From positions 97,338 through 161,337 of the forward strand of contig CAXTPS010000006.1 of the NCBI GenBank assembly GCA_964246305.1: a stretch of DNA of 64,000 nt, in the 5' to 3' direction. This document shows positions 1 through 64,000 of the stretch, one piece after another. The translations under genes and the position numbers were made by a program. The notes under the pieces are model-generated. The model was not told where the DNA came from. It saw only the letters and a program-made list of their open reading frames with translations, and ran no database searches. Each line of letters starts with the position of its first letter. Within the stretch, counting starts at the first letter, position 1. This stretch comes from an uncultured Pyrinomonadaceae bacterium. Its GTDB lineage: Bacteria; Acidobacteriota; Blastocatellia; Pyrinomonadales; Pyrinomonadaceae.

Positions 1-1061
1 AGAATGTCGCGCTGCTGCGGAATAAATCCCGCCTCGCGTATCAGGTAGCGCAGCATCTTTTCATCCGCGACATTATTCGCGCCCGCCGCCGAGACCACGT
101 TCTCTTCGATCATCACGGAACCCATGTCATCAGCCCCGAAGCGCAGAGCGACCTGTCCGAGCCTCAAGCCCTGCGTCAGCCATGATGACTGGATGTGCTC
201 TATGTTATCGAGAAAAATACGCGAGACCGCGAGCATCTTGAGATAATCCATGCCGGTCGGCTCGTCCTTGATGCGCCTGCCGAGAGCCGTGTTCTCGCGC
301 TGAAAAGTCCACGGGATAAAAGCTGTGAAGCCGCCCGTCTCGTCTTGCAGGTCGCGCACACGCTCAAGATGGCGCACGCGATGGACTATCGAATCGCCGA
401 TGCCGAACATCATCGTCGCGGTCGAGCGCAGTCCCACACGATGCACGGCGCGCATCACCGCCAGCCATTCGTCCGTAGTGCATTTGGTCGAGACGCGCTT
501 TCTGACTTCATCATCCAGAATCTCGCCGCCGCCGCCCGGCAGACTATAAAGCCCCGCGTCCTTGAGCCGCCGTAGAATCGTTTCGTAATCGAGGCCGGAG
601 ATGAGATGTATGTTATGTATCTCAGGCGGCGAGAAACAGTGTAGCTGAAAGTCCGGGTATCTTTGATGCAGCGTGCTCAAGAGGTCTTCGTACCATTCGA
701 GGCCGAAGTCAGGGTGCAGCCCGCCCTGCATCAACACGCCCGTTCCGCCGAGCGCGATGGTCTCATCTATCTTCTCGTAAATCTCTTCCTTCGTCCGCAC
801 ATAAGTGTCGGGCTTGCCCGGTCGCCTGTAAAAAGCGCAGAAGGTGCAGACGACATTGCACACATTCGTATAATTGATGTTGCGATCAATGATGTACGTG
901 ACGATATCGTCCGTGTGTCGTCGCTTGCGTATCTCATCAGCCGCGACGCCCATGCGCGCGATATCGTTCGATTCCAGCAGAGCCGTGCAATCGTCCGTCG
1001 TCAAGCGCACCCCGGCAAGCGCGTGGTCAAGAATCGGTTGAATATCCATACTATTTTTCAT
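1..1061 (-). CDS. radical-SAM menaquinone (futalosine pathway) enzyme, MqnC/MqnE family; 3' end lies outside the window
   Basis: Own translation of the minus strand from the ATG at 1061..1059 gives MKNSMDIQPILDH...DRNINYTNVCNVVCTFCAFYRRPG, which contains the CxxxCxxC radical-SAM motif. Further on it reads ...LPGGGGEIL...TATMMFG...FIPWTFQ. It is absent from the ORF track because the stop is left of position 1. It is adjacent to mqnA. Confidence 0.8.
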   Translation of the reverse strand, partial: MKNSMDIQPILDHALAGVRLTTDDCTALLESNDIARMGVAADEIRKRRHTDDIVTYIIDRNINYTNVCNVVCTFCAFYRRPGKPDTYVRTKEEIYEKIDETIALGGTGVLMQGGLHPDFGLEWYEDLLSTLHQRYPDFQLHCFSPPEIHNIHLISGLDYETILRRLKDAGLYSLPGGGGEILDDEVRKRVSTKCTTDEWLAVMRAVHRVGLRSTATMMFGIGDSIVHRVRHLERVRDLQDETGGFTAFIPWTFQRENTALGRRIKDEPTGMDYLKMLAVSRIFLDNIEHIQSSWLTQGLRLGQVALRFGADDMGSVMIEENVVSAAGANNVADEKMLRYLIREAGFIPQQRDI

Positions 1062-1084
1062 GTAACAATCACCGACAAAGATTG

Positions 1085-1200
1085 TAGAGTCGCTTTGATG
1101 AATTCGCAATTTGAAAGCTATGGAATCTCAAATCTCAAATTGCAAATCTCAAATCTCTATCTCAAATCCCAAATCCCCACTCTCAGTTCTAAATTTCCAT
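1085..1200. repeat. intergenic tandem-word repeat (AATCTCAAATC-type words)
   Basis: The sequence ggaatctcaaatctcaaattgcaaatctcaaatctctatctcaaatcccaaatcccc lies between two minus-strand mqn genes. The same word recurs at 36131-36150. Confidence 0.7.
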
Positions 1201-1304
1201 CTTTGCAAAGCGAAATGCTGAAAGCTTCATCGCTAATATGTTTCCCAAAGCAATCACATTACAAATAGCGTGCCTCTCATCTATGCTCTTAAATGCCTTG
1301 AGGC

Positions 1305-2096
1305 TCAGAGCATTTCGAGTTGCCTGTACGACCGTATAAAACCGTGCTTGTGCGCCAGCTTGTAATAAAGCTCAAGCCCCGCGCGCATCCCCGCGTCCAG
1401 CTCGAACGAGATATTTTCCAGCAGATATTCGCGCAGCTCTTCGCGCGGCAGGCGCAGATTTTCATGATAGAGCGTGACGATCTCTTCGACATGAGCCAGC
1501 CCCTCATCTCGCGCGCCTGCGAAATCAACTGCGCCCGCTTTCTCAATCGCGTTCTCGCGCGCCATCCACATCGCAAAGACAAACCCCAGACCCGTGTGCT
1601 CGCGCCAGAGGCTCGCCAGATCATGCACGCGCAAATTCTCGCGCGGGAAAGTCATCGCCGGATCGCCTATGAGGAGCGCCGCATCGCTCCTCTCAAGCAT
1701 CGCGTTGAGGTTCGGCTCGGACGGCTCGCACACAGGCTCAAGCCCCAGAAACTCCCTGAAAATAATTTGAATTAATGCGGCGGAAGTGCGCGAAGAAGTA
1801 TCGAGCGCGATGCTGCGCACGTCTTTCAAATCACTGCAATGAGTCGCAAGCACGACGCTCCGCACGCGCTCGCGCGAGCCGACGCAGACATCCGGCACGA
1901 CCCGCACATTCAACATGCGTTGATATTCGATGACGGGCACGAGCGCGACTTCCGCCTCGCCCTGCTCCAACATCAACGCGCAACGCGCAGGTGCGGCATC
2001 CGTCAACAATTCTACGTCATCACGCATCGAGCCGTAGATAAAACTCCAGATCAGCGGCGCGGTATTCAAATAACTCGAAGCGGCTATGCGCGGCAC
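1305..2096 (-). CDS. mqnA: chorismate dehydratase MqnA (futalosine pathway, periplasmic-binding-protein-like fold)
   Basis: 263-aa ORF starting MPRIAASSYLNTAPLIWSF...LLIGDPAM, which is typical of MqnA/DUF178. It lies next to a radical-SAM Mqn enzyme. Confidence 0.8.
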   Translation of the reverse strand: MPRIAASSYLNTAPLIWSFIYGSMRDDVELLTDAAPARCALMLEQGEAEVALVPVIEYQRMLNVRVVPDVCVGSRERVRSVVLATHCSDLKDVRSIALDTSSRTSAALIQIIFREFLGLEPVCEPSEPNLNAMLERSDAALLIGDPAMTFPRENLRVHDLASLWREHTGLGFVFAMWMARENAIEKAGAVDFAGARDEGLAHVEEIVTLYHENLRLPREELREYLLENISFELDAGMRAGLELYYKLAHKHGFIRSYRQLEML

Positions 2097-2144
2097 GTCT
2101 TTTCCCTTTCGTCTTTCTAGATTTAGTTAAGCATAAGATGCGAG

Positions 2145-2230
2145 CACAAAAAGGAAAAGCGCAGACACAACGATTCCTGCTCCGCACTTTTACCTTTTAC
2201 TTTTTTACTTTTGCCTTTTCACATTTTCCC
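2145..2230. repeat. intergenic word repeat (CTTTTAC / AAAAGG words), weak hairpin
   Basis: The sequence cacttttaccttttacttttttacttttgccttttcac uses the same words as the long hairpin at 6428-6539. It produces the spurious N-terminal extension of ORF 2138..2890. Confidence 0.6.
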
Positions 2231-2245
2231 CTTATCATTGCCCGC

Positions 2246-2890
2246 ATGCGAATTTACGATGTGAGCGTTCCGATCAGCGCGTCGATGCCAACCTATCCGG
2301 GCGATCCCGGCGTAGAGTTCGAGCCGTGGGCTGCGATTGAGAAGGGCGACGCGGCAAACGTCACGATGCTTCACTTCGGCGCGCACACGGGCACGCACGT
2401 TGACGCGCCCGCGCACTTTATCGCAGGCACGCCGCGCGTTGATTCGCTCTCGCTTGAGATATTAACCGGGCAGGCGCGCGTGATAGAGATTCCGAAAGAC
2501 GTGCTTGCGATTGAGCCGGGACATCTCAAGGCCGATGAGTTGAGCGGAGCGACGCGCGTGCTCTTTAAGACGCGCAACTCCGATTTTTGGGGCAGCGCGG
2601 ACAAAAGCTTTCGCAAAGACTTTACTTACATCACGCCGGATGCCGCGCGCTCTCTGGTCGAAATGGGCGTGCGGCTCGTCGGGATTGATTACCTGTCGGT
2701 TGAAAAATTCGGCTCGAAGGATTTTCAAACTCACATTACTTTGCTTGAGCGCGGCGTCGTCATCATCGAAGGTCTAGACCTGCGCGAAGTTGCGGCGGGC
2801 GATTACGAGCTATGCTGCCTGCCGCTCAGGCTGGCGGATGGAACGGGCGACGGCGCACCGGCTCGCACTATCCTGCGCTCGCTGGCATGA
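2246..2890 (+). CDS. cyclase-family protein (kynurenine/aryl-formamidase-like, PF04199-type)
   Basis: MRIYDVSVPISASMPTYPGDPGVEFE...HFGAHTGTHVDAPAHF carries the HxGTHxDxPxH motif. The start is moved to the ATG at 2246 because the upstream 36 codons are encoded by the word repeat. Confidence 0.8.
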   Translation: MRIYDVSVPISASMPTYPGDPGVEFEPWAAIEKGDAANVTMLHFGAHTGTHVDAPAHFIAGTPRVDSLSLEILTGQARVIEIPKDVLAIEPGHLKADELSGATRVLFKTRNSDFWGSADKSFRKDFTYITPDAARSLVEMGVRLVGIDYLSVEKFGSKDFQTHITLLERGVVIIEGLDLREVAAGDYELCCLPLRLADGTGDGAPARTILRSLA

Positions 2891-3036
2891 ACGGCATGAG
2901 ACGTGAAGAGTTTATCGCGCGCCGCGCAGTGATGTCAGGGCTTTCCATTGACGAGCTGATAGATTTACTATCAAGTACGGAGCTTGAAACACGATTCCTC
3001 GCAGAGATGTGCCTGCGCGAGGCGACGGGCACTTGA
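2887..3036 (+). CDS. small hypothetical protein (49 aa), possibly coupled to the cyclase gene
   Basis: The ATG overlaps the cyclase stop (ATGA). The product is MNGMRREEFIARRAVMSGLSIDELIDLL... with no recognisable family. Confidence 0.25.
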   Translation: MNGMRREEFIARRAVMSGLSIDELIDLLSSTELETRFLAEMCLREATGT

Positions 3037-3134
3037 CTCAGCTTTCAGCCTGCGGCTTCGCAGGCAGCACGCACACAGGCGATAACAGAATGGCACGAAT
3101 GGTGGCACGCACATCAATCCACTTTCAAAAAACG

Positions 3135-3578
3135 ATGGCAGACAAAAGCAGACAGGCAAAAGACGAAGCGCGCGGCAAGCCTTCCGTAGAAGCCCCGCGA
3201 GCTGTGCAGGAGTCGCACGGCTACCGCGAGCGCGTGTTTGAGATTGTGCGCCTCATCCCTTCCGGGCGCGTGATGACTTACGGGCAGCTCGCGGACATCC
3301 TGGGCGAAGGCTACACGCCGCGCACGGTCGGCTTTGTGATGCACGCGGCTGACGAAGAGACGACTCCGTGGCAGCGCGTCATCAACTCGCAGGGTGCGTG
3401 CTCGACAGGGCGCGTCATCCTTCCGCCCGACAAACAGCAGCGCATGCTCGAAGCCGAAGGCGTCAAGTTCGACGCACGCGCACGCTGCGACCTGCGACAA
3501 TATCGCTGGTCGCCCGACGAAGACGAAAAGCAGGACGGGAGGCAGGATGATGAACAGCCGAGCCTCTTCAGCGATTAA
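3135..3578 (+). CDS. MGMT-family DNA-binding domain protein (alkyltransferase-like)
   Basis: VFEIVRLIPSGRVMTYGQLADILG....TPRTVGFVMH...PWQRVINSQG resembles the 6-O-methylguanine DNA methyltransferase DNA-binding domain, but I see no PCHR active-site motif. The start is uncertain; the ORF is open from 3009 and there is an ATG at 3135. Confidence 0.7.
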   Translation: MADKSRQAKDEARGKPSVEAPRAVQESHGYRERVFEIVRLIPSGRVMTYGQLADILGEGYTPRTVGFVMHAADEETTPWQRVINSQGACSTGRVILPPDKQQRMLEAEGVKFDARARCDLRQYRWSPDEDEKQDGRQDDEQPSLFSD

Positions 3579-3590
3579 CTGATTCAAATA

Positions 3591-3690
3591 TGGTCTTGGG
3601 GCTTTGGTCTTTGATGTTTGACTCAAGTTGAGCTTCATCGCTCAAGGCCGGAGTCGCGTGCAAAGCACAAAGACCAAAGCCAAAGACCAA
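3591..3690 (-). repeat. family-A intergenic hairpin element (CTTTGG-word arms + conserved core), copy A1
   Basis: The reverse complement reads ttggtctttggctttggtctttgtgctttgcacgcgactc...acatcaaagaccaaagcc. It shares the CTTTGCACGCGACTC left junction and the ACA(C)ATCAAAGA right junction with the other copies. Confidence 0.85.
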
Positions 3691-3709
3691 ATTCCCGTGA
3701 GGAATAAAA

Positions 3710-4123
3710 ATGAACAATGATCCCCTTGCCCCCAAAGCCCCTTATGACATCAGCCCGCCGCAATATTCGGTCGCGCATCATATGGTCACGAGCGCGTTTG
3801 AGCTGCCCGGCTTTCGCATCCGGCGCAATCTGGGAGTAGTGCGCGGCATCGTCGTCCGCTCGCGTAATGTCTTCGTCAACATCGGAGCGGCTCTGCAAAC
3901 TCTGGTCGGCGGTAACATCGTCGCATGGACACGGCTCTGCGAACAGACGCGCTCGGACGCCTTCGAGATCATGATTCAGCATGCGACCGAACTCGGAGCC
4001 AATGCGATTGTGTGCGCGCGTTATGATGCGACGGAAGTCGCAAGCGGCGCGACGGAAGTGCTGGCTTACGGCACGGCTGTCATCGTCGAGCCGACGGACG
4101 CCGGAGAGACCTATCGCGCATGA
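3710..4123 (+). CDS. YbjQ/UPF0145 family protein
   Basis: ELPGFRIRRNLGVVRGIVVRSRNVF...GANAIVCARYDATEV...AYGTAVIVE is typical of YbjQ-like proteins. Confidence 0.85.
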   Translation: MNNDPLAPKAPYDISPPQYSVAHHMVTSAFELPGFRIRRNLGVVRGIVVRSRNVFVNIGAALQTLVGGNIVAWTRLCEQTRSDAFEIMIQHATELGANAIVCARYDATEVASGATEVLAYGTAVIVEPTDAGETYRA

Positions 4124-4542
4124 AGGATGATGCGCTGACAGAAGTTGAGAGGCAACGTATCGCGGAGGCGTTCGGGGCTGTTCCATTCGCGCATATGCTC
4201 GGCCTTGAGCTGGTCTCGGTCGAGCGTGGCAAGGCCGTTTTGCGTCTCGGCATACGCGATGAGCTGAGACAGAATAACGGCATCATACATGGCGGCGTGA
4301 CTGCCTCGCTGATTGATACAGCCGCCGCTTTTGTCATCCTGACGCAGCTCAAACCAGACCAGACGACCACCACAGTTGACCTGACGATTCATTATCTGCG
4401 CCCGCTCGTCAAAGGGCAGGCAACGGCGCACGCGCGCATAGTTCGCGGCGGAAGACGCCTCATAATCGCTGCCGTGGACGTTTTCGACGAGGCGGAAAGC
4501 CTCGCGGCGACCGCCCTCACAACCTATATCCGGTTGACTTAA
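4120..4542 (+). CDS. PaaI-family hotdog-fold thioesterase
   Basis: PFAHMLGLELVSVERGKAVLRL...NNGIIHGGVTASLIDTAAA is a PaaI/YbgC-like signature. The start shows a 4-nt overlap with the upstream gene. Confidence 0.85.
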   Translation: MKDDALTEVERQRIAEAFGAVPFAHMLGLELVSVERGKAVLRLGIRDELRQNNGIIHGGVTASLIDTAAAFVILTQLKPDQTTTTVDLTIHYLRPLVKGQATAHARIVRGGRRLIIAAVDVFDEAESLAATALTTYIRLT

Positions 4543-4724
4543 AAGCATTTAACTACCTTTGCCCGGCTTTTTTCGCAAAAGAAATATAGACAAACCCTGT
4601 TAATTCATGCAAAATGGGTTTTGTCTCTGCTGCCTTTCTGTCGAAGGCAGCATCCGCTCATCATTCTTTCACTGGCTCGACAGCCCAAAGTCGCAGCCGG
4701 ACGCGACCGCCCAGCCCAGAATAG

Positions 4725-6407
4725 ATGCACTCACTCTATCACGCTCTGCTCGCACAGCACCCGCGCCAGCTAACTTCTGTGCGCTGTGCCGAGCAGACTA
4801 TTGCCCAGCTTCATCGTTATTTCGAGGACGTAGTGCTTGAGAACAATCTGGCCGCGCTCGTCATCGAGAGCCTGCCTTTGATGAAGGAGCGTTCGCTGCG
4901 AGACCTTGCGCGCGTGCGCGAGGTCGGGCGGTCTGCGCATCGCGCCTTCTTTTTCGTTTCGCACGAAGATGCTCTGGGCGGTCTGCCGCTGCGGATGAGC
5001 GAACAGGATCGCGAGCCTATCCTTTTGAAGCGCACAGAGCACGAGCAGACGGACGAGCGTTTCGTCGTCATCGCGGACTCGCGCTTCTCTGCCCTGCTGG
5101 CTTCCGTGCGCGGCACGGACGAAGACGGCGGAGGCGACGAGGTTATCTGGTCGTTCGAGCCGGACATAGTTTATTCCGCGCTCGAATATCTGATGGCGCG
5201 CGTCAACGCCGAGCGATCTTTTCAGGCGAACGTCTTTACTGCGGCGGTCAAATCTTCGATGCCGAAGGCGACCTCGCTTCAGCTCACGGTCTCTGTCACG
5301 ACCAAGCTCGCGCGGCTCTTGCAGGAACAGGCCGGGCGTGAGATAGCGATCAACCGCATCGCCAACGCGATTCGTAATTCGCTTGAGCTTGAACAGCTTC
5401 TGCAAACGACCGTCAACGAAGTCGGGCGCGCGCTCAATGCACAGCACTGCGCGCTACGGGTCGAAGGCGAGGCCGGAAGCGAGCCTTTGAGCAACTTTTA
5501 TTTTCGTGACGGAGTGGATAGCGATAAAGCAGAGGACACGGAACTCAAGGGCGACCTTGACGCCTACAGCGTGCGGCTGGCACAGCGCCTCAACAATTAT
5601 GTGCTGGACGGGAGCGGCAGCGCAGACCCGCACGCGCAGAGCATACGCCCGCTCGCCGCTGTCTCGCTTATTTACAAGCAACATTCTATGGGCACGCTGC
5701 TCGTGCGCTCGGATAACCCGGAGCGCATCTGGCAGGAGAATGAAGTCCTGTTGTTACGCACGGTCGCAGATCAGGTGACCATCGCGGTTAATCACGCGCG
5801 CCTCTTCGCGCAGACGCAGCAACAGGCTCTGACAGATGTCCTGACGGGCTGCGTCAACCGCCGCTCGTTTGAAATGGAACTCGAAAAAGCTTTGCAGGTT
5901 GCGACGCGTATGCACCAGCCGCTTTCTCTCATCATGCTCGACGTGGATTACTTCAAGCTCGTCAACGACACACACGGCCACGACGCGGGCGATATGGCGC
6001 TGCGCATGTTCGCAGACGGTTTGCGCGAAGAGCTGCGCGGCGTTGACACGGCGGCGCGTTACGGCGGCGAGGAGTTCGCGGTGATTCTGCCGCAGGCGGA
6101 TGTGGACGGCGCGCTGATCGTGGCAGAACGTTTGCGGGCGCGTCTCGAAAATACGGAAATCCCGCGCGTCGGGTATATCACGGCCTCATTCGGCGTCGCC
6201 ACATTTCCGATGCACGCCAATTCGCGCGACAGTCTTGTCTCAGCCGCAGACCGCGCTCTTTATGATGCCAAGAACTCCGGGCGCAACCTCGTGCGCAGCC
6301 CGCAAGTCACTCCGATCACCCTCACGGATGAAATGTTCGAGCTTAACGAAATCTCAGACGACGCGCAGGATAAGCAGGCTGAAGCCTTTCCTCCAATCTT
6401 AGTTTAA
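4725..6407 (+). CDS. diguanylate cyclase with N-terminal DICT-like domain, GAF domain and GGDEF domain
   Basis: The C-terminus has LTGCVNRRSF...DVDYFKLVNDTHGHDAGD...ARYGGEEFAVIL, an intact GGEEF site. The middle region is GAF-like. The N-terminal ~200 aa (FVVIADSRFSALLASV...WSFEPDIV) resemble a DICT domain. Confidence 0.9.
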   Translation: MHSLYHALLAQHPRQLTSVRCAEQTIAQLHRYFEDVVLENNLAALVIESLPLMKERSLRDLARVREVGRSAHRAFFFVSHEDALGGLPLRMSEQDREPILLKRTEHEQTDERFVVIADSRFSALLASVRGTDEDGGGDEVIWSFEPDIVYSALEYLMARVNAERSFQANVFTAAVKSSMPKATSLQLTVSVTTKLARLLQEQAGREIAINRIANAIRNSLELEQLLQTTVNEVGRALNAQHCALRVEGEAGSEPLSNFYFRDGVDSDKAEDTELKGDLDAYSVRLAQRLNNYVLDGSGSADPHAQSIRPLAAVSLIYKQHSMGTLLVRSDNPERIWQENEVLLLRTVADQVTIAVNHARLFAQTQQQALTDVLTGCVNRRSFEMELEKALQVATRMHQPLSLIMLDVDYFKLVNDTHGHDAGDMALRMFADGLREELRGVDTAARYGGEEFAVILPQADVDGALIVAERLRARLENTEIPRVGYITASFGVATFPMHANSRDSLVSAADRALYDAKNSGRNLVRSPQVTPITLTDEMFELNEISDDAQDKQAEAFPPILV

Positions 6408-6427
6408 ATTCCCCTCAGACACACACC

Positions 6428-6539
6428 AAAAAGCAGAAGGTAAAAGTAAAAAGGCAAAAATGCGGCGGCAGCGGATTTTTTATAAAACGCTTTTGTCTGC
6501 CCTTTCATCTTTTTACTTTTTTTACTTTTACCTTCTTTT
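6428..6539. repeat. intergenic long hairpin built from AAAGTAAAAGG / CTTTTAC words
   Basis: The left arm is aaaaagcagaaggtaaaagtaaaaaggcaaaaatg. The right arm is cctttcatctttttactttttttacttttaccttctttt. Confidence 0.8.
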
Positions 6540-6634
6540 GCGTTCGGGATAAAAATCGCGCATGATAGTCTCAGTCCGTATTCACTGAAGCTGTTCGCGG
6601 AGGTTTGCGAGGCCGCAAAAGCCTCGCCCGATTT

Positions 6635-8380
6635 ATGCACGACCTGAAGAAATTCGCGCGTTATTTTCGCCCTTATAAATTACATATCATCACGGGTATC
6701 ATCTGTATCCTCGCTTCGGTCGTCTTCGGTCTATTGATTCCGCGCTCGGTCGGTCTCGCCATTGACGATCTGAAGCAGGGCGTGACGTGGACATCAATCA
6801 CGATGGCGAGCCTCAAGATTCTGGGCTTGAGCCTCGTGAGCGGCATCTTTCTCTTCCTGCAACGCCGCATACTCATCAACATGTCGCGCCACGTCGAGTA
6901 CGACCTGCGCAGAGATTTTTACGCGTATCTGGTAGATCAGCCCCTCTCATTTTTTCACGAGCACCGGACGGGCGATTTGATGGCTCGCGCGACCAACGAT
7001 CTGGCGGCGGTCAGGCAGCTCGCGGGGCCGATGATTATGTACACGCTGCAAACGGTCTTCGTCGTCATGCTCGTCCTGCCTTTGATGCTGAAGATAAGTG
7101 TGCGGCTGACGTTGCTGCTTTTTGTGACGATGCCGCTCGTCTCTTTGACCGTCAAGTATTTCGGCCAGCAGGTACACATGCGCTTTGAGAAGATTCAGGA
7201 CTTCTTCGCGCAGATTACAGCACGCGCGCAGGAGAATTTTGCGGGCGTGCGCGTCGTCAGAGCTTACGCGCAGGAGGGAGCGGAGATTGCCGCTTTCGAC
7301 ACCCTGAACCGTCAATACGCCGAACGCAATCTGAGCTTGGTTCGCATCTCAGCGATGATGCGTCCGCTGCTGCAATTTGTGATCGGCGCGGGCTTCGTGT
7401 TGATTATCTGGGTCGGCGTCCCGCTCACGGTCAGCGGAGCGATGACCACCGGCGAGTTCGTGACCTTCAATCTCTATCTCTCGCGCCTGATCTGGCCGCT
7501 GATCGCGCTCGGCTACGTGGTCAATCTTTACCAGCGCGGCACCGCGAGCCTCAAACGCATCAACTCGATTCAAGCGATTGAGCCTACGATTAAGGATGCG
7601 GCGGGCGTGCGCGTGCAGCCGCCGGTTAGAGGACGGATAGAATTTAAGAATCTGACCTTTCGTTACCGCGAGACGGACGAGCCTGTGCTGCGCGACATCA
7701 ACCTAGTCATCGAAGCAGGACAATCCGTAGCTTTCGTCGGGCGCACGGGCAGCGGCAAATCCACTCTGGTCAACCTGATTACGCGTCTCATAGATGCTCC
7801 ACAGGGCACAGTGCTGGTTGACGATATTTCCGTGCGTGATTATCCGCTCGCGCAGCTCAGGGAGAGCATAGGATACGTGCCGCAGGAAACTTTTCTTTTC
7901 AGCGACACGCTGGCAGACAACATCGCTTTCGGCGTCTTGAAGGCGGAGCGCGCTGACATCGAATGGGCTGCGGAGATTGCCGGGCTGACGGATGATATAC
8001 GCAGTTTCCCGAACGGCTTCGAGACGATGGTCGGCGAGCGCGGCATCACGCTCTCCGGCGGTCAGAAGCAGCGCACGGCGATTGCCCGCGCAGTGCTCCG
8101 CCAGCCGAAGATTCTGATTCTGGACGACTCGCTCTCGTCCGTAGACACTTACACGGAAGAGAAAATCTTAGCCCAACTGCGCGGGGTCATGCGCGAGCGG
8201 ACGAGCATCATCGTCTCGCACAGGATTTCGACGGTGCGTGATGCAGACCTCATCTGCGTGCTCGACGAAGGACGTATGGTTGAGCGCGGGACGCATGATG
8301 AACTGCTGGCGCGCGGCGGCGAGTATGCGGACTTGTACGAGCGTCAACTGTTGGAAGAAGAGCTGGCAGCGACCGGCTGA
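6635..8380 (+). CDS. ABC exporter, fused permease/ATPase subunit (heterodimer partner 1)
   Basis: A six-TM N-terminal domain is followed by Walker [10 protein letters not shown], signature LSGGQKQR and Walker B ILILDD. The ATG at 6635 is preferred over the TTG at 6605. Confidence 0.9.
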
Positions 8381-8388
8381 GAACAGTT

Positions 8389-8850
8389 ATGAAAGGAGCA
8401 ACGGCGATGCAGCCAATGAATCAGGACACATCGAATCTCAACATCGCAGGGCGTTATCGAACCTTGCTCGTCATGTGGTTTGCGATACTGGTTTCGGTTG
8501 GCGTCTTCTTCATGATGACGTTGTTTATTCCGAGACAGGCGACGGATGAGAACAAGCTGCTGTCAATAATTCTCGGCGCGTTCGGAGGATTCCTGGCGGT
8601 CTTTTCGCTCGTGCCGAAAAAGAAGATGCTTGAACAGGCAGCCGAAACGCAGCAACCGCGCCTCGTCAACACGGGCTACATCCTTGCCTTCGTCTTGAGC
8701 GAAACGGCGGGCATTTTCGGATTGGTGATGTACATGCTGACGCCGGGGCGCGGTTATTATGCGCTGTTTATTATCTCCGCGCTCTTCATGTTCGTGCATT
8801 TCCCGCGCCGCGAACATCTGCTGGCGGCGAGTTTTAAGAATCAACGATGA
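8389..8850 (+). CDS. hypothetical small integral membrane protein (about 4 TM) between the two ABC subunit genes
   Basis: Hydrophobic segments include LLVMWFAILVSVGVFFMMTLFI, LLSIILGAFGGFLAVFSLV, YILAFVLSETAGIFGLVMYML and YALFIISALFMFVHF. It is tightly spaced in the operon. Confidence 0.55.
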   Translation: MKGATAMQPMNQDTSNLNIAGRYRTLLVMWFAILVSVGVFFMMTLFIPRQATDENKLLSIILGAFGGFLAVFSLVPKKKMLEQAAETQQPRLVNTGYILAFVLSETAGIFGLVMYMLTPGRGYYALFIISALFMFVHFPRREHLLAASFKNQR

Positions 8851-8875
8851 AGTGAACGAAAGTTTTTAAGAAGAG

Positions 8876-10717
8876 ATGTCAACTACGGCCAAACAATTTC
8901 ATGAAGAAGAAGCCATCGGCAAGACGTATGACTTTCGCATCGCGCGCCGCTTGCTCCGTTATCTAAAGCCTTACAAATACGCTCTCATTCCCGCGCTCTT
9001 CCTGACGCTGGTGCAGGTCGTGCTCGGCATCTTGCAGCCGAAGTTCACGGAGTACGCGATTGACTGGTACATCATCCCGCGCAAGCTGGACGGATTGAAT
9101 CTCTTCGTGCTCGTCTATCTCGGCGTCTGGTTTTTGAGATTCGCTTTCTCTTACATACAGGAGATTCTGCTCAACACCGTCGGCCAGCGCGTGATGTACG
9201 ACTTGCGCAGCGAGCTTTACGACAAGCTGCAACATCAGGAGGTCGCGTACTACGACCGCAACCCGGTCGGGCGCATTATGACGCGCCTGACTTCGGATGT
9301 GGACGCGCTGAACGAGTTGTTCACGTCGGGCGTGATTGATGTGCTCGGCGATGTCGTGATGATCTTCGCCATCATCGTCGTGATGCTTTTGATGAGCTGG
9401 CAGCTCACACTGGTGACGCTCATCACAGTGCCGCTCCTGTTTGCCGCGACGACGTGGTTTCGCAAGCACGCGAGGCGCGGTTATGACCGCGTGCGAACGC
9501 GCATCGCGCGCCTCAACGCGTTCCTGCAGGAACATATCTCAGGCGCGCAGACCGTACAGATTTTCAATGCCGAGGAGAAATCGCGCAGGCAGTTTCATGA
9601 AATCAACGACGACCATCGCAACGCCAATATCGAAACTATCTTTTATTACTCCGTCTTTTTCCCGCTCGTTGATTTAATCGGCGCGGTCGGCATCTCGCTC
9701 ATTATCTGGTACGGCGGCTGGCGCGTGATGCACAACACGGCTGCGAGCATGGTGCTGACGCTCGGCGCGCTCGTCGCTTTCATACAATATTCACAACTTC
9801 TCTTTCAGCCGATACGCGACATCTCGGACAAGTACAATGTGCTGCAAGCGGCGGTCGTGGCCTCTTATCGCATCTTCAAAACTTTAGACATGCCCGTCGC
9901 CATCACGACGCCGGAGAATCCGAAGAAGCGCGGGCGCGCGTCCGGACTCATAGAGTTTGAGAACGTCTGGTTCGCTTACAAGGATGAAGACTGGGTGCTC
10001 AAGGACGTGTCGTTCAGGGTCGAGCCGGGGCAGTCCGTCGCGCTCGTCGGCCACACGGGTTCGGGCAAGACTACGATCACGAATCTCTTGATGCGTTTTT
10101 ATGATGTGCAGCAGGGGCGCGTACTGCTTGACGGAGTGGACGTGCGCGATTGGGACTTGCAAACACTGCGCGAAAACTTCGCGGTCGTTCTTCAAGACGT
10201 GTTTCTCTTCAGCGGCACGGTTGAGAGCAACATACGCCTCGGTCGTGAGAGTATCACGCCGGAGCGCGTCGAGTGGGCTGCGGGCGAAGTTCGGGCAGAC
10301 CGCTTTATCAAACGATTGCAAGACGGCTACGCGTCGGAAGTTAAAGAGCGCGGCGCGGGATTGTCGGTCGGACAGAAACAGCTCATCTCGTTTGCACGCG
10401 CGCTCGCCTTCGACCCAGCCCTGCTCGTCCTTGATGAAGCGACCAGCTCGATTGATACAGAGACCGAACAGCTCATTCAACAGGCCATCGAACGCGTGAT
10501 GATGGGACGCACCTCAATCGTCGTCGCACATCGCCTCTCCACGATTCAACGCGCAGACCGCATCATCGTCCTTCACCACGGCAAGATACGCGAACAGGGC
10601 ACGCATCAGGAGCTGCTCATGCTGCGCGGCCTCTACTGGAAACTCTACCGCCTGCAATACTCTGACGACTCAAGCGACATACACATGACGGACGAGCCGG
10701 TCAGCGAGCGGTTGTAA
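8876..10717 (+). CDS. ABC exporter, fused permease/ATPase subunit (heterodimer partner 2)
   Basis: Walker [10 protein letters not shown], signature LSVGQKQL, Walker [10 protein letters not shown] and H-loop VAHRLST. Confidence 0.9.
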
Positions 10718-10728
10718 GACTAAAGAAT

Positions 10729-10833
10729 TGGACTTTGGTCTTGGTGCTTTGGTCTTTGCACGTGACTCAAGCTTGTGTTTCAAAATTCAAGCTGAGCAAC
10801 ACATCAAAACCCAAAGTCCAAAGACCAAAGCCC
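10729..10833 (+). repeat. family-A intergenic hairpin element, copy A2
   Basis: tggactttggtcttggtgctttggtctttgcacgtgactcaagcttg...caacacatcaaaacccaaagtccaaagaccaaagccc lies between convergent genes. Confidence 0.85.
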
Positions 10834-10845
10834 ATCCGTCTTGTC

Positions 10846-12096
10846 TTACTTCGTTGCTGGCAGGTCGAACTTTTTCTCGTCAACGGGTGCGTTGATTTTT
10901 ATCTCTGTGAACTTGCGCGTCCAGCCGACCCACGGGTCAACGTAGGATTGGCGCACGGTGAAGGGCATCTTGACGCCGTCAACGTCCCGGTAATCTTCGT
11001 AGTCCGTCTGTTCGGGAATCCATCCGATCATAGAATCTTCGAGCGTGATCGAGCGCAGCAGGAGGCCGGTTTGCGTGTCGAAGTAATACCGCTCGATGTG
11101 CGTGGGCGCAATCCTCGCCATGAGCACGTAGGCTTCGCGGTCGCCGATCTTATCTTTGCCCGTGACGCGCATCTCTTTCGACAGCTCTTTGAGCTTGAGC
11201 ATCCAGAAAAAGTCCGCGGTGTGTTTCATCTGCTCAAGGTCTGCGCCGGTCAGCTCGCGCTGCCCGCGCGGTGACTTCATCCACGCGGTCGTGCCGTTGT
11301 AGCCGCGCGAGATGACGGCCTGCGGCGTCGTCATCATAATCGCAAACTTGTTCGGAGCTTCCTGAGAAATCTCAAAAGGCATGCTTGAGCCATTTGAAGA
11401 AGCGATTTGCGATCCCTTCATCACGCGCGTTTTCGCTTTCTCAATCGCCGCGCGGCCTCCGAGAGCCTGCCAGTATTTATCTATCAACTGCTCCGAGGTC
11501 AGCGAAGTTGCGGCAGGCTTTTCATTCTTTTCACCGCCCGGCCCGCCTTCGGGCGCGGCTTGCGGGAGCGGCGGAGCGTTGACGGTATGCTCCGCGCCCC
11601 TGTGGCACGTGTAGCAAGAGACCCTGTGCGCGCCGCCGAAATTATTTTTGTTGATGTCAAAGACCATCTGAATCATACGCCGCGCGGCCTGCTTCTCAGG
11701 CTTGTCGTCCTTCTCCCATTCCCACTTGTCGCCGCCGCTGTTGACGTGGCAAAAAGCGCAACTGACGCCGAGCGAAGCGCGCATAAAATTCATCACCGTA
11801 AAAAGCTGTGACTCCGGCAAGCCTTTGAGCACCTGTATATTTTTGCGCGTCTGCTCAACCGGCTTGTCTTCCTGCCCGGCGGCCTGCGCTATAAGCAGTT
11901 GTGACGGGACGGCATCAAATTCGGAGAAGTCCAACGGAGCATTCGAGACATCGTGCGCCCGTGTCAATTCAGGCTCTCTTTCTTTAATAGTATTGCCCGC
12001 GCTCGCCCTGTTAATCGCCCAGCTTGTGATTAAAAAGCCGAAAGCAAGCGCAACCACAGCCCACCGGATAAAGTCTTTGACAGCTCTCTTGCTCAT
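10846..12096 (-). CDS. membrane-anchored c-type cytochrome (photosynthetic-reaction-centre cytochrome-c-subunit-like domain, two CxxCH) fused to a LolA-like beta domain
   Basis: It has an N-terminal TM helix. FMRASLGVSCAFCHV and AHRVSCYTCHRG are the two heme-binding motifs in the PF02276-like context. The C-terminal ~220 aa are beta-rich and LolA/DUF-like. Confidence 0.7.
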   Translation of the reverse strand: MSKRAVKDFIRWAVVALAFGFLITSWAINRASAGNTIKEREPELTRAHDVSNAPLDFSEFDAVPSQLLIAQAAGQEDKPVEQTRKNIQVLKGLPESQLFTVMNFMRASLGVSCAFCHVNSGGDKWEWEKDDKPEKQAARRMIQMVFDINKNNFGGAHRVSCYTCHRGAEHTVNAPPLPQAAPEGGPGGEKNEKPAATSLTSEQLIDKYWQALGGRAAIEKAKTRVMKGSQIASSNGSSMPFEISQEAPNKFAIMMTTPQAVISRGYNGTTAWMKSPRGQRELTGADLEQMKHTADFFWMLKLKELSKEMRVTGKDKIGDREAYVLMARIAPTHIERYYFDTQTGLLLRSITLEDSMIGWIPEQTDYEDYRDVDGVKMPFTVRQSYVDPWVGWTRKFTEIKINAPVDEKKFDLPATK

Positions 12097-12154
12097 AACA
12101 GACAGTCTCCTCTTCTATTTTTCAAGCTGAATAAAATGGGACGAGATTTATGAC

Positions 12155-12261
12155 TGGACTTTGTGCTTTGGACTTTGTGCTTTGCACGCGATTCAAACTT
12201 GAATACGTAAGGTTCGAGTCGGGCAACACAATCAAAGACCAAAGCACAAAGTCCAAAGTCC
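12155..12261 (+). repeat. family-A intergenic hairpin element, copy A3
   Basis: tggactttgtgctttggactttgtgctttgcacgcgattcaaacttgaat...caacacaatcaaagaccaaagcacaaagtccaaagtcc. Confidence 0.85.
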
Positions 12262-12282
12262 TACCTTTTGCATTTTACATTT

Positions 12283-13605
12283 TTAATTTTGCGTCCCACG
12301 CATCTTCATCGGCACGAGGCTTTCCAGCGAGCGATAGATTTGCAGGTACAATTGCGTCTCTTTTGGAATCAGAGTGCGCCATGCCGTGCCGCCGCGATTG
12401 AGATAGGAGGGGAGACGCGCAGGGTTGGAATTGTAACCGGCCGCCAACAGCTCGGCTTGTGTCGCAGTCTTCGAGCTGAGCGCGTAGATAACATCTTCGT
12501 TGCCCGCCAGATCGTTCCAGGTGTCCTGCATGTAAAGCAGCATCGCTTCGAGTGCGTTGCCGTGATTACGCATGCCCGCGACGAAATCAGGATTGAGTCC
12601 GACGCCGGGATGCTGGGTTCTGATCATCCGGTACGTGGCGGGAATCATCTGCACCATGCCGCCCGCTCCGGCTGAGCTGACCGAGTAGTGATAAGTGTCG
12701 AGTTCGTTCAAAGAATAGAGCGCGAAAATCTCTTCGTACAGCGCGATGCGATTCTCGCGGCGATAGCGGTCCTGATCCGTATGCTCGACGACGCACAGGC
12801 GTTCCGCGACATTCAGAATCTCCGGCTCGATCTTGACGCCGCTGAGCAGTAAACGCTTCGCCGCCAGATCAATCATCGTCCGCACGTAAGCTTGGCCGGC
12901 CTTGACCACATCGGGCGAGAGCAGCGACGGGTGCGCGGAAGTGTAATAAGCCATCTCAAGGAATCTTCCGTTGCGCTCAATCGGATATTGCACAACGAGC
13001 GGAGCAAGGCTGCGTCCCGCGCTATCGAAAATAGTGACGGCGGTGTTCACGCCGTTGGCTCGTATGACGCGGAGGCTGACAAGGCTTCCTTCCGAAGTGG
13101 TGATGTTCGCTTCCGCTCCCTTCTGTAGAAAGAGGACTTTCGGCAGCGTAATGAAGTGAATCTTTGACGCGCTCGTATCGAGAGCCGCGATGGTGACGAA
13201 ATCTATTGAGGGCGAAGACGGCGAAGCAGGTAACGCAGTCGGTGCGGACGATGGCAAAGGAGCCATGAGCACGGTCGGCACGGGTCGCGTCTTCAACAAT
13301 CGCTCGGCCTCTGTGATGCGCGAGCGGATTTTCTCAATCCCAAGCGAGCGCGCGGTCTGTGCGATGGCGGCATTATTTGCCGGTGTCAGCGGAGACGGGT
13401 CGGGCTTTGGCAAGACGCTGGACGGCGGAACCGTCGCGGGCGGCTGAACGACGGGCGCGGGTTTCATCGCGCCCGTTTGCGGAGCGATAGTCACAGTGCG
13501 AGGCCGCGTCTGCGTCGAAGAGCCGGGCGTATTGGTGGACTGAGCCTGCGCGGACAGAGCCGCCAACGAAATTAGCAGAAGCGAAGGCATCGGGCGTCTT
13601 TTCAT
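12283..13605 (-). CDS. secreted lytic transglycosylase-domain protein with Pro-rich linker
   Basis: The signal peptide MKRRPMPSLLLISLAALSAQAQ starts at the ATG at 13605. The C-terminal region SAGAGGMVQMIPATYRMI...GNALEAMLLYMQD is SLT-like. Confidence 0.7.
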   Translation of the reverse strand: MKRRPMPSLLLISLAALSAQAQSTNTPGSSTQTRPRTVTIAPQTGAMKPAPVVQPPATVPPSSVLPKPDPSPLTPANNAAIAQTARSLGIEKIRSRITEAERLLKTRPVPTVLMAPLPSSAPTALPASPSSPSIDFVTIAALDTSASKIHFITLPKVLFLQKGAEANITTSEGSLVSLRVIRANGVNTAVTIFDSAGRSLAPLVVQYPIERNGRFLEMAYYTSAHPSLLSPDVVKAGQAYVRTMIDLAAKRLLLSGVKIEPEILNVAERLCVVEHTDQDRYRRENRIALYEEIFALYSLNELDTYHYSVSSAGAGGMVQMIPATYRMIRTQHPGVGLNPDFVAGMRNHGNALEAMLLYMQDTWNDLAGNEDVIYALSSKTATQAELLAAGYNSNPARLPSYLNRGGTAWRTLIPKETQLYLQIYRSLESLVPMKMRGTQN

Positions 13606-13795
13606 ACTTTTTGAACCTCTTATGGAGCAGGAAAGCTCGCCATCAGCGGCAGCAAGTTTCCCTAAGATTCGCGCACGAGGCTTTCGGTTGTCAACACTCT
13701 TCGCGACCATAACTCAATCTTATTCCGGCTCAAAATAAAAAGCGCGCTGTGTGCCGCACAGCGCGCCTTTCAAAATAGCGGTTATTATTCGTGCT

Positions 13796-14533
13796 TTAGT
13801 CCACGGCGAAGCTGACGTTGACGACTGCGGTGATGTCTTTCTCAAGAGCCGAAGTGTCGTTCATGCCGGAATCCGAGACTTCGCTGGAGTCTGCCGCGGT
13901 GATCTGCATGACACCCATCTTGGCCGAGCGGACGTTGCCGATCTTGCTGCCCGTGCTTGAGGCGATCTGCTTCGCGCGCACCTGTGCGTCCTTCGCGGCT
14001 TCGCCCAGCATCTCTATCTTCAGGTCGCCGATTTTAGTGTACTGGTATTCCGGCGCCATTGATTCCAGGAGGATGCCCTGATTGATAAGCTCGGTCGCTT
14101 CGCGCGCGATCTTGGCAATCTTGTCAACATCCTTCGAGCGTACTTCCAACTCCTGTCTCAGGGAATAGCCCGTAATCTGCCCCGTGTCGTTCCCCTCGCT
14201 ATCTTTGCCCGTCAACGTGCTCGACGCTATCGAAGAGATCGTAATCTCGTTTTCGGGAATGCCCTTCGAGATCAGGTACTGCTTGACGCGCGGGATGTTA
14301 TCCGAAAGCGATTTGTACGCCTCTGAAAGCTGCGGAGCCTGATACGAAACGGCTGCTTTCCAGATCACCAGATCGGACTTGATGCGCTTGCGCGCCGAGC
14401 CCGTCACCGTCACCGTCTGTTCAGTGTTCTTGGAGCGGGTATAAGCCCATGCCCCGACAATTGACGAGAGCACCAGCGCAACCGCTAGCGCAAACCCGGC
14501 ATTAAAAATATTTCCATTTCTTTCGCTGCTCAT
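13796..14533 (-). CDS. SIMPL-domain (DUF541) protein with N-terminal membrane anchor
   Basis: VTVTGSARKRIKSDLVIWKAAVS...ITGYSLRQELEVRSKDVDKI...AKDAQVRAKQIA is typical of SIMPL/DUF541. The start is moved to the ATG at 14533 because the track ORF extension (ANCQLFLTANCQLL) is encoded by the TTGGCAG repeat. Confidence 0.8.
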   Translation of the reverse strand: MSSERNGNIFNAGFALAVALVLSSIVGAWAYTRSKNTEQTVTVTGSARKRIKSDLVIWKAAVSYQAPQLSEAYKSLSDNIPRVKQYLISKGIPENEITISSIASSTLTGKDSEGNDTGQITGYSLRQELEVRSKDVDKIAKIAREATELINQGILLESMAPEYQYTKIGDLKIEMLGEAAKDAQVRAKQIASSTGSKIGNVRSAKMGVMQITAADSSEVSDSGMNDTSALEKDITAVVNVSFAVD

Positions 14534-14636
14534 TTTCTTATTAGCGCCTCCTCGCGCCGCACATATGACGCCCGAGCGCAAAGAGTTTGCAGATTTTTGA
14601 GTGTGGCTAACCACAGTGCGCCTGCGGGCGGGAACA

Positions 14637-14786
14637 GTTAGCAGTTGGCAGTTGGCAGTGAGGAAGAGTTGGCAGTTGGCAGATAAAAACAGAAAGCGGT
14701 TAGCAGTAACTCGAATTACTGCCAACCACTTTATCTTTTGTTCTTTACTTCTGCTGTGTCTTGACTGCTAACTGCCAACTGCCAAC
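14637..14786. repeat. intergenic composite hairpin built from TTGGCAG / CTGCCAA words
   Basis: The left arm is gttagcagttggcagttggcag...gttggcagttggcag. The inner hairpin is ggttagcagtaactcgaattactgccaacc. The right arm is ctgctaactgccaactgccaac. Confidence 0.85.
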
Positions 14787-14792
14787 TATCTC

Positions 14793-16220
14793 TTATATTT
14801 CGCGCAGGCTTCCGGCGAGTGCGCCGACGGCTGAGGCCGCGAGGTCTGTGAGCGCTGCGTTTTTATGTGCGAGGCGAAAGCGCGTGGCGACCAGATAGCC
14901 GATGCTCAGGCCGAGGCTGCCGTCGAGTTCGCATAGTGCGTCCGCCAGCGCGCGGTGCGAAGCCCTTTCAAAAGCGTGTTGCAGCTCCGCCGCTGCCGTC
15001 TCCATGCCTTCGATTAAGACGATCTCTATCTCGCTGCCGACGCGCGCCCGGCGGCGTGCGTGTTCGCGCAGGCGCACGCGCGCTTCCTCCTGAATCTTTC
15101 CGGTCGTGATGACGGCCAGATGCCTCCCCTCCGTCTCGATCAACTCATCGAGCGCGCGGGGAGTCTGCGCCGCAGTCAGGTCGCCGTCGCGCAGGATAAA
15201 GAGAAACGGCTCGCCACAGACGTTTGCCATCAGGTGAACCTCGCCGTCTGTAAAAGCGTTGCCGCCAGCGAGCTGTGAATCAGGCACGCCGAGGCCATTG
15301 AGCGTCGTGCGCAACTGCGCCGAGAGCCACGAGCCATCCGACAACAGAGACGCGGAACGCGCGGTCGGAGCGATGGTCTCTTCGATCTTCTCATCTGCGA
15401 TTGAGACTCCGCATTCGCTGCACACGGCATTGCTCGAAGTGATGACCGCGAGCATGTCCGGCGACGGCAGGCGAAAGAGTGAGCGTCCCACCTGACGACA
15501 ACTGACGGACACATCGCGCTGCAAGAGTCCGGCATCGGCGAGGCTGTTGATGAGAGACTGCGTCTCGCCTTCGCCTTCATGTTGAGAGAAAAGCTCTGCG
15601 ACTTTGCCGTCCGCCTGCGCTTCTATGACGCGGCGCAGGAAGCGGCGCGCGTCCGCGTTTTCGAGAATTTCGAGAGCGCGCTCAGTTCCCTGCGGCTTTG
15701 CTTCGTCGCTACTGCTCAGCTCGCGCGCGTGGCGTGAGCTGAAGCGCGTGAGTCCGGCGTGCGTCTCAGGCTCTTCGAGTTTCCAAACGGCTGATTCCTG
15801 TCCCGCAAACTCTTCTCTGCCTGCGCTCCTGCGCGCGGCTTCGAGCGCGGCGGACACGTTGCGGCAGAAAGCATCTAGCTGGCTCGCAGGCTCGACCGTC
15901 TCCGCGTCGTAAACGATTCCGGCGCGCATCCCGGCGCGGTCGTCCTCTTTGTTTCCGAAAATGAGAAAGAGCACGTAATCCTCAAAGCAGAAGAGGTCGC
16001 CGCGCACATAGAGCGCAGCATCTTCGGCCTCTGTGCGTGAGGCGATGGCGCGTTCCATTTCAGACACGCGCTCACGGCTGCCGAGCGAGAGTTCGTAAGC
16101 CGCGAGCCGCGCCGAGCGTATGAGCGGATTCAAACCCGTCTCTTGCAGTTGTTCGAGCAGCAACAGGCGCGTCGCGCCGTCAACCGATTGCGCAGACATC
16201 TTGCTTTCGATGAGCAACAT
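14793..16220 (-). CDS. hypothetical protein (475 aa), no confidently recognisable domain
   Basis: It is a long ORF with GC3-rich codon usage. Speculatively, it has a wHTH-like stretch (LINSLADAGLLQRDVSVSCRQ) and a C-terminal alpha/beta region. Confidence 0.6.
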   Translation of the reverse strand: MLLIESKMSAQSVDGATRLLLLEQLQETGLNPLIRSARLAAYELSLGSRERVSEMERAIASRTEAEDAALYVRGDLFCFEDYVLFLIFGNKEDDRAGMRAGIVYDAETVEPASQLDAFCRNVSAALEAARRSAGREEFAGQESAVWKLEEPETHAGLTRFSSRHARELSSSDEAKPQGTERALEILENADARRFLRRVIEAQADGKVAELFSQHEGEGETQSLINSLADAGLLQRDVSVSCRQVGRSLFRLPSPDMLAVITSSNAVCSECGVSIADEKIEETIAPTARSASLLSDGSWLSAQLRTTLNGLGVPDSQLAGGNAFTDGEVHLMANVCGEPFLFILRDGDLTAAQTPRALDELIETEGRHLAVITTGKIQEEARVRLREHARRRARVGSEIEIVLIEGMETAAAELQHAFERASHRALADALCELDGSLGLSIGYLVATRFRLAHKNAALTDLAASAVGALAGSLREI

Positions 16221-16753
16221 CTTCCCTCTCTTCTCCCTTGTCGCAGTATGAATTTCCTCAAGGCTAGCTTGAGATATTTTTTTATTGAGCTATCAAGAGC
16301 GCGAGCCTCGCAGCCACTCTGAAATATTCTGTGTGGAAAGCGATGCCGGGTTCTCAAAGGAATTGAGCTACGGATAACGCTTCAAATGGGCGGCGCTATT
16401 GTTATCCCTTTACATGTGCGCCGTCAACTATTCGTTTTTGCATGGGGCTAGATGACTCACGTGTGTTCACCTTTAGGTCGCATGCACGCCGGAATCGCCG
16501 CTCTCGCGCATACATTTGTCGAAATCGTCTCAGAGTCAGACACACACGGTCATATTGCTGGTTGAAAGAGTGGGTGAGGTTAGTTAGACTGCTTTTTGAT
16601 GACTTGCATCCTTCTGGCAAGTCTTAAAGCAATAAACAGACAATTTAATTTAGCATTGTCCCTGATGCCTTTTGGTGACTCTGCTTTTTCGCAAAGCTTG
16701 ACGCGAATCCCCTGTCTAATATTTTTGCGTTGAGGCTTGCCGGGAAAGATTTA

Positions 16754-17785
16754 ATGATTAAAAAAGTGATCCCCTGTTCGTCTGCCCCCGACGTTACTTC
16801 ATCTGAGAGCCAGAACTTCGACCGCATCGCTTCACACCAAAGCGGATTCAAGATATTTATCTACACGGCCTGCGCCGCCCTCTGTTTGGTGATGAGCGTG
16901 CCTGCGGCTTCTGCCAAGCCGAAGGACAGGCATTCAAAATCTTCACGTGCGGAGGAACGCCCGCGACGCGTAGCTGATAAAAAAGGGGCGAAGACGATTG
17001 TCAGCAAACGCGAAGCCGCGAACAAAAGAGAGAACAGGCGAGAGAGCTTTAGCAGGCGCGAAAATTTTAGCAGGCGCGAGACCTTCGCGACCAAGCGCGG
17101 ACTTTTGATGACGCGTGAGCCGCAGAATAAACGCGAGGGCGCGAACAAAGTGGCCTCGCTTCCGAACGTCAGAAAGACCTCGATCATCTCTCCTACGCAA
17201 CCGAACAATAGCGCAGCCACGCGCCCCTCTCTGGTCAACGACATCGTTATCGTCTCTCTGGCAGAAGACGCTCCGGTGACCAGCCGCCTCCCCGTCCAAC
17301 CGAAAAGTTCAGGCAGCGTAAACAACCGAATTGCAGGCAGCGCAAACTCCAACATGCCTTCGATCTGGCCTGTCGCGGGGACGTTCGCCAAGAGCGGTTT
17401 CGGCATCCGCCGCAATCCGTTCGGCGGCATGTCTACGGAATTTCATAAGGGACAGGACATCAGCGCGCCTTACGGAGCGCCCGTCATCGCGACAGCCGAC
17501 GGCGTCGTGACGATTTCAGGATGGCTGCGTGGATACGGGCAGGTCGTGTACATAGATCACGGCAACGGCCTCCAGACGCGCTACGGCCATCTCTCGCGTC
17601 TGGACGTGACGGTCGGTCAGGTTATCAAGCGCGGACAGCAACTCGGTCTCGTCGGTTCGACTGGACGCTCGACAGGCCCGCACCTGCATTATGAAGTGCG
17701 CGTTGATGGACAGGCGACCAATCCTGTTCCGTATCTCCCGGAGCTGCCTGCGCCGGTTCTAGCGAATAAAGCGGGCATACAATAG
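16754..17785 (+). CDS. M23-family metallopeptidase (LytM-type) with Arg-rich low-complexity N-terminal region
   Basis: FHKGQDISAPYGAPVIATADGVV...YIDHGNGLQTRYGHLS...GSTGRSTGPHLHYEV carries the HxxxD and HxH motifs. The N-terminal region contains the repeat RRESFSRRENFSRRETF. Confidence 0.85.
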   Translation: MIKKVIPCSSAPDVTSSESQNFDRIASHQSGFKIFIYTACAALCLVMSVPAASAKPKDRHSKSSRAEERPRRVADKKGAKTIVSKREAANKRENRRESFSRRENFSRRETFATKRGLLMTREPQNKREGANKVASLPNVRKTSIISPTQPNNSAATRPSLVNDIVIVSLAEDAPVTSRLPVQPKSSGSVNNRIAGSANSNMPSIWPVAGTFAKSGFGIRRNPFGGMSTEFHKGQDISAPYGAPVIATADGVVTISGWLRGYGQVVYIDHGNGLQTRYGHLSRLDVTVGQVIKRGQQLGLVGSTGRSTGPHLHYEVRVDGQATNPVPYLPELPAPVLANKAGIQ

Positions 17786-17826
17786 AAGCCGAAGAGACGT
17801 TTCAAACACAATCTCGCTCAAACAAA

Positions 17827-17873
17827 ATAAGCCTGCGCTACTTATGTAAGTAACGCAGGCTTATCTGCTTTTT
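17827..17873 (+). terminator. rho-independent-type terminator after the M23 peptidase gene
   Basis: The hairpin ataagcctgcgctacttatgtaagtaacgcaggcttat is followed by ctgcttttt. Confidence 0.65.
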
Positions 17874-17958
17874 AGTAATCGTCCGGCTTGATTGCGGATT
17901 GATGAAAAGCGCGCTGTCTTTATTTCTCAATCTGCATTACCAAATCGGCAATCATCGT

Positions 17959-19392
17959 TTATCTCTTGATGCTTCTCTGCGACGTTCGGTCATGGTGCGA
18001 AATGGTATTGATGACCGCGTTGGCCGCATCAATCCGTGACTGCTGTTGTCCCGAAATGAAAGTTGAATGCGACTTGATATGCGTGACCACTTCCTTCGGC
18101 TCTGCCGTCGGATTTCGCGCACGCACGAGTGCGACTTCGCCAGCTACCAGCGGCGAGGCCATCGAAGTCCCGGCCCACATTCCATAATGGTTGTACGGCA
18201 CAGGACTGATGATTCGCTCGCCCGGAGCCATCAAGGAGACCCACGAGCCGCGCGTCGAAAAGATCGCCAGACCGTCATCGTTTGTGCTCGCGGCAACCGA
18301 CAGGACGCATCTGCCTCTTCTAATCACTTTGTTTGGATCGGCGTCAACTGCCGCCGGATATTCTCTGATGTTTGCGCCGCTGTTTCCGGCGGCTGCAACG
18401 ACGACCGCGCCGGGCATGAGCGTTCCCGCCGGAGGGTCTTCAGGCCCATCAAGCTCATGATAAAAAACATCGCTGATGAGCTTAGACGCATTCGGCGTGC
18501 TGAGGCTCAGGTTAATCACGTTCGCGCCGTGATCGAGCGCGAACTTGATCGCTTGACCGAGCGTGAAGAAATCGCCGCGACCATCCGTGCCGAGCACGCG
18601 AATCGGCATGATCTTGGCGTCGGGCGCGACCATCGCGATCAAACCGGCGACATGCGTGCCGTGCCCGTAAGGGCCAAGCACAGGGCTGCCCTCTTCGCTC
18701 GGATTATTGTCGTTATCCACGAAGTCGTACATATCTTCGGGGGCCACAAGCCTTCCTGCAAACGCCGGGTGATTCATATCAATGCCGGTATCGAGCACGG
18801 CCACGATGACGGGACGACCCTGCGAGGTCGCGCCGCGCGTCAACTGCTGCGCTTCGTCAAGGCGCATTTTTTGTCTAGCCCATTGCGAGTTGATGGCCTT
18901 GCGTCCGGCCATGATGCTGGCGTAGGAGTCGCCGACGCTCCATGTTGGACGCGCTGCCTCCGGCGCGCCGCCAAAGTAGTTCGCATCCGCAAAGAGTATT
19001 CGCGTGATGTCTGTCGTTAAGGTAGCGACCTTCTGCTCGACGGTCGAGCCGTCTGTGATGCGCAAGAGATAGCTTGTGACCGGCGGCGCGCCCACAGTAA
19101 CCTGCCCGACGGGCACAGGGTCAAGGCCGTACATCGCAGCCACCTGCGCGATGTTATAGCCCGGATTAAGCTGCACGACTACCTGGCCGGGAATGTAAGG
19201 CTGGTTGTTTAAGGCTACGAGTTGGTCTGCCCCCGCTGCGCCCGGCTCCTCCTGCATTCTGGCCGGTGTCCCGACAACTAACCCGACAATCAAAATGAGC
19301 GACAAGAGGGCTGTCAGCCTTCTTAAGCTAAAACCCTTCGGCATAATTTTGGGGAAGCGATTAAGTCTCATAATAATTTGATGTGTTATCAA
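17959..19392 (-). CDS. secreted S8-family (subtilisin-like) serine peptidase
   Basis: The catalytic triad contexts are VAVLDTGID, HGTHVAGLI and GTSMASPLVAG. It has an N-terminal signal/anchor. Alternative starts lie at 19371 and 19344. Confidence 0.85.
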   Translation of the reverse strand: MITHQIIMRLNRFPKIMPKGFSLRRLTALLSLILIVGLVVGTPARMQEEPGAAGADQLVALNNQPYIPGQVVVQLNPGYNIAQVAAMYGLDPVPVGQVTVGAPPVTSYLLRITDGSTVEQKVATLTTDITRILFADANYFGGAPEAARPTWSVGDSYASIMAGRKAINSQWARQKMRLDEAQQLTRGATSQGRPVIVAVLDTGIDMNHPAFAGRLVAPEDMYDFVDNDNNPSEEGSPVLGPYGHGTHVAGLIAMVAPDAKIMPIRVLGTDGRGDFFTLGQAIKFALDHGANVINLSLSTPNASKLISDVFYHELDGPEDPPAGTLMPGAVVVAAAGNSGANIREYPAAVDADPNKVIRRGRCVLSVAASTNDDGLAIFSTRGSWVSLMAPGERIISPVPYNHYGMWAGTSMASPLVAGEVALVRARNPTAEPKEVVTHIKSHSTFISGQQQSRIDAANAVINTISHHDRTSQRSIKR

Positions 19393-19712
19393 AACTAAAG
19401 AAGTTTGAAGGTCGGGGGTTTCGGTTGCCGCTGCCAGCCTGTGCTCTTGCGTTCTAACAGTGCGTGAACGAACTCGAAAAATACATCACCGCCAACTTTT
19501 ACGGCAGCATAAATTCAATTAGCGCAACAGGGTATTTAGAGGCAATCAATATGCCTCAGGTTGCCAGTTCAGAGGCTGCCGCAACCAAATGACAATAGAG
19601 CAGTTAGGCTATATCGGAATATCAGCGGACGGACGCATGCGATTCACACTGAAACACAAATCCGCGCGCGTGTTTCAGCGTGAATCACACTTGAGTTACG
19701 AGACTTCTCCGG

Positions 19713-22565
19713 CTACCAGCGACCGAACAGCACGAATGGAGACCAGAAAAATGGATGCGGCTGCTCCTTCATCAACCTGAGCTGAGCATGGCGCAAGGCC
19801 GTTGCAGCAGACGCTCCGGCGCACAATCTCTGATAAAAATCGGTCATCAGGTTCGCGGTCGCCTCATCATCCACCGTCCAGAGGCTCATCAGTAACGACG
19901 GCGCGCCCGCGGAGAAGAAGCCGCGAGCCAAGCCTATCAACTCGTTGCCGGGAGCGACCGCGCTCATGCCCGTCTCGCACGCGCTCAGCGCGACCAGCTC
20001 GCACCTTTGCAGCTCAAGCGCGTAAGCATCCCGCACGGTCAGCCAGTCATTCGACAGCCGCAGAGATGAGAAGAGCGGATTGTCCGGTCGGAACTGACCA
20101 TGACAGGCAAGGTGTAACACGTCTGCCTGCGCTGCGTTCTCTTTGACGGCAGCGAGCGTGCCGCGCTCGTCAAGCAACACAGTGGCTTCCGGAAAAAGCG
20201 GCGCGAGCGCGAGGACTTCATCTCTCACGCGTGGCGTCTGCTCATCCGGCACTCCGACCAGCACTGCGCGCTGCAGGGAACGCGGCTCGCGCGCGAGGCA
20301 ATGAGTGAGGACGACCGCGCTCGGAGCGTAACAGACTTCGCGCCGCTCTATCACGTAATCAATCCCGTCATGCAACGCATGAAAAGGAACGTAATGCAGC
20401 GCGCGATGTGGAACGATCACGAGGCGACGTTCCGCGCCGATAAATTCTTCGAGGGGTGCGAGCAGCACATCATAGAGCGCCTGCAAATGATGAAGCGCAC
20501 GCCTGGTCAGATGCGGCAGGTGCTTGCGCATGCGTTCCGCGCCGAAGCGCAGCGTGTCTATTTGAAAACGGAGCTGTTCGAGCTGTGCTTCGACCTCGCG
20601 CTCGCTGCCCAAGTGACGTTTGACGGACACACCTTCGCCCGTCAGGACAAATGCCAGCAGCTCTCCGTCAAGGCTCGTGTATTCGACGAGCGCGGCGTCT
20701 TCTCCGAGCGCGCTTTGAAGCTGCTCTATGTTCAGCGTCTCGACCGAAGCGGAGAGCGCGGGTTGTTCGCCGCGATGCTGCAACTGGCGCGTGATCTCAA
20801 GCGTGCGATGCTCGCGCTCTCTGACTTCCCTTTGCAGCGAGGCCATCTCGTCCGCGCTCTCCGAAGCATCGCTTTTCTGCGCGGGACGGTTGATCTGGCT
20901 ATAAAACCAGTTGAGCTGCTCGCGCAGGTCTTGAAGCTCTGCGATGAGTTCGGCCTCGAAAGCGTCGCGCGGCTGCGGCAGGACTTTGAGCGCGCCGCCG
21001 AGTATATCCACCAGAGCGCGTGAGCGAGCGCGCTCGACAAAGCTCAAAGCCTCAGCCGCGCGATCCGTCTCAACATCCGATAGATAGAGCCGCACCATCT
21101 CGTCGTATGGCACGAGCTTGTCAGAAAAGAAGGACGCGCGAAACTCTTCCGCAGGCAAGGGCGCACGCATGGTCTCGATTAACTCTATCGCGCGCTTGAA
21201 CGCCGCCTCAGCTCTCACGGCATCGCCAACGCCCGCCGCCAGCAGGCCGAGCGAAGTGTGGCAACGCTGCTCGACCTGCGGCTGCGCCTGCTCCTCCGCG
21301 TCATGCAGCGTCGCTTCCAGGATAGCGCGTGCTTCAGCTGTCGAGCCGAGAGCGCGCAATGCGTCGCCGCGCAGCCAGCGCGCCATCAGCAAATTTCTCC
21401 ACACGCCCGCGGCAGAGAGCGGAGCTTCGGCCTCTTCGGCAGCCAGCATCGTCGCCGGATAATTCCCCGAAGCGTGATGAAGCTGAGCCATCGTGAGCGC
21501 GACCATCGCTTCGCCGAGCGCATTGCCTTCGACTGCGTAAAGCCTGCGCGCATCCGTGAGCAGTTGTTGCGCCTGTGTCATCTGCCCCAGCAGGATTGCC
21601 GCGCGCCCGTGATGCGCCAGAGCCAGAGCCTGCTCCGCGCGCATCGACAGTTCTGCAAACATCGGCGTCACGCGCTCGTAAAGCTCTGTCGCTTCTGGAG
21701 CGAGATTCAATTCCAGATAAGCGTCCGCTATCTCCAGCGCGGAGACGGCGGATTCATGCGGCATCTGCATCTCCGCATACTTGCGCCGCGCGCGTTCAAG
21801 ATAATCGAGCGCGCGGTCATAACGCCCCTGAAAGAGCGCAAGGTTGCCCATGCTCGATTCTATTCCCGCCTGCGTCGCCACCATCCCGGCGGCCTCTGCG
21901 CGTTCGAGAGCCTGATCGTAAAGCTGCTCGGCTGAGCGGAAATTATGTTTTAAGGATTGAATATAGGCCAGACAATTATCGAGCGTAGCAAGCTGTTTGT
22001 CGTCGCTCAGAGCCTCAAAGCGCACACGCGCCGCAAGAAAGAAATGCTCCGCTTCATCATAGCGGTCGCGACGCCAGTAAATGTTGCCGATGTTGTGCTC
22101 GATCTTTCCGGCGGCGAGAATATCGTCGTGCGCTTTTAAGACTTCCAGAGCGCGCAGGCCGCACGCGATGGCCTCTTCGTAACGTCCGACGATGGCGAGC
22201 GCGATGAGCTTGGAGACCTGCGTTGAGGCAGCAGTGCCTTCGAGATTTAAAGAGACGAAACGCGCCTCTGCATCATCCAGATGCTCTATGGCGCGTTCCA
22301 TCTGTCCTGCGACCAGAGAGGCCAGCCCCGCGCTCCATGCGGCGCACGCAGCGACCTCCCCTGCTTGTGTGTATCGTGTGAAGGCTTCGAGCGCAGCAGC
22401 CGCCGCAGTCGTGCGCGCGGGGTCTGACGCCCATGAGTCGAGGCAGATGTCTTTGAGCGTGTAAGCCAGCGCGGCGTCGGCCAACAGCGCGTGACTCCGC
22501 AAGAGAGCTTCGCGCTCCGCATCGTCCGACGCGATGAGCAGCGCTGCCAACTCCGCACGTTCCAT
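19713..22565 (-). CDS. TPR-repeat + CHAT-domain protein (caspase-like protease superfamily), cytoplasmic
   Basis: About 500 aa of TPR-like repeats are followed by a coiled region and then a CHAT domain. Both dyad contexts are present: VLHLACHGQF (His) and LVALSACETG (Cys). Confidence 0.9.
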   Translation of the reverse strand: MERAELAALLIASDDAEREALLRSHALLADAALAYTLKDICLDSWASDPARTTAAAAALEAFTRYTQAGEVAACAAWSAGLASLVAGQMERAIEHLDDAEARFVSLNLEGTAASTQVSKLIALAIVGRYEEAIACGLRALEVLKAHDDILAAGKIEHNIGNIYWRRDRYDEAEHFFLAARVRFEALSDDKQLATLDNCLAYIQSLKHNFRSAEQLYDQALERAEAAGMVATQAGIESSMGNLALFQGRYDRALDYLERARRKYAEMQMPHESAVSALEIADAYLELNLAPEATELYERVTPMFAELSMRAEQALALAHHGRAAILLGQMTQAQQLLTDARRLYAVEGNALGEAMVALTMAQLHHASGNYPATMLAAEEAEAPLSAAGVWRNLLMARWLRGDALRALGSTAEARAILEATLHDAEEQAQPQVEQRCHTSLGLLAAGVGDAVRAEAAFKRAIELIETMRAPLPAEEFRASFFSDKLVPYDEMVRLYLSDVETDRAAEALSFVERARSRALVDILGGALKVLPQPRDAFEAELIAELQDLREQLNWFYSQINRPAQKSDASESADEMASLQREVREREHRTLEITRQLQHRGEQPALSASVETLNIEQLQSALGEDAALVEYTSLDGELLAFVLTGEGVSVKRHLGSEREVEAQLEQLRFQIDTLRFGAERMRKHLPHLTRRALHHLQALYDVLLAPLEEFIGAERRLVIVPHRALHYVPFHALHDGIDYVIERREVCYAPSAVVLTHCLAREPRSLQRAVLVGVPDEQTPRVRDEVLALAPLFPEATVLLDERGTLAAVKENAAQADVLHLACHGQFRPDNPLFSSLRLSNDWLTVRDAYALELQRCELVALSACETGMSAVAPGNELIGLARGFFSAGAPSLLMSLWTVDDEATANLMTDFYQRLCAGASAATALRHAQLRLMKEQPHPFFWSPFVLFGRW

Positions 22566-22568
22566 TCG

Positions 22569-23162
22569 CTATGCCTTTAATTCAAATTCGGGGACTTCGA
22601 TCTCTGTGCCGGAGAAATTAATAACGAGAGAATATTTGCCGGAAGGCACACGCGGCAGCGTGAACTCGCAAAGGTCGTTCATCAACGCGCTTTCCTCAAC
22701 GCTCTCGCTACGCAGCTCGACCTGCCCGCTCTCGCATTCGCCTAGCACCTGACCCGAAACCACCCATGCGCCATCGTCCGGCGCAACGCGCAGGTCAAGA
22801 TCATGATCGCCGACGCTGAAGAGAAGCTGGCGCGCGACCGACTGGCCTGAGCGGACGCCGAAGGCCGGAGACAACTGGCGGCTATCAAAGCTCAGGACTG
22901 CCATCACTCGCTGCATGACGGAGGGCTTTTGTTCAGCCGCACGCGGGCGAAATAGATTGAGCGCGTGCGAGATAACATCACGCGGGGCGTCTTCCGCCAG
23001 ATCAGTCCGCATGAGATTGACGAGTTGTTCGAGGCGAGCCACTTGCGCGGCGCAATCCGAACAATCCGCCAGATGTGAGCGCGTCGCTTCGCTCTCTTCG
23101 TGCGTCTGGCGATTCTCGGCCAGATCGGCCAGTTTTTCGAATGGAATGTGTTGAGTCTTCAT
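22569..23162 (-). CDS. putative anti-sigma factor (zf-HC2-like N-terminus, beta-sandwich C-terminus, no TM helix)
   Basis: It has an HLADCSDCAAQVARLEQL motif. It lies between the ECF sigma gene and the CHAT gene, 3 nt from the CHAT start. The start is set at the ATG at 23162. Confidence 0.65.
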   Translation of the reverse strand: MKTQHIPFEKLADLAENRQTHEESEATRSHLADCSDCAAQVARLEQLVNLMRTDLAEDAPRDVISHALNLFRPRAAEQKPSVMQRVMAVLSFDSRQLSPAFGVRSGQSVARQLLFSVGDHDLDLRVAPDDGAWVVSGQVLGECESGQVELRSESVEESALMNDLCEFTLPRVPSGKYSLVINFSGTEIEVPEFELKA

Positions 23163-23260
23163 CTGCCTGCCAACTTTGTTAATTCGGGGGTTATCAAACT
23201 TTTCAAAACCGTCACTCAACACAACAGTGCGTAATTCGTGCCGGGAAATACATCACGGAA

Positions 23261-23827
23261 TCAATTTTCAATCAGACGCAGCAATTTTTGCAAACAACGG
23301 GCGCGGGTCGGGCCGATGCTGCCTTCGGTCGTCCCCAGTGCCTGTGCTATCTCGCCATAACTAAGAGAGTTAGACTGATAAAAGAGCATCTCGATTAATT
23401 TGCGGCAACGCTCATCCATCGAGGCGACCGCGCGGCGCACACCCTCCTGCTCTTCAAGGCGCAGCATCACTTCGTCGGGTAAAGGCGCGTCGTCAGGGAC
23501 TCGCGCGGCCTCGCTCTCATCCCCGTCGTCCACATTATTGAATGAGCCTGCATGACTCTTCTCGCGCGAGATGAATCGCCAGGTCATACGCCGCGCCGTC
23601 GTCACTATCCACGCCTGAATCCGCTCAGGCTGTTCTATCCCGTCAAGCTTTCTGAGCAGCGTGGCAAACACATCCTGAAAGACTTCCGCAGACTGATCTT
23701 CATCAAGCCCCGCGCGGCGTGGAATCGTATAAATCAGCCGCTGGTAACGATTGACCAGAGCTTCCCACGCGGCCTCATCACCCTTGCGACACGCCAGCAC
23801 CAGATTTTCATCGCTGATTGAACTCAT
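23261..23827 (-). CDS. ECF-type RNA polymerase sigma-70 family factor
   Basis: Region 2 is AWEALVNRYQRLIYTIPRR...DVFQDVFATLLR. Region 4 is LSYGEIAQALGTTEGSIGPTRARCLQKL. The start is set at MSSISDENL (23827). Confidence 0.85.
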   Translation of the reverse strand: MSSISDENLVLACRKGDEAAWEALVNRYQRLIYTIPRRAGLDEDQSAEVFQDVFATLLRKLDGIEQPERIQAWIVTTARRMTWRFISREKSHAGSFNNVDDGDESEAARVPDDAPLPDEVMLRLEEQEGVRRAVASMDERCRKLIEMLFYQSNSLSYGEIAQALGTTEGSIGPTRARCLQKLLRLIEN

Positions 23828-23968
23828 CCCGTTTGACGAATAATCATTTTCCTGTGATGAAAGAATAGGATGCACGTTCTTGTTTTGTCTAGCGAATGAA
23901 GACCACAAAGCCTGAATTACTCCTCAATAAAAAAATTCTTAAGCGGCAACGTATTTTTCGCACTGCCC

Positions 23969-24382
23969 TCAGCACTGTTTTACCGGAATGACGGTTAAAA
24001 TTTCAGGCATGACCGGACGATCTTTTAATGCGCTTTCGATCAGAGCCAGAATCTCAGACGGCAGAAAAGGCTTTTTCAAGACTTCGATTGCGCCGCACGC
24101 TTTTAGCTCGCAGATCATCTCAGGCGTGCCGTGCGCCGTGATGACGATGACGCGATTGTCCGCGTCCTTCGCGCGCAAAGCGTTGAGGACTTCGAGGCCG
24201 GTGATGTCCGGCAAGCGCAGGTCAGTCACCGTAATATCAAAGCGTAGACTGTCGGCCTGCTCGATTCCGTCGCGCCCGCAACGCGCCAAGACGGTCTCGT
24301 AGCCCTGATCGCGCAGAATCAACGTGAGAGCTTCGGCGATGCTCGGCTCGTCGTCGATAATTAAAATTCTTGCTTTTCCCAT
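23969..24382 (-). CDS. stand-alone response-regulator receiver (CheY-like)
   Basis: ARILIIDDEPSI...FDITVTDLRLPDITGLEVL...VIVITAHG...LKKPF. Confidence 0.85.
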   Translation of the reverse strand: MGKARILIIDDEPSIAEALTLILRDQGYETVLARCGRDGIEQADSLRFDITVTDLRLPDITGLEVLNALRAKDADNRVIVITAHGTPEMICELKACGAIEVLKKPFLPSEILALIESALKDRPVMPEILTVIPVKQC

Positions 24383-24663
24383 AACGGTTTTCTCAAGGGC
24401 GCAAAACGCCGCGAGAGGTTTAACGTTAAGAGAGCGGCAAGTTTTATGCCGCCGGAGTCACGTAAAAATATTTCAGGAAAGGCGCGAGCCGCGCGTCTTG
24501 TAGCTGGATTTTAAATTGTCGTATCAGAACACATTCACCCGCCCGTGTTCTATTCCGAAACCTCAAATATAAGAGAAAGGGGCAAAGCTTTTTAAGCTTC
24601 GCCGCGCCGTATAAACTTTTCTTCATCACTTCATTCCTGATATATTCAGCTTAGGAGATACTT

Positions 24664-24921
24664 ATGACCAACGAAGAGATGGAGAGAGGTATTGAGTTCC
24701 TGCTCAAGTGTCAGGCTAGCTTTGAAGTGCAGCTTGCACAGACCAGCCAACATATCGAAGTGATGGCAGACACGCACACAGAGTTCACGCGATTTGTGCA
24801 GGGTTATATCGCAGCCCAAAGCGAACTCAATCAGTCTCTACGGGAAACATTGCGGGCGCTAACGCTGGCGCAGGCGCGCACGGATGTGCGTTTGAGCGAT
24901 CTTGAGGGCAGTAGTTCTTAA
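24664..24921 (+). CDS. hypothetical small coiled-coil protein (85 aa)
   Basis: An AGGAG sequence lies 8 nt upstream of the ATG. The protein is helical and Gln/Glu-rich (MTNEEMERGIEFLLKCQASFEVQLAQ...). GC is reduced relative to the flanks. Confidence 0.5.
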   Translation: MTNEEMERGIEFLLKCQASFEVQLAQTSQHIEVMADTHTEFTRFVQGYIAAQSELNQSLRETLRALTLAQARTDVRLSDLEGSSS

Positions 24922-25121
24922 TCTAATGTAAATACTTTGCTCCGTTGAATTTGATTCCGAGCCCTCAAATCATCTCACACGGTTGAGGCCTGCCTATCCG
25001 ATTGGTTCAACAAGTTCTTATTCAAGTCAAGACTTTTAGACGTTAGGGTGAAGAGATCGGACCTTGGGGCAAATTAGTAATGAGACAATGGCTATTTAAA
25101 TCAAAGTGAGAGTTATGCTGA

Positions 25122-25763
25122 TTAGAATGTAACCATTAGCCGCTCAACACTGTCACGCGCCCTACCAGCCAAACCGGACTTGTCAAATATCTGTTTCGCG
25201 CGCTGCTTGAGGGCAACATCTCCAGTGAGCAGGTATGATCTTCGCAAGTAATCTATCGCCAGTAATGGGTTTGCCTCGAGGAGATCGGCCAAAGTCTGGT
25301 AATATCTTGCTCGCTCCTGAAGCGATTTAAGGAAATCTCCTAGGTTCCGAGTTAAACGAGTATCCATTTCGATATACTCAGTACGAACAAGATCGGATGG
25401 TAGCTTCACGTTACCGATCTTAATGACTACAGTCTCCCTTCCATAGGCGTGCATCCAACCCAGTTCGTAAAAAATGTTTGCCATTGTCTCTGAGCTAATC
25501 CCTTCGTGGACAATGGCGATTCCGACTGGACAGGCAACTGCCAGCCCCCAAATTTTAAGTAAGAAGTCCTTACCGGTAGTTACGCTCGCTGCATCAATAA
25601 TCTTGAATTTAGCTCGTCTCAGGATTTCGGTCACACGCTTTTTCGTGTCACGTACCTCAGCAGATATAGGCTTACCCATTGCTGCCATCAAGAAGCATGT
25701 CCGTGCACGCCATTTCACCGGAGCGCTATGGACATCACCATCTGTGGGTCTATAGAAAATCAT
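25122..25763 (-). CDS. TIR-like / nucleoside-2-deoxyribosyltransferase-like (flavodoxin-like fold) domain protein with C-terminal helical domain
   Basis: The motif order is CFLMAAMGKP (beta1), then FKIIDAASV...PVGIAIVHEGISSETMANIFYELGWMHAYGRETVVI, then LPSDLVRTEYIEM. This matches the cFviMpFg...npNVfYElGyA.algK.vi...lPfDl..r.i.Y pattern of TIR-like/NDT-like modules as I remember it. The ATG overlaps the stop of the upstream gene (ATGA). The locus is AT-rich. Confidence 0.55.
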   Translation of the reverse strand: MIFYRPTDGDVHSAPVKWRARTCFLMAAMGKPISAEVRDTKKRVTEILRRAKFKIIDAASVTTGKDFLLKIWGLAVACPVGIAIVHEGISSETMANIFYELGWMHAYGRETVVIKIGNVKLPSDLVRTEYIEMDTRLTRNLGDFLKSLQERARYYQTLADLLEANPLLAIDYLRRSYLLTGDVALKQRAKQIFDKSGLAGRARDSVERLMVTF

Positions 25764-26113
25764 TTTCGCCTAGAGCACGATGCTGCGATTGCCACACCTT
25801 TGTAAGCGCCGTCGCTCTTTTTATGTGAGATGATCATTCCCGCGGATGTATCGATTTTCACGAAATGTCCGCTCCGTGGATTTCTTAGTTGAGAAAGTGC
25901 GCTTGCCGCAAATGTCTTCGTCTTAGAACTCGACCGTCCGCCATGCAATGTAGCAGATGCTTTCTTCGCGCCCTTCGCAGTGGACGTTGAGCGACTGGCT
26001 TTCGAGGAAGAATGGGCAGTTTTGGCCGCCCCCTTCGACGTGCGAGATGTTGAGGCCTTTCTCGGCGCGCTTGAGGCCTTTGATATAACTTTCTTACTAT
26101 TTTTTTTAGCCAT
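25760..26113 (-). CDS. Lys/Ser/Ala-rich basic protein (histone-H1-like low-complexity N-terminus) with a short C-terminal SGHFV-type module
   Basis: MAKKNSKKVISKASSAPRKASTSRTSKGAAKTAHSSSKASRSTSTAKGAKKA... is followed by RNPRSGHFVKIDTSAGMIISHKKSDGAYKGV. A GGAGG sequence lies about 8 nt upstream of the ATG. It is coupled to the downstream TIR-like gene. Confidence 0.5.
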   Translation of the reverse strand: MAKKNSKKVISKASSAPRKASTSRTSKGAAKTAHSSSKASRSTSTAKGAKKASATLHGGRSSSKTKTFAASALSQLRNPRSGHFVKIDTSAGMIISHKKSDGAYKGVAIAASCSRRK

Positions 26114-26187
26114 TATAAACCTCCAACCTCATTAAATCGCTAGGACTATAACTTGTAGTTTCACTTGCGCGCAAACATTGCGTTACC

Positions 26188-26205
26188 GTCTAATGACAAT
26201 TAGAC
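26188..26205. promoter_or_regulatory. perfect 7-4-7 palindrome (candidate operator) upstream of the basic-protein gene
   Basis: GTCTAAT-GACA-ATTAGAC lies about 75-90 nt upstream of the start codon at 26113. Confidence 0.3.
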
Positions 26206-26255
26206 CTCAAGACACATTGTTTCCCATTTGGGGTGGCGGCTAAAACGAATGTGGG

Positions 26256-27668
26256 CTATTCCGAAACCGCTTCGTCTTGCGTGATGACATCGTCCACGAT
26301 GGCGTCGTCCACGTTTCTCAGTCCAAACTTTTTCAGCTTGCGATAGAGCGTCGGGCGATGCAGGTCGAGTATCTCCGCGGTCTTCTTGACATTGCCGCCA
26401 GTGCGGTCGAGCGTCTGCGCGATGGCTTCGCGCTCGATCTCTTCGAGGGTCATAAAGGGCGGGATGACGCAGAGGGTCGAAGAGGTGCGGCTGCCCTGTA
26501 GCTCTTCAGGGAAATTCTCAGGCATGATCTGCGGCGTCTGGCAAAAGAGCACTGCGCGCTCAAGCACGCTCTCCAACTCGCGTATGTTGCCCGGCCAATT
26601 GTAGCGCGAGAGGACTGCGAAAGCCTCCTGCGAGATGCCGCGTATCTGCTTGTTATATTTTTCGCTGTAACGTATCAGAAACCGCTCGGCAAGGAGAGCG
26701 AGGTCTTCATGTCGCTCACGAAGCGGCGGCACTTTTAGCTTGATCGTGCTGATGCGAAAGTAAAGGTCTTGTCTGAAAGTTCCCTCCTGCGAAGCCTTCA
26801 CTGTGTCGCGGTTCGTCGCGGAGACGAGACGAAAATCAACATTGATTTCATGCTCATCTCCCAGACGACGCAGCTTGCGCTCCTGCAAGACGCGCAGGAG
26901 TTTCGTCTGCAAGTGCAGGGGCATCTCCGCTATCTCATCAAGCAGCAGAGTCCCGCCCGCCGTCGCTTCGATCAAGCCGCGCTTGTCGCGGTCTGCCCCC
27001 GTGAACGCGCCCTTCTTGTAGCCGAAGAGTTCGGATTCGATCAGCTCTTGCGGAATCGCCGCGCAGTTGATGCGTATGAAGGGACGATCCGCGCGATTGC
27101 TCTCCATGTGAAAAGCTGTGGCGATAAGCTCCTTGCCAGTCCCCGACTCGCCTTCGATCAAAACGGAAGCGTCGGATTTGGCAGTGGCGCGAATCGTCTC
27201 ATAAATCTCAAGCATCTTCCGGCTGCGACCGATCATCCCGAAAGCCTCGCTCTCGTCGGCCAGCGTGCGCTTGAGCTGTTTGTTCTCGTTGCGAATCTTG
27301 CCGAACTCCGAAGCGCGCTCGGCGAGCATGATGACCTGATCGGGCGTGAAAGGTTTTTCGATGTAGTAGTACGCGCCGCGCTTGATGGCCTCGATGGTCA
27401 CGTCGAGCGAGCCGTGCGCCGTCATCAGTATCACTTCCGTTTCGGGATTGTCCGCCTTGATGTGCGAGATCAAATCAATCCCGCTCGTGTCCGGCAGACG
27501 CAAATCCGTGAACACCAGATCGAACGGCGGCCCGTCAAGCAACCGCTTCGCCTCCGCCCCGTCAGCCGCCGTCTTGACCTCGCACGCATGCTCGCTCAAG
27601 ATCATTTCAAGAGCATCCCTCACGCTGCTCTCGTCGTCAATAACGAGGATTCTGCAACCAGTTATCAT
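26256..27668 (-). CDS. sigma-54-dependent response regulator (NtrC family: REC-AAA+-Fis HTH)
   Basis: The REC domain has ILVIDDE...DLVFTDLRLPD. The AAA+ domain has GESGTGKELIA, the GAFTGA loop (KGAFTGAD) and ESELFGY. The C-terminal HTH is NVKKTAEILDLHRPTLYRKLKKF. Confidence 0.9.
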   Translation of the reverse strand: MITGCRILVIDDESSVRDALEMILSEHACEVKTAADGAEAKRLLDGPPFDLVFTDLRLPDTSGIDLISHIKADNPETEVILMTAHGSLDVTIEAIKRGAYYYIEKPFTPDQVIMLAERASEFGKIRNENKQLKRTLADESEAFGMIGRSRKMLEIYETIRATAKSDASVLIEGESGTGKELIATAFHMESNRADRPFIRINCAAIPQELIESELFGYKKGAFTGADRDKRGLIEATAGGTLLLDEIAEMPLHLQTKLLRVLQERKLRRLGDEHEINVDFRLVSATNRDTVKASQEGTFRQDLYFRISTIKLKVPPLRERHEDLALLAERFLIRYSEKYNKQIRGISQEAFAVLSRYNWPGNIRELESVLERAVLFCQTPQIMPENFPEELQGSRTSSTLCVIPPFMTLEEIEREAIAQTLDRTGGNVKKTAEILDLHRPTLYRKLKKFGLRNVDDAIVDDVITQDEAVSE

Positions 27669-27687
27669 GCTTCATACATCCTTTGCT

Positions 27688-29211
27688 TCACTTACCGGCG
27701 GGCAATTCTATCTCAATGCGTGTGCCGTGTCCTTCGCGGCTCTCGACACGGATTGCGCCCTGATGTTGTTCGATGATCTTTTTCGCGTAGGGCATGCCGA
27801 GCCCTAAGCCTTGCGCCTTCGTGGTGTAGAACGGCTCGAAGACGTTTCTGACCTGCTCGTCGCTCATCCCTTTGCCGGTGTCCGTGATCGTGATCAGCAG
27901 GGCATCGTCTCTCACAACGGTCTTGACAGTCAACGCGCCGCCCCCTTGCATGGCCTGAATCGCGTTGAGCATGAGATTCATGAGCGCGGCGTGAATCGAA
28001 GCCTCGTCAAGCATGCCGACGGGCGCGGGCGACGTGAGTTCGAGTTTGACAGAGATGCTATTGGCCGTGCTCTGCGGCTCAAGCAGTTGCGCCATGTCGC
28101 TCACGACGGTGTTGAGGTCTACGCGTGTGAGGTTCATGTTGATGGGGCGCGCGAAGCTCAGAATCTGTTCGGTCGTTTCGGTCAGGCGTCCGATGCCGTC
28201 CGCGATCTTGTTGACGATGTCCATCTCGTTGTCTGCCAATTTTCCGGCGACTTTGTTTTTGAGATGGAGCGAGTAGAGGCGCAGGCCGGCGAGAGGATTT
28301 TTGACTTCGTGCGCGACCTGTGCGGCGGCGCGACCGAGCGCGGCTATCTTCTCGTTATGCGTGAGCCGTTCCTGCATCTGCCGCAACTCTTCTTCGGCAG
28401 CTTTGCGCGCCGTGACATCGTTGAGGAGCGCGAGTCCGGCCTTGTGCCCGTCGAAGTCGAGCGTGTGCGAGCTGACCTCAACGTCAATCAGCGTGCCGTC
28501 TTTTTTTCGATGCCGCCACGGGCCGGACTGCGCCTCGAACTCTTCGCGGGTCTGCGCCAGATCGTCGAGCAGCGCGGGCACGTCTTCGAGCGGGCGTATG
28601 TCCTTGAGGGTCATCGCTAAAAATTCCGCTCTCGAATAACCGTAATGGCGCATCGCCGCTTCGTTGACGGCGAGAAAACGGAGCGTGTCGTAATCGAAGA
28701 CCCACATCGGCTGCGGATTACTCTCGAAGAGCAGGCGATAACGCTGTTCGGATTCGCGCAGCTCAGCCGTGCGTCCGGCGATTGTAGTTTCAAGCTGCTC
28801 CGTATGTTTTTTAAGCTGCGCTTCGAGATCGAGCTTCTCATCGCTGAGCCGCTTGTGCTCGACCGCGCGCGAAACTATTTTGATAAGCGTGTCTTTACGA
28901 ACGGGCTTGGAGATAAAATCGTAAGCTCCGGCGCGAATGATGTCCGGCATCTGCGAGATGTTCGGCTCGCCCGTAATCATGATGACGGGCAGGCGCGGCG
29001 CGCGGCTACGCAGCTCTTTGAGCAGCTCTATGCCGCTCTTGCGCGGAAGGATAATATCAATGACGGCGACATCGAGTTCGTGCTGCTGGAAGATTTCGAG
29101 CGCGCTCTCGAAATCCGAGGCGGTCAGCGCGTCATAGCCTTCGCGCTTTAAAAATTCCGCCATCGTCCAGCGAATGTTCGGCTCGTCATCGACCAACAAG
29201 ACTGTCGGCAT
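27688..29211 (-). CDS. hybrid sensor kinase: N-terminal REC + PAS + HisKA + HATPase_c
   Basis: The REC domain has VLLVDDEP...DVAVIDIILPRKSG. The PAS domain has RYRLLFESNPQPMWVFD. The H-box is AAQVAHEVKNPLAGL. The G-boxes are DTGKGM and GLGLGM. Confidence 0.9.
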   Translation of the reverse strand: MPTVLLVDDEPNIRWTMAEFLKREGYDALTASDFESALEIFQQHELDVAVIDIILPRKSGIELLKELRSRAPRLPVIMITGEPNISQMPDIIRAGAYDFISKPVRKDTLIKIVSRAVEHKRLSDEKLDLEAQLKKHTEQLETTIAGRTAELRESEQRYRLLFESNPQPMWVFDYDTLRFLAVNEAAMRHYGYSRAEFLAMTLKDIRPLEDVPALLDDLAQTREEFEAQSGPWRHRKKDGTLIDVEVSSHTLDFDGHKAGLALLNDVTARKAAEEELRQMQERLTHNEKIAALGRAAAQVAHEVKNPLAGLRLYSLHLKNKVAGKLADNEMDIVNKIADGIGRLTETTEQILSFARPINMNLTRVDLNTVVSDMAQLLEPQSTANSISVKLELTSPAPVGMLDEASIHAALMNLMLNAIQAMQGGGALTVKTVVRDDALLITITDTGKGMSDEQVRNVFEPFYTTKAQGLGLGMPYAKKIIEQHQGAIRVESREGHGTRIEIELPAGK

Positions 29212-30739
29212 ACTCTCTCTCCCGTGTTGGAACTGCCGGCAGCTCGACTATGAAACGAGTGAAACTGCCTTCCTCGCTCTCGACCGAAATCGTCCCGCCG
29301 TAATCGCGTATGATGCCGAAGCTCAGGCTCAGGCCGAGACCCGTCCCGCCATGATCGCGGCGCGTGGTAAAGAACGGATCGAAAATCTTATCGAGGTCTT
29401 CTTTCCTGATACCCGTGCCGCTGTCGTAGAACTCGATGCGGACGACCTGCTCCGCTCCAGCGCGTGCGACGGCGCGTGCTGTGATGCGAAACAGTTTCTC
29501 TTCTCCCGCCTTCGCCTTGAGCGCGTGCTGCGCGTTGCTGATCATGTTGACGACGACCTGACGCAGGCGCGAGCCGTCGGCTTTGACCGGAGGCAGATTT
29601 TCGGCCACGTCTATCTCAACTTTGATGCCGCCCTTTTCCAGTTGATGTCCGAAGAGCGAGGTCGAGTTATTGATAATCTCCGCGATATTGACGCGCGACA
29701 ATTCGTGCGCGTCGCGTCGCGCGAACGTCAACAGGTTGCGAACGATTTTCGTAATCCGCTCGCCCTCATCTATGATTCCGTCAATCAGACGCGATTCAAA
29801 ATCCGTGCGCTGCTTTTCTTCATCCTTGAGAAGCTGCGCGAAGTTGATGATGCCGTTGAGCGGATTGTTAATCTCGTGTGCGACGCCTGCGGAAAGCTCG
29901 CCGATTGAGGCCAGCTTGGAGGATTGAAAGAGCTGCCGCTGCATCTCCGCCTTCTCGGCTTCGAGCCGCTTGCGCTCTGAAAGGTCACGTATGATTAAGA
30001 TGATCAGACGCTCTTTGCCCGTCGCCAGCGTGCTGAATGAAGCGGAGACGGGTACGGTCGCGCCGACCGGAGTTTGAATCTCTAACTCCTGCTCGCTGGA
30101 TTCGGACTCGGAGCTGACGACGAAGGCCGCGAGGCGCGCATAAAGCTCCGCCAGCATGCCCCTGATCGGACATTGATAAAGCTTTCTAAGATCAAGCTCC
30201 GGCAGTTGCCCGGCATTTGTTTGAACGATTGTTTCGTCGATCCACTTCGACAAGCTTTCGGAGATCGTGCCGTCCGGGTTGCGCTGTGCCAGCTCGCGCA
30301 CGTTTCTGCCGGTCAACTCTTGCGGCCCGTAGCCCAGAATCTCGCCGAACTTGCGATTGACCTGCACGATTTTGAAATCGGGAACCGAGACGACGCCGAT
30401 GCCGTCGTTGGCATGCTCAAAGAGCAGGCGGTAACGCTCTTCGCTCTCGCTCAACTTGCGCTGCTGGCGGCGCACGACTCCGAGCAGGAGCGTGACGACG
30501 ATGCTGTCCACCGTGACGGAGATGAAGAAGTGTTCGGTGCGCTGTTGAATCAGGCGACGCCGCTCGGTATTCTCGACGCCCGGATAACGCGTATCCACCC
30601 AAGCATAGAATGGATTGAGCAGAACTTTCTCCCACGTCAGGATGACCGCGATGGTGAGCGTAGTGGTGAGGAGGATGAAGAAGAGAATAATCTTTAGATT
30701 GTTCTTCTCGTTAACGATGAAGCCCTTAGGCATGCTCAT
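29186..30739 (-). CDS. membrane sensor histidine kinase (2 TM + PAS + HisKA + HATPase_c)
   Basis: The PAS domain has RYRLLFEHANDGIGVV. The H-box is AGVAHEINNPLNGI. The G-boxes are DSGTGI and GTGLGLS. The start is ambiguous (30766, 30739 or 30733). The stop overlaps the next gene by 26 nt. Confidence 0.85.
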   Translation of the reverse strand: MSMPKGFIVNEKNNLKIILFFILLTTTLTIAVILTWEKVLLNPFYAWVDTRYPGVENTERRRLIQQRTEHFFISVTVDSIVVTLLLGVVRRQQRKLSESEERYRLLFEHANDGIGVVSVPDFKIVQVNRKFGEILGYGPQELTGRNVRELAQRNPDGTISESLSKWIDETIVQTNAGQLPELDLRKLYQCPIRGMLAELYARLAAFVVSSESESSEQELEIQTPVGATVPVSASFSTLATGKERLIILIIRDLSERKRLEAEKAEMQRQLFQSSKLASIGELSAGVAHEINNPLNGIINFAQLLKDEEKQRTDFESRLIDGIIDEGERITKIVRNLLTFARRDAHELSRVNIAEIINNSTSLFGHQLEKGGIKVEIDVAENLPPVKADGSRLRQVVVNMISNAQHALKAKAGEEKLFRITARAVARAGAEQVVRIEFYDSGTGIRKEDLDKIFDPFFTTRRDHGGTGLGLSLSFGIIRDYGGTISVESEEGSFTRFIVELPAVPTREREYADSLVGR

Positions 30740-30885
30740 CCCCCTCCAGACCCGATAGCCCGTCATCTTCGTAAGCTTAGGCTTGATCTAATTTTTAATT
30801 GATTATCCATCGAATTGGCAAGGCCAGAAAAAGTTTCGGTGAAATCCGTGTGAAGAACTGAGACCCTTGGAAGGATAAAATCAAC

Positions 30886-30914
30886 TTGGCTGCGTTCTAT
30901 AAGTGAGATAATAT
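30886..30914 (+). promoter_or_regulatory. candidate sigma-70-type promoter for the WD40-caspase gene
   Basis: TTGGCT-N17-TAATAT lies about 120 nt upstream of the ATG at 31035 in an AT-rich divergent spacer. Confidence 0.3.
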
Positions 30915-31034
30915 TTGATGACTGGAATATCAGTTAACCCGGCTCATCTTATTTTGAGCGGGCGTGTCGAATAGAAAGAACCGTTCACTAACTCACGTGA
31001 ATTTGATCTCGATTAAACCACCAAAAAGGTCGAT

Positions 31035-33962
31035 ATGAATTGGAGCATTCGTTTAACCGCGAGCAAGGTCTTAGCGGGGCTGGTCTTGTTGTTGGTTGTC
31101 CAGCCAGGCGTCAGCGCGCAAGAGCCATTGCGCGAACCCGTGCTGCGTATCGAGACGGGAAAGCATACTGACACTATCTCAAGGATTAGCGTAGACGCCG
31201 CCAATCGTTTTCTCGTGACTGCCTCTCATGATAAGACGGCGCGGGTCTGGGAGCTTCCCACAGGGCGACTGTTGCGCGTCCTACGTGTGCCGATTGGTGC
31301 GGGACCAGAGGGCGAACTGTATGCCGCCGCCATCTCGCCCGACGGGATGACCATCGCCACCGGAGGATGGACGGGAAACGAATGGGACGGGAGCTTCTAT
31401 ATTTATCTCTTCGACCGAGAGAGCGGGCATCTCGTCCGACGCGTGGGCGGATTTTCTAACGTGGTTAAAGACCTGGCTTACTCTCTTGATGGGCGCTATC
31501 TAGCAGTTATGCTCGGCAGCGATCAAGGCGTCCGTGTTTATTCGACTGCGAATTACGCTCTGGCGGGCGAGGACGGGGTTTATGGCGATTCCAGCTACAA
31601 CGCCAATTTCGACCACGCAGGGCGACTGGTGACGACTGCCAGTGATGGTTATGTACGTCTGTACGCTCCGCCCGGCAGTGGGTCTTTGCGCCTGCTTAGC
31701 AAATGGAAAGCGGCGGACGGTCAACGGCCATTTGAAGCAACCTTTGCTCCCGATGGCTCGCGCGTGGCTGTCGGGTTTGTGCATTCAACTAAAGTGATCG
31801 TGCTTTCGGGAAACGATCTGGTTCCGCTATATGCGCCCGACCATTCCGGCTTCGAAGACTGCGATTTGGGTAATGTCACATGGTCGATTGACGGTCGCAC
31901 GCTGTACGCTGGCGGAACGTGCGCTGACGCCGATAATCACAAATACATACGTGCGTGGGCTGACGAGGGGCGCGGCGGTTATCGTGATCTTATTAGCGGA
32001 GCCAGAAATACCATCATGGACATGTTCACCTTGAGCGATGGCAGCATCGCTTACGGCACTGGAGGCTCCACCATTGGCGTCATAGACGAGAAAGGCACGC
32101 AGAAGCTTTATATCAAGGGAGACCTTGCCGACTACAGAGACAATAAGCTGGGTCTGCTCCTCTCGCCCGATGGTGCGGCCTTCGGATTCAGCTATGAACA
32201 GTACGGCAAATCTCCCGCAGAGTTTTCCCTCGCCGAGCGCAGATTAGATAGCGCACCCGTTTCCAAAGATTTGCGTCCTCCTATAACAGAAAACAGTAAT
32301 TTGCGTATCACTGACTGGAATGGGTCTTACACGCCGAAATTGAACGGTCATCCTTTGTCCTTGTCGTTTGCTCTGAGGGAGTGGTCGCGCAGCGTCGCTA
32401 TCGCGCCGGACGCCGGCTCATTCCTGCTCGGGACTGAATGGGGACTACATCTTTTCGACCGTCAGGGCAAAGAACTCTGGAAAGTCAATATGCCCAGCAT
32501 CGCATGGGCTGTAAATATCTCGGGCAACGGGAAGCTGGCGGTCGCGGCGTTCAGTGACGGCACGATTCGTTGGTACGACATCAGGAACGGCAAAGAGCTG
32601 CTGGCCTTCTTTCCGCATCAAGACCGCCAGAGATGGGTCATGTGGACGCCCTCAGGCTATTATGATGCCTCGCCCGGCGCGGAAGACCTCATCGGCTGGC
32701 ACGTCAACCACGGGCGCGTGGCAGCCGCAGACTTCTTCCCTGCCGGACAATTCCGCGAAACCTTCTACAGACCCGATGTCATCGCTAAGGTTTTAGAGAC
32801 CGGCGATGAAGCCAGAGCCTTGCAAGCGGCTAACGAAGAGGCCGGACGTAAGGAGCCGCAAGCAAAAATCGCTTTGCGGTTGCCACCCGTCATTGAAATC
32901 GTCACACCCTCCGATAACGCGACGGTCTCCAGTTCCGAAGTAACTTTGCGGTATCGCGTGCGCTCGCCGTCAGGCGAGCCGCTGACAGGCGTCCGCGCTT
33001 TGATTGACGGGCGTCCGGCAGTTCAGCCCAGGCCGCTTCCGGCTCAGCCGGATGCAGGGGCTGACGATATACATGAGATTAAAATTCGAATGCCCGCACG
33101 TGACAGCGAGGTTTCCCTCATCGCCGAAAACCGCTTCGCGGCGAGCACGCCCGCGACCATCAGCCTGAAATGGCGTGAGGCGGCGGCGAACGCCGCCCGC
33201 GCGGAAAGCTCAGGAGGCAAACCCAGTTTGTACATTCTGGCTATCGGGGTAAGCAATTACGCGGATCCGAAATACAATTTGAAGTTCGCAGCTAAAGATG
33301 CGGGCGATTTCGCCAATGCGATGACGGGTCAGAAACACCTGCTCTACCGCGATGTGATTGTCAAGACGCTGACCAATGAGCAGGCGACCAAAGGCGAAAT
33401 TCTGAAAGGGATAAAATGGATTAGCAAGGAGACGACGAGCAACGACGTGGCGATGATTTACTTCGGCGGGCACGGCGTCAACGACCGGAGCATTTACTAC
33501 TTTTGCCCGTATGACATCAATCCGAAAAACTTGACCCTCACCGGCATCGCCTTCTCCGATATGAGAAGCAACGTCTCGTCCATCGCCGGTAGAATTATCT
33601 TTTTCGTTGACACTGGACACCCCGGCAATTCGGTCGGAGAGGGCGGGCGGCGCGGCAGGCTCGACCTGAATCTCTTCATCAACGAGATGTCGAGCGCGGA
33701 GAACGGGGTCGTTGTCTTCTCCGCTTCGTCAGGCAGCGAGTCTTCTTACGAGCGCGCGGAATGGAATAATGGGGCGTTCACCAAAGCTCTGGTCGAAGGC
33801 ATCAACGGAGCCGTCTACCTTTCCGGCAAGGGGAGCGCAACCTATTCGATGCTGAATTCTTACATCTCAAGCCGGGTCAAAGAACTGACTGAAGGCCGGC
33901 AACGCCCGACGATGATTTCTCCTCAGACGGTACCGGATTCTCCCATCGCGGTGAAGAGATAG
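31035..33962 (+). CDS. secreted WD40/beta-propeller repeat protein with C-terminal caspase-like (peptidase C14) domain lacking the catalytic Cys
   Basis: The signal peptide is MNWSIRLTASKVLAGLVLLLVVQPGVSAQE. WD40 repeats are present (ASHDKTARVWELPTGRLL, SDGTIRWYDIRNGKEL). The C14 domain has LYILAIGVSNYADPKYNLKFAAKDA and IYFGGHGV (His present). At the Cys position, 48 aa after the His, it reads FFVDTGHPG, where DxCxxG is expected. Confidence 0.9.
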   Translation: MNWSIRLTASKVLAGLVLLLVVQPGVSAQEPLREPVLRIETGKHTDTISRISVDAANRFLVTASHDKTARVWELPTGRLLRVLRVPIGAGPEGELYAAAISPDGMTIATGGWTGNEWDGSFYIYLFDRESGHLVRRVGGFSNVVKDLAYSLDGRYLAVMLGSDQGVRVYSTANYALAGEDGVYGDSSYNANFDHAGRLVTTASDGYVRLYAPPGSGSLRLLSKWKAADGQRPFEATFAPDGSRVAVGFVHSTKVIVLSGNDLVPLYAPDHSGFEDCDLGNVTWSIDGRTLYAGGTCADADNHKYIRAWADEGRGGYRDLISGARNTIMDMFTLSDGSIAYGTGGSTIGVIDEKGTQKLYIKGDLADYRDNKLGLLLSPDGAAFGFSYEQYGKSPAEFSLAERRLDSAPVSKDLRPPITENSNLRITDWNGSYTPKLNGHPLSLSFALREWSRSVAIAPDAGSFLLGTEWGLHLFDRQGKELWKVNMPSIAWAVNISGNGKLAVAAFSDGTIRWYDIRNGKELLAFFPHQDRQRWVMWTPSGYYDASPGAEDLIGWHVNHGRVAAADFFPAGQFRETFYRPDVIAKVLETGDEARALQAANEEAGRKEPQAKIALRLPPVIEIVTPSDNATVSSSEVTLRYRVRSPSGEPLTGVRALIDGRPAVQPRPLPAQPDAGADDIHEIKIRMPARDSEVSLIAENRFAASTPATISLKWREAAANAARAESSGGKPSLYILAIGVSNYADPKYNLKFAAKDAGDFANAMTGQKHLLYRDVIVKTLTNEQATKGEILKGIKWISKETTSNDVAMIYFGGHGVNDRSIYYFCPYDINPKNLTLTGIAFSDMRSNVSSIAGRIIFFVDTGHPGNSVGEGGRRGRLDLNLFINEMSSAENGVVVFSASSGSESSYERAEWNNGAFTKALVEGINGAVYLSGKGSATYSMLNSYISSRVKELTEGRQRPTMISPQTVPDSPIAVKR

Positions 33963-34047
33963 CGACCGCGCGGAAGACACAGCAAGTCATGGAGAAGCGC
34001 GCAGAGCTGCCCACACGATCTTCAACGCGAGGGGGAATCCAGCGGCA

Positions 34048-34275
34048 TCAGCGATTGTTGGGCGCGACGGAGACGAAGCCCGCGCGGTGCTCGTTGTCGC
34101 GCACTTCCCAGACTACCGCGATTTTATCAATCGCCACATAGCACATCTGCTGCTCGTCATCCCTCAGATGCAGCACGCTGGCCTCTACTTTTATCACTTC
34201 GCCGCGCAGGCTCGACGCGCCGCCGCAGAAAATGTCTATCCGCCGCCCGATCATCCGCGAAAGAAATTCTTGCAT
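34048..34275 (-). CDS. small hypothetical protein (75 aa), Sm-like/DUF2642-like beta-barrel pattern
   Basis: IGRRIDIFCGGASSLRGEVIKVEASVLHLRDDEQQMCYVAIDKIAVVWEV. The family assignment is tentative. Confidence 0.45.
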   Translation of the reverse strand: MQEFLSRMIGRRIDIFCGGASSLRGEVIKVEASVLHLRDDEQQMCYVAIDKIAVVWEVRDNEHRAGFVSVAPNNR

Positions 34276-34295
34276 GATTCACTCCTTTAAAAGCC

Positions 34296-34379
34296 GTGAT
34301 AGGTAATGGGTGATAAGAGAAGACAGGATTTTTCCTATCACCCATCACTCATCACCTGCTTTTCCTATCACCTATCACC
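34296..34379. repeat. intergenic hairpin built from GGTGATA / TATCACC words (copy 1)
   Basis: gtgataggtaatgggtgataag...cctatcacccatcactcatcacc...cctatcacctatcacc. It overlaps the last codons of the YkgJ-like gene. Confidence 0.8.
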
Positions 34380-34850
34380 GTTCTTCTCTTTCCATTCCCA
34401 GATTTTCTCGCTGCCGTTGCTGTTCGAGACCACCTTCTTTTTGACTTCGCGGAAAGTGATCTGGACGAGCGGCAACACGTTCGGGTCATCCTGTTGCCTG
34501 CGCTCGAATTGAAGCAGGTCGTAATAAGAGCAGCGCGAGCGGTCTGGATATTCGCGGCAGACGGCAGGGCGCGCGTGATAAATACCGCAACCGCGCGTCT
34601 CCTCGTTGAGAAACTGGCACGTCTCTTCAAAGATGACATCCTTCTTGCGACGCAGGACGCGCTCGCCGCTGTGCATCTTGGTGTAACGCTTGGTCGCCGT
34701 CTCGACGCTCACGCCGAAATGCTTTGCGAGACGGTTGATGTCTCTTTTGTTCACAGCCACGCGCTCGTAGATCGAGCAGCAGTACGCAGGACATTTGGAA
34801 CAGTCGAAATAGATACGCGGCTGCTCATCAGTTATTTTTTTGCTCCCCAT
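34368..34850 (-). CDS. YkgJ-family cysteine-cluster (CxxCxxCC) protein
   Basis: YFDCSKCPAYCCSIY...TCQFLNEETRGCGIYHARPAVCREYP. Confidence 0.8.
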   Translation of the reverse strand: MGSKKITDEQPRIYFDCSKCPAYCCSIYERVAVNKRDINRLAKHFGVSVETATKRYTKMHSGERVLRRKKDVIFEETCQFLNEETRGCGIYHARPAVCREYPDRSRCSYYDLLQFERRQQDDPNVLPLVQITFREVKKKVVSNSNGSEKIWEWKEKNGDR

Positions 34851-34871
34851 CCCTTCGCCCTTATCCCTTCA

Positions 34872-36008
34872 TTATTTTCTCTTTGATTTACGATATTCAG
34901 CCAGCAGCAATTCCATAAACTCGTCGCGCCGGTCATAGAGTCTTTTCGGCTCGCGCGGTTCGTGCCGCGCCAGCGCGTAGGCCGTGATAATCGGTAACGC
35001 GACGGTCGAATCAACATAACATACAACCGCGTCGGGCAACCTGTCGGGGTCAATCTTGCCCCACGAGACTGCCTCGCCCGGAGTCGCGCCACTTAACCCG
35101 CCCGTGTCAGGACGCGCGTCCGTGATTTGTAAAAAGTAGTCGTGGCCGCGCTCGTCTATGCCTAAGACTTCCTGTATCTGCGGCTCAGTTTGAAGCATAA
35201 AGTTTTTGGGGCTGCCGCCGCCGAGGATAAAGACGGCGGATTTGCCGCCGTGCTTTTTACCTTTATCGCCGCGCCCGTGGATCGCACCGCGCTTGCCCGC
35301 GAGGACGATGGCTGCAGTCTCATTGACATCGAGCGACGGATCAAAGGCGAGTTTATTGCCCTGCAAAGCTTTCGCGGCCACGTTCATGCCGATGGAAGAA
35401 TCGCCCGGCGATGAAGTGTAAATCGGAACCGCATATTCATAAGCAGCGGCGAGTAGCGATTTATTTTCGATGCCGAGTTTGCGCTCGCGCTCACGCACAT
35501 AACGACCGCAGAGATAATGAAACTCGGCGGTTGACATGGGCTTTTGAAACTCTTCGCCCTCGATAATCTTGCGGAAGAAAGCGTCCGTGTCGAGCAGTAC
35601 GCTGTAATCGAAAAAGATGTCATAGATACGCACGACCTCTTCTTCACGCAGCACGATGTCCGAGACGAGCGTGTTGCCCTGATGCATCTGGAGGCCGATG
35701 CCGAAGTGCGTGTCGTGATAAAGATTCGCGCCCGTCGAGATAATCCAGTCAACGAAGCCAGCCTGTATGAGCGGTATCAGGGCAGAGATGCCAAGCCCTG
35801 CTGGCGTCAACGCGCCCGTGATGGAAAGCCCGACCGTCACGTCCGGCTCCAGCATCTTCTGCGTCAGCAGATGGCACGCTTCGCGCAGGCGCGCGGCGTT
35901 GTAAGCCATGAACGCATTATCCACGAGGTCTGCCAGCGCGGTCGCGCCCGTTATCGGAGCCGGGTCAATCCGCTTGCCTTGCAGGAACTTGCTTCTCTTC
36001 TTCGCCAT
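34872..36008 (-). CDS. deoxyhypusine synthase-family protein (DHS-like NAD/spermidine-binding)
   Basis: [17 protein letters not shown]...[15 protein letters not shown]...[10 protein letters not shown]...GGGSPKNF is DHS-like throughout. Confidence 0.85.
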
Positions 36009-36038
36009 GCTCTCCTCTAATCAATAAGAAATTTTACA

Positions 36039-36186
36039 AGGATAGGCAGGATGAGCAGGATGTAAATAAAGGATGAAAGCAATGCTATTGATAGCATGCT
36101 TTTCATCAACCAATATTTCTCATTAAAGATTTGGAATCTCAAATCTGCTATCTGAAATTCTTATCCTGTCTATCCTGTCCATCCCT
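36039..36186. repeat. intergenic composite hairpin (AGGATAG/CAGGATG arms; inner palindrome; AATCTCAAATC word)
   Basis: The left arm is aggataggcaggatgagcaggatg. The inner hairpin is aaagcaatgctattgatagcatgctttt. The right arm is cttatcctgtctatcctgtccatccct. Confidence 0.75.
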
Positions 36187-36187
36187 G

Positions 36188-36424
36188 TTAATTTTTTTGC
36201 TTCTCGCTCTCAGCAAATCTCTCCAGACACGAGCGGCACAAGCAATGCCCGTAACGCTCGCGCAAGTTTGCAAGCGTGTCATCGGTCAGCTTTACTTCGC
36301 TGCACCAACAGCCATCCAATCTTGCTCTACATGAAAACACACTGCCGCAGGCTTCGCATCTCTCGGCAACAGGCGTAGAGGAGACAGGCTCAAGCCCGTG
36401 CGACTCTAACTTTGTTTCGCTCAT
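36188..36424 (-). CDS. cysteine-rich CWC-family protein
   Basis: CEACGSVFSCRARLDGCWCSEVKL...HCLCRSCLERF. It overlaps the upstream gene by 4 nt. Confidence 0.7.
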   Translation of the reverse strand: MSETKLESHGLEPVSSTPVAERCEACGSVFSCRARLDGCWCSEVKLTDDTLANLRERYGHCLCRSCLERFAESEKQKN

Positions 36425-37722
36425 TCAGCCTCTTCCTCGCTCTCTGCTTCTTCGGGCACGCGTCTGAGGCGCAGGCGCGAGATGCGGCGGTTGTCTGCTT
36501 CGAGCACCTCTAAATCGAGACCGCGAAACGCGAGCCTCTCGCCCGTGCGCGGGACGTAGCCCGATTCGCTGATGACGAGTCCGGCGATGGTCGTGAAGTC
36601 ATCGTCCTCTATCTCCATGCCGAGCAGCCGCTCTATCTTCCCTATCTCGGTCGAGCCGAGCACGTCGTAATATCCGTCGCTCGCCTCCACGATCTCGATA
36701 ATATCTTCGCCCTCTGTGTCTTCGTCTTCAATCTCGCCGACTATCTCTTCCAAAATATCTTCGACGGTGACAAGCCCGGCGACGCCGCCATACTCGTCAA
36801 TCACCATCGCAAGCTGCACGCGCGCCTTCTGCATCTCTTCGAGGAGGTCTGCGACGGGCTTGGTCTCAGGCACGAAGTAGACAGGACGAACGAGCGTCGC
36901 GATGGCTTCGTCTTCCCTGCCCTCAGGCCAGCAGATGAGCAGGTCGCGAACGTAAATGAGACCTTCCACGCTGTCAATCTGCTCACGATAGACGGGCAGG
37001 CGCGAGTACTTGGATTCGATCATCAGGTCGCGCGCCTCGCGCACAGTGGCTGTGACCGGCAGCGCGACTATCTCAGTGCGCGGCGTCATCACTTCGCTCA
37101 CCAACGTGTCGCCGAACTCGATGATTGACTGAATCCGCTCGCCCTCTTCCTCTTCAAGAATTCCTTCCGCTGCTCCGACATCGATCAGAGCCTGTATGTC
37201 ATCGCCGCTGTCTTCATCCTCATTATCCGCCTCGTTATCCAGCAACTGCCGCTTGCGCCTCACGCGATCAAACGAGCGATGCCACGGGTCTGCCGCGAAA
37301 GTCAGCGAGCGATAGAATGGACGCACCAACGGCAAGAGCAGTAAGAGCACCGCTTCCGGATTACGCACCGTCACCAGACGCGGAATAAACTGGCGAAAGA
37401 TTCCCGCCAGCACTAGCCCGGCAATCAGCGCGATGAGAATAAAGCGTGTGTTCGAGAACCAGCGGAACGAGATCGAAGTGACGAGGACGGAGAAGGCTAC
37501 GAGCAGAATCTGTATAACCGCTGAGAGGGTAAAGCGAAAGCGCGGCCTGTTCTCCAGAATCTCTTTGAGAAACGGCGTCGAGCGCGCCGCCGGATGCTCC
37601 TCGGCCTCGCTAATCAGCCTGCGCAAACCGACATCGCTCAACTGGCCGAACGCCATATCAACCGTCGCCAGAAACGTCAGCGCGACGAGAAGCAAACCTG
37701 TGATCGCTATTTCGATGCCCAT
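36421..37722 (-). CDS. CNNM/DUF21-CBS-CorC_HlyC family protein (TlyC/CorC-like hemolysin/Mg-Co efflux family)
   Basis: A four-TM DUF21 N-terminus is followed by a CBS pair ([14 protein letters not shown]...SRLPVY) and a CorC_HlyC C-terminal domain. It sits in the conserved phoH-ybeY-corC context. Confidence 0.9.
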
Positions 37723-37723
37723 A

Positions 37724-37824
37724 GTTTAGTTTAGAGAGTTAAGAGTTTAGAGAGTTCGGAGAATTAAGACAAGCTCAACACTTTCCGAATTCTCCAAACT
37801 CTTAACTCTCTAAACTCTCCAAAC
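37724..37824. repeat. intergenic hairpin built from GTTTAGAGAG / CTCTCTAAAC words
   Basis: gtttagtttagagagttaagagtttagagagttcggagaatt...gaattctccaaactcttaactctctaaactctccaaac. Confidence 0.85.
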
Positions 37825-37835
37825 TGTTCGACCGA

Positions 37836-38261
37836 TTATATTCCGAGCCTGCGACGAAGACGGACTTCCAGACGATTCATCTCCCCCTCATCCGTCTCGT
37901 GATCGTACCCGCACAGGTGCAGCATGCCGTGAAGAATAAGCTGCGCGATCTCTTCTTCAAAGCTCAGGTTATTCTCTACCGCCTGCTTTGCAGCACGCTC
38001 GACCGAGATCACCACATCACCTAAGCTAACTTCCTCCGGCTGCTCAAAGGTTTCGCGCGCAGACGGAAACGAAAGCACATCTGTCGTCCAACTCTTCCCG
38101 CGAAAGCGATGGTTCAAATCACGCATCGCACGGTCAGAGACAAATACGATGGTCGCGCTCTCGCCCTTCGCGCCAATCGCACTTAAAGCTTTTCCGGCAA
38201 TTTCGCGCCAACGCTCTATATCCACCTGACGCCGTCGCTGGCGATTCACGATTTCAATCAT
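37836..38261 (-). CDS. ybeY: rRNA maturation endoribonuclease YbeY
   Basis: The HGMLHLCGYDHE zinc-binding motif, its size (141 aa) and its position between phoH and corC. Confidence 0.9.
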   Translation of the reverse strand: MIEIVNRQRRRQVDIERWREIAGKALSAIGAKGESATIVFVSDRAMRDLNHRFRGKSWTTDVLSFPSARETFEQPEEVSLGDVVISVERAAKQAVENNLSFEEEIAQLILHGMLHLCGYDHETDEGEMNRLEVRLRRRLGI

Positions 38262-38262
38262 A

Positions 38263-38342
38263 GGTAACAGGTGATAAGTGACGGGTGATGGGTGATAAGA
38301 AAGAAGCTTTTAGTTTTATCTTATCACCCACCACTTATCATC
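38263..38342. repeat. intergenic hairpin built from GGTGATA / TATCACC words (copy 2)
   Basis: ggtaacaggtgataagtgacgggtgatgggtgataag...cttatcacccaccacttatcatc. Confidence 0.85.
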
Positions 38343-38345
38343 GCT

Positions 38346-39299
38346 CTAAATATTGCTCTTGCTCGTGTGATCCTCGTAGGCGCGGATGATCATCTGGACG
38401 AGGCGGTGGCGGACGACATCTTTGTCGGTGAAGTAGACGAACTCTATGTCTTCGACATTTGAGAGCACGCGTTCGGCTTCGACGAGGCCGCTGCGTTTTC
38501 CGGTCGGGAGGTCAATCTGCGTCACGTCGCCCGTGATGACCGCCTTCGAGCCGTAGCCGATACGTGTCAGGAACATCTTCATCTGCTCGCTCGTCGTGTT
38601 CTGCGCTTCATCCAAGATGATAAAAGCATTCGACAAGGTTCTCCCGCGCATGAAGGCGAGCGGCGCGACTTCGATGACGCGCTTCTCAAGGAGCTTGGTC
38701 ACGCGCTCGTAATCTATCAGGTCAAAGAGCGCGTCGTAGAGCGGTCTCAAGTATGGATCAACCTTGTCCTGCAAATCTCCCGGAAGGAAACCCAGTTTCT
38801 CTCCGGCCTCAACCGCCGGACGCGCCAGCACGATGCGATCAACCTGCTTCTGCATTAAAGCCTGCACGGCCATCGCCACGGCCAAATAAGTTTTCCCCGT
38901 GCCAGCTACCCCTATGCCGAAGACGACATCTCTGCTCTGAATCGCTTCGATGTAGCGACGCTGCGTGGCGGATTTCGGGGCGACCTGTTTCTTGCCGGCG
39001 GGATTGAAGCGGGCTTTTGTGAAGTAGTCGCGCAGTGAATAGGCGCGGTCTTCTGCGATCTGTGCGAAGGCTTCGCGCAGCTCTTTGTCCGTAAAAGTTT
39101 TGCCCTCTGTGAAGAGGTCCGAGAAATCTTCCAGAATACGCTCGACGGTCTTGACATCCTTTGGGTCGCCGTCAACCGTCAAGTCCTGTCCGCGCGCATT
39201 GATACGCACGTCAAGCAGTGATTCCAGATATTTGATGTTCTGGTCATGGACGCCGAACAGCGTCTCTAAGCCTCTGGGCGGAAGTTCTATCTTCTTCAA
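38346..39299 (-). CDS. phoH: PhoH-family ATPase
   Basis: Walker [20 protein letters not shown], and a PhoH-like length of 317 aa. Confidence 0.9.
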
Positions 39300-39633
39300 A
39301 AGGTAAAGCTGTCTCCTTGTGTTGTGTGAAAATACCGCGCCGCACGGCGCACGGGCGGATGAGGGGTTGGCAAAGTTTCGTTCAACGCTTGCACAAGGGC
39401 GACGCTACTACAGCGTGCGCGCGAGTGTCAACGCTGGCCTTCAGGATGAGAACAACAAATGAAATTTAAATGTTGACACTTTTCAAATGAAGTATCTATC
39501 ATGATTGCGTTGCTCAAGACATTCAAGGCTTGAAATCGGCTTGACTCATGAGCCTATTTGCAAGCTTCTTTACCACTCGCTCGCACCGTAGCGGTAAAAC
39601 CTCAAACCACTTAAAAATCAGGAGTCCTCTACA

Positions 39634-39768
39634 ATGCAAACTCTCAAGCAATCAGTTAAAAGACTGTTCCTCATTGCCATCGCGATGACACTGTTATCGG
39701 CGACGGCGATTTCCGTCTACGCGACTATCTACTTTGTGGGTCAATATTCAGACGGAACCACCTCTTGA
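39634..39768 (+). CDS. small hydrophobic ORF (44 aa) ending at an in-frame TGA; the frame stays open to 39996
   Basis: An AGGAG sequence lies 8 nt upstream of the ATG. The product is MQTLKQSVKRLFLIAIAMTLLSATAISVYATIYFVGQYSDGTTS*. See the finding on possible recoding or a pseudogene. Confidence 0.35.
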   Translation: MQTLKQSVKRLFLIAIAMTLLSATAISVYATIYFVGQYSDGTTS

Positions 39769-40062
39769 ATAAGCTGCGGCTCTTCCGCCGGCTCAACGTA
39801 TTGGGAATGCCCCCCTGAGGCGGGCGTTGTGTCGAGCGAGCTGACATGCGAGGGGCGGCAGAAAATTTCTGTAGTCTTCCAGACGGAGGCGGGGAAGGAG
39901 GCGGAGGCGGCAACGGTCATCCGCCGATCCAACAATGACTCGCAAGTAGATTTGGTCAGCTTGTTCAATCCTTGTCTCGCATCATCAACCATATGAGATG
40001 CGAGACAAGGATTGCGCTAATTGTTTACGCAACCTCAAACAACATTTACAGAGAGCGCGATC

Positions 40063-40872
40063 ATGAAACGATTGATCCTGATTTCAGTCAGCGTGTTGCT
40101 GCTTACTTCTTCTGATAAAGGCCAAGCCTTAAAATCCGCCGATCAGGTCAAAGATGATTCTCAAGTTCAAAAGCTCATCGTATTTTCTGAGCTTCAATCT
40201 CTTGAGACCAGAGCATCGAGGCTCGATGCGCCTCTGGCGCGAGCCGCCGCAAAAGCGGAAATTGCAGATGCGGCATGGACGCTTGATAAGACATGGGCGC
40301 AGAAGCTCCTCACAGAAGCTTATGAGCTGACCTTTCCCGGTGAGGAAGAACAAATCAAGCTGCGTAATAGACCGGCTGGCTCGGCTCCCATTCTTCCAGC
40401 CGAGATTGACCGCGCCCGAGGCGAGATACGAAATCGCGTGCTCAGCATTGCCAATCGAGACAAAAACTTTGCCGATCAATTGTTTCAGTCGGGAGCTAAG
40501 CGGCTCGGCAAGTATGAAGAACATTTTAGGGATGCTGTTCTCGCTCATCAAGCAATCAAAGATGGTCGGCTGGATGAGGCTGTCCGATACATAGTTCAGG
40601 CCATTGAAGCTGATCCGACGCAGATTACTATTGTTCCTGAAATTCAGGCTATAGCCGCGCAAGACCGTGCTGCCGCAGATGATTTGATCGTTCAATACTT
40701 AGAGAAGCTGCGGAGATTTCCTCTCTCAATCGATAAGACTTTTGGCAGAGTGTATCTTATTCTGAACCAACTCATCTTTCCCGGCTCGATCACAGACCTC
40801 AACGGACGACCAATCGCCGCGCCCGGCCCGGAGGTGATGAGAGCCTCGTCAGCTATGTCATTGAAAGTCTAA
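40063..40872 (+). CDS. hypothetical secreted helical protein, probable N-terminal part of a frameshifted gene
   Basis: The signal peptide is MKRLILISVSVLLLTSS. GC is reduced. The downstream ORF frame is already open from 40737. Confidence 0.5.
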   Translation: MKRLILISVSVLLLTSSDKGQALKSADQVKDDSQVQKLIVFSELQSLETRASRLDAPLARAAAKAEIADAAWTLDKTWAQKLLTEAYELTFPGEEEQIKLRNRPAGSAPILPAEIDRARGEIRNRVLSIANRDKNFADQLFQSGAKRLGKYEEHFRDAVLAHQAIKDGRLDEAVRYIVQAIEADPTQITIVPEIQAIAAQDRAAADDLIVQYLEKLRRFPLSIDKTFGRVYLILNQLIFPGSITDLNGRPIAAPGPEVMRASSAMSLKV

Positions 40873-40901
40873 ATAGCTTAGAGCAAAGTCATCCGGGCTT
40901 T

Positions 40902-41804
40902 TTGAAGAGCATCAGAAGCATACTCATGACAGCGTGGTTGCCGTTACAGCAGTACGCGCCGGAGATGACCGGAGCCTTCCTGGAGTTGGAAAAATTAAGC
41001 AGGCCGCCCGGACAGGAGGCGACGTTTCCGCAGATCAGCGCAGAGCAAGCGCGTCGTAACGATTATGAAAAGCAGAGACAGCAGGCTCTTGACCGTAACC
41101 AGCCGGATGAGTCGATAATCAACGATGCGATTAACCAGGGAGATTTCGATGCGGCGCGAAAGCTGATTGCGCAACTTGCCAATGAAGAGTTGAAGATAAA
41201 GCTCCTTGAAATAGTTAATCTGCAAGAAGCCGTGACGCTCGCGCAGAAGGGCGAGTCGACTGAAGCTGACAGGTTGGCTCAACGCTTGAATAAGGCAACC
41301 TCAATTCTTCAAGCTTACCCGCTCATCCTTGATAAATGCGTTGAAAGTAAAAATGAATCGTATGCCGCCGCGTTGCTCCAACAGGCAATACAGCAACTTA
41401 AACGCGCCAACGCCGAGTTATCTCAGCCTTCCGCAGATATTCCTGCGCTCTCGGTTGCAACCGACAGGGAAGTTGATCCCACTCTCCTGAGTCTTAGTAA
41501 ATTGGCGAAGTCGGTTTCACCAATTAATGAATCACTGGCCTTGTCCGTGCTTGATGAAATTGTGCTGGCAGCTAATCACAGCAAGATAGACACAGGATAC
41601 GGACATATAGGCTTTGATGTCAGCGTTTTTAGAAAACTGGCTGTGAACAATGAGGCGCGAGTGCGTCAAGCTGCCGGTAATTTCCAAGACCCTTTGCGTC
41701 AAATTATTGCTCTTTCGGCGCTCTCTCAAGCAAAAGCAGAGAAATTGGCAAGGGAGGCCAAAGCGGCTACTGAGAGCCAAAAGAAAGGCATGCTGTCTCC
41801 TTGA
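40902..41804 (+). CDS. hypothetical helical protein, probable C-terminal part of the same frameshifted gene
   Basis: The only start is a TTG with no signal peptide. Its frame is open for 165 nt upstream (from 40737) and overlaps the 3' end of the upstream ORF. Confidence 0.45.
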   Translation: MKSIRSILMTAWLPLQQYAPEMTGAFLELEKLSRPPGQEATFPQISAEQARRNDYEKQRQQALDRNQPDESIINDAINQGDFDAARKLIAQLANEELKIKLLEIVNLQEAVTLAQKGESTEADRLAQRLNKATSILQAYPLILDKCVESKNESYAAALLQQAIQQLKRANAELSQPSADIPALSVATDREVDPTLLSLSKLAKSVSPINESLALSVLDEIVLAANHSKIDTGYGHIGFDVSVFRKLAVNNEARVRQAAGNFQDPLRQIIALSALSQAKAEKLAREAKAATESQKKGMLSP

Positions 41805-41919
41805 CACACTAGCGTTCGATACCTATACTTTGTCGCTTGTGCTTGCAGCATAAAAAAGCGGCTATCGCAGCCTGCTGTATACACAAGAGCTTAGATAAAG
41901 TTTTTTGACGGAGAGTTCG

Positions 41920-42192
41920 ATGCCAAATCATAAATCAGCAGAAAAACGCGTGCGCCAGAACGAGAAACGCCGCGACATAAACCGCAGCAACCGCACACGC
42001 CTGCGCACTTCGATTAAGAAATTGCGCTCGGCGCTCGCGGGCGGAGAAGCGGAACAGTTGGGCACATTGCTGCCGGAGACGATTTCCAAAATTGACAAAG
42101 CAGTGCAGAAGGGCGTGCTTCATCGCAACGCAGCCGCGCGTCATAAATCTCGTTTGACGGCGCGCGTCAATCAAGCGACGACGGCGAAGTAA
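41920..42192 (+). CDS. rpsT: 30S ribosomal protein S20
   Basis: MPNHKSAEKRVRQNEKRRDINRSNRTRLRTSIKKL...VLHRNAAARHKSRL. Confidence 0.9.
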   Translation: MPNHKSAEKRVRQNEKRRDINRSNRTRLRTSIKKLRSALAGGEAEQLGTLLPETISKIDKAVQKGVLHRNAAARHKSRLTARVNQATTAK

Positions 42193-42215
42193 GCTTTTTC
42201 AAATTCAAATTTAAT

Positions 42216-42260
42216 GGCGAGGCGGGCTGAAAACTATTTTCAGCCCGCCTCGCCTTTTTG
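42216..42260 (+). terminator. rho-independent terminator of rpsT
   Basis: The perfect stem ggcgaggcgggctgaaaa / ttttcagcccgcctcgcc is followed by a ttttt run. Confidence 0.8.
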
Positions 42261-42301
42261 CATTCGCTCTTGAAAGAGTGCGAAAGTCAAAGGAGAGGCA
42301 A

Positions 42302-42739
42302 ATGATGAAGGATGAGCCGGAGGCATACAAAACTTCAGAAGAGGTTCTGGCGGTCGTGCGAAAGTTTGAGACGTGCGTCTTCGCGCCCGGTGAATTTCAC
42401 CACCGCGAACACCTGACCGTCGCGCTCTGTTACCTGATGGACTCGGACGGGCAAGCGGCGTTGCAGCGTTTGCGCGCAAACCTCTTTCGCTTTCTCAGTC
42501 ATCACCGGATTCAGGAGAACATTTACCACGAGACGATTACGCTCTTCTGGCTGAGGCGCGTCGGTCACTTTCTCGAACAGGCCGACAAAGATATTCCTTT
42601 ATCAGAGACAGCCAACCAAGTCATCTCGCTTTGCGGTGAGGCGAAGATCATTTTTGCTTACTACACCAAAGACCTTTTAGAGTCACAGAGGGCGCGAACA
42701 TCATGGGTTGAACCGAACATCAAGCAGCTGGATTTTTAA
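42302..42739 (+). CDS. hypothetical protein (145 aa)
   Basis: An AAGGAGAGG sequence lies upstream of the ATGATG. The product is MMKDEPEAYKTSEEVLAVVRKFE...HETITLFWLRRV, and I cannot name a family. Confidence 0.5.
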   Translation: MMKDEPEAYKTSEEVLAVVRKFETCVFAPGEFHHREHLTVALCYLMDSDGQAALQRLRANLFRFLSHHRIQENIYHETITLFWLRRVGHFLEQADKDIPLSETANQVISLCGEAKIIFAYYTKDLLESQRARTSWVEPNIKQLDF

Positions 42740-42789
42740 TTTCAGCAGATTTCCTTGCTCTTAACTCCCACTCTCAAAGGAGAAACACT

Positions 42790-43695
42790 ATGAAATTCCT
42801 ATCCTTACTGCGTCCCACAAGATTTGTCGTGGGCGCGTTTTTGCTGAGTTGCGCAGGGCTTGCATTATGGAGCGTTTGGCGCGTGCCCACAGTGCGCGGC
42901 GAGCAGGATTTCCGGCAGGATTTCTATGCACGGGTTCGCGGCGGCGTGGGTGACGAAGTTAGTCTAGCTGTACCCGGAGCTTCTACGCTGACGGTCAAAG
43001 CTTCTGTGGATTCACTCTCAAACTTCATGTACAGCCGTTCTGGAGTTGCGCTCAACGAATCAGTTAAAAACAGATTGGCGGAAATGGAGGCCCGCGCGCT
43101 GGCGGGCACTGCTCGTCAGCTTACGCCGGATGAATTGAGCGATATTCTCGCCGAGACCGCTCTTGAGCGCATTGCTACACTGTCTCCGCAGCAAATAGAA
43201 TATGTGGCGGAAATGTTCAGGGGCTTTAACGATCCTCGACTGCCAGAGAGTTTTCAGCGTGGACGCAGTCATGTTCATTTTCGCGCGAGCAGCGGCGAAG
43301 GCGGAACGCCCGACGAGTTTATCGGGCAGCTAACAAAAATCAAAGAAGCTGATCCTATCTCCTCGAAGATATATTCCGGCGCGGCCAGAAGCTTAGCAGC
43401 ACAAGAAGTAGTCGCACGCATAGGTACACTCAGCGCGGCAGTCCCGAATAAGTATGGCGCGGTGAAAAGTCACATGACGCCTTTACAGGCCGTTCTTATT
43501 GCTTATGCAGTTGCCAGCGATGATTCTTTATGCGATTCGGCAGCAAACCTAAGCTCAAGCATGCAAGCCACTCAAACCGGCGTGACGAATGTCACCGGAG
43601 AGACGTACCCCAATCCTGATAACTATAGAGCCTATGGCCCGAACGGTTATCTTTTCTCGTCTCCTTTAGACTTATACTTGATGAACACACATTAA
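42790..43695 (+). CDS. hypothetical protein with N-terminal signal/anchor (301 aa)
   Basis: An AAAGGAG sequence lies upstream. It has the hydrophobic N-terminus FVVGAFLLSCAGLALWSVW. GC is reduced. Confidence 0.5.
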   Translation: MKFLSLLRPTRFVVGAFLLSCAGLALWSVWRVPTVRGEQDFRQDFYARVRGGVGDEVSLAVPGASTLTVKASVDSLSNFMYSRSGVALNESVKNRLAEMEARALAGTARQLTPDELSDILAETALERIATLSPQQIEYVAEMFRGFNDPRLPESFQRGRSHVHFRASSGEGGTPDEFIGQLTKIKEADPISSKIYSGAARSLAAQEVVARIGTLSAAVPNKYGAVKSHMTPLQAVLIAYAVASDDSLCDSAANLSSSMQATQTGVTNVTGETYPNPDNYRAYGPNGYLFSSPLDLYLMNTH

Positions 43696-43735
43696 ATCGC
43701 CTGTTAGACAAGATTCAGGAAAGGAGCGTGGGACA

Positions 43736-43828
43736 ATGAAATCTCTAATTCGTTTGTTGATTCCATCTCTAGCTCTTTTGACCTTCTATGCTTCTTGCCA
43801 TACTACTGTGAGTCCAATCAACCAATAA
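43736..43828 (+). CDS. possible 30-aa mini-ORF with lipoprotein-like signal
   Basis: An AAGGAG sequence lies 9 nt upstream of the ATG. The product is MKSLIRLLIPSLALLTFYASCHTTVSPINQ*. This is very tentative. Confidence 0.2.
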   Translation: MKSLIRLLIPSLALLTFYASCHTTVSPINQ

Positions 43829-43836
43829 AGCGTAAA

Positions 43837-43875
43837 GTGGAAGAGCAGCAACATGCTTTCTTGCTCTCTTCCACC
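43837..43875. terminator. hairpin between convergent genes (possible bidirectional terminator)
   Basis: gtggaagagcagcaacatgctttcttgctctcttccac. Confidence 0.4.
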
Positions 43876-43892
43876 TTCCACACCTCAGTTAT

Positions 43893-44894
43893 TTAGCTGC
43901 TTAGCTCGCAGATGAGTAATTCCAATTGCAGACGGGGCGTGCCCTGCGAAGTCTTGATGGCAACGTCTGCTTGGGCGACGCGGCGGATGCTTCGCGTGAG
44001 CGTGCCGGATTCCGTGCGGCGTGCGGTGGCGAGAAAATCTTCGCGCTTGCTGTAAGGCATGGCGACGAGGCGAAAGACCTCCTCTTTGGCTGCGCCGCGA
44101 GCCATCAGCTCTTTGGCTAGAGAGAGCCGGTGATAGTTGTTGGCGATGAGTCCGATGAGCATCACAGGCTCTGAGCCGTCGTCAAGCAGACGCTGCAAGA
44201 TTTGCAATGCGCGCTTGCGATTGCGCGCGATGAGGTGATCCGTCAATTCAAAATTCGATAGCTCGCGCGAGCGTCCCACAAGCGCATCAACCATCTCCAT
44301 CGTGATCCGACCCGAAGGCAAAGCAGCCGTTGCCAGCTTATCCAATTCATTCGAGAGCGTACGCACATCGCTCCCGACCAACGCGACTATCTGCCCGAGC
44401 GTCCTTTCATCCGTTTCCGCCTTCAACTCGCGCAGGTGGCTTTTAGCCCATGAAAGCAGCTCTCTATCCGCGAGCGCGGCGAACTCGACTGCGACGCAGG
44501 CATCTAGCAGAGTCTTCGATAGCTTGCGCCGCTTATCCAAATCATCCGAGGTGAAGATAACGACGCTCGATGCTGCGGGGCGCGAGAGATAGCGCAGGAG
44601 CGCGTCCTCGTCCGCTTCACGCAGCTTGTTGAAATCGCTGATGCGAACGACGCGGCGCGCAGCCATCATCGGCAGTTGCTCTGCGGCGGCGATGGCCTGC
44701 TGCACGTCCGTGTTCGTCAGGCTGTAACTCGTCTCGTTGAACTCACGCAGCGGCGCGTCTGCGAGCGCGGCTTCACTGATGGCACGCGCCGCACGGTCGC
44801 GCAGGTAATCTTCCGGGCCGAAGAGCAGGTAGAGCGGCTCGACGCGTCCGGCTTTGAGCGCGCGTCTCAAATCTTCGCGCGTGAGCGTGCTCAT
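43893..44894 (-). CDS. holA: DNA polymerase III subunit delta
   Basis: The LYLLFGPEDYL N-terminus, its length of 333 aa and the conserved lptE-holA adjacency. Confidence 0.85.
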   Translation of the reverse strand: MSTLTREDLRRALKAGRVEPLYLLFGPEDYLRDRAARAISEAALADAPLREFNETSYSLTNTDVQQAIAAAEQLPMMAARRVVRISDFNKLREADEDALLRYLSRPAASSVVIFTSDDLDKRRKLSKTLLDACVAVEFAALADRELLSWAKSHLRELKAETDERTLGQIVALVGSDVRTLSNELDKLATAALPSGRITMEMVDALVGRSRELSNFELTDHLIARNRKRALQILQRLLDDGSEPVMLIGLIANNYHRLSLAKELMARGAAKEEVFRLVAMPYSKREDFLATARRTESGTLTRSIRRVAQADVAIKTSQGTPRLQLELLICELSS

Positions 44895-45448
44895 TTCTCT
44901 TCGTTCACTCCGAAGCCGTTGACGAGCGTCGAGACGACCGATTCGGCAAAGCTGCGCGCCATGCGCTCGACCGCCGGGTCTTCCTCATTAAAGAAGGAGC
45001 GCGGGTCGTTCGTGAATTCAAACTCGCCGCGAAAGACGTAATTCTGATTGTCATAAAGCACGCGATTTTCCGTCTGGTCGCGCACCGTCACGGCGGCTGT
45101 AATCGTCACTTCAAAGATACGCGCGCGACCGCGATCATCAAGCAGCACGCCCGAAAAAGCGAAGCTCTTAATTACGCCGTCAATCACCGCGTCCGCGCCC
45201 GCCGGGTCGCCCTGCACGCGCAGGCCGTGCCCGCGCCGCACGATCTCTTTAATCACAGCGTCCGTAAAACGCGTCTCGATTTTATAACGCAGAGCGTTGT
45301 TCTGAAACGCCGGGACAGCAATCGTGCGTATGCGTTTGGGCAGACCGCTCTTCGTCACAGGCTTGTAGCATTCTGTAAAGCCTGAGACGCACAGGAGCGT
45401 TAAGGCGAGCGCGACCGCGCGCCATGATTTATGAAGCAGAGCCATCAA
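44891..45448 (-). CDS. lptE: LptE-like LPS-assembly lipoprotein
   Basis: IRTIAVPAFQNNALRYKIETRFTDAVIKEI...DAVIDGVI...VTITAAVTVRD. It overlaps holA by 4 nt. Confidence 0.65.
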   Translation of the reverse strand: MMALLHKSWRAVALALTLLCVSGFTECYKPVTKSGLPKRIRTIAVPAFQNNALRYKIETRFTDAVIKEIVRRGHGLRVQGDPAGADAVIDGVIKSFAFSGVLLDDRGRARIFEVTITAAVTVRDQTENRVLYDNQNYVFRGEFEFTNDPRSFFNEEDPAVERMARSFAESVVSTLVNGFGVNEEK

Positions 45449-45466
45449 ATAGTTTCTCCGTCAAGA

Positions 45467-45588
45467 GCAAGGATGAAGGCGGAAGGATGAAGGATGAAAA
45501 GAAAGATGTCAACAGCTTGCCTTTCATCCCTCGGATTCTCACACGTGGCTTTTACTTTCATCCTTCCGCCTTCATCCTTCCGCCTTGC
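45467..45588. repeat. hairpin built from GGATGAAGG / CCTTCATCC words; the right arm encodes the folP C-terminus
   Basis: The left arm is gcaaggatgaaggcggaaggatgaaggatgaaaag. The right arm is cttttactttcatccttccgccttcatccttccgccttgc. Codons for KQGGRMKAEG* of FolP lie at 45558-45590. Confidence 0.85.
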
Positions 45589-46424
45589 TTTATGGCATCG
45601 GCCACGCGCACGGTTTCGACCGCCGCACGCACGTCATGCACGCGGACGATGTGCGCGCCGCGCAGGACGGCAGCCGTCACGGTCGCCATCGTTCCGTGCA
45701 GCCGCGCATCCGTGGGCGCGTCATCCAGAATGCGTCCGATGAAAGACTTGCGCGACGTACCGACGAGAATCGGAAAGCCCGAAAAACTTTCTGCGAACTC
45801 GTCGAGCCGCGCGATCAATTCAAGGTTCTGCTCTAAAGTTTTTCCGAAACCGATGCCGGGGTCGAGCGCGATTGCCTCACGCTTGACGCCGCATCTCAAC
45901 GCCATGTTCAGGCTGCGGCGCAGGCTCGCACGCAGCTCGCTAAAAATGTCTGGCGACGGCGGCAGGCGATGCAGCGTGCCGGGCGTGCCCCTCGAATGCA
46001 TCAGGACGAGTCCCGCGCCCGACGCGGCGACCTCATCAGCCACATGAAAATCGAAACGCAGAGCGGAGATGTCATTCACTATCGCTGCTCCGGCCTCAAG
46101 CGCGGCGCGTGCCACGACCGATTTGGTCGTATCAACAGAAATCGGAACCTGAGAATGCTTCGCCAGCCGTTCGATGACGGGAATGATGCGGCTCATCTCT
46201 TCTTCCGCAGTCAAGACCGCGCCGCCGCCCGGACGCGTCGATTCGCCTCCGACATCGATCAAGTCCGCGCCCTCCGCGATCATCTCTTCGGCGCGCCTCA
46301 CAGCTTCGTCCGTGTTCAGGAACTGCCCGCCATCGCTAAAGCTATCGGGCGTCACATTGAGCACGCCCATCACCAGCGTCCGCTCACCAATCACAAGCGT
46401 GCGTCGAGCGAGTTTCCATTCCAT
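45558..46424 (-). CDS. folP: dihydropteroate synthase
   Basis: VMGVLNVTPDSFSDGG...IDVGGESTRPG...ISVDT...NDIS. Confidence 0.9.
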   Translation of the reverse strand: MEWKLARRTLVIGERTLVMGVLNVTPDSFSDGGQFLNTDEAVRRAEEMIAEGADLIDVGGESTRPGGGAVLTAEEEMSRIIPVIERLAKHSQVPISVDTTKSVVARAALEAGAAIVNDISALRFDFHVADEVAASGAGLVLMHSRGTPGTLHRLPPSPDIFSELRASLRRSLNMALRCGVKREAIALDPGIGFGKTLEQNLELIARLDEFAESFSGFPILVGTSRKSFIGRILDDAPTDARLHGTMATVTAAVLRGAHIVRVHDVRAAVETVRVADAIKQGGRMKAEG

Positions 46425-46483
46425 AAAACAATTCTATAGCGATTTTCAGATGCATGCGACTTTTATTGCCGCGAAGAAAGTTT

Positions 46484-46580
46484 CCCGCAAAGGCGCAAAG
46501 ACGCAAAGAAGAAGACCGCAAAGAGCACCCGTCTATCAAGGCTCTGTGGTCTTCCTTTGCGTCTTTGCGCCTTTGCGGGG
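46484..46580. repeat. near-perfect ~40-bp-stem hairpin built from GCAAAG / CTTTGC words (copy 1)
   Basis: cccgcaaaggcgcaaagacgcaaagaagaagaccgcaaagagc...gctctgtggtcttcctttgcgtctttgcgcctttgcgggg. Confidence 0.9.
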
Positions 46581-46647
46581 AATGATTTTAAAAAGCTAAA
46601 AGGGAAGAGGCTTGAATGCCCCTTCCCCTTTTGCCTTTTACCTTCCC

Positions 46648-48582
46648 TTACGCCGTTGCCGGATTGCTGCCGGTAATCGGCGGCAGGATCGGCTTTAAGG
46701 GTTTGACGGTCGGCTCTTTGAGTTGCGGCCTTTCGTCATCGCCGCTGGCGGGCGGCTGGTCTTCATCGAGCGGGAGTCCCGCGACGATGCGGCGAATCTG
46801 CACGCTGTCGAGCGACTCGCGTTCGAGCAGAGTCTCCGAGAGACGAATCATCGTGTCGCGGTTGTCTTCGATGATCTGCTTGGCACGGTCATACTGGCTA
46901 GAAACTATCTGCTTCACTTCCTGATCTATCTTGATCGCGGTGTCTTCTGAAAAATCTCTGTGCTGGGCTATCTCGCGCCCCAAGAAGATTTGCTCCTCCT
47001 TCTTGCCGAAGGTGAGCGGCCCCAGCTCTGACATCCCGTACTCGCAGACCATCGCACGCGCGAGTTCAGTCGCACGCTCGATATCATTGCTCGCGCCGGT
47101 CGTGATGTTGTCAAGGAACACATCCTCGGCAATGCGCCCGCCCATCAGGATAGCAATCTGTCCCAACAGGTATTCTTTCGAATAGTTGTGACGGTCGCCT
47201 TCTGGCAACTGCTGCGTCACGCCCAGAGCCATGCCGCGCGGAATGATTGTCACCTTATGAACGGGGTCTGCGTTCGGGACTTTCAGGCCGACGAGCGTGT
47301 GCCCCGCTTCATGATAAGCGGTAATGCGTTTCTCTTCGTTCGAGATAACCATGCTCTTGCGCTCCGCGCCCATCAAGACCTTGTCCTTCGCCAGCTCAAA
47401 GTCAGGCATCGCGACCAGCTTCTTGTTATAACGCGCGGCATTCAGAGCGGCCTCGTTGACCAGATTCGCAAGGTCTGCGCCGGTAAAGCCGGGCGTGCCG
47501 CGAGCGATGATGCTGATGTCAACATCTTCGCCGAGCGGAATCTTGCGTGTGTGGACTTTCAAGATGCCTTCGCGTCCACGCACGTCGGGCCTTGAGACGA
47601 CGACGCGGCGATCAAAGCGTCCGGGTCTCAAGAGCGCCGGGTCGAGCACGTCCGGCCTGTTGGTCGAAGCGATGAGAATTACTCCATCATTCGACTCGAA
47701 GCCGTCCATCTCGACGAGCAGTTGATTCAGGGTCTGTTCGCGCTCGTCGTGTCCGCCGCCGAGGCCCGCGCCGCGATGACGACCGACAGCATCTATCTCA
47801 TCAATAAAGATAATGCACGGAGCGTTCTTCTTGCCCTGCTCAAAGAGGTCGCGCACGCGGCTCGCGCCGACGCCGACGAACATCTCTACAAAATCGGAAC
47901 CGGAGATGGAGAAGAACGGCACGTTGGCTTCGCCCGCAATCGCACGCGCGAGCAGGGTCTTGCCGGTTCCCGGCGGCCCCATCATCAAGACGCCTTTCGG
48001 AATGCGCCCGCCGAGCTTTTGAAACTTTTGCGGCTCTTTGAGAAATTCGATAATCTCTTGAAGCTCTTCTTTGGCCTCTTCGACGCCCGCCACGTCTTTG
48101 AACGTGACGCGCTTCTGCTGGTTATTCAGAAGCTTCGCGCGCGACTTGCCAAAGCTCAGAGCCTTGTTGCCGCCCGACTGCATCTGCCGCAGCATGAAAA
48201 TCCAGAAGCCTATCAGAAGCACGAAGGGCGCCCACGTAATCAAGGCTGTGACCAGAAAGCCGCTGCTGGCTGCCTCTTCCTGCACCTTTTCGACCTTTTT
48301 CGGCTTGCCGTCGCCGCCGGATGCGAGCTTCATCAGCTCGTTCCTTCTCGGCTCATTGCTCAGCGGCGTGCGAAATTCGTTGCCGCTTTTATCGGTCGCG
48401 ACCACTTCCTGCTGTTTGAAGATTGCCTGTTTGATCTCGCCGTTATCGATTTTCTCAATAAGCGCGACCTGATCAATATCCTGTGTGCCTTTGCCGGGCG
48501 GATGCGCCAGAAACTTATAGAGCAAAAGCGCGCCGACGACGATGAATAACCAGAAAATTATTTGTCTAGCAGTGGAACTCAA
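46648..48582 (-). CDS. ftsH: ATP-dependent zinc metalloprotease FtsH
   Basis: [27 protein letters not shown], the SRH region, and the zinc motif HEAGHTL. Confidence 0.95.
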
Positions 48583-48772
48583 ATCTTTTCCTTGCCTCCG
48601 ATGAAGGATGATAACCCATCCGACATCTTTTGTCGCTCCCCGAACCCTTTGGCCTTAGCGTCGGCGGAGCGCACTTGTCCGTTTTAATCCTGCAAAGCCG
48701 CAGCTTAGATGCCTGCGGCGGCCATGCAAGTTGCGCTATTTAAGCAAACGCGCGAAAGCATTTCAACAATCG

Positions 48773-49309
48773 TCAGGCTTCGGCTCTCTTTTCCACATTG
48801 GCGGCGGGCAGCGTCGCCAGAAAAGGCAGTTCTCGCCAGCGTTCGTGAAAGCCTAAACCGTAGCCGAACAGGTATCCCTCGCTCGATTCAAACGCGCGCC
48901 AGTCGGGCGTGAGCGCGACTCGCCTGCGCTCAGGCTTGTCGAGCAGCACGCAGAGCTTGACGCTTCCCGCGCCGCGCGACTCCAATTGCTTAATCAAATA
49001 TTCCTGCGTCACGCCCGTATCAAGCACGCCTTCAACCAGAAGCACGTCGCGTCCGGTCAAATCCATCTGCGTGCTAAAACTCAGGTCTTGAACTCCAGCG
49101 AGCGTGTGATGGCGGTAGCGTAGGAAGGCCGTGCGGACTGGAGTTTTAATCGCGCGCAGGAGGTCTGCCAGAAAGACGAAGCTGTCTTCGAGGACACCGA
49201 GCACGGCCAGCTCGCGCCCCTCATAAGCCTTCGAGATTTCAGACGCGAGCGCCTCTATCCGTTCAGCGATTAACGCCTCGCCGTAAATCTCTACGATCTG
49301 ATCAGCCAT
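48773..49309 (-). CDS. hpt: hypoxanthine phosphoribosyltransferase
   Basis: VLLVEGVLDTGVT is the PRPP-binding loop, and LLDKPERRRV and FGYGLGFHERWRELP are also present. The ORF is open to a GTG at 49405 that overlaps the tilS stop. The ATG at 49309 gives the canonical ~178 aa. Confidence 0.85.
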   Translation of the reverse strand: MADQIVEIYGEALIAERIEALASEISKAYEGRELAVLGVLEDSFVFLADLLRAIKTPVRTAFLRYRHHTLAGVQDLSFSTQMDLTGRDVLLVEGVLDTGVTQEYLIKQLESRGAGSVKLCVLLDKPERRRVALTPDWRAFESSEGYLFGYGLGFHERWRELPFLATLPAANVEKRAEA

Positions 49310-49401
49310 ATGCGTCCCGCGTCTCAAAAAACCATCGAAGAAATCGAAAACCGCCTGTCCCGAAATACGCGGCGGCGGCGCTCTCTGGATTTTAGACGCC
49401 T

Positions 49402-50460
49402 TCACTCTCCTTTTTCAACCTTTTCAGCGTGAAAGAGCAGATGGCCTCGCTTTCTCTCCACACAGCAACCGCCGGGAAGCTCTGCGATGCGTCCGCCGCG
49501 CTCGCCGTAGATCAGTTTTTCAACTGCCCGGAGATGCACCAGCTCAAGCCTGCGTAAGTCGCCGCGCACACGCGCGAGCCACTGCCTTAAGGCGCGCCTG
49601 CGGACTGAATCGCTCGCGCTCACAAGCACATTTACGCGCAGTGAAACGACGCCGCAAGAGTCTTCATCGCTGGCGGCTTTCAATAATTCATGCGCCGCCG
49701 CGTGCAAAGCTTCTGCATCCGCCCTTAAAAGTTCGGAGGTTCGAGCCAGAGCCTCGACCGCGCGCCTGTTGAAAGTCTGCATCAACGGCAGAAGTTGTTT
49801 GCGCACACGCACACGCGCAAAACTCTCATCCTCGTTCATCGCATCCACACTAAAGGCCACGCCACGCGCCTGACAATACTTCACAGTCCCGGCACGCCGC
49901 GCCCAGCTTAAGAGCGGCCTCACGAGCAGGATGTTCTTCTCGCCGTCAAGCACACGCACAGGCGACATGCCGCTCAATCCCTCTGCGCCGCTTCCGCGCA
50001 TCAAGCGCAGCAGCACGGTCTCCGCCTGATCGTCCATCGTGTGCCCCGTCAGCACCGCACAGGCTTCAGAGCGTATTGCCACCCCTGTCAAAAATTTGTA
50101 ACGCGCGCGACGCGCGGCCTGCTCCAAATTATCCACAGCCTCTTTCGCAAGCTCTCGCACGTTCACTTCATCGTGAGCGATTTCATAACCCAACGCCTCA
50201 GCTAACTCTGACACACAACGCGCATCACGCTCGCCTTCTTCTCCGCGCAGCCCGTGATTGAGATGAGCCACGATGCATTTCAACTCAAGCCTACGCGCAC
50301 GCGCCAACTCATCCAGAGCGAGCAGCAAAGCCGTCGAGTCCGCGCCGCCGGAGACCGCGACGACCACGCGCTTCTCTGCGATGGGCAGCGATAGATGTTC
50401 CCATTCGGTCAGCAGTCTGCGCGCAAAGCTGCTGAGCCGATGCTTTGCATCTCTGTTCAA
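49402..50460 (-). CDS. tilS: tRNA(Ile)-lysidine synthetase
   Basis: The PP-loop VAVSGGADSTALL and the conserved tilS-hpt-ftsH order. Confidence 0.85.
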   Translation of the reverse strand: MNRDAKHRLSSFARRLLTEWEHLSLPIAEKRVVVAVSGGADSTALLLALDELARARRLELKCIVAHLNHGLRGEEGERDARCVSELAEALGYEIAHDEVNVRELAKEAVDNLEQAARRARYKFLTGVAIRSEACAVLTGHTMDDQAETVLLRLMRGSGAEGLSGMSPVRVLDGEKNILLVRPLLSWARRAGTVKYCQARGVAFSVDAMNEDESFARVRVRKQLLPLMQTFNRRAVEALARTSELLRADAEALHAAAHELLKAASDEDSCGVVSLRVNVLVSASDSVRRRALRQWLARVRGDLRRLELVHLRAVEKLIYGERGGRIAELPGGCCVERKRGHLLFHAEKVEKGE

Positions 50461-50486
50461 AGCTTATTTCATCCCTAAAACTTCAG

Positions 50487-51146
50487 TTAATCAACAATCG
50501 CGAAAGCTCTGACCGGAAACGTCCCGAACTCTTTGACCTTGACCGGCACGGCGAAAAATCTGTAGCCGCTCTCCGGCAGCGACTCCAGATTGCACAGGTG
50601 TTCGACAATCGGAATGTTCGCTTTGAGTAACAACGTGTGCGCGGGTCTGCGCCCGTCTGCCGTGTCGTCTATGTTGTACGAATCAATCCCGACAAGCGCG
50701 GCCTCCGCGTTAACCAGAGCTTGCGCGGCTTCCGCAGTCAGGAACGGATGGGACTCGTAATAGCTTTCGCTTCTCCAACGACGTGACCAGCCGGTCTGAA
50801 TCAGCACGGCCTTGCCGCGCAACTCGTAACCATCGAAGACGGATTTCCTGATAGCTCTACTTTCATCATCGCTCACGCGAATCGTGATGCCTTCGAGATC
50901 GGCTAAAGATTCGAGCGGAAGCTCCGAGAGGTCGCGTCCGTCCGCGTAACGATGAAACGGCGAGTCGAGATACGTGCCGGTGTTGGCGACCATCTCGATG
51001 CGCCCGATATGAAACTCTGTCCCGCTGGCGTAACTGTTCCGCGACGCTTCGCGGCTCAGAAAATCCGAGATGACGGGAGCGGGCAATCCTTTGTAAGTAA
51101 TCATCCCGTGCTCGACGGTGTGGCTGACATCAATGATTGATGACAT
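50487..51146 (-). CDS. cyclase-family protein (second PF04199-like paralogue in the window)
   Basis: IIDVSHTVEHGMITYKGLP...MVANTGTYLDSPFHRY. Confidence 0.8.
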   Translation of the reverse strand: MSSIIDVSHTVEHGMITYKGLPAPVISDFLSREASRNSYASGTEFHIGRIEMVANTGTYLDSPFHRYADGRDLSELPLESLADLEGITIRVSDDESRAIRKSVFDGYELRGKAVLIQTGWSRRWRSESYYESHPFLTAEAAQALVNAEAALVGIDSYNIDDTADGRRPAHTLLLKANIPIVEHLCNLESLPESGYRFFAVPVKVKEFGTFPVRAFAIVD

Positions 51147-51179
51147 AAAGCTTCTCCACTTCGATTTTCAAGCAAGCTC

Positions 51180-51362
51180 TCACTCATGTTCCGCTGTCAA
51201 AGCTTCCTGACGGCTGCGAATCAGCGCGGACAGACCGTCAAGCGCCTTGCGAGCCATGCCGGTCGGGTCTTTCTTGACACCCAACTGCTCGTGCGCGTCT
51301 CCCAGAATCCCTATCAACTCATCCTGCACGATAATACGAATCTTTTTCTCTTCTTCAGTCAT
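51180..51362 (-). CDS. small hypothetical protein (60 aa)
   Basis: An AAGGAAAAGAG sequence lies upstream of the ATG. The peptide is helical and acidic, with no recognisable family. Confidence 0.4.
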   Translation of the reverse strand: MTEEEKKIRIIVQDELIGILGDAHEQLGVKKDPTGMARKALDGLSALIRSRQEALTAEHE

Positions 51363-51397
51363 TCTCTTTTCCTTTCAAATCAAAATTGCAATCAGAT

Positions 51398-52114
51398 TTA
51401 TTTCGCCAGATGAAAAAACACATCCTCAAACGGCGCGTCGTGCAGCGCGGAGCGTTCACGCAACTCCTGCGGCGCGCCCTCGGCTACGAGCACGCCGCCG
51501 CGCATGATGCCGACGCGGTCTGAGATGCGCTCGACAAAGCTCATCACGTGCGAAGAGATGAGCAGGGCGCGACCAGCCGCGCTCTCCTCTTCGACGCGAA
51601 GCCTGAGCTTCCGCATCATCTCTACATCTAGACCATTAAGCGGCTCGTCCAGCACCAGCACATCGGGGCTGCCCGTCATCGCCGCCGCCAGTCCCAACTT
51701 CTTCCGCATGCCGAGCGAATAGCTTCCGACCCATTTATCCGCGACCGCGCTCAGCTCGAAAAAATCTATCTCCGAGGCGACCGAATCCGTTGCGGCGTCT
51801 TTGAGTCCCGCGACGAGTTGCAGATACTCTCTGCCGGTCAGGCGATTATAAAGAAATAGTTCTTCCGGCAAATATCCGAGCCGCCTCTTAACCGTCGGCG
51901 CGTGGCGCGCGAGGTCTTCGCCGCCGATGTAGACTTTGCCAGCATCAGCGGCAGTGATGCCGGTAATGATGCGTATCAGAGTTGACTTGCCCGCGCCGTT
52001 CGCGCCGACGAGCGAGTACACTTCGCCCGCTCCGACAGACAGGCTGACTTCATTAACTGCGACCAGCTCGCCGTAACTTTTTTTCACCGCCTCGACTCTG
52101 ACCAGCTCGCTCAA
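51398..52114 (-). CDS. ABC transporter ATP-binding protein
   Basis: Walker A GANGAGKST, signature YSLGMRKKL and Walker B VLVLDEP. Confidence 0.9.
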   Translation of the reverse strand: MSELVRVEAVKKSYGELVAVNEVSLSVGAGEVYSLVGANGAGKSTLIRIITGITAADAGKVYIGGEDLARHAPTVKRRLGYLPEELFLYNRLTGREYLQLVAGLKDAATDSVASEIDFFELSAVADKWVGSYSLGMRKKLGLAAAMTGSPDVLVLDEPLNGLDVEMMRKLRLRVEEESAAGRALLISSHVMSFVERISDRVGIMRGGVLVAEGAPQELRERSALHDAPFEDVFFHLAK

Positions 52115-53559
52115 TCGCCCTCCGTCATCAAACAGAATTTCGCGCGCCCGTGCCCGCGCTCGGTCAGCCCCCGTATCACGTTCGTCGCAAACGGCACCAA
52201 GCCTATCGGCCAGAAGAGCGTCACGAACAGGCCGAACACTGCGCCGGAGCTTATCATCAACACGATGGCAAGCTCAGGACGGTCTGGCACTTCAAAAGAG
52301 AGCGAGCCTATGAGCAGGCTCACAAGCCACCACAGCCACACGCATTCTGCCAGGAGCGGCAGCGCGTAAAAGAGCGGCACTGTTCCCGTCGCCATGCTGA
52401 TGAGCCACACGATAAGCGGCGAAGGCAAGCTCAGCAGGCGCGCATACCAGAGCTTTGTTTCCCACATCTGTTTGCCCGTCGCGCCCGTCGCGCGCTCAAG
52501 CCAGAAATGCGGAAGCTGATAAGCGACCAGCACCGCCACCAGAATCGAGCACGACGCGCTCGCCAGCACGCACGTAATCTTCGCAGCCATCACAGACGGC
52601 AGCCACGTCGCCTCGAACCATCCCGGCTCCCCCGCGACTGCTGGCAGCCATCCCGTGACCAGCACCGTTATCAAGACGACGAGCAGGAGCACGAATATAA
52701 ACAGCGCGACGTAAACTGCCGAAGAGAAAGCGCGTAGAGTTAGCTGCAAGTCGCGCGCGAGTTGCACGGCGACGGCGCGCTCAAATCTTTCTGTCAAAAA
52801 ACGTGCGCCGAACGCGCTGACCTTGCCACCCGCCTGTAGCCGCTTGGCATATTCTATGTCCGAAGCGCGCCAACGCTCATGCAGCACGCGTGTCAAAAAA
52901 TAAAGCGCGACCGCCCACACCGCGCCGCACACGACGAGCCAACGATTGATTCCAAACGGCAACACGGCTGGCCTCAACATACGCAGGAGCAGCAACCCCG
53001 CGAGCATCGCAGACACGATGCCTGTCAACATCGCTCCAATCGCCGCGAGACTGTTTTTAGTATGTCCCCAATGAATCCAGTTCAAAGCCGTGAAGATTTC
53101 CGTCAGCGCGATAATCAGAATCAAGCATACGAGCGGCGGCAGGGCTGTTGCATCCAGTAACCTGCCCGCGCCTGCCAGAGAGCGCACTATCAAAATCAAT
53201 AAGCCGAAGAGAGCCGCGCGAGCGATTCTTTTTGAGCATGCCGCGTGGAGTTGAGTCGAAAGCGGGACGGGCAGCGCATCCAGCACGGATTCCGGCAGAC
53301 GCAGGTGATAAATCTCCGTGCTCGTACGCGTCAGGCTGAGGCCGATGAGACTGTAGATGAAACCGGCGCACATGAGCAGGCTGAGCCGAAAGGAGGGCTG
53401 CCACGCGGGGGCTTCCTCAGCCAGCCGCGACACGGTCGCATACGAGATGCCGAAGACGAGCGGCGACAGAATCAGCAAAGTGTAGAGGTGCTGCCCGGCC
53501 CAGCGCACCTGCTCGCGCACGCTCGCGCCAATCACCAGCCTGAGTTTTTTCACGCTCAA
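52111..53559 (-). CDS. polytopic membrane protein, putative permease partner of the ABC ATPase
   Basis: It has at least 10 hydrophobic helices and overlaps the ATPase gene by 4 nt. Confidence 0.7.
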   Translation of the reverse strand: MSVKKLRLVIGASVREQVRWAGQHLYTLLILSPLVFGISYATVSRLAEEAPAWQPSFRLSLLMCAGFIYSLIGLSLTRTSTEIYHLRLPESVLDALPVPLSTQLHAACSKRIARAALFGLLILIVRSLAGAGRLLDATALPPLVCLILIIALTEIFTALNWIHWGHTKNSLAAIGAMLTGIVSAMLAGLLLLRMLRPAVLPFGINRWLVVCGAVWAVALYFLTRVLHERWRASDIEYAKRLQAGGKVSAFGARFLTERFERAVAVQLARDLQLTLRAFSSAVYVALFIFVLLLVVLITVLVTGWLPAVAGEPGWFEATWLPSVMAAKITCVLASASCSILVAVLVAYQLPHFWLERATGATGKQMWETKLWYARLLSLPSPLIVWLISMATGTVPLFYALPLLAECVWLWWLVSLLIGSLSFEVPDRPELAIVLMISSGAVFGLFVTLFWPIGLVPFATNVIRGLTERGHGRAKFCLMTEGD

Positions 53560-53630
53560 ATGATTACCACACTCGCGCTATTTTTTACATCGAGCGCGCA
53601 GCAAATAAGGTCAGAAATCAGAGCGAGCAT

Positions 53631-53693
53631 TTCTTCTTTGCGCCACCAGCGCCTTTGCGGGAGACGTAAATTTCCCGCAAAGACGCAAAGGAA
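53631..53693. repeat. hairpin built from GCAAAG / CTTTGC words (copy 2)
   Basis: ttctttgcgccaccagcgcctttgcgggagacgtaaatttcccgcaaagacgcaaaggaa. Confidence 0.8.
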
Positions 53694-53711
53694 AACTTAT
53701 TTGTCTTTAGC

Positions 53712-54491
53712 TTATAAATTTTTGCCGAGCACGGATTGAAGCTGTTCGCGGTAGTTGCGCGAGAGTGTGAGCTTGGTGCCGTTGTGCAGGATGATGTGGT
53801 ACTCGCCGTGAAACCACGGTTGCAGCTCGCGTATGCTGTCTATTCTGACTATCGTCGAGCGATGCACGCGCAGAAATTTTTTCGGGTCAAGCTGTTCTTC
53901 CAGACTGCTGATGGTCTCTCTCAGGAGATGCGCTTTTTTATCCGTGTGCAGCCGCACGTAATTGCCTTCGGCCTCGACCCAGTTGATCTCGCCCGTCTCC
54001 AGAAAGAAGACGCGCCCGCCGTTTTTGATGACGAGGCGTTCGACGTATTTCGCTTCGGCCTTGAGGGCTTCGAGCAGAGCCACGATGCGCCTGTCCAGCT
54101 CGCCGTTGCGCTCGCGCCGCATCTGCGCTTTGGCGCGCGAGACGGCCATCTCGAATCGCTCGCGGTCGAAAGGCTTTAAGAGATAATCGAGGGCGTGAAC
54201 ATCGAAGGCGCGCACGGCATATTGATCGTAAGCCGTGACGAAGACGACAATCGGGAGTTGCTCGCCCTTCAAAGCTTCGAGGACTTCAAAGCCAGCGACC
54301 TCCGGCATCTGTATGTCAAGAAAGAGCAGGTCAGGCTGGTGCGTCTGAATGGCTTCGACGGCTTCGCGACCGTTAACGCATTCAGCGACGATCTCGACCT
54401 CCGGGTCGTGCTCCAGCATCTCGCGTATAATCTGACGCGCGAGCATTTCGTCGTCAACGATTACAGCTCGAAGCCGGATTGCATCCGCCAT
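53712..54491 (-). CDS. LytR/AlgR-family response regulator (REC + LytTR)
   Basis: VIVDDEMLAR...DLLFLDIQMPEVAGFEV is the REC domain. The LytTR C-terminus is RVHRSTIVRIDSI. Confidence 0.9.
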   Translation of the reverse strand: MADAIRLRAVIVDDEMLARQIIREMLEHDPEVEIVAECVNGREAVEAIQTHQPDLLFLDIQMPEVAGFEVLEALKGEQLPIVVFVTAYDQYAVRAFDVHALDYLLKPFDRERFEMAVSRAKAQMRRERNGELDRRIVALLEALKAEAKYVERLVIKNGGRVFFLETGEINWVEAEGNYVRLHTDKKAHLLRETISSLEEQLDPKKFLRVHRSTIVRIDSIRELQPWFHGEYHIILHNGTKLTLSRNYREQLQSVLGKNL

Positions 54492-54655
54492 ACGCCTCTC
54501 CTCCGAATCGGACGCGGGATGTTCCTATGATTACACTTCCGCTTTAAATGGTCTAGAGCATCTATCAGCCTAAACACCACACGCGTTTGTTCTGTGGCAA
54601 CAATTTAGAGATCAGAATTTTCTGATGGGCGGGAGTTGGCTTTCGCGCTTCGACT

Positions 54656-55813
54656 TCAGGACGCTTTCAGAATGTGGCCGTGACCGTTCGTGACTCTTGA
54701 AGGAACTTCTAAGGTGACGGTCAATCCGCCTGCCGGATTGTTCTCCAGCTCGAAGCGATGCGCTGCGCCGTACAGTTGGTCTAGACGCGCACGCGTGTTT
54801 GCCAGTCCAAGCCCTCCTTTGAACATCTTGATGGAGCTATGATTCACAGGAAGGCCAGGTCCGTTGTCTCGCACTTCTATATGAAGCACGCCATTTTCGC
54901 GTCGCGCGTTGATTTCGATGAGGCCGGGAGTCGAGCGCGGGGCGATGCCGTGACGAATCGCGTTCTCGACGATGGGTTGCAGAATGAGATTTGGAACTCT
55001 GATGTCAAGAGCCTGCGGCTCGACATCCATGCGAACGGTGAGGCGATCCTGAAAGCGCACGCTCTCGATTTCGAGATAGCCCTTGAGGAATTCCATCTCC
55101 TGCTGAAGCGAGACCTCCTGCGTGCCCGCGTTCTCAAGCGTGAGGCGCAGAAAATCTCCGAGCCGCACGATCATTCTTCGCGCCGCTTCGACATCCGTGT
55201 GCAGGAGCGCGGAGATAGAATGCAAAGTGTTAAAGAGAAAGTGCGGGTGCAGTTGCATCTTGAGCGATTGCAGCTGAGCCTGCGCGAGCATTGATTCGAG
55301 CTGCGAAGATTTCACCTCGCCCTCGCGATAACGGTTGTAGTAGCGGAAGGAGTGGAAGATTAAAATGATGAGGCCATACGTCGCAAACTCTTCGCTCCCA
55401 TTATTGAAGAGATTGCGCATGGCGTTTGAAAATTTGTAGGGATAACCGAGCGGACGACCGAAATGAAAATAGAGGAGCGTCTGATGCAGGCTTGAGATAC
55501 AGAAGATGAGCAGCAGGCTGAAAAAGATATGCACCAGCAGGTTCTTTTTCCAGTTATATTTCTCGATGTGAAAACGGTGCGAGAGCCAGATCACGAGCGG
55601 CGTCGCCAACGCCCAGAGATAACAGTAAGAGAATTGAGAGAAGGCTCCTTCAGACCACGGCATCGGTTCCGAAGAGCGCAGTGAGGCGAGATACATCAGG
55701 CTCGTAAAGATGAAGCCGATAAAAGTCCAGATCAGCCAGATGAGCGAGAGCTGCGCCCAGAGCCGCTGCCAGAGCGGTTTATCCTGCTCGACCTGTTCCG
55801 CCTTCTCTAACAT
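54656..55813 (-). CDS. LytS/YehU-type sensor histidine kinase (multi-TM + His_kinase PF06580 + HATPase_c)
   Basis: LKMQLHPHFLFNTLHSISAL is the H-box of the LytS family. ENAIRHG and DNGPGL are also present. Confidence 0.85.
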   Translation of the reverse strand: MLEKAEQVEQDKPLWQRLWAQLSLIWLIWTFIGFIFTSLMYLASLRSSEPMPWSEGAFSQFSYCYLWALATPLVIWLSHRFHIEKYNWKKNLLVHIFFSLLLIFCISSLHQTLLYFHFGRPLGYPYKFSNAMRNLFNNGSEEFATYGLIILIFHSFRYYNRYREGEVKSSQLESMLAQAQLQSLKMQLHPHFLFNTLHSISALLHTDVEAARRMIVRLGDFLRLTLENAGTQEVSLQQEMEFLKGYLEIESVRFQDRLTVRMDVEPQALDIRVPNLILQPIVENAIRHGIAPRSTPGLIEINARRENGVLHIEVRDNGPGLPVNHSSIKMFKGGLGLANTRARLDQLYGAAHRFELENNPAGGLTVTLEVPSRVTNGHGHILKAS

Positions 55814-55863
55814 ACTTCACCTCATGCCTTCGCATCGAACAAGCCGTAGCAGCTACATCATCA

Positions 55864-55974
55864 AATTCCTTTGCGCCTCTTTAAGCCTGTTCTTGTTTGC
55901 GCTCTTTGCAGTCAAGTTGCTGTTTTAACCCAAAGGACGCGGGGGTGTCAGACGCAAAGAGACGCAAAGGAATT
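55864..55974. repeat. hairpin built from GCAAAG / CTTTGC words (copy 3)
   Basis: aattcctttgcgcctctttaagcc...gacgcaaagagacgcaaaggaatt. Confidence 0.75.
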
Positions 55975-56451
55975 GACGCTTGACCTTTCACCAGGTCGTA
56001 ATATCATGCGCTTCATCGAGCAAGCGCGGACAACTTTTGTGACGACGAGGCCGTATCCCGTGACGGGACGGCGCGCACGTATGATGAAGCGTTGCGGCTC
56101 GACAAACATTTTACGCGCAGCTTATTCGATGCGATTTTCGAGGGAAACGCTCGCAGAAAACTTAACCTTCGAGACTTAAAGAATAATCACGCACGCCGCG
56201 CCGTAACTCATCACACGGCGAGGCCAAGTTACACCAAACGCCTGCCCGTTCGTCACAAAAATATACCTTCCTTTCAACACACTGCCTATTATGTAATGGC
56301 CGATATGCTTCATTTCTCCTCCGAAGAAAATAGAGCGCTTGGCAAACAAGACAAGCTTCACGCTTGTTTTTGATAACTCTTCGGGCCGGGTGGCTGGCTC
56401 TTTATATTCCGGCCCGAAGAGTCGCCCTCATAATTCAAAAGGAGCAAAGAT

Positions 56452-56853
56452 ATGGAAGAGACTACAGTCTGGGAGCAACAGGACAGAACGCTCATCAACG
56501 GCGCGCAGGCCGTGGCCGCCAACGAATCCGGCGACCTGACGCAGAGAGCGCAGGTCTTAAAGGATTTGGCGCTCGCGCTGCTCAACGAGGTGGAGACGCT
56601 CGGAGATAATCAGGCGATGGATGAGGGCGGCGGGATAGATTTTTACGACGAAGTGCGCCGTTTCGAGATCGAGCTGATTCAACGCGCGCTGAAGAAGACG
56701 GGCGGCCATCAGATGCGCGCCGCGCGCCTCTTAAATGTCAAAGTCACAACGCTCAATTCCATGATCAAACGCTATCACATCAGCCCCGCCGCGCAGCTCT
56801 ATAACTATCCGGCCATCGCGCCCAACGTCGAAGAGCTTCGCAAACGAGCCTGA
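56452..56853 (+). CDS. Fis-type HTH DNA-binding protein
   Basis: An AAAGGAG sequence lies upstream. The C-terminus is FEIELIQRALKKTGGHQMRAARLLNVKVTTLNSMIKRY. Confidence 0.7.
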   Translation: MEETTVWEQQDRTLINGAQAVAANESGDLTQRAQVLKDLALALLNEVETLGDNQAMDEGGGIDFYDEVRRFEIELIQRALKKTGGHQMRAARLLNVKVTTLNSMIKRYHISPAAQLYNYPAIAPNVEELRKRA

Positions 56854-56932
56854 GCTTTTTTTTCATCGAAACTCTTCTCCGCATCGCCTGCATGACATTA
56901 TCAGTTGTGCAGGCGATTGTTATTTTAAAAGC

Positions 56933-57040
56933 TGGTCTTCGTTCTTTGGTCTTTGATGTCTAACTTATCTTGAATCATAAAACTCAAGGTTGAGTCGCGT
57001 GCAAAGCACAAAGAACAAAGACCAAAGCCCTAAGACCAAA
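56933..57040 (-). repeat. family-A intergenic hairpin element, copy A4
   Basis: The reverse complement reads tttggtcttagggctttggtctttgttctttgtgctttgcacgcgactcaaccttgag...gacatcaaagaccaaagaacgaagacca. Confidence 0.85.
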
Positions 57041-57347
57041 CTCTTACGATAATTCGGAAAGCAACCCTCGCTCGAAAAAGATTTTTCATCCTCAATATCC
57101 GAACCCTTCAAGATTCGAGTTTCAAATATCCAAATTCGTCAAGCCGCACGCGCCTCGAACGTCTCAACCCTGCGATGCGGCAGCGGCTTGAACGCGTTTG
57201 CGTGTGATGGAACGGCTCTTGCGCTGATGCGTAACAGCCGCGCGAGGCATGCAATTCAGTTTTCCGAACTATCGGAATTTAGCTTCTCCCCGCCGCGCGC
57301 AAACTCTCCTCTGAGTTGGCTCAGAGATCACACGGAGGATTTTTTCA

Positions 57348-60300
57348 ATGAGTAAGCTTCGCAACCATAACTGGCTCGTGCGAACTTCGTTTCTGCTCGT
57401 CATGCTGATGCTGGCCGCGCCGCACGCTTCGGCGCAGGTCACGACAGGCAGCTTGCAGGGCGTCGTGCTCGACCAGAACAAGGCGGCGGTCGCGGGAGCG
57501 GCTGTCAAAATCATAAACAAAGCCACCGGCATCACGCGTGAGACGACGACTAATGACGAAGGTTATTATCGCGTCACGAATCTTGTGCCCGGCGCTCAGT
57601 ACAGCGTTGAAGTGACGGCGCAGGGCTTCGCTCCGGCAGCCATCAACAACATCGCTGTGCGGCTCGCCACGGAGAACAGCGCGGACGTGCAGCTCACTAT
57701 CGGAGAAGTGGGCGGAACCGTCATCGTGACGGACTCGCAGCCGCTGATCGAAGGCACGCAGAGCCAGTTGGCGCAGAGCTATACCCCGCGACAACTGACG
57801 CAGCTTCCCTTTAACGGCGGCTCGATTGACAATCTGGCTCTCCTGACGCCGGGCGTCGTCACGCCGGGCGATACGGACTTTGCCAACGGCACAGGCATCA
57901 GCGCGAACGGCAATCGTGGACGCTCGAACAACTTCCAGATTGACGGTCAGGATAATAACGACAACTCTGTGACGGGGCCGAGCCTGACGCTGACGAACAC
58001 GGAAGCCATCGGTGAGTTTCAAGTCATCACCAACAGCTTCTCCGCAGAGTTCGGCAGAAATTCCGGTGCGCAGATCAACACCATCACCAAGCCCGGAACC
58101 AACGAGTTTCACGGCACTGTCTTTGAGTATCACAACAACCAAGCGCTCGACGCGCTCACCAACTTGCAGAAAGTGAACGCCGGCGGATTTCAATTTCTCT
58201 CTGCCAACGGCTTTTCGCAGTTCACAGGGCTGGCGAATCGCAACGGGCGCGACCCGTTCAAGGTCAACAAGTTCGGCGGCGCGCTCGGCGGCCCGATTAA
58301 GAAGAACAAGGCTTTCTTCTTCTTTACCTATCAGGGGACTTACACGCGAGGCGAAGCCGTTGCCAACGGACTCAACACAGCCCAGTTCACCTTTGACGCT
58401 CCGAGCGCGCTGCTCGCGGCGCAGTTGTTCCCGAACGCCGCGACGGCTCAACTGACTTCGCCAATGGTCGGCGGCGGCCCGGCTTTCGTTCAGGGACAGG
58501 GCACATTCCTGCTCGCGCCGCCGGTCACGGACGTGAACGGCGACGGCATTCCAGACGCCTTCCTGTTCGGGCCGGGCAACCCTGCCGGAAATACTCCGAC
58601 GGCGAACCTTCTGCAACCGAGCCTGTTCGTCAGAGACGCGAGCGGAACCTTGCGTCCCCTCTACACGGGAGAGCCTGTGCGTCTGGTGAAGGCCGATTCG
58701 ACGGCCAATGAGATCATCACGCGTGAGGATTTCAACCTGACGGACAAGGACACTCTGAGCACGCGTTATATTTTCAACAAGACCAATTTCCCGATAGGAA
58801 CGGGGCGTGCGCTGGCGGGCGCGCTCTTCGACGTGCCTTCGCGGAATCACAATCTCGGCGTCTCTTACACGCGCACGTTGTCTTCCAATCTGGTCAACGA
58901 GGCGCGCTTCAACTACTCGAACCTGTACGTCGCTTTCGGCGACCCGAACGGCACGTTGCCGGGACCGCAGATCGGATTCTCAGGAGCGCGAGACATACTC
59001 GGCAACATCGGCAGTCTGGCTTTCGGCGGGCAGAACGTGTTCCCGCAAGACCGCAAAGTGGTGGTCTTTCAAGAGCAGGACACGGTCTCCGCGACCATCG
59101 GCAACCACGCGCTGAAGTTTGGCGCGGATATTCGCCAGCAACGCACGCAGAATTTCTTCCTGCCGAACTTCCTCGGAGCTTATACGTTTCGCGGGACGAG
59201 CAGCAGCGGCACGATTCCCGCCAACACTTTCTACGACGAGACGGGCGCGCCGCGCACAGGGCAACCGGCAACTGCTTTCGAGAACCTGCTGCTCAATCGC
59301 CCGCGCGATATCAATTTCGCGCTCGGCAGTCCGCGCCGCGACATCAATCAGGACGATTACTTCTTCTTCGTTCAGGACGACTGGCGCGTGCTCCCGACCC
59401 TGACGCTCAACCTCGGACTGCGTTATGAGCTTTCGACGCAGCCCTTCAATGCTTTGATTGAGCAGTCGAATGCGCGCGAGGCAGATCCGTCACGCGCTAT
59501 CTTCAATCAGGCGTTCCCGCTTTCGACGCGTACCCTGAACACGCTGCCGCTCGACAAGAACAACTTCGGCCCGCGTGTCGGTTTCGCATGGTCGCCGAAC
59601 CTGCAATTTCTGGGCGACCGCTTCACGAACGGGCGCACGGTGATTCGCGGCGGCTTCGGCGTCGCTTATGACCCATCGTTCTTTAACATCGTCAACAATA
59701 CTGTCACGGCAGCTCCATTTGTCGGCACGGGCACGATTCGCCAGAACAATCCGGGCACTCCCGGACAGATGCTCGGCATTCCGTTCCTGCCGACGACGAC
59801 CGCTCAACTCAACACCACGCCGGGAACCAACGGCGGCGACCCGCGCCTCTTCAACCAGACGCGCGTGGCGGCTGACTTCCGCAATCCGTACACGATGTCT
59901 TACAACTTCGGCTTCCAGCAGGAGATTTGGAAGAACACTGTGTTCGAGGCGCGTTATGTCGGCTCGCGCATCGTCGGCCAGTTCCAGAGCGTCAATGCCA
60001 ATCCAGACCTGCGCTTTCTGGCACGCGCCGGGTGCGATCCGGGCGTCTTCCCGGGCGCAGACCCGGCCACGTGCGGCGGTCGCTTCACGGGAGGCATCAT
60101 CGCTCCCGGCGCGACCGTAGGCAATGACTTCAACAGCCGTCCGGGCACGAACGGTAACGGACGACTTGATCCGAACTTTGGCCCGACTCGCCTTCGTCTG
60201 AACGGAGCGAGCGCGACTTACAATGGTTTGCAGACGCGCTTTGACACGCGCTTCACGGATTCGCTGAGCTTGAATGCGAACTACACGTGGAGCAAGACCC

Positions 60301-61175
60301 TTGATAACGCTTCGGAGATTTTCAACTCGCTCGGCGGCGGGCAGACGGTCGCCTACTCGCAAGACCCGTTCGACATTACGAAGGGCGAGCGCGGCCTCTC
60401 CGCTTTTCACCAGAAGCATAGCTTCAATGCCAACTTCATCTACGAATTGCCGTGGTACAAAGAGCAGCGCGGATGGGAAGGCAAACTGCTCGGCGGCTAT
60501 CAGCTTTCGGGCTTTATCCTGATGGGTTCGGGTCGTCCGTACACGCCGACAAATGTTGTCGGCTCATATGACCCGACGTTTGACGTGGCGTTCTCAGGCG
60601 CGGTCGGGCCGGTGCGTCCGTTCTACGGCAACCCGAACGCGCCGCTTGGCACGATTGCTTTCAGCGCGCTCTCGGCACAGGCCATTCTCGGCGACGGGCG
60701 TCCTGATCCCGCGCTCAATCAGTTCGTCATCTACAACACACTGAGTCCCGGTTCGCAGGGCACGATTGTGACGCAGGCTGAGGCTTTGCAACAGTCTCGT
60801 TTAATCTACAATGACTTTGCGACCTTCACGGCCTTCAACGGCGGAATTGACTTCAACGATACCGCGACGGCTCACATCTTCGGGACGCCGTACGGGAACG
60901 TCGGGCGCAATACCTTCGATGGCTTGCCTTTCTATCAGGTCAACATGGCCGTCTTTAAGACCACGAACCTGACTGAACGGACGAAGCTTGAGTTTCGTGT
61001 CGAGGCGGCCAATCTGCTGAATCACAGAAACTTCGGCGTGCCGACGCCCTTCACGGAGTTTGCGTTCGTGACCTTCGGCACTTCATCAAACGGTATCGTC
61101 GGGCCGTTCCAGAATCCCGGCGCAAACGCTGGCGCAAACCGGAGCGTCCGCCTCGGTCTTCGCTTGATCTTCTAA
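57348..61175 (+). CDS. TonB-dependent receptor-like outer-membrane protein with N-terminal carboxypeptidase-regulatory-like domain
   Basis: The signal peptide ends in ...APHASAQ. TGSLQGVVLDQNKAAVAGAAVKIINKATGITRETTTNDEGYYRV is CarboxypepD_reg-like. A long beta-barrel region ends in the C-terminal RLGLRLIF. Confidence 0.9.
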   Translation: MSKLRNHNWLVRTSFLLVMLMLAAPHASAQVTTGSLQGVVLDQNKAAVAGAAVKIINKATGITRETTTNDEGYYRVTNLVPGAQYSVEVTAQGFAPAAINNIAVRLATENSADVQLTIGEVGGTVIVTDSQPLIEGTQSQLAQSYTPRQLTQLPFNGGSIDNLALLTPGVVTPGDTDFANGTGISANGNRGRSNNFQIDGQDNNDNSVTGPSLTLTNTEAIGEFQVITNSFSAEFGRNSGAQINTITKPGTNEFHGTVFEYHNNQALDALTNLQKVNAGGFQFLSANGFSQFTGLANRNGRDPFKVNKFGGALGGPIKKNKAFFFFTYQGTYTRGEAVANGLNTAQFTFDAPSALLAAQLFPNAATAQLTSPMVGGGPAFVQGQGTFLLAPPVTDVNGDGIPDAFLFGPGNPAGNTPTANLLQPSLFVRDASGTLRPLYTGEPVRLVKADSTANEIITREDFNLTDKDTLSTRYIFNKTNFPIGTGRALAGALFDVPSRNHNLGVSYTRTLSSNLVNEARFNYSNLYVAFGDPNGTLPGPQIGFSGARDILGNIGSLAFGGQNVFPQDRKVVVFQEQDTVSATIGNHALKFGADIRQQRTQNFFLPNFLGAYTFRGTSSSGTIPANTFYDETGAPRTGQPATAFENLLLNRPRDINFALGSPRRDINQDDYFFFVQDDWRVLPTLTLNLGLRYELSTQPFNALIEQSNAREADPSRAIFNQAFPLSTRTLNTLPLDKNNFGPRVGFAWSPNLQFLGDRFTNGRTVIRGGFGVAYDPSFFNIVNNTVTAAPFVGTGTIRQNNPGTPGQMLGIPFLPTTTAQLNTTPGTNGGDPRLFNQTRVAADFRNPYTMSYNFGFQQEIWKNTVFEARYVGSRIVGQFQSVNANPDLRFLARAGCDPGVFPGADPATCGGRFTGGIIAPGATVGNDFNSRPGTNGNGRLDPNFGPTRLRLNGASATYNGLQTRFDTRFTDSLSLNANYTWSKTLDNASEIFNSLGGGQTVAYSQDPFDITKGERGLSAFHQKHSFNANFIYELPWYKEQRGWEGKLLGGYQLSGFILMGSGRPYTPTNVVGSYDPTFDVAFSGAVGPVRPFYGNPNAPLGTIAFSALSAQAILGDGRPDPALNQFVIYNTLSPGSQGTIVTQAEALQQSRLIYNDFATFTAFNGGIDFNDTATAHIFGTPYGNVGRNTFDGLPFYQVNMAVFKTTNLTERTKLEFRVEAANLLNHRNFGVPTPFTEFAFVTFGTSSNGIVGPFQNPGANAGANRSVRLGLRLIF

Positions 61176-61234
61176 AGCGAGAAAGCGTGAGAAAGTTGAA
61201 AGACTAGCTCGCGCCTGTCAGTCAGCAACAAAAA

Positions 61235-61284
61235 CTCGGGAGAGTGGAGAAGCAGTTCGGTTCTCTTCTCTCCCGAGTTTTTTT
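61235..61284 (+). terminator. rho-independent terminator of the TonB-dependent receptor gene
   Basis: The stem ctcgggagag...ctctcccgag is followed by ttttttt. Confidence 0.7.
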
Positions 61285-61287
61285 AAC

Positions 61288-61395
61288 TTTGGATTTTGTT
61301 CTTTGTGCTTTGTGCTTCATTCTTTGCACGCGACTCAAGCTTGAATGCTGAAATTCAAGATAAGTCACACAATCAAAGAACAAAGCACAAAGCAC
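61288..61395 (+). repeat. family-A intergenic hairpin element, copy A5
   Basis: ctttggattttgttctttgtgctttgtgcttcattctttgcacgcgactcaagcttgaatgctgaaattcaagataagtcacacaatcaaagaacaaagcacaaagcac. Confidence 0.85.
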
Positions 61396-61507
61396 TTCTT
61401 TTTGTCTGCTCAAAAATATTGCAAATTCAATTTCTTTATCCTATTCTGCGCGGCAGTAAAGTTCGGGTGTGCTACGTTTACACATTTCTATTTTCAAACG
61501 CTCTCTT

Positions 61508-61984
61508 ATGATCGTCGGCACAGAATGGCTGGTGGACGCGTCGGGGTGCAGGGCTGAAACCCTGTGCGAGGTAGAGGCTTTGCGCGGCCTGTTTGACCGC
61601 ATCATCAGCGAGCTGAATTTGCAGGTCGTGGGCGAGCAGATGTGGCACAGGTTTCCGCCGCCGGGCGGCGTCACGGGTCTCGCGCTCCTGACCGAATCAC
61701 ATCTGGCGTGCCATACCTATCCAGAGTTTCAAACCGCGACGATAAATCTCTACTGCTGCCGCGAGCGTCCCGCTTGGCCCTGGGCTGAGCGGCTGGCGTT
61801 GATGCTCGGCGCGGAAAAAGTGCGCGTGCGCGTTCATCATCGCGTCGTTGATGAAAAGCATGCTATCGAGCATGAGCCGGCGGTTGATGCTGAGCCAGCT
61901 ACTGAGCATAAGTTAGCTATTGAGCATGAATCGTCTTCAAAAGCGGAGCTGCTTTCACCTTCTCTCACGGGAGGCGAACTGTAA
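61508..61984 (+). CDS. S-adenosylmethionine decarboxylase-family (SpeH/SpeD class 1, pyruvoyl) protein
   Basis: GVTGLALLTESHLACHTYPE matches the ES self-processing site context (ESHxxxHTxPE). The start is moved to the ATG at 61508. Confidence 0.8.
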   Translation: MIVGTEWLVDASGCRAETLCEVEALRGLFDRIISELNLQVVGEQMWHRFPPPGGVTGLALLTESHLACHTYPEFQTATINLYCCRERPAWPWAERLALMLGAEKVRVRVHHRVVDEKHAIEHEPAVDAEPATEHKLAIEHESSSKAELLSPSLTGGEL

Positions 61985-63978
61985 TGGCTACGCTTGAGGG
62001 CAACTGCCCGGCGTGCGGCGCGCCGGTCGCTTTCAAATCGGGCGCATCCATCGTCATCGTCTGCGAATACTGCCGCTCAATCGTCGCGCGCACAGACCGC
62101 GCCTTTGAAGATTTGGGCAAGGTCGCGGAAATAGCCGAGACGAACTCGCCGCTCGAAGTCGGTCTGCGCGGAAGTTATCAGGGCGTGCCGTTCGAGCTGA
62201 CTGGGCGGGCGCAGCTCGGGCACGAGATGGGCGGCGTGTGGGACGAGTGGTACGCGACGTTTCAGAACGGATGGCTCGGCTGGCTCGCGGAAGCGCAGGG
62301 GAGATTTTACATGACCTTTCGCCAGCCGCTCGATAACGCCGCAGAGGTTCCGATGTTCGGCAGGCTCACTCCGGGATTACAGGTGAGAGGCGTGCCGGGC
62401 GCGGTTCCGCTCGTCGTCGCGGAGACGGGACGCGCCCGCGCGCTCGGAGCCAAAGGCGAGATTCCATACAGGCTCACGCCCGGCGACACAAATTTTTACG
62501 CAGACCTGTCGGGCGCGGGCGGCGTCTTTGCGACGCTCGATTACAGCGAGAACCCGCCGCTCTTTTATCTGGGGCAGGAGGTCACGCTCGCGCAGCTTGG
62601 CATCACTGCGACTGGAAAAGAGCGCGAGCGCGAAGCGCGTCGTGTCACGGCTTCACATCTCAATTGTCCGCGTTGCGGCGGCGGTTTGGAGCTTCGCGCG
62701 CCGGACAAAACGGAGCGCGTCACCTGTCCGAATTGCAGCTCGCTGCTGGATGTCAATCAGGGTCAGCTCAAATTTCTCAAGACGCTTCAGCGCGGGCAGT
62801 TCGAGCCTCTGATTCCAATCGGCTCGACCGGCGTTTTTGAAGGCGGGCAACAACTCACCATTATCGGCTTTGTCGCGCGCAGCGTGTTGGTCGAAGGCAC
62901 GAACTACTTCTGGACTGAATACCTGCTCTATCATCCGCAGGTCGGATTTCGCTGGCTGGTGGACAGCGACGACCACTGGAATTTCGTCGAAGCAGTGCCG
63001 CCGGGCGAGGTCATCGAAGATGTCAAGTCCATCGAATTTCGCGGCAAGAAGTTCAAGATTTTTCAGGACGCACCCGCGCGCGTCGAATATGTCGCGGGCG
63101 AGTTTTACTGGAAGGTCGAGGTCGGTGAAGCAGTGCGCGCGGTGGATTACGTCGCGCCGCCGCTGATGCTCTCGAAAGAAGTTTCGACGCTGAACGTCAG
63201 AACCGGCGGCACGCAGCAACAGCCGCAGTTCATACAGACGGGCGAGATCAACTGGTCTCTCGGCACATACGTTCCAGTCAAAGAGGTCGAAAAAGCTTTC
63301 GGCGCGGGCAATCTTCCGCGCCCGTCGAACGTCGCGCCGAACCAGCCTTTCCTGCACAAAGCAGTTTACAAATACTGGTTCATACTCCTGCCCGTTCTCT
63401 TCGCGCTCGGCATTGTGATGACCATCCTCACGAGCAGCGGTCAACGCGTGATGTCCAACAGTTACGAGTTTCCGCCGCTCGTGAACGCTGACGGCACGCA
63501 GATCGTCTTTAGCGATCAGTTTGAATTGCAGGGACGTCGCAACATCAAGATCACGGCACAGTCCACGGCGATTGATAACACATGGTTTTACGTCGAAGGC
63601 GATATCATCAACGACGACACCGGATTGGTTCAAAGCTTCCCGCTCTCGATTGAGTATTATCACGGGGTCGAAGACGGAGAGAGTTGGAGCGAGGGCGGCA
63701 ACTCTGCCGACGACACGCTCTCGGCTCTGCCCGCAGGCAAATATACCTTGCGGCTCGAAGCACAGTGGGAAAAGTGGCAACAGCCTGTGCCCGTCACCAT
63801 CACGATTGAGCAGGGCACGACGCGCGGCGTCAATTTCATACTCGCGCTGCTAGCGCTTTCGCTTGTTCCAATCTTCGTGATGATCTGGCACATCATCTTT
63901 GAATCGCGCCGCTGGTCTGAAAGCATGTTCGGCAACAGCAGCTCAGGCTCAGATGATTCAGATTCGGATTCTGATTAA
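61984..63978 (+). CDS. membrane protein with two zinc-ribbon + DUF4178 modules, two TM helices and an acidic Ser/Asp tail
   Basis: The zinc ribbons are CPACGAPV...CEYCRS and CPRCGGGL...CPNCSS. The DUF4178-like segments are VWDEWYATFQNGWLGWL and YFWTEYLLYHPQVGFRWLVDSDDHW. The TM helices are YWFILLPVLFALGIVMTIL and FILALLALSLVPIFVMIWHIIF. The start is a TAATG overlap with the upstream gene. Confidence 0.8.
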   Translation: MATLEGNCPACGAPVAFKSGASIVIVCEYCRSIVARTDRAFEDLGKVAEIAETNSPLEVGLRGSYQGVPFELTGRAQLGHEMGGVWDEWYATFQNGWLGWLAEAQGRFYMTFRQPLDNAAEVPMFGRLTPGLQVRGVPGAVPLVVAETGRARALGAKGEIPYRLTPGDTNFYADLSGAGGVFATLDYSENPPLFYLGQEVTLAQLGITATGKEREREARRVTASHLNCPRCGGGLELRAPDKTERVTCPNCSSLLDVNQGQLKFLKTLQRGQFEPLIPIGSTGVFEGGQQLTIIGFVARSVLVEGTNYFWTEYLLYHPQVGFRWLVDSDDHWNFVEAVPPGEVIEDVKSIEFRGKKFKIFQDAPARVEYVAGEFYWKVEVGEAVRAVDYVAPPLMLSKEVSTLNVRTGGTQQQPQFIQTGEINWSLGTYVPVKEVEKAFGAGNLPRPSNVAPNQPFLHKAVYKYWFILLPVLFALGIVMTILTSSGQRVMSNSYEFPPLVNADGTQIVFSDQFELQGRRNIKITAQSTAIDNTWFYVEGDIINDDTGLVQSFPLSIEYYHGVEDGESWSEGGNSADDTLSALPAGKYTLRLEAQWEKWQQPVPVTITIEQGTTRGVNFILALLALSLVPIFVMIWHIIFESRRWSESMFGNSSSGSDDSDSDSD

Positions 63979-63980
63979 AG

Positions 63981-64000
63981 CATTGGTCTTTGGACTTTGG
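63981..64000. repeat. start of a sixth family-A-type element (cut by the window end)
   Basis: The sequence gcattggtctttggactttgg follows immediately after the stop codon. Confidence 0.5.

Follow-up and report, generated by a model that had tools for sequence, protein, structure and literature searches.

Family A, a set of oriented intergenic hairpins of about 105 nt, is probably a non-coding, non-autonomous mobile DNA element that is specific to Pyrinomonadaceae-like Acidobacteriota and resembles MITEs and REPINs in its behaviour. Most likely it represents a mobile-element family that is new to description and close to known kinds. The observations behind this reading are the family itself, its structure and phyletic spread, its presence or absence at orthologous sites, one near-identical pair of copies at unrelated loci, and the co-variation of its arms.

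Copies, anatomy and spread of Family A

The DNA analysed was a stretch of 64,000 nt (the window) with a G+C content of 55.9%. Its genes are ordinary chromosomal ones, including ftsH, tilS, holA, lptE, folP, rpsT, phoH-ybeY-corC, ABC exporters, two-component systems and a CarboxypepD_reg/beta-barrel outer-membrane protein. The nearest relatives of the window proteins are found in metagenome-assembled genomes (MAGs) of the Pyrinomonadaceae (Acidobacteriota, Blastocatellia).

Five full copies lie in the window, and are given here with their scores from a covariance model of Family A (24 copies, 85 positions). The copy at 3591-3690 (minus strand; 82.6 bits) is located between a methyltransferase-domain gene (stop 3578) and a YbjQ-family gene (start 3710). 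The focal copy at 10729-10833 (plus; 75.8 bits; RNA hairpin z-score -6.75) lies between the stops of an ABC transporter gene (10717) and a convergent c-type cytochrome gene (10846); the copy at 12155-12261 (plus; 74.5 bits) lies on the upstream side of the cytochrome gene, with the next gene's stop 22 nt away. The remaining two are at 56933-57040 (minus; 90.5 bits), just past the terminator hairpin of an HTH_8 gene, and at 61288-61395 (plus; 91.7 bits), directly past the canonical terminator of a gene encoding a 1275-aa outer-membrane beta-barrel protein. These coordinates and strands, first given in an earlier note on this DNA, were confirmed by sequence and by alignment over about 105 nt. 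The same note recorded a truncated start at 63981-64000. A copy is indeed cut off there by the window end, 3 nt past the stop of a DUF4178 gene; however, the fragment (minus; 9.8 bits; model positions 66-85) is the right arm of a minus copy, as shown by its complete orthologues in L029/L030 (86.4 bits) and L031 (62 bits). The proposed closeness to stop codons applies to four of the window copies (3-22 nt), all copies being intergenic; whereas those at 56933 and 61288 lie at about 80 and 113 nt.

The 23-nt core pattern gave four window matches at <=3 mismatches, against 0.00 expected from shuffles. The covariance model found exactly the five full copies in the window, at 75-92 bits and E-values of 1e-17 to 1e-21. 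The opposite strand of the window copies scored only 36-48 bits, and the two strands were well separated over the window and its relatives (75-95 versus 36-51 bits); therefore Family A is oriented by its core. Three window copies are plus and three minus (the truncated copy counted), and the GC skew has no switch. No relation between orientation and the direction of the flanking genes was found among the collected copies, in agreement with the earlier description. Coding capacity had also been denied to the element, and no credible open reading frame was found in it; the overlapping frames are only antisense or extend over real genes.

The anatomy can be followed along the plus strand of the focal copy. 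The left arm (10730-10758) consists of GGA and the words CTTTGGT CTTGGTG CTTTGGT CTTTG, each complete word being 7 nt long, and it pairs with the right arm (10805-10833; CAAAACC CAAAGTC CAAAGAC CAAAGCC C). Between the arms are the left half of a conserved, asymmetric internal loop (10759-10763; CACGT here, consensus CACGC), an inner hairpin (10764-10798) and the right half of the loop (10799-10804; ACACAT here, consensus AGACA(T)). The inner hairpin has a GACTC stem, a CTTG...CAAG inner stem and an A-rich apical loop, and is kept in length and variable in sequence. The Family A consensus is CTTTGTnCTTTGTTCTTTGCACGCGACTCAAnCTTGAATGnTAAAACTCAAGnTGAGTnAGACAnTCAAAGAACAAAGnACAAAG. The words had been read as hexamers, which is wrong, as the period is 7 nt and the words are heptamers, CTTTGNN on the left and NNCAAAG on the right. 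In the column table, the CTTTG/CAAAG part is nearly invariant and the next two bases vary. The number of words is bounded, with modally three words plus a CTTTGCA word on the left and four on the right. The arms are imperfect inverted repeats of 22-45 nt, 73-100% complementary, made of tandem heptads with no unique terminal sequence.

The length between two fixed points, each two words out from the core, was 84-86 nt in 25 of the 27 first-collected copies; the other two are deletion variants of 65-66 nt. In one of these, L021, the core is only a perfect palindrome, GACTCAAGCTTGAGTC. Both copies in the genome OY969475.1 carry a private right-junction variant, AACAAAGATCAAAG, a subfamily signature of that source. 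The search pattern demanded the left half of the internal loop, so that invariance there among pattern-found copies says little; but this half is also kept in the copies that only synteny or the covariance model brought to light (L029, L031). The right half (columns 63-67), which was outside the pattern, is conserved as well (A in 23/24, A in 24/24, C in 20/24 and A in 21/24). The best conserved single-stranded parts are the left junction and the apical loop (T45, A46-A48). The core was never seen without arms in 275 kb of sequence examined. The unit of Family A is the whole hairpin of about 105 nt, in which the core always comes with arms, at fixed spacing and with modally 4+4 words. Its layout is inverted with respect to the usual one: the asymmetric internal loop is conserved, and the heptad arms change fast and stay complementary.

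Family A extends well beyond the window. After removal of duplicates, 29 distinct copies were collected, drawn from six or more sources. When one genome per species was scanned for the exact pattern, seven copies came from two genomes, the complete Pyrinomonadaceae MAG OY969475.1 (two) and the Acidobacteriota MAG JAFBAJ01 (five). A metagenome scan gave 18 further loci, with several soil metagenomes represented, and the syntenic relatives L026, L029/L030 and L031 added more. The family is thus not, as had been supposed, genome-specific; nor are its copies assembly artefacts. Scans of viral contigs, plasmids and phages gave no matches, and an origin from a phage, plasmid or virus was rejected on the same collections. 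Family A is lineage-wide and chromosomal. A recent burst within a genome was also considered and dropped, as the likeness of copies within one source (0.76) is barely above that between sources (0.73); this small gap fits an old family with saturated variable positions, or constraint, as well as recent bursts.

The inability of the earlier note to assign the family to a described one still holds. The whole window had no Rfam match at gathering thresholds, and the relaxed mode returned only generic long-hairpin microRNA models (16-30 bits versus thresholds of 48-180), which were discarded. Literature searches gave no account of Family A for Acidobacteria, and no known MITE family was identified for it.

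The hairpin and its maintenance

The long imperfect hairpin that had been proposed is formed by all five full copies on either strand, and no shuffled sequence folded as well. The fold z-scores range from -5.3 to -8.0 for RNA and from -3.8 to -7.3 for DNA. With a hand-drawn structure of 31 pairs, 83% of the helix cells are paired, versus 25-50% with the partner shifted one to three columns. The inner-stem columns 34-37/52-55 are 63-96% paired. Per-column covariation is modest (0.127 versus 0.107 in shuffles, matched by 8 of 500); clear covarying pairs are 13-76 (UA 12, GC 6) and 40-50 (AU 6, GC 5, GU 5). In an alignment-free test, the two arms of one copy paired better than mixed arms (-23.2 versus -19.8 kcal/mol; permutation p = 0.00035), and the variable word positions also matched better within copies (3.07 versus 2.52 of 6; p = 0.014). 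The alignment-free test gives stronger support for a maintained hairpin than the per-column covariation. An outer pair that reads GGAC/GTCC versus GGTC/GACC has changed on both sides between the 12155 copy and its L026 orthologue.

This complementarity bears on the possibility that a DNA-binding protein, either nucleoid-associated, a global regulator or of the iteron type, binds the paired heptad arrays. The paired inverted tandem 7-9-mers of Geobacter have been interpreted in this way (PMC2700814), and the nearly invariant CTTTG followed by two variable bases, together with the defined word number, would suit such sites. Complementarity of the arms in each copy would nevertheless be needless for independent sites. 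Moreover, the 7-bp period is out of phase with the DNA helix, no IHF-like consensus was seen by eye, and the many word families that share this architecture and these sites would call for many proteins. Protein sites are therefore considered improbable. Inspection of the internal loop and junction by eye also fitted no kink-turn, loop-E or IHF consensus.

The mismatches in the helix indicate at which level the hairpin is maintained. If selection acted on the RNA of one strand, G:U should be tolerated and A:C avoided. The helix mismatches include 42 G:T and 44 A:C, and therefore the signal is at the DNA level or strand-neutral. The minus-sense RNA folds somewhat better in sum (-769 versus -672 kcal/mol); however, a single functional RNA strand was rejected, since the difference stems only from the fixed junction and G:T is about as frequent as A:C.

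That each copy is a gene for a small RNA, or a cis-regulatory RNA driven by a promoter of its own, is accordingly very unlikely. Such a promoter might be composed of the TTGCAC left junction and the A-rich apical loop as the -10 element, and the strong conservation of these single-stranded parts, as well as the better minus-sense fold, would agree with it. No promoter-like site was called within any copy, though, and the candidate hexamers have a poor spacing of about 19 nt. The right-hand gene neighbours of the copies are also not biased to gene starts (about 10 starts versus about 14 stops). The internal promoter was rejected on these three grounds, and the equal G:U and A:C frequencies and the lack of an Rfam match tell against the RNA gene as a whole.

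Orthologous sites, gene ends and movement

The six window sites were compared with the syntenic contigs of relatives, in which the flanking proteins are 76-90% identical. The 12155 copy has an orthologue of the same orientation in L026, and the 63981 copy also has orthologues, as given above; whereas the copies at 3591, 10729, 56933 and 61288 are absent from the orthologous sites of relatives, so that four of the six window copies are polymorphic for insertion. These sites carry other elements instead. The spacer orthologous to 10729 holds other hairpins in L026, L027 and L028. At the 3591 site, L026 has a ACGCAGAG-word hairpin; at the 56933 site, L029 has a CCACAGAGG-word hairpin and L032 a direct heptamer array; and at the 61288 site, other repeats are found in L031, L029 and L032, and a gene for a REP-associated tyrosine transposase (RAYT) in L036. 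The DUF4178 site has five different elements in eight related genomes: Family A, a GC-rich long palindrome, a CCACAGAT-armed hairpin, GC-rich REP-like palindromes and a TTTGACA-word hairpin. Other sites in relatives include hairpins with GATGTCA, ACGCAGAG, GGTTCAA or CCACAGAGG words, a 21-nt array and a direct heptamer array. Hairpins with other words are also found in the window itself, at 37728-37825, 45466-45589 and 46481-46582, and are closer to the Xanthomonas/Geobacter arrays (see below) than Family A is. One Family A copy (L012/L015) is nested within a TGTCAGT-word hairpin.

No empty site was found at the six window sites across up to eight related genomes, each carrying some hairpin or repeat array. 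Insertion is therefore inseparable from replacement by recombination, and the element ends and a target duplication could not be defined. The gene-end sites keep some hairpin while hairpin families replace one another there.

A further sign of movement is a pair of copies at unrelated loci. Over the 36 nt of its interior, which lie outside the search pattern, the 10729 copy shows 94% identity to the L029 copy at the DUF4178 locus; the latter is the orthologue of the truncated sixth copy of the window. By comparison, the median interior identity is 64% over 378 pairs, and L029 is only 83% identical to its own orthologue in L031. The pair is best explained by a copy from the DUF4178 locus, or by a shared recent source, in the lineage of the window. 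The arms of the two copies differ far more than their interiors, and therefore the arms evolve faster, presumably by slippage.

Another suggestion is that the hairpins are immobile, and arise in place by replication slippage with palindrome-correcting template switching, their likeness being convergent. In some genomes, mutation is known to give rise to heptamer tandem repeats (PMC4692102, PMC4679880), many hairpins of unrelated words occur at the same sites, and the arm words differ even between orthologous copies. Yet the core of 50 nt, with its asymmetric loop and constant length, is met again at unrelated loci of several genomes and so cannot be convergent; the 94% identical interior at two unrelated loci points the same way. 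An origin in place can hardly be credited on this evidence; slippage probably shapes the arms of Family A but does not create the family.

The constant occupancy is relevant to a different alternative, namely that the hairpin is a cis-element of the host, either a bidirectional terminator or an mRNA 3'-end protector, whose copies are alike by selection and not by selfish spread. Across the same sites and genomes, no orthologous site lacks a hairpin or repeat array, though its identity changes. The copies lie 1-30 nt from stop or start codons, and therefore the element is nearly the whole spacer; some separate genes of the same transcription unit. With an A-run to the left in 13/26 copies and a T-run within 14 nt to the right in 16/29, the layout is that of a bidirectional terminator, and Family A is the sole hairpin at the convergent ABC/cytochrome junction. 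Word hairpins are also found within the conserved operons phoH-ybeY-corC and folP-ftsH.

Termination alone, however, does not account for these copies. Those at 61288 and 56933 lie directly past canonical terminators, where they are superfluous, and therefore the element is not simply a terminator. A terminator consensus scan called no copy. Intrinsic terminators have a GC-rich stem-loop with a T-run directly after it; the stem of Family A is long and moderately AT-rich. G:U is not favoured over A:C, and a generic need for hairpins leaves the asymmetric loop, the fixed length and the 94% interior at unrelated loci unexplained. Selection for a host function is thus a real but clearly less probable origin of the family. 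It is also compatible with a mobile element as a secondary role. Family A may plausibly act as a hairpin at the 3' ends of RNAs, whichever way it is oriented, and this would go some way towards explaining the constant occupancy.

The enzyme that might move Family A was sought among transposases. No transposase is present in the 64-kb window. In the relative L036, a 195-aa gene is located in the same spacer that holds the 61288 copy in the window, and it matches the NCBIfam model of the REP-associated tyrosine transposase (97.8 bits, cut-off 80) and Pfam Y1_Tnp. This gene is flanked by inverted GCGGGGACAGGGTCC repeats carrying the GGGGWSAS motif, and two RAYT homologues in other genomes (L037, L038/L039) have the same kind of flanks. 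A link of RAYT to Family A was rejected, as the flanks of the three RAYT loci read, which form one clade, are GC-rich GGGGACAG inverted repeats in place of Family A. These GC-rich repeats are absent from the window. RAYT-type enzymes exist in the lineage and in the same intergenic hot spot, so that hairpin-specific tyrosine transposases are active in this lineage; those read belong to another repeat family.

HUH tyrosine transposases recognise the hairpins of REP and IS200/IS605 elements. In Family A the conservation lies in the internal loop, and from this position a hairpin-recognising enzyme may be proposed. The inverted layout of conservation likewise points to recognition of a folded single strand.

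The flanks were aligned for all copies, and no consistent direct repeat that could be a target-site duplication was found. They tend to TAAAAG on the left and CTTTTA(A) on the right, which is an inverted and not a direct arrangement, and often overlap the TAA stop codon of the neighbouring gene. TA is found at both outer ends in 8 of the 12 copies with readable ends, where it is inseparable from the inverted TAAAAG...CTTTTA motif. Part of this motif is present at two sites in relatives that carry another element, and the motif may be a target preference and not a part of Family A. A direct repeat, CTTTAAGC, occurs just once, at L022.

The mode of movement, the enzyme and the effect on RNA can be inferred as follows. 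The mobile unit would comprise about four CTTTGNN heptads, a single-stranded 'foot' (CACGC/AGACA), the inner stem-loop and about four NNCAAAG heptads. It would spread by copy-and-paste into A/T-rich gene boundaries, by stop codons, at the T-runs of terminators, and within or beside other hairpins. The mover would be a trans-acting enzyme encoded elsewhere in the genome, and most plausibly it would read the folded hairpin with its asymmetric internal loop, not the ends, as HUH transposases do. The heptad arms might then change fast by slippage, with complementarity kept in each copy. Once inserted, the element would be transcribed with its neighbours, and its stable two-way hairpin could serve as a terminator or 3'-end protector. 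Such use of the hairpin would explain why the sites always carry some hairpin.

A bolder extension can be offered only tentatively. Family A and the other word-armed hairpins might be one structure-defined class of mobile cassettes that share one hairpin-recognising machinery, replace one another by cassette exchange at fixed gene-end sites beside stop codons and the T-runs of terminators, have their arms rebuilt or reshuffled by heptad slippage during or after each move, and supply the hairpins of these gene ends. If true, such a class would be a mobile, self-renewing pool of gene-end hairpins, unlike ordinary MITEs or REPs. The wider turnover pattern may matter more than Family A itself, as the turnover of hairpins at occupied gene ends offers a natural system for the question of whether intergenic hairpins persist through a need of the host or through mobile hairpins that target one another.

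Comparison with known repeat families

Much is known of small dispersed repeats in Proteobacteria, Firmicutes and cyanobacteria. The Acidobacteria are a dominant, poorly cultured soil phylum, and the literature searches found no small dispersed repeats described there. The covariance model can be used for counting, for strain typing and for explaining assembly breaks in Pyrinomonadaceae genomes.

The label 'REP/MITE-like' of the earlier note is apt for behaviour, Family A being a dispersed, non-coding, intergenic hairpin that behaves in such a way; but it does not extend to family membership, as Family A lacks the defining features of REPs and neither a duplication nor a parent insertion sequence of the MITE kind was shown. 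On the REP side, the repeats are defined as 20-40 bp palindromes tagged at one end by GTAG or CGTC (PMC3733652). Family A is about 105 nt long, has no GTAG or CGTC at a conserved consensus position, and its stems are not GC-rich. The GGGGWSAS motif was described at acidobacterial 'TIRYT' genes by Di Nocera et al. (PMC3733652), and the RAYT/TIRYT genes examined here are flanked by GGGGWSAS-type inverted repeats as in that report, not by Family A; a REPtron arrangement, with the repeat on the flanks of a single-copy RAYT gene, is thus lacking in the one clade of L036, L037 and L038/L039. What Family A shares with REPs and REPINs is the intergenic hairpin with recognition features as single-stranded bases at the foot of a stem. 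Its total length is also like that of a REPIN (about 100 nt), and its behaviour is alike too (PMC3116915). A REPIN consists of two inverted REPs that form one hairpin, with conserved ends and a variable spacer. The Family A hairpin has two inverted halves and varies in its apical region; its halves are heptad arrays with half a core each and not self-folding REPs. The core may also be read as two copies of a small palindrome, CTCAAGCTTGAG, the variant in L021 having a single one.

On the MITE side, where elements span about 50-800 bp, the size and copy number agree (about 105 nt, non-coding, five copies and one truncated copy in 64 kb, 29 overall), and the heptad arms can be regarded as terminal inverted repeats. 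Classical MITEs have conserved ends and a variable middle; whereas Family A has the reverse, with a conserved near-central loop and variable heptad ends. The MITE-like repeats Correia (Neisseria), ERIC/IRU (enterobacterial) and BOX, RUP and SPRITE (pneumococcal) are, like Family A, non-coding, intergenic and present in many copies in either orientation. Repeats of the Correia/ERIC/BOX type are about 100-200 nt long, form long imperfect hairpins, are co-transcribed with their neighbours and differ in presence or absence among strains (PMC10969869). They also cluster and insert into one another, and BOX has a variable number of internal tandem modules (PMC10969869). In contrast to this type, no target-site duplication, TA or other, could be demonstrated for Family A, and no parent insertion sequence is known for it. 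In a comparison at the level of descriptions, no sequence likeness between Family A and Correia, ERIC, BOX, RUP or SPRITE was noticed.

The third group of relatives is the paired inverted heptamer arrays, for which cyanobacterial STRR heptamers are a looser relative. Family A fits their definition, having period-7 words on both arms, inverted and intergenic. The GGGAATC repeats of Xanthomonas are paired inverted heptamers whose length varies by species while the repeat type is kept at a site (PMC4692102), and the class 1-3 'global regulator sites' of Geobacter metallireducens are paired inverted tandem 7-9-mers (PMC2700814). Like Family A, these arrays are composed of convergent short words with stem-loop potential, and are intergenic and lineage-specific (PMC4692102, PMC2700814). 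The Xanthomonas and Geobacter pairs as described have variable spacing and no conserved asymmetric core; whereas Family A has a core of about 50 nt, with fixed length and word number.

Word-armed hairpins and direct arrays in the window

Besides Family A, the intergenic hairpin repeat of ~105 nt with CTTTGNN heptad arms, the window contains at least six hairpins whose arms consist of short tandem words different from those of Family A (37728-37825, 45466-45589, 46481-46582, 14636-14787, 55864-55974, and 34296-34355). Their arm words are AGTTTAGAG, AAGGATG/AAGGCGG, CGCAAAG (in two cases), CAGTTGG, and a GTGATAG-like word. Several of these hairpins sit within the conserved operons phoH-ybeY-corC and lptE-folP-ftsH. 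The inter-arm distance was exactly 46 nt in three hairpins, including the Family A copy 10729. Heptamer arrays in direct orientation only were also found (1124-1192, 2186-2227, 6427-6459, 12266-12292, and 36115-36184), with words of the AATCTCA, CTTTTAC, CAAAAGG, and TTTTGCA type. The TTTGCATTTTACATTTTTAATTTTGC array to the right of the Family A copy 12155 was found again in L026, a syntenic contig of a relative, where it is located in the loop of a hairpin built of ACGCAGAG words.

Occupation of the orthologous sites in relatives

In every relative examined, each Family A site of the window is occupied by another repeat or hairpin; no empty orthologous site was found among the spacers in L026 (~11228-11305, ~18317-18487), L027 (~9770-9850, ~11210-11340), L029 (~4740-4900, 9141-9473), L031 (~3350-3480), L032 (~4840-4900, ~11975-12140), L033 (~5005-5095), L034 (~4985-5120), and L036 (~4880-4950). 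A CCACAGAGG-armed family occurs at two different sites (L029 and L031), and its inner word arrays differ between them. The L029 spacer 9141-9473, which lies between the genes of an outer-membrane protein and an AdoMet decarboxylase, is occupied by an array of ~300 nt with GAGCAAACGGAACTCCGCTAA-like units of ~21 nt, as is its counterpart in L030; the 110-aa minus-strand gene called across this array is probably spurious. Nesting was also observed in two outside sequences: the Family A copy in L012 (2859-2986) and L015 (235-362) is enclosed by (TGTCAGT)3 and (ACTGACA)3 arms, and its immediate flanks are reversed relative to the usual polarity, T-rich on the left and with an A-run on the right.

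The REP-associated tyrosine transposase (RAYT) genes were located in L036 (1615-2202), L037 (177-770), L038 (2501-3082), and L039 (777-1358), and the L036 gene matches NCBIfam NF047646 with 97.8 bits. These genes are bordered by inverted GCGGGGACAGGGTCC-type repeats with a GGGGWSAS motif. The flanks of the L036 gene are at 1499-1560 and 2213-2315, the right one running on into three tandem units of ~21 nt, and this gene occupies the spacer equivalent to that of the Family A copy 61288. More than 1300 RAYT homologues are present in the protein collection, many of them on contigs of ~1 kb.

Stop codons, terminators and protein genes of note

The TAA stop of the DUF4178 gene, next to the truncated Family A copy at the window end, falls inside the TTAAAG motif at the element end (window 63976-63981, L029 11984-11990, L031 6078-6084). 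The element is absent from L032, where the DUF4178 protein has a different end and the stop is TAG. In many other Family A copies, a fixed distance of 11-16 nt separates the arm from the stop codon of the neighbouring gene. These observations suggest that the element or its target may supply stop codons.

Two protein architectures typical of conflict or signalling systems are also encoded in the window. A TPR-CHAT protein of 950 aa (19713-22565, minus strand) adjoins a sigma-70-region-2 (ECF-like) gene (22569-23908, minus strand), and a WD40 protein of 975 aa (31035-33962, plus strand) carries a caspase (Peptidase_C14) domain at the C-terminus.

Canonical intrinsic terminator hairpins with T-runs are present in the window (61230-61282, 56883-56917, 42213-42257, and 17820-17871), and therefore the genome uses ordinary terminators beside the word-armed hairpins.

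Follow-up and report, generated by a model that had tools for sequence, protein, structure and literature searches.

The AT-rich islet between two response-regulator genes of the window, that is, of the whole 64-kb stretch of DNA analysed, carries a gene pair coupling a small basic protein to a 213-aa enzyme of predicted NDT/TIR-like fold. The evidence supports the pair as a horizontally acquired mobile cassette, and its two genes are linked invariably over many bacterial phyla and some archaea. In our reading, the locus is a two-gene conflict module, self-contained and horizontally mobile, of the toxin-antitoxin or abortive-infection kind, and we assign this reading a probability of about one half.

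Insertion and architecture of the cassette

Both minus-strand ORFs were confirmed in the sequence (Table 1), together with the ATGA overlap and the motifs quoted in the original prediction, whose hand-counted GC values for the AT-rich stretch and its surroundings were exact (0.333, 0.450 and 0.567). The GC content of the islet is the minimum among equal-sized windows of the 64 kb (mean 0.559, sd 0.028), and the GC3 of the cassette genes is 0.48 compared to 0.66-0.74 in the flanking genes, consistent with the compositional deviation that had been anticipated. The mobile unit of ~1.07 kb comprises both genes and the ~80-nt leader, presumed to be the cassette promoter, all situated within the 1.69-kb low-GC insertion. 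Another ~560 nt of the islet are unshared DNA that includes an orphan ORF of 85 aa, for which no homologue was present at 80 loci and family searches gave no match.

Table 1. Coordinates of the cassette, its annotated parts and its flanks in the window
Feature	Position	Strand	Remarks
Flanking gene, sigma54-type response regulator	26256-27668		Response_reg + Sigma54_activat + HTH_8
Direct-repeat copy 1, GTGGGCTATTCCGAAACC (+ strand)	26251-26268	.	Left insertion boundary in gene orientation
Inserted AT-rich islet	24563-26250	.	1688 nt, GC 0.470
Leader, ~80 nt	26114-26193	-	Moves together with both genes; nucleotide similarity to nearest relative (L093) begins at 26193
Shine-Dalgarno GGAGG	26120-26124	-	6 nt upstream of small-gene ATG
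Small basic protein gene	25760-26113	-	117 aa, pI 11.8, net charge +25
K/S/A/T low-complexity tail, clade-specific	25898-26113	-	Small-protein residues 1-72; translated, missing in most family members
Small-protein conserved core	25763-25897	-	Residues 73-117; predicted three-stranded beta-meander; PDC-S38 and phrog_12550 match
ATGA stop/start overlap, translational coupling	25760-25763	-	Same overlap type in most loci
NDT/TIR-like enzyme gene	25122-25763	-	213 aa
Alpha/beta N-ribosyl-hydrolase/transferase-like domain	25359-25706	-	Enzyme residues ~20-135; sub-threshold PF10137 match, residues 74-134
GAA codon of invariant Glu100 (FYELG)	25464-25466	-	Predicted catalytic residue, judged by fold family
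Conserved C-terminal helical domain of enzyme	25125-25355	-	Residues 137-213; NPLLAIDYLRR, SVE..F
Islet 3' part	24563-25121	.	Common to no relative
85-aa ORF in islet 3' part	24664-24921	+	Orphan
Terminator-like hairpin in islet 3' part	24581-24603	-	Hairpin prediction
Direct-repeat copy 2, GTGTTCTATTCCGAAACC	24545-24562	.	1706 nt from copy 1; duplicated target, other boundary
Flanking gene, CheY-like receiver	23969-24382		137 aa

The islet is bounded by an 18-nt direct repeat (16/18 match, exact 13-nt core) that occurs twice in the 64-kb window compared to 0.06 occurrences expected, and the two copies are the true insertion boundaries with target duplication; copy 1 covers the stop and the final codons of the sigma54-activator gene. 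Four further, independent sites also have target duplications, of about 33-200 nt; at one of these, within an nqr operon, the cassette lies between an nqrC-like gene and the adjoining Rnf/Nqr-family gene, and the duplications at housekeeping insertion loci leave the host genes intact. Repeats of 18 nt or more were present at 7/64 loci for the real cassettes as compared to 11/951 within-locus pseudo-cassettes. Relatives 73-87% identical have the pair alone in common and differ in their insertion sites, as do even copies with 81-87% identity. Low GC, differing sites in near relatives and flanking target duplications thus argue together for horizontal mobility, as originally proposed for the two genes.

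Fold and conservation of the 213-aa enzyme

The AF2 model of the enzyme (pLDDT 89.9, pTM 0.87) provides a solid prediction of an NDT/TIR-like (Nribosyltransf / STIR) fold with a three-layer alpha/beta flavodoxin-like core, in agreement with the initial assignment. The best Foldseek matches in the PDB were NDTs, DNPH1 and BcmB (8qc0, 8qhr, 4jen and 7o62 at probability 1.0, TM on target 0.48-0.70), with SARM1/SPARTA TIR domains next, and structure matches in BFVD included CMP/hmCMP hydrolase, NDT and Cap12/Pycsar TIR. The leading fold matches are therefore nucleotide N-glycosidases, ahead of the TIR NADases, and this order weighs against a conflict module. The sole Pfam family touched was PF10137 (18.4 bits, E 0.0023, residues 74-134 aligned to model positions 48-118), below the gathering cut-off of 24.7 bits; PF05014 and DUF4062 gave no match at E <= 1. 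Given that the window protein stays below threshold and the homologue P0353 bears a precomputed PF10137 match, the family is placed at the fringe of that model; one member is named 'nucleotide-binding protein' in a source. Sequence similarity to NDT/DNPH1 was not detected, the family profile being without match against all PDB sequences and hhalign against DNPH1 returning a probability of 2%. The protein further matches phrog_3634, a distant PHROG relative.

Across 80/80 loci, eleven residues never vary (G64, D66, N96, E100, G102, G108, S123, D124, R127, D171 and R175). Among these, Glu100 of the YELG motif falls inside the PF10137-aligned stretch and is probably equivalent to the catalytic Glu of the NDT/TIR-like fold (E-x-G motif after the central strand). 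The C-terminal helical domain is presumed to be an oligomerisation or regulatory stalk. The enzyme has a constant length of 213 aa and is disrupted at just 1/80 loci (79/80 intact), and its archaeal and bacterial versions are about 45-50% identical. Conservation as high as this is unusual in arms-race genes and as such speaks against a conflict module.

The small basic protein

The small protein of the window consists of a 72-residue K/S/A/T-rich tail (net charge +18) and a 45-aa core, whereas the usual family form is a basic protein of ~50 aa with a median net charge of +11. The tail is confined to an acidobacterial clade and is missing in 75/79 loci (~95% of the family). Compared with the nearest relative, it is free of indels over 76 codons and differs 16/12/34 times by codon position, a coding signature from which it is seen to be translated. 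The initial description as an H1-like protein does not extend beyond the clade-specific tail, and no histone/H1 match was found in Pfam or NCBIfam; nucleic-acid coating by the small protein, suggested along with it, is not supported as stated.

The structure model of the small protein indicates a three-stranded beta-meander. Foldseek gave no match with it (best E 1.3) and Pfam likewise none, and antitoxin-type DNA-binding folds (RHH, HTH, AbrB, Phd) were not recognisable by model, Foldseek or Pfam. A strongly basic protein without such a fold counts against a conflict module. The core does match the PADLOC model PDC-S38 (E 2.6e-8, 32 bits, residues 74-108 to model positions 20-54/57) and the distant PHROG relative phrog_12550 (E 1.2e-8). 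PADLOC gave no match to Thoeris. Both models are ~56 aa in length; PDC-S38 is an uncharacterised single-gene 'guilt-by-embedding' candidate, its candidate status being a further point against a conflict module, phrog_12550 is likewise uncharacterised, and neither has an NDT/TIR-like partner.

Pairing, distribution and neighbourhood

The small gene lies directly upstream of the 213-aa gene in 79/79 loci having upstream DNA, in full accordance with the predicted co-occurrence, and in most loci the two overlap by 4 nt (ATGA/GTGA/TTGA type). The proteins co-diverge (Mantel r 0.29 vs a permutation maximum of 0.11), and no third conserved gene stands beside the pair in 80 loci. A pattern-based scan of 185,579 species genomes gave 132 matches (~0.07%), which cover at least 15 phyla as well as Methanosarcinaceae at 40-76% identity; one MAG holds two copies, mutually 60% identical.

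The 135 nearest neighbours are mostly housekeeping genes (HemL, HemB, Dxs, NrdD, Rnf/Nqr), and defence-island enrichment was absent, with about 4-6/135 of them matching defence models; this neighbourhood is an observation against a conflict module. Exceptions are the nearest relative, which adjoins a NACHT-Mrr STAND protein, and another copy among PemK/HI1420 toxin-antitoxin genes. Of the variable or defence-island location originally suggested, the variable part stands, in that insertion sites differ between lineages, but the defence part does not. The housekeeping surroundings go some way towards the conserved synteny that the original prediction had named as refuting it. With housekeeping neighbours prevailing and defence-like genes so few, a defence or signalling role is something we still infer.

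An accessory pair for nucleotide or nucleic-acid processing, serving sanitation, salvage or modification and not conflict, would have such neighbours. The enzyme would then have DNPH1/MilB/NDT-like activity, as an N-glycosidase or in base exchange, with (modified) nucleotides, DNA or RNA as substrates, and the small basic protein would be a nucleic-acid-binding subunit for targeting or activation. The precedence of NDT, DNPH1 and CMP/hmCMP hydrolases among the fold matches, the charge of the small protein (extended by basic repeats in the tail of one clade), strong purifying selection with hardly any pseudogenes, and phage homologues of the small protein in the DNA-packaging/head module, as would suit a DNA-associated protein, all agree with it. 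We nonetheless regard it as unlikely: a scattered occurrence over domains in so few genomes, with near-identical copies at different sites, is a poor metabolic fit, linkage to nucleotide-metabolism genes is not conserved, and profile searches gave no similarity to NDT or DNPH1.

The small protein without the enzyme was found in 9 viral contigs, in 5/9 beside portal, minor-head-protein or terminase genes. Neither IMG/VR nor the collections of 50,697 phage records and 72,556 plasmids had a copy of the pair itself, an absence that tells against a conflict module, and phage genes did not flank it in cellular genomes. A decaying prophage or element remnant without present cell function could account for the distant PHROG relatives of both proteins and for the low-GC islet with its unshared DNA and orphan ORF. 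That reading is already disfavoured and highly improbable, considering the intact genes, the invariant residues, a coding constraint that reaches into the tail, the lack of flanking phage genes, and the large gene missing from viral collections.

Relationship to known systems

PF10137 (CAP12/Pycsar effector TIR-like) was formerly described as 'predicted nucleotide-binding protein containing TIR-like domain'. The enzyme resembles it in that the match region holds the invariant Glu and a BFVD match is annotated as Cap12/Pycsar TIR. It differs by lacking a fused cyclic-nucleotide sensor (SAVED/CNB) and a cyclase neighbour, the effector context (CD-NTase or pyrimidine cyclase operon, other Pfam domain) being absent from enzyme and 80 loci; by having the domain at the N-terminus, ahead of a conserved helical domain unique to it; and by its constant small basic partner. 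Thoeris, CBASS and Pycsar confer immunity via TIR or TIR-like N-glycosidase chemistry, which is also predicted for the cassette, but ThsA (SIR2/SLOG/Macro), CD-NTase and pyrimidine cyclase are not present or conserved near it, and a ThsA-type (SIR2/SLOG/Macro/TM) neighbour was absent. NDT, DNPH1 (Rcl) and the MilB-BcmB CMP N-glycosidases are the best structural matches (TM on target 0.64-0.70, Foldseek probability 1.0) and share the alpha/beta core and presumably the acidic residue of an E-x-G motif at the start of a helix; however, they show no detectable sequence similarity, lack the additional 77-residue helical domain, and are metabolic genes, whereas the cassette is accessory, mobile and composed of two genes.

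Swarozyc and Evangelion are DUF4062 TIR-like NADases (10.64898/2026.05.01.722283, 10.64898/2026.06.25.731849), the former having helical stalks and acting in abortive infection upon activation by the phage portal (10.64898/2026.05.01.722283). Both are reminiscent of the enzyme here in their ~100-aa TIR-like domain, catalytic Glu (predicted for our enzyme) near position 97-100, ensuing helical stalks and patchy HGT distribution, but DUF4062 is not matched (E <= 1) by our enzyme, and Swarozyc has a winged-helix AUX domain, is encoded by one gene and sits in defence islands, as compared to two genes without island enrichment here. Phage homologues of the partner adjoin portal/head genes, and a portal link for the cassette may be speculated by analogy. 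The small protein might be a domesticated phage head/packaging-module protein, a decoy or sensor that keeps the NDT/TIR-like effector inactive without infection; its capture by phage portal/packaging machinery or packaged DNA would free the N-glycosidase for death or arrest, and phages with a copy of their own could be the trigger source or carry a mimic silencing the effector. The ~1-kb pair might, in addition, be an integrase-less cassette that inserts at gene ends, even within operons, and duplicates long stretches of its target, which vary from 18 to about 200 nt. To our knowledge, no standard transposase or integrase makes such an insertion signature. Taken jointly, these two proposals appear quite improbable.

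As in type II toxin-antitoxin systems and with Sofic-type inhibitors, the small gene is upstream, the overlap is 4 nt and the pairing strict; the short upstream protein of Sofic exemplifies a small upstream inhibitor of a defence toxin (PMC12249575). The bicistronic layout, overlap and strict co-occurrence of type II systems were all found (79/79 loci), along with a patchy mobile distribution and several divergent copies in some genomes; the difference lies in an extremely basic upstream protein without RHH, HTH or AbrB-type fold. A purely selfish addiction cassette, which persists as its loss is harmful, has no anti-phage role and is functionally unrelated to the phage small-protein copies, would explain antitoxin-first order, overlap, pairing and patchy HGT distribution. 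It would also fit the insertion into housekeeping loci (nqrC-like / Rnf/Nqr-family) with host genes kept intact and the largely non-defence neighbours. Its standing is doubtful given that no mobility gene is aboard for addiction to serve, plasmid collections lack the pair, no known antitoxin fold is recognised in the small partner, and the enzyme is conserved unusually well for a toxin.

Proposed function

The conflict-module reading, which we prefer, draws on the modelled fold of the enzyme, on its conservation (11 residues invariant, 1/80 disrupted), on the obligate pairing in an accessory, mobile distribution, on the PDC-S38/PHROG matches, the lone phage copies and the NACHT-Mrr and PemK/HI1420 neighbours, and on the precedent of portal-activated TIR-like NADases. 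The enzyme would be the effector that cuts the N-glycosidic bond of NAD+ or a nucleotide via Glu100, and the co-translated small protein, which might attach to nucleic acid by virtue of its charge, would be its stoichiometric regulator, either inhibitor/antitoxin or sensing subunit. If the small protein were lost or displaced (e.g., by phage infection or cassette loss), the enzyme would be released and so arrest the cell, and the lone homologues in phage head/packaging modules might represent a trigger-related protein or a counter-defence mimic. As the original prediction had surmised, PADLOC, Pfam, NCBIfam and literature search contain no named system with this pairing. The module appears to be new, and it looks like a toxin-antitoxin-like or anti-phage system.

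Locus and composition

The islet at 24563-26250 is, as the original prediction held, a genuine composition outlier in the window. Over its 1688 nt the GC content is 0.470, which is the minimum among equal-sized stretches in the window (mean 0.559, sd 0.028), and GC3 is 0.48 in the cassette's two genes compared to 0.66-0.74 in the flanking genes. The two minus-strand genes said to be joined by an ATGA overlap were both confirmed, all of the protein motifs quoted for them were found in the translations, and the three GC values counted by hand proved exact on recomputation. The small gene has a Shine-Dalgarno sequence, GGAGG, 6 nt ahead of its ATG. The consensus scan for promoters and terminators gave background-level results in all but one hairpin, and Rfam returned no match within the islet. 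The 3' third of the islet (24563-25121) is common to none of the cassette's relatives, and its 85-aa ORF has no homologue in the 80 loci analyzed below and only noise-level family matches. Elsewhere in the window, a second local GC dip (0.427) is found at 30650-30949, on the border of the composition profile. Reading of the translations by eye suggested three further proteins downstream of the receiver gene: at 23261-23908 an ECF-type sigma factor, at 22569-23222 a putative anti-sigma protein, and at 19713-22565 a TPR protein of 950 aa with a C-terminus resembling CHAT (caspase-like) domains.

Features of the window locus, of phage contigs carrying the small module and of relatives flanked by direct repeats
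Feature	Location	Strand	Remark
Small basic protein gene, 117 aa	25760-26113	-	ORF listing and direct reading
Enzyme gene, 213 aa	25122-25763	-	ORF listing and direct reading
Sigma54-dependent response regulator gene	26256-27668		flanking
Receiver protein gene, 137 aa	23969-24382		flanking
Terminator-like hairpin	24581-24603	-	only noteworthy one in consensus scan
Orphan helical ORF, 85 aa	24664-24921	+	opposite strand to cassette, in islet 3' third
Small module, phage contig L084	3995-4153		directly after portal gene, or between portal and SPP1-gp7/Mu-F-type minor head protein
Small module, phage contig L088	3995-4150		adjoins head-morphogenesis genes
Small module, phage contig L090	3929-4129		adjoins head-morphogenesis genes
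Small module, phage contig L091	3992-4159		after portal/adaptor-like protein
Small module, phage contig L086			near large terminase
Small module, IMG/VR contig L087	3569-3733
Repeat, locus L021	5665-5798 / 6678-6811		61 nt exact (about 134 nt at 89%)
Repeat, locus L033	5462-5659 / 6695-6892		101 nt exact (about 198 nt at 93%)
Repeat, locus L058	5765-5797 / 6679-6711		18 nt exact (33 nt at 91%)
Repeat, loci L055, L061, L076, L077	around 5610-5763 / 6656-6764		four Vicinamibacterales genomes, one shared site; 52-109 nt exact
Genes around Vicinamibacterales cassette, L076	4920-5720 and 6651-7364
Genes around Vicinamibacterales cassette, L077	4943-5743 and 6744-7364

Fold and conservation of the 213-aa enzyme

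Sequence-based annotation places the 213-aa protein at the margin of known families. Its sole Pfam match is PF10137 (CAP12/Pycsar TIR-like; E 0.002), at 18.4 bits below the 24.7-bit cut-off; NCBIfam gave no match, PADLOC noise-level matches only, and PDB sequences, searched with phmmer and the family profile, nothing meaningful. Alignment of the family to human DNPH1 by hhalign had a probability of 2%. The AlphaFold2 model, built from an alignment of 50 homologues (pLDDT 89.9, pTM 0.87), has its alpha/beta core at residues ~20-135 and, C-terminal to this, a helical domain (137-213). Foldseek against the PDB ranked nucleoside 2'-deoxyribosyltransferases (NDTs), human DNPH1 and the CMP N-glycosidase BcmB at the top (TM on target 0.64-0.70), with SARM1, SPARTA and other TIR domains below, and a viral structure library returned the same classes (CMP/hmCMP hydrolase, NDT, Cap12/Pycsar TIR, DUF4406). 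The TIR-like/NDT-like fold proposed originally is thus borne out by a confident model together with its structural neighbours. A serine-recombinase-like enzyme, which would explain mobility, was considered and rejected, there being no resolvase among the fold matches and no N-terminal Ser motif.

The family has at least 860 homologues, nearly all of them 213 aa long and without Pfam calls. A pattern-based scan of 185,579 genomes, one per species, found 132 relatives, and the best 80 of these are of constant length at 40-76% identity. Eleven positions are invariant in the enzymes of the 80 loci (G64, D66, N96, E100, G102, G108, S123, D124, R127, D171 and R175), and a single one of these loci is disrupted. 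Judged from the fold family, Glu100, which lies in the FYELG motif, is the probable catalytic residue. The fold assignment in itself is unsurprising; the enzyme forms a novel branch, still lacking annotation, on the fringe of a known superfamily.

Pairing with a small basic protein

When the last 47 residues of the small protein were searched by tblastn, the module was found immediately upstream of the enzyme gene in 79/79 loci having upstream DNA. The protein is only 48-58 aa long in most of them (consensus M..KKKDIVQVKNPKSGHYVKIDRSAGKIISHKKSEGPYKGVPIARKRKK; median pI 10.6, median net charge +11), and the end of its gene mostly overlaps the start of the enzyme gene as ATGA, GTGA or TTGA. Divergence of the small and the big protein is correlated (Mantel r 0.29, compared to a maximum of 0.11 over 500 permutations). 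Two independent in-frame fusions were noticed (L040:5850-6650 and P0286; 267 and 268 aa), both with the junction directly at ...RK(K/E)KK-MI..., within A-rich Lys codons; they may be real or may reflect homopolymer indel errors, and the L040 locus at least resembles a long-read MAG.

For the core of the small protein (residues 73-117 in the window), the predicted structure is a three-stranded beta-meander (pLDDT about 80-85), to which Foldseek gave no significant structural neighbour (best E 1.3). The core matches PADLOC PDC-S38 (E 2.6e-8) and phrog_12550 (E 1.2e-8), both uncharacterised models of ~56 aa, the former being one among 145 untested 'guilt-by-embedding' candidates (10.1101/2024.01.29.577857). 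About 2,000 homologues exist; an exhaustive profile search yielded 628 clusters at 50% identity, nearly all of short stand-alone proteins and none with a recognisable fused domain. The K/S/A/T-rich tail, from which the window protein had been described as H1-like, is confined to the window and close acidobacterial relatives (L001, L002, L008, L093, L094, P0418, P0457, P0458, P0487), in which it consists of repeats of a ...SKSxAGSALSQ peptide. Compared to the nearest relative, L093, it shows 0 indels over 76 codons and 16/12/34 differences by codon position, the core behaving alike; by this pattern the tail is translated. The H1-like character does not hold as a defining feature, the tail being a clade-specific elaboration and no histone-type family being matched.

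The pairing holds in one direction only: the enzyme is always accompanied by the small protein, and the small protein not always by the enzyme. The small module without the enzyme was found on nine IMG/VR contigs, 44-66% identical over the core, and on five of the nine it sits in the head/packaging module. The copy on contig L085 has a long acidic C-terminal extension, and P0462 is a further small protein in a non-paired context. The big protein had 0 matches in GenBank phages, PLSDB plasmids and IMG/VR.

Distribution and mobility of the cassette

The best 80 of the 132 relatives are spread over Acidobacteriota, Gemmatimonadota, Bacteroidota/Rhodothermota, Bacillota, Desulfobacterota, Nitrospirota, Chloroflexota, Actinomycetota, Verrucomicrobiota/Kiritimatiellota, Planctomycetota, Pseudomonadota and several candidate phyla, and extend to the archaeal Methanosarcinaceae. 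One MAG (Candidatus Spongiihabitans thiooxidans) carries two copies of the pair (L053 and L059) whose enzymes are only 60% identical, implying independent acquisitions. Relatives with enzymes 73-87% identical to the window's have only the pair in common with it, every one at a different site. Between the window and the nearest relative, nucleotide similarity is limited to a stretch that begins at 26193, 80 nt before the small gene, and closes with the big gene's stop.

On either side of the islet lies one copy of an 18-nt direct repeat (24545-24562 and 26251-26268; 16/18 match with an exact 13-nt core). The repeat is present in just two copies in 64 kb, compared to 0.06 expected, and one copy is the source of the stop codon of the sigma54-activator gene. 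Beyond the window, four independent sites show flanking duplications of host sequence, about 33-200 nt long. In L033 an amidohydrolase gene has its 3' end doubled by the repeat. At the site shared by four Vicinamibacterales genomes, the cassette lies inside a respiratory operon of Na+-NQR type, between an NqrC-type gene (GATMTSRGV motif) and an overlapping Rnf/Nqr-family gene, and gene end and gene start are doubled with both reading frames kept. Repeats of at least 18 nt in the 600-nt flanks were found for 7/64 real cassettes (four independent sites), compared to 11/951 pseudo-cassettes of the same size taken within the same loci. Two metagenome-contig scans, exact and codon-degenerate, gave 0 matches to an unoccupied Vicinamibacterales site, hence no direct before/after pair.

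The cassette encodes no recombinase. A fixed-stagger transposase fits poorly as mover, given that duplication length varies. In L001, the first ORF downstream of the cassette (2981-3235) resembles, by eye, the N-terminus of an IS6-family transposase. The cassette ends have no universal DNA motif; the only recurring one is a TTAGAA(T)-like −10 element, found 25-50 nt ahead of the small gene in many loci and in hosts that are unrelated (e.g., L001, L002, L052, L058, L071), which suggests that the cassette carries its own promoter. The pair behaves as a mobile, accessory and cross-domain cassette. That it is purely a selfish addiction cassette is a live rival explanation of what it does.

Proposed function and relation to known systems

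TIR-like and NDT-like N-glycosidases represent a recurring immune effector chemistry, from bacteria to humans. An enzyme of this fold under strong constraint, in obligate and translationally coupled pairing with a basic protein of ~50 aa, leads us to infer a toxin-antitoxin-like or abortive-infection module. The enzyme would be an N-glycosidase effector with NAD+ or a nucleotide as substrate, regulated by the small protein. Genomic context bears on this proposal. No third gene is conserved across the 80 loci, and the 135 nearest neighbours are mostly housekeeping genes (e.g., HemL and HemB in Methanosarcinaceae, Dxs in Desulfobacterota, amidohydrolases, NrdD, Rnf/Nqr), with only a handful of defence-model matches. 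This lack of defence-island enrichment counts against the defence reading, as does the unusually high conservation of the enzyme. The nearest relative (L093:2945-9509; enzyme 87% identical), in contrast to most other loci, has a defence-island-like neighbourhood, with a NACHT-Mrr_cat STAND protein, a DUF4760 protein, a cytidine-deaminase-like protein and a Ser/Thr kinase; the surroundings of another locus, L082, include PemK and HI1420 toxin-antitoxin genes and Bro-N. A second live rival is an accessory enzyme that processes nucleotides or nucleic acids and has a subunit binding nucleic acid. As regards chemistry it is slightly favoured, DNPH1, NDT and MilB being the better fold matches.

For the toxin-antitoxin-like or abortive-infection reading, TIR-like NADases from two families, PF10137 and DUF4062, provide the nearest functional precedents. 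Swarozyc (DUF4062) combines a TIR-like domain with a helical stalk, has a catalytic E97 and is activated by the phage portal (10.64898/2026.05.01.722283). Its layout is like that of the 213-aa enzyme, and in light of portal activation the head-module position of the phage homologues of the partner is suggestive, no more. None of Thoeris, CBASS, Pycsar and Swarozyc has a partner of this type. As a system the pair is absent from Pfam, NCBIfam and PADLOC, and a literature search found no paper mentioning PDC-S38 or the pair; pairing and partner fold are outside any described system found in the literature and PADLOC search. What sets the cassette apart from a routine TIR-like candidate is its universal pairing, its reach across bacteria and archaea and the solo phage homologues beside portal genes, with additional interest arising from an integrase-less cassette flanked by long target duplications.

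The insertion signature of variable, long and host-gene-preserving duplications raises a separate question, that of how integrase-less cassettes move. If the pair is a defence or toxin–antitoxin module, it would embody a new regulatory solution, built on a basic β-protein of ~50 aa related to phage head-module proteins, in a very compact cassette (<1.1 kb) of possible use as a tool.

Follow-up and report, generated by a model that had tools for sequence, protein, structure and literature searches.

The gene examined here is a complete open reading frame on the forward strand of the window, the 64-kb stretch of DNA that was analysed; the frame is undisrupted across its 2928 nt, as read from the sequence, and in the protein collection the identical protein is the sole member of its cluster (P0001). 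Called in a first-pass annotation as a 975-aa reading frame, it proved to be real and to begin with ATG. The product, referred to below as the window protein, is predicted to consist of a Sec-type signal peptide, a beta-propeller region, a helical linker, an Ig-like beta-sandwich and a Peptidase_C14 domain with the caspase fold; the coordinates of these features, of the residues discussed below and of the upstream spacer are collected in Table 1.

Table 1. Features of the pseudo-caspase gene and its upstream spacer (positions are those of the window).
Feature	Position	Strand	Details
Complete ORF	31035..33962	+	975 aa, ATG start; predicted exported beta-propeller / Ig-like / C14 pseudo-caspase
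Sec-type signal peptide (predicted)	31035..31118	+	aa 1-28, cleavage between VSA and QEP; n/h/c layout by eye and conservation
Beta-propeller region	31140..32744	+	aa ~36-570; canonical 7-bladed WD40 propeller followed by more blades; Pfam, DSSP, Foldseek
Ig-like beta-sandwich	32889..33173	+	aa ~619-713; seven beta-strands in the AlphaFold model
Peptidase_C14 caspase-fold domain, predicted to be catalytically disabled	33222..33959	+	aa ~730-975; Pfam, domain model, Foldseek
Asp755 (AAKDA), S1-pocket acidic residue, retained	33297..33299	+	family-invariant; aligns to TbMCA2 Asp95
Catalytic His813, retained	33471..33473	+	CAC, in IYFGGHGV
Asp859 (VDTG), S1-pocket acidic residue, retained	33609..33611	+	120/120 homologues; aligns to TbMCA2 Asp211
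Gly861 at the catalytic Cys column	33615..33617	+	GGA; relatives with TGT or TGC
AT-rich intergenic spacer	30767..31034		GC 0.396; divergent, shared with the histidine-kinase operon

The signal peptide displays the expected tripartite pattern, with R6 and K11 in the n-region and an h-region of VLAGLVLLLVV leading to the VSA-QEP junction; the same layout is present in 101 of 120 homologues, where it is followed by a conserved EPSREPILRIETGMHT motif, and aa 6-21 are helical at low pLDDT in the AlphaFold model. The earlier reading of a Sec signal peptide is supported by this pattern; the view that an exported location is unusual for such a protein is not, since the signal peptide is conserved throughout the family, and predicted export is a family-wide trait. 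WD40/beta-propeller repeats, also noted at first pass, are matched by Pfam at aa 40-300 and 460-540, and Foldseek relates the region to the 7-bladed propellers 7bie (TMt 0.90) and 5yzv (TMt 0.87) as well as to the tandem propellers 2ymu and 1nr0. The linker had been guessed to contain an Ig-like region, which agrees with the seven-stranded sandwich of the AlphaFold model; the corresponding Pfam match, Big_7 at aa 618-660, is weak (E 0.011, under the Pfam cut-off).

The full-length AlphaFold model has a pLDDT of 89.1 and a pTM of 0.86; a model of the C14 domain only (pLDDT 87.4) was built because the propellers dominated the full-length Foldseek output. Peptidase_C14 (PF00656) matches aa 735-962 with an E of 5.6e-13 and 49.6 bits, against a cut-off of 21.4, and profile positions 5-225 of 233 are covered. 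The best Foldseek matches of the domain are GSU0716 of Geobacter sulfurreducens (3bij; E 3e-14, TM about 0.68), MALT1, Yca1, AtMC9 and TbMCA2; for these and for procaspase-7 the Foldseek probability is 1.00. The domain is predicted to have the caspase/hemoglobinase alpha-beta fold; it is modelled as a single contiguous fold of about 250 aa, most like GSU0716. Amongst NCBIfam models the best match is the EACC1-associated caspase NF047832 (E 6e-18, aa 735-949); assignment to that group was rejected, as the match scores 65 bits against a cut-off of 140 and an EACC1-type partner is missing. A role as an anti-phage defence effector was likewise rejected following PADLOC analysis, in which only the generic 'caspase' model matched (40.9 bits, N-terminal third of the profile) and no defence-system partner genes are present.

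The catalytic histidine is retained; in a MAFFT alignment of 120 family members the His813 column holds His in every protein, and it coincides with the His of the SGHG motif in Yca1, MCA2 and GSU0716. The nucleophile column of the same alignment holds Cys in 119 of 120 proteins, with Gly solely in the window protein; hmmalign to a family profile made without the query gave the same outcome. Alignment of the profile with PDB sequences pairs the Gly861 column with Cys213 of TbMCA2 and, in GSU0716, with the Cys of the DSCHSG motif. Positions 33609-33626 read GAC ACT GGA CAC CCC GGC, or D-T-G-H-P-G; the His and Gly codons given in the first-pass annotation were both recovered by direct reading, the position of the latter in the catalytic column was confirmed by the alignments, and the statement that GGA lies two positions away from TGT and TGC was confirmed as well. 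As TGA is a stop codon, the order of codon changes must be TGY to GGY to GGA, and the Gly is therefore older than at least one further change in the same codon. Other substitutions private to the window protein surround the dyad at positions 809, 811, 819, 853 and 863; these include F809Y, A811G, K853R and S863P (TCC to CCC), whilst Ser819 is a private gain, with Ser in 1 of 120 proteins at that column. Beside the active site, the 120-member alignment contains no family-unique gain of Cys, Ser or Thr save Ser819. By sequence the window protein is a pseudo-protease of the metacaspase/orthocaspase-type (DxCHSG) C14 group, in which His is kept and the nucleophile Cys is replaced by Gly; following this replacement a thioacyl intermediate should no longer form, and the protein is, as judged from these residues, almost certainly not a cysteine protease.

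The same substitution is known from engineered metacaspases. TbMCA2 carrying C213G or C213A is described as an "inactive (C213G/A) mutant" (PMC4357240), and PDB entries 4afr/4afv and 4afp/4af8 have Ala or Gly at residue 213, which was mutated so that inactive protein could be crystallised; a C147G mutant of AtMC9 was likewise crystallised. TbMCA2 shares with the window protein the DxCHSG motif, the substituted column, the His and the equivalents of its S1 residues Asp95 and Asp211, for which the S1 role has been described (PMC4357240), and the mutant folds normally; by analogy with C213G, proteolytic activity would be lost in the window protein. The two proteins otherwise differ: TbMCA2, a type I metacaspase of the eukaryotic cytosol, depends on Ca2+ and carries a regulatory segment at its N-terminus, its similarity to the window protein is remote (profile E about 1e-3), and its mutation was engineered whereas the one here is natural. 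GSU0716, the best structural match, is also the best profile match to the caspase domain (E 3.9e-6), and this bacterial protein folds as a single-chain caspase bearing GHG and DSCHSG motifs; its Cys, however, is intact, and the functionally uncharacterised protein stands alone at about 285 aa, with a crystallised chain that lacks propeller, Ig domain and signal peptide.

The window protein belongs to a large family; one protein search returned 1867 matches, and another gave 1410 cluster representatives at E<=1e-30. Homology is collinear and full-length in 119 proteins, with 50-64% identity over 96-100% of the length, the closest relative being 64% identical. These exported WD40-Ig-caspase proteins, from Pyrinomonadaceae and other metagenome-assembled genomes, share the signal peptide and the domain order of the window protein, but all 119 aligned members keep the Cys where the window protein has Gly. 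No second Gly-bearing sequence was found among the family members searched, leaving the lineage as a singleton; scans of genome and metagenome contigs for closer relatives returned only sequences of 35-37% identity, and a short-query protein search gave only 5 fragments, at most 61% identical and all with Cys. A conserved clade of Gly variants was not found around the window protein, whose nearest relative stands at 64% identity. Gly861 is thus, on the aligned sequences, a one-off that is private to one lineage of a family otherwise keeping Cys (119 of 119). Loss of the dyad does recur independently elsewhere in the family; alignment to the family profile reveals HA twice, HS and RC, and QC and HI dyads occur in internal domains of two-caspase proteins.

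Eight loci of relatives were compared with the window. A DUF4384 protein is encoded at 7 of 8, a Ser/Thr kinase at 6 of 8 and an extra C14 protein at 5 of 8; the secreted DUF4384 protein, the Ser/Thr kinase and the extra C14 protein are all missing from the 64-kb window. A tblastn search of the window with the query, 5 DUF4384 proteins, 4 extra C14 proteins and 3 kinases matched only the query's own caspase domain. The gene is uncoupled from its usual cluster within the 64-kb neighbourhood. The spacer upstream is AT-rich as had been noted, its GC content comparing with 0.559 for the whole window, and separates the gene from an operon encoding a PAS-HK, an RR-HK and a sigma-54 activator. A functional link to this phosphorelay operon, suggested by its position, was rejected; the operon is absent from the loci of 8 of 8 relatives, and the spacer contains no match to a sigma-54 -24/-12 promoter (the whole window has 27 matches against 32 expected). 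Matches to sigma-70-like promoters across the spacer region are at chance level, with no promoter identified, and Rfam and tRNA scans of the window gave no matches. A deoxyhypusine synthase gene neighbours the pseudo-caspase gene. The names of the best protein matches, together with a CarboxypepD_reg/OMP_b-brl_4 gene, point to a probable Acidobacteriota source resembling Pyrinomonadaceae.

It is proposed, at a probability of roughly 55%, that the window protein is a catalytically dead, lineage-specific member of the exported WD40-Ig-C14 family which is still made and exported and acts by binding only. Normal family members would be expected to cut behind Arg or Lys, in the periplasm or extracellularly, given their His-Cys dyad (GHG ... 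DTCHSG) and the acidic residues of their S1 pocket. The window protein, in which Gly861 breaks the dyad, still has His813, the two S1 aspartates and the fold; it is presumed to be produced and exported, binding may occur through the propeller platform, and the caspase domain could bind substrate without cutting it. The gene has also come apart from the usual cluster of secreted DUF4384 protein, Ser/Thr kinase and further C14 proteases. A scaffold or decoy role, as put forward at first pass, is plausible, and the data would fit a still intact gene without function as well.

The strongest competitor, though doubtful, is that the gene is in early decay: a WD40-caspase copy would have parted from the cluster and lost its Cys by mutation, and would now be free of selection without stops or frameshifts having accumulated yet. 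A Gly confined to one singleton lineage is what this explanation would expect, and the absence of the three cluster partners from the 64 kb agrees with it, but fits a re-purposed copy equally. The query also departs from the consensus at 8 near-invariant columns, where the family median is 1 such departure; six of the eight lie in the caspase domain, a marginal enrichment (Fisher p=0.065). The terminal-branch ratio of caspase to propeller rates comes to 0.92, where the family median is about 0.45, and ranks 9 of 92, within the top 10% of the family; the caspase domain therefore appears about 2-fold accelerated, which is relaxed and not drifting freely, as the ratio is not much above 1. Against decay, an undisrupted frame of this length would be hard to keep without selection on a terminal branch as long as 0.3 substitutions per site; the query retains 155 of 163 columns conserved at >=97%, amongst them 61 of 67 in the caspase domain together with both S1 aspartates; the model folds confidently; and the two ordered codon changes indicate that loss of the Cys is not brand new. 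The possibility of a strain-specific decay mutation, raised in the first-pass annotation, stands in that the Gly is lineage-private and falls in that the gene is not otherwise degraded. Taken together, the intact frame, the roughly 2-fold acceleration, the S1 aspartates and the ordered codon changes tilt the balance modestly away from a decaying gene and towards a non-catalytic binding protein that has been retained, as far as sequence evidence can suggest.

A more specific form of the binding proposal is that the window protein is a selected exported pseudo-protease which serves as a substrate trap or decoy, binding by means of its acidic S1 pocket and propeller the periplasmic or extracellular Arg/Lys-containing targets cut by its active relatives, and thereby regulates an extracytoplasmic caspase module encoded elsewhere in the genome; this is speculative and unlikely as it stands. 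The module would comprise a WD40-caspase, the DUF4384 protein, the Ser/Thr kinase and additional C14 proteases; if true, the trap would play in bacteria, beyond the cytoplasm, the part of cFLIP or TbMCA4.

It is very improbable that the window protein remains a protease by some other mechanism or by pairing His813 with a different nucleophile such as Cys824, Ser819 or Thr860. His813, the glycines of the oxyanion region and the S1 aspartates are retained, Ser819 was gained privately and Cys824 lies 11 residues past His813, all of which would suit a relocated nucleophile. Cys824, the Cys of YYFCPYD that the first-pass annotation had itself raised, was nevertheless rejected as a catalytic residue: its column is variable (Leu in 62 and Cys in 51 of 120), the 51 relatives with Cys there have the canonical Cys too, so that Cys824 is no compensating gain, and no genuine Cys aligns at the catalytic column. 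Thr or Ser at position 860 is family-wide and so not compensatory, the adjacent Ser863 has been lost to Pro, and the engineered Cys-to-Gly/Ala mutants of MCA2 are described as inactive (PMC4357240). Least credible of all is that sequencing or assembly introduced the Gly codon into a gene that truly encodes Cys; the sequence does come from a single assembly, one contig and a singleton cluster, but a simple error, already held unlikely at first pass, would have to produce two nucleotide differences from TGY within one codon amidst the nearby private substitutions (F809Y, A811G, K853R and S863P) while leaving the frame undisturbed.

Orthocaspases are prokaryotic proteins which, unlike metacaspases, are without the metacaspase-type p10 domain; pseudo-orthocaspases have a p20-type domain whose dyad is substituted at one residue or at both (PMC6426788). 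Catalytically dead proteins make up 8.6% of bacterial orthocaspases, pseudo-orthocaspases that keep their S1 Asp residues have been described (Klemencic et al. 2019, PMC6426788), and exported bacterial caspase homologues were predicted earlier (Asplund-Samuelsson et al. 2012, PMC3501461). Like the window protein, pseudo-orthocaspases are bacterial multi-domain proteins with protein-interaction modules (PMC6426788; PMC3501461), in which the dyad is substituted yet the fold and two acidic S1 residues are kept; single-residue variants that keep His (HA) are reported to be common. The window protein has a His-Gly dyad and the acidic S1 residues D755 and D859, and it probably adds an example to the known pseudo-orthocaspases; it is not a new kind of protein. 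It differs in its domain order, the caspase domain coming last, behind the signal peptide, propeller and Ig domain, and in its history: the YS, YN, YA, FS and QC clades are old, conserved and found mainly in Cyanobacteria and Rhizobiales, whereas HG arose privately, in a single lineage whose family is otherwise active. As one more dead caspase homologue in a class to which several percent of bacterial orthocaspases already belong, its impact is small. The Cys-to-Gly change is a natural copy of the mutation used to inactivate metacaspases, set in an otherwise well-conserved protein, and the window protein would be a convenient natural control for the role of the non-catalytic parts. The family of exported propeller-Ig-caspase proteins, which occurs in soil and sediment bacteria, Acidobacteriota among them, is large and apparently unstudied, and has a recurrent neighbourhood of secreted DUF4384 protein, Ser/Thr kinase and further C14 proteases; its members are annotated as 'caspase family protein' or 'WD40 repeat protein'.

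The uninterrupted ORF at 31035-33962 (+) codes for a 975 aa protein with WD40/beta-propeller models on residues 40-300 and 460-540 and a Peptidase_C14 domain on residues 735-962 (Pfam; E 5.6e-13, 49.6 bits against a cut-off of 21.4), in agreement with the WD40 repeats and C-terminal C14 domain described in the first-pass annotation; a Big_7 Ig-like match to residues 618-660 falls under its cut-off. The full-length AlphaFold model, with 102 homologues as input, has a pLDDT of 89.1 and a pTM of 0.86; its segments are listed in the table. The His context IYFGGHGV is kept, with His813 encoded by CAC at 33471-33473 as read from the DNA; 33609-33626 reads GAC ACT GGA CAC CCC GGC (D-T-G-H-P-G), in which GGA at 33615-33617 encodes Gly861.

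Gly861 occupies the position of the catalytic Cys, as three independent alignments agree. When the 120 best full-length homologues are aligned with MAFFT, all 120 have the catalytic His and 119/120 have Cys in the Gly861 column, the sole exception being the present protein. The motif of the family reads F-[VI]-D-[TS]-C-H-[SA]-G-N; a caspase-domain profile HMM made without this protein, to which 279 domains from 270 proteins were aligned, again places its Gly on the Cys column. Through a profile from 32 diverse domains compared with PDB sequences, the family vDtCHSGn pairs with DSCHSG in GSU0716 from Geobacter (3bij, E 3.9e-6) and with FDC[A/G]HSG in the Trypanosoma brucei metacaspase MCA2. At the position equivalent to Gly861 the MCA2 entries have Ala (4afr/4afv) or Gly (4afp/4af8); a review describes them as the "inactive (C213G/A) mutant" that gave the first metacaspase structure (PMC4357240). 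Asp755 and Asp859, which in the same alignment correspond to the MCA2 S1-pocket residues Asp95 and Asp211, are invariant across the family and both kept here. The caspase-domain model (pLDDT 87.4) finds its best structural match in GSU0716 (Foldseek E 3e-14, TM ~0.68), followed by MALT1 paracaspase, yeast and Candida metacaspases, AtMC9 (including C147G mutants) and TbMCA2. The alternative raised at first reading, that Cys824 (YYFCPYD) is the genuine, displaced catalytic residue, is rejected; its column is variable (Leu 62, Cys 51 of 120) and the canonical Cys is also present in those relatives.

The family is large, with 1867 matches at E<=1e-5 in a word-indexed search and 1410 cluster representatives at E<=1e-30 in an exhaustive search for which the query was only the Ig and caspase part; the best 120 of the 1867 are all collinear, ~950-1000 aa long and 50-64% identical to the protein. 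Pyrinomonadaceae MAGs are the main source of the homologues, with a smaller contribution from Syntrophobacterales and other Proteobacteria; the source names go no further than "caspase family protein" or "WD40 repeat protein". A basic n-region, hydrophobic core and A-x-A|Q, then a conserved EPSREPILRIETGMHT motif, are found at the N-termini of 101/120 aligned members, and the others are mostly truncated gene calls; on this basis export is predicted to be common to the whole family and no peculiarity of this gene. Exported or membrane-anchored bacterial caspase homologues were predicted already in 2012, and WD40 is the commonest accessory domain of bacterial caspase homologues (PMC3501461); the earlier view of the exported location as unusual is not upheld.

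Loss of the Cys within the family is rare, yet not unique in kind. The His/Cys dyad is present in 268 of the 279 domains aligned to the profile; among the homologues, Cys is replaced by Ala in P0127 and P0217 and by Ser in P0246, which shares the present architecture, and His by Arg in P0267, while His-Gly occurs here only. P0053, P0077, P0080, P0122 and P0125 (936-1441 aa) each have two caspase domains; the first, internal one has Gln-Cys or His-Ile and the C-terminal one is intact, a built-in pseudo-caspase and caspase pair reminiscent of heterodimeric regulation. As 8.6% of bacterial orthocaspases lack the dyad, the commonest variant being YS (residues at the His and Cys positions) with HA and QC also common (PMC6426788), the "catalytically dead orthocaspase" is an established category.

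The protein is a pseudo-orthocaspase of this known kind, arising by a change private to it in a family that is otherwise active, putatively exported, widespread and uncharacterised. Nothing nearer to it than 61-64% identity is found in species-representative genomes, JGI metagenome contigs or a 5.8-billion-protein set, and every fragment recovered carries Cys; Gly861 is therefore private to a singleton lineage. The catalytic codon is TGT or TGC in relatives versus GGA here; the GGY step must precede the third-position change because TGA is a stop, therefore Gly has outlasted at least one further substitution in its own codon. This two-step change, together with the neighbouring TCC to CCC (Ser863Pro), argues against a sequencing error, as was first held.

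The indirect evidence on maintenance versus decay is mixed. Retention as a non-catalytic protein has modest support (probability about 0.55); early decay of the gene is a serious rival, considered less likely. Relaxation is seen in the departure from eight columns at least 97% conserved (family median 1), six of them in the caspase domain (K853R, C861G, L885M, T899S, A927V, F969S), an enrichment that is marginal (Fisher p=0.065), and in further private changes beside the dyad (F809Y, A811G, G819S, S863P). Several points speak against free drift. The 2.9-kb ORF is unbroken although its terminal branch is long (propellers 0.30 substitutions per site, caspase 0.28), and the caspase/propeller ratio of 0.92, ~2x the family median, ranks 9th of 92, below several Cys-intact members. 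Near-invariant caspase columns are kept at 61/67, including His813 and both S1 aspartates.

Acyl-enzyme formation in C14 enzymes requires the Cys thiolate. Cys-to-Gly/Ala metacaspase mutants are inactive yet fold (PMC4357240). In a diderm cell, probably of the Acidobacteriota, the protein is predicted to be exported by Sec at least as far as the periplasm, and would be unable to cleave; if functional, it would act by binding, through its propeller platform and possibly the intact S1 pocket. The first-pass observation of an exported WD40-caspase with Cys replaced by Gly stands, and its interpretation is borne out in part.

The spacer 5' of the gene (30767-31034) is AT-rich as described (GC 0.396 versus 0.559 window-wide). 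The adjacent three-gene phosphorelay is a real operon, but a link to the caspase gene is not supported; such neighbours are missing from the eight relatives' loci examined, and the spacer holds no -24/-12 promoter. These loci instead feature a secreted DUF4384 protein (~313-361 aa; 7/8; 34-52% identity among six compared pairwise), a Ser/Thr kinase (6/8), at least one shorter secreted C14 protein with intact dyad (5/8) and tandem WD40-caspase paralogues (2/8). The set has the look of an extracytoplasmic caspase gene cluster not described before; it is absent from the DUF4384 papers examined. The 64-kb window contains none of the partner types, tblastn matching only the protein's own caspase domain; thus the dead copy is also an orphan with respect to the usual module. 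The family and its conserved DUF4384/kinase/C14 neighbourhood are a more interesting lead than this copy.

Features of the pseudo-caspase, its surroundings and the loci of its relatives (L-numbers)
Feature	Position	Strand	Remarks
N-terminal helix	aa 6-21		AlphaFold, low confidence; consistent with signal peptide
~11 four-stranded blades	aa 36-570		AlphaFold
Helical linker	between blades and sandwich		AlphaFold
Seven-strand sandwich	aa 619-713		AlphaFold
Alpha/beta domain	aa 732-973		AlphaFold
TPR-CHAT protein, 950 aa	19713-22565	-	CHAT E 8e-70; LACHG and SACETG motifs
Putative anti-sigma factor	22569-23222	-	Cys-rich motif
ECF-type sigma factor	23261-23908	-	
Sigma-54-dependent response regulator	26256-27668	-	divergent from caspase gene
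Receiver-PAS histidine kinase	27688-29211	-	divergent from caspase gene
PAS histidine kinase	29186-30766	-	divergent from caspase gene
DUF6897 gene, 75 aa	34048-34275	-	E 1.2e-14; convergent, immediately 3' of caspase gene; strong Shine-Dalgarno AAAGGAG
CarboxypepD_reg + OMP_b-brl_4 outer-membrane protein, 1275 aa	57348-61175	+	E 1e-138; TonB-dependent-receptor-like
DUF4384 partner	L004:7003-7944		
DUF4384 partner	L005:6630-7589		
DUF4384 partner	L006:3143-4216		
DUF4384 partner	L007:3500-4513		
DUF4384 partner	L009:137-1222		
DUF4384 partner	L012:7956-8972		
C14-DUF4384 fusion	L012:18414-20255		

Beyond the DUF6897 gene lie a CxxCxxCC-domain gene, deoxyhypusine synthase and a CNNM/CBS/CorC protein; no link of these four downstream genes to the caspase gene is evident. 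The interval from the CxxCxxCC gene to the DUF6897 ORF (- strand) contains, at 34289-34385, a cluster of imperfect inverted and direct repeats from GTGATAGG / CCTATCAC units (26-nt arms 81% complementary; a 19-nt direct repeat, spacing 30 nt), which could be a hairpin, terminator or operator array. Two ORFs at 25122-26113 (-), between a receiver-domain gene (23969-24382) and the sigma-54 activator, encode a 213-aa protein and a low-complexity, basic 117-aa protein with a very high content of Ser, Lys and Ala.

The sigma factor, anti-sigma factor and TPR-CHAT genes form an operon (19713-23908, -), and the TPR-CHAT protein gives the window a second member of the caspase fold (clan CD), 8.5 kb from the pseudo-caspase; a TPR-CHAT gene adjoins the WD40-caspase of L005, and an ECF sigma factor lies nearby in L012. 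The CarboxypepD_reg and OMP_b-brl_4 architecture is typical of Acidobacteriota, and the 1275 aa outer-membrane protein agrees with the naming of the best homologues as Pyrinomonadaceae.
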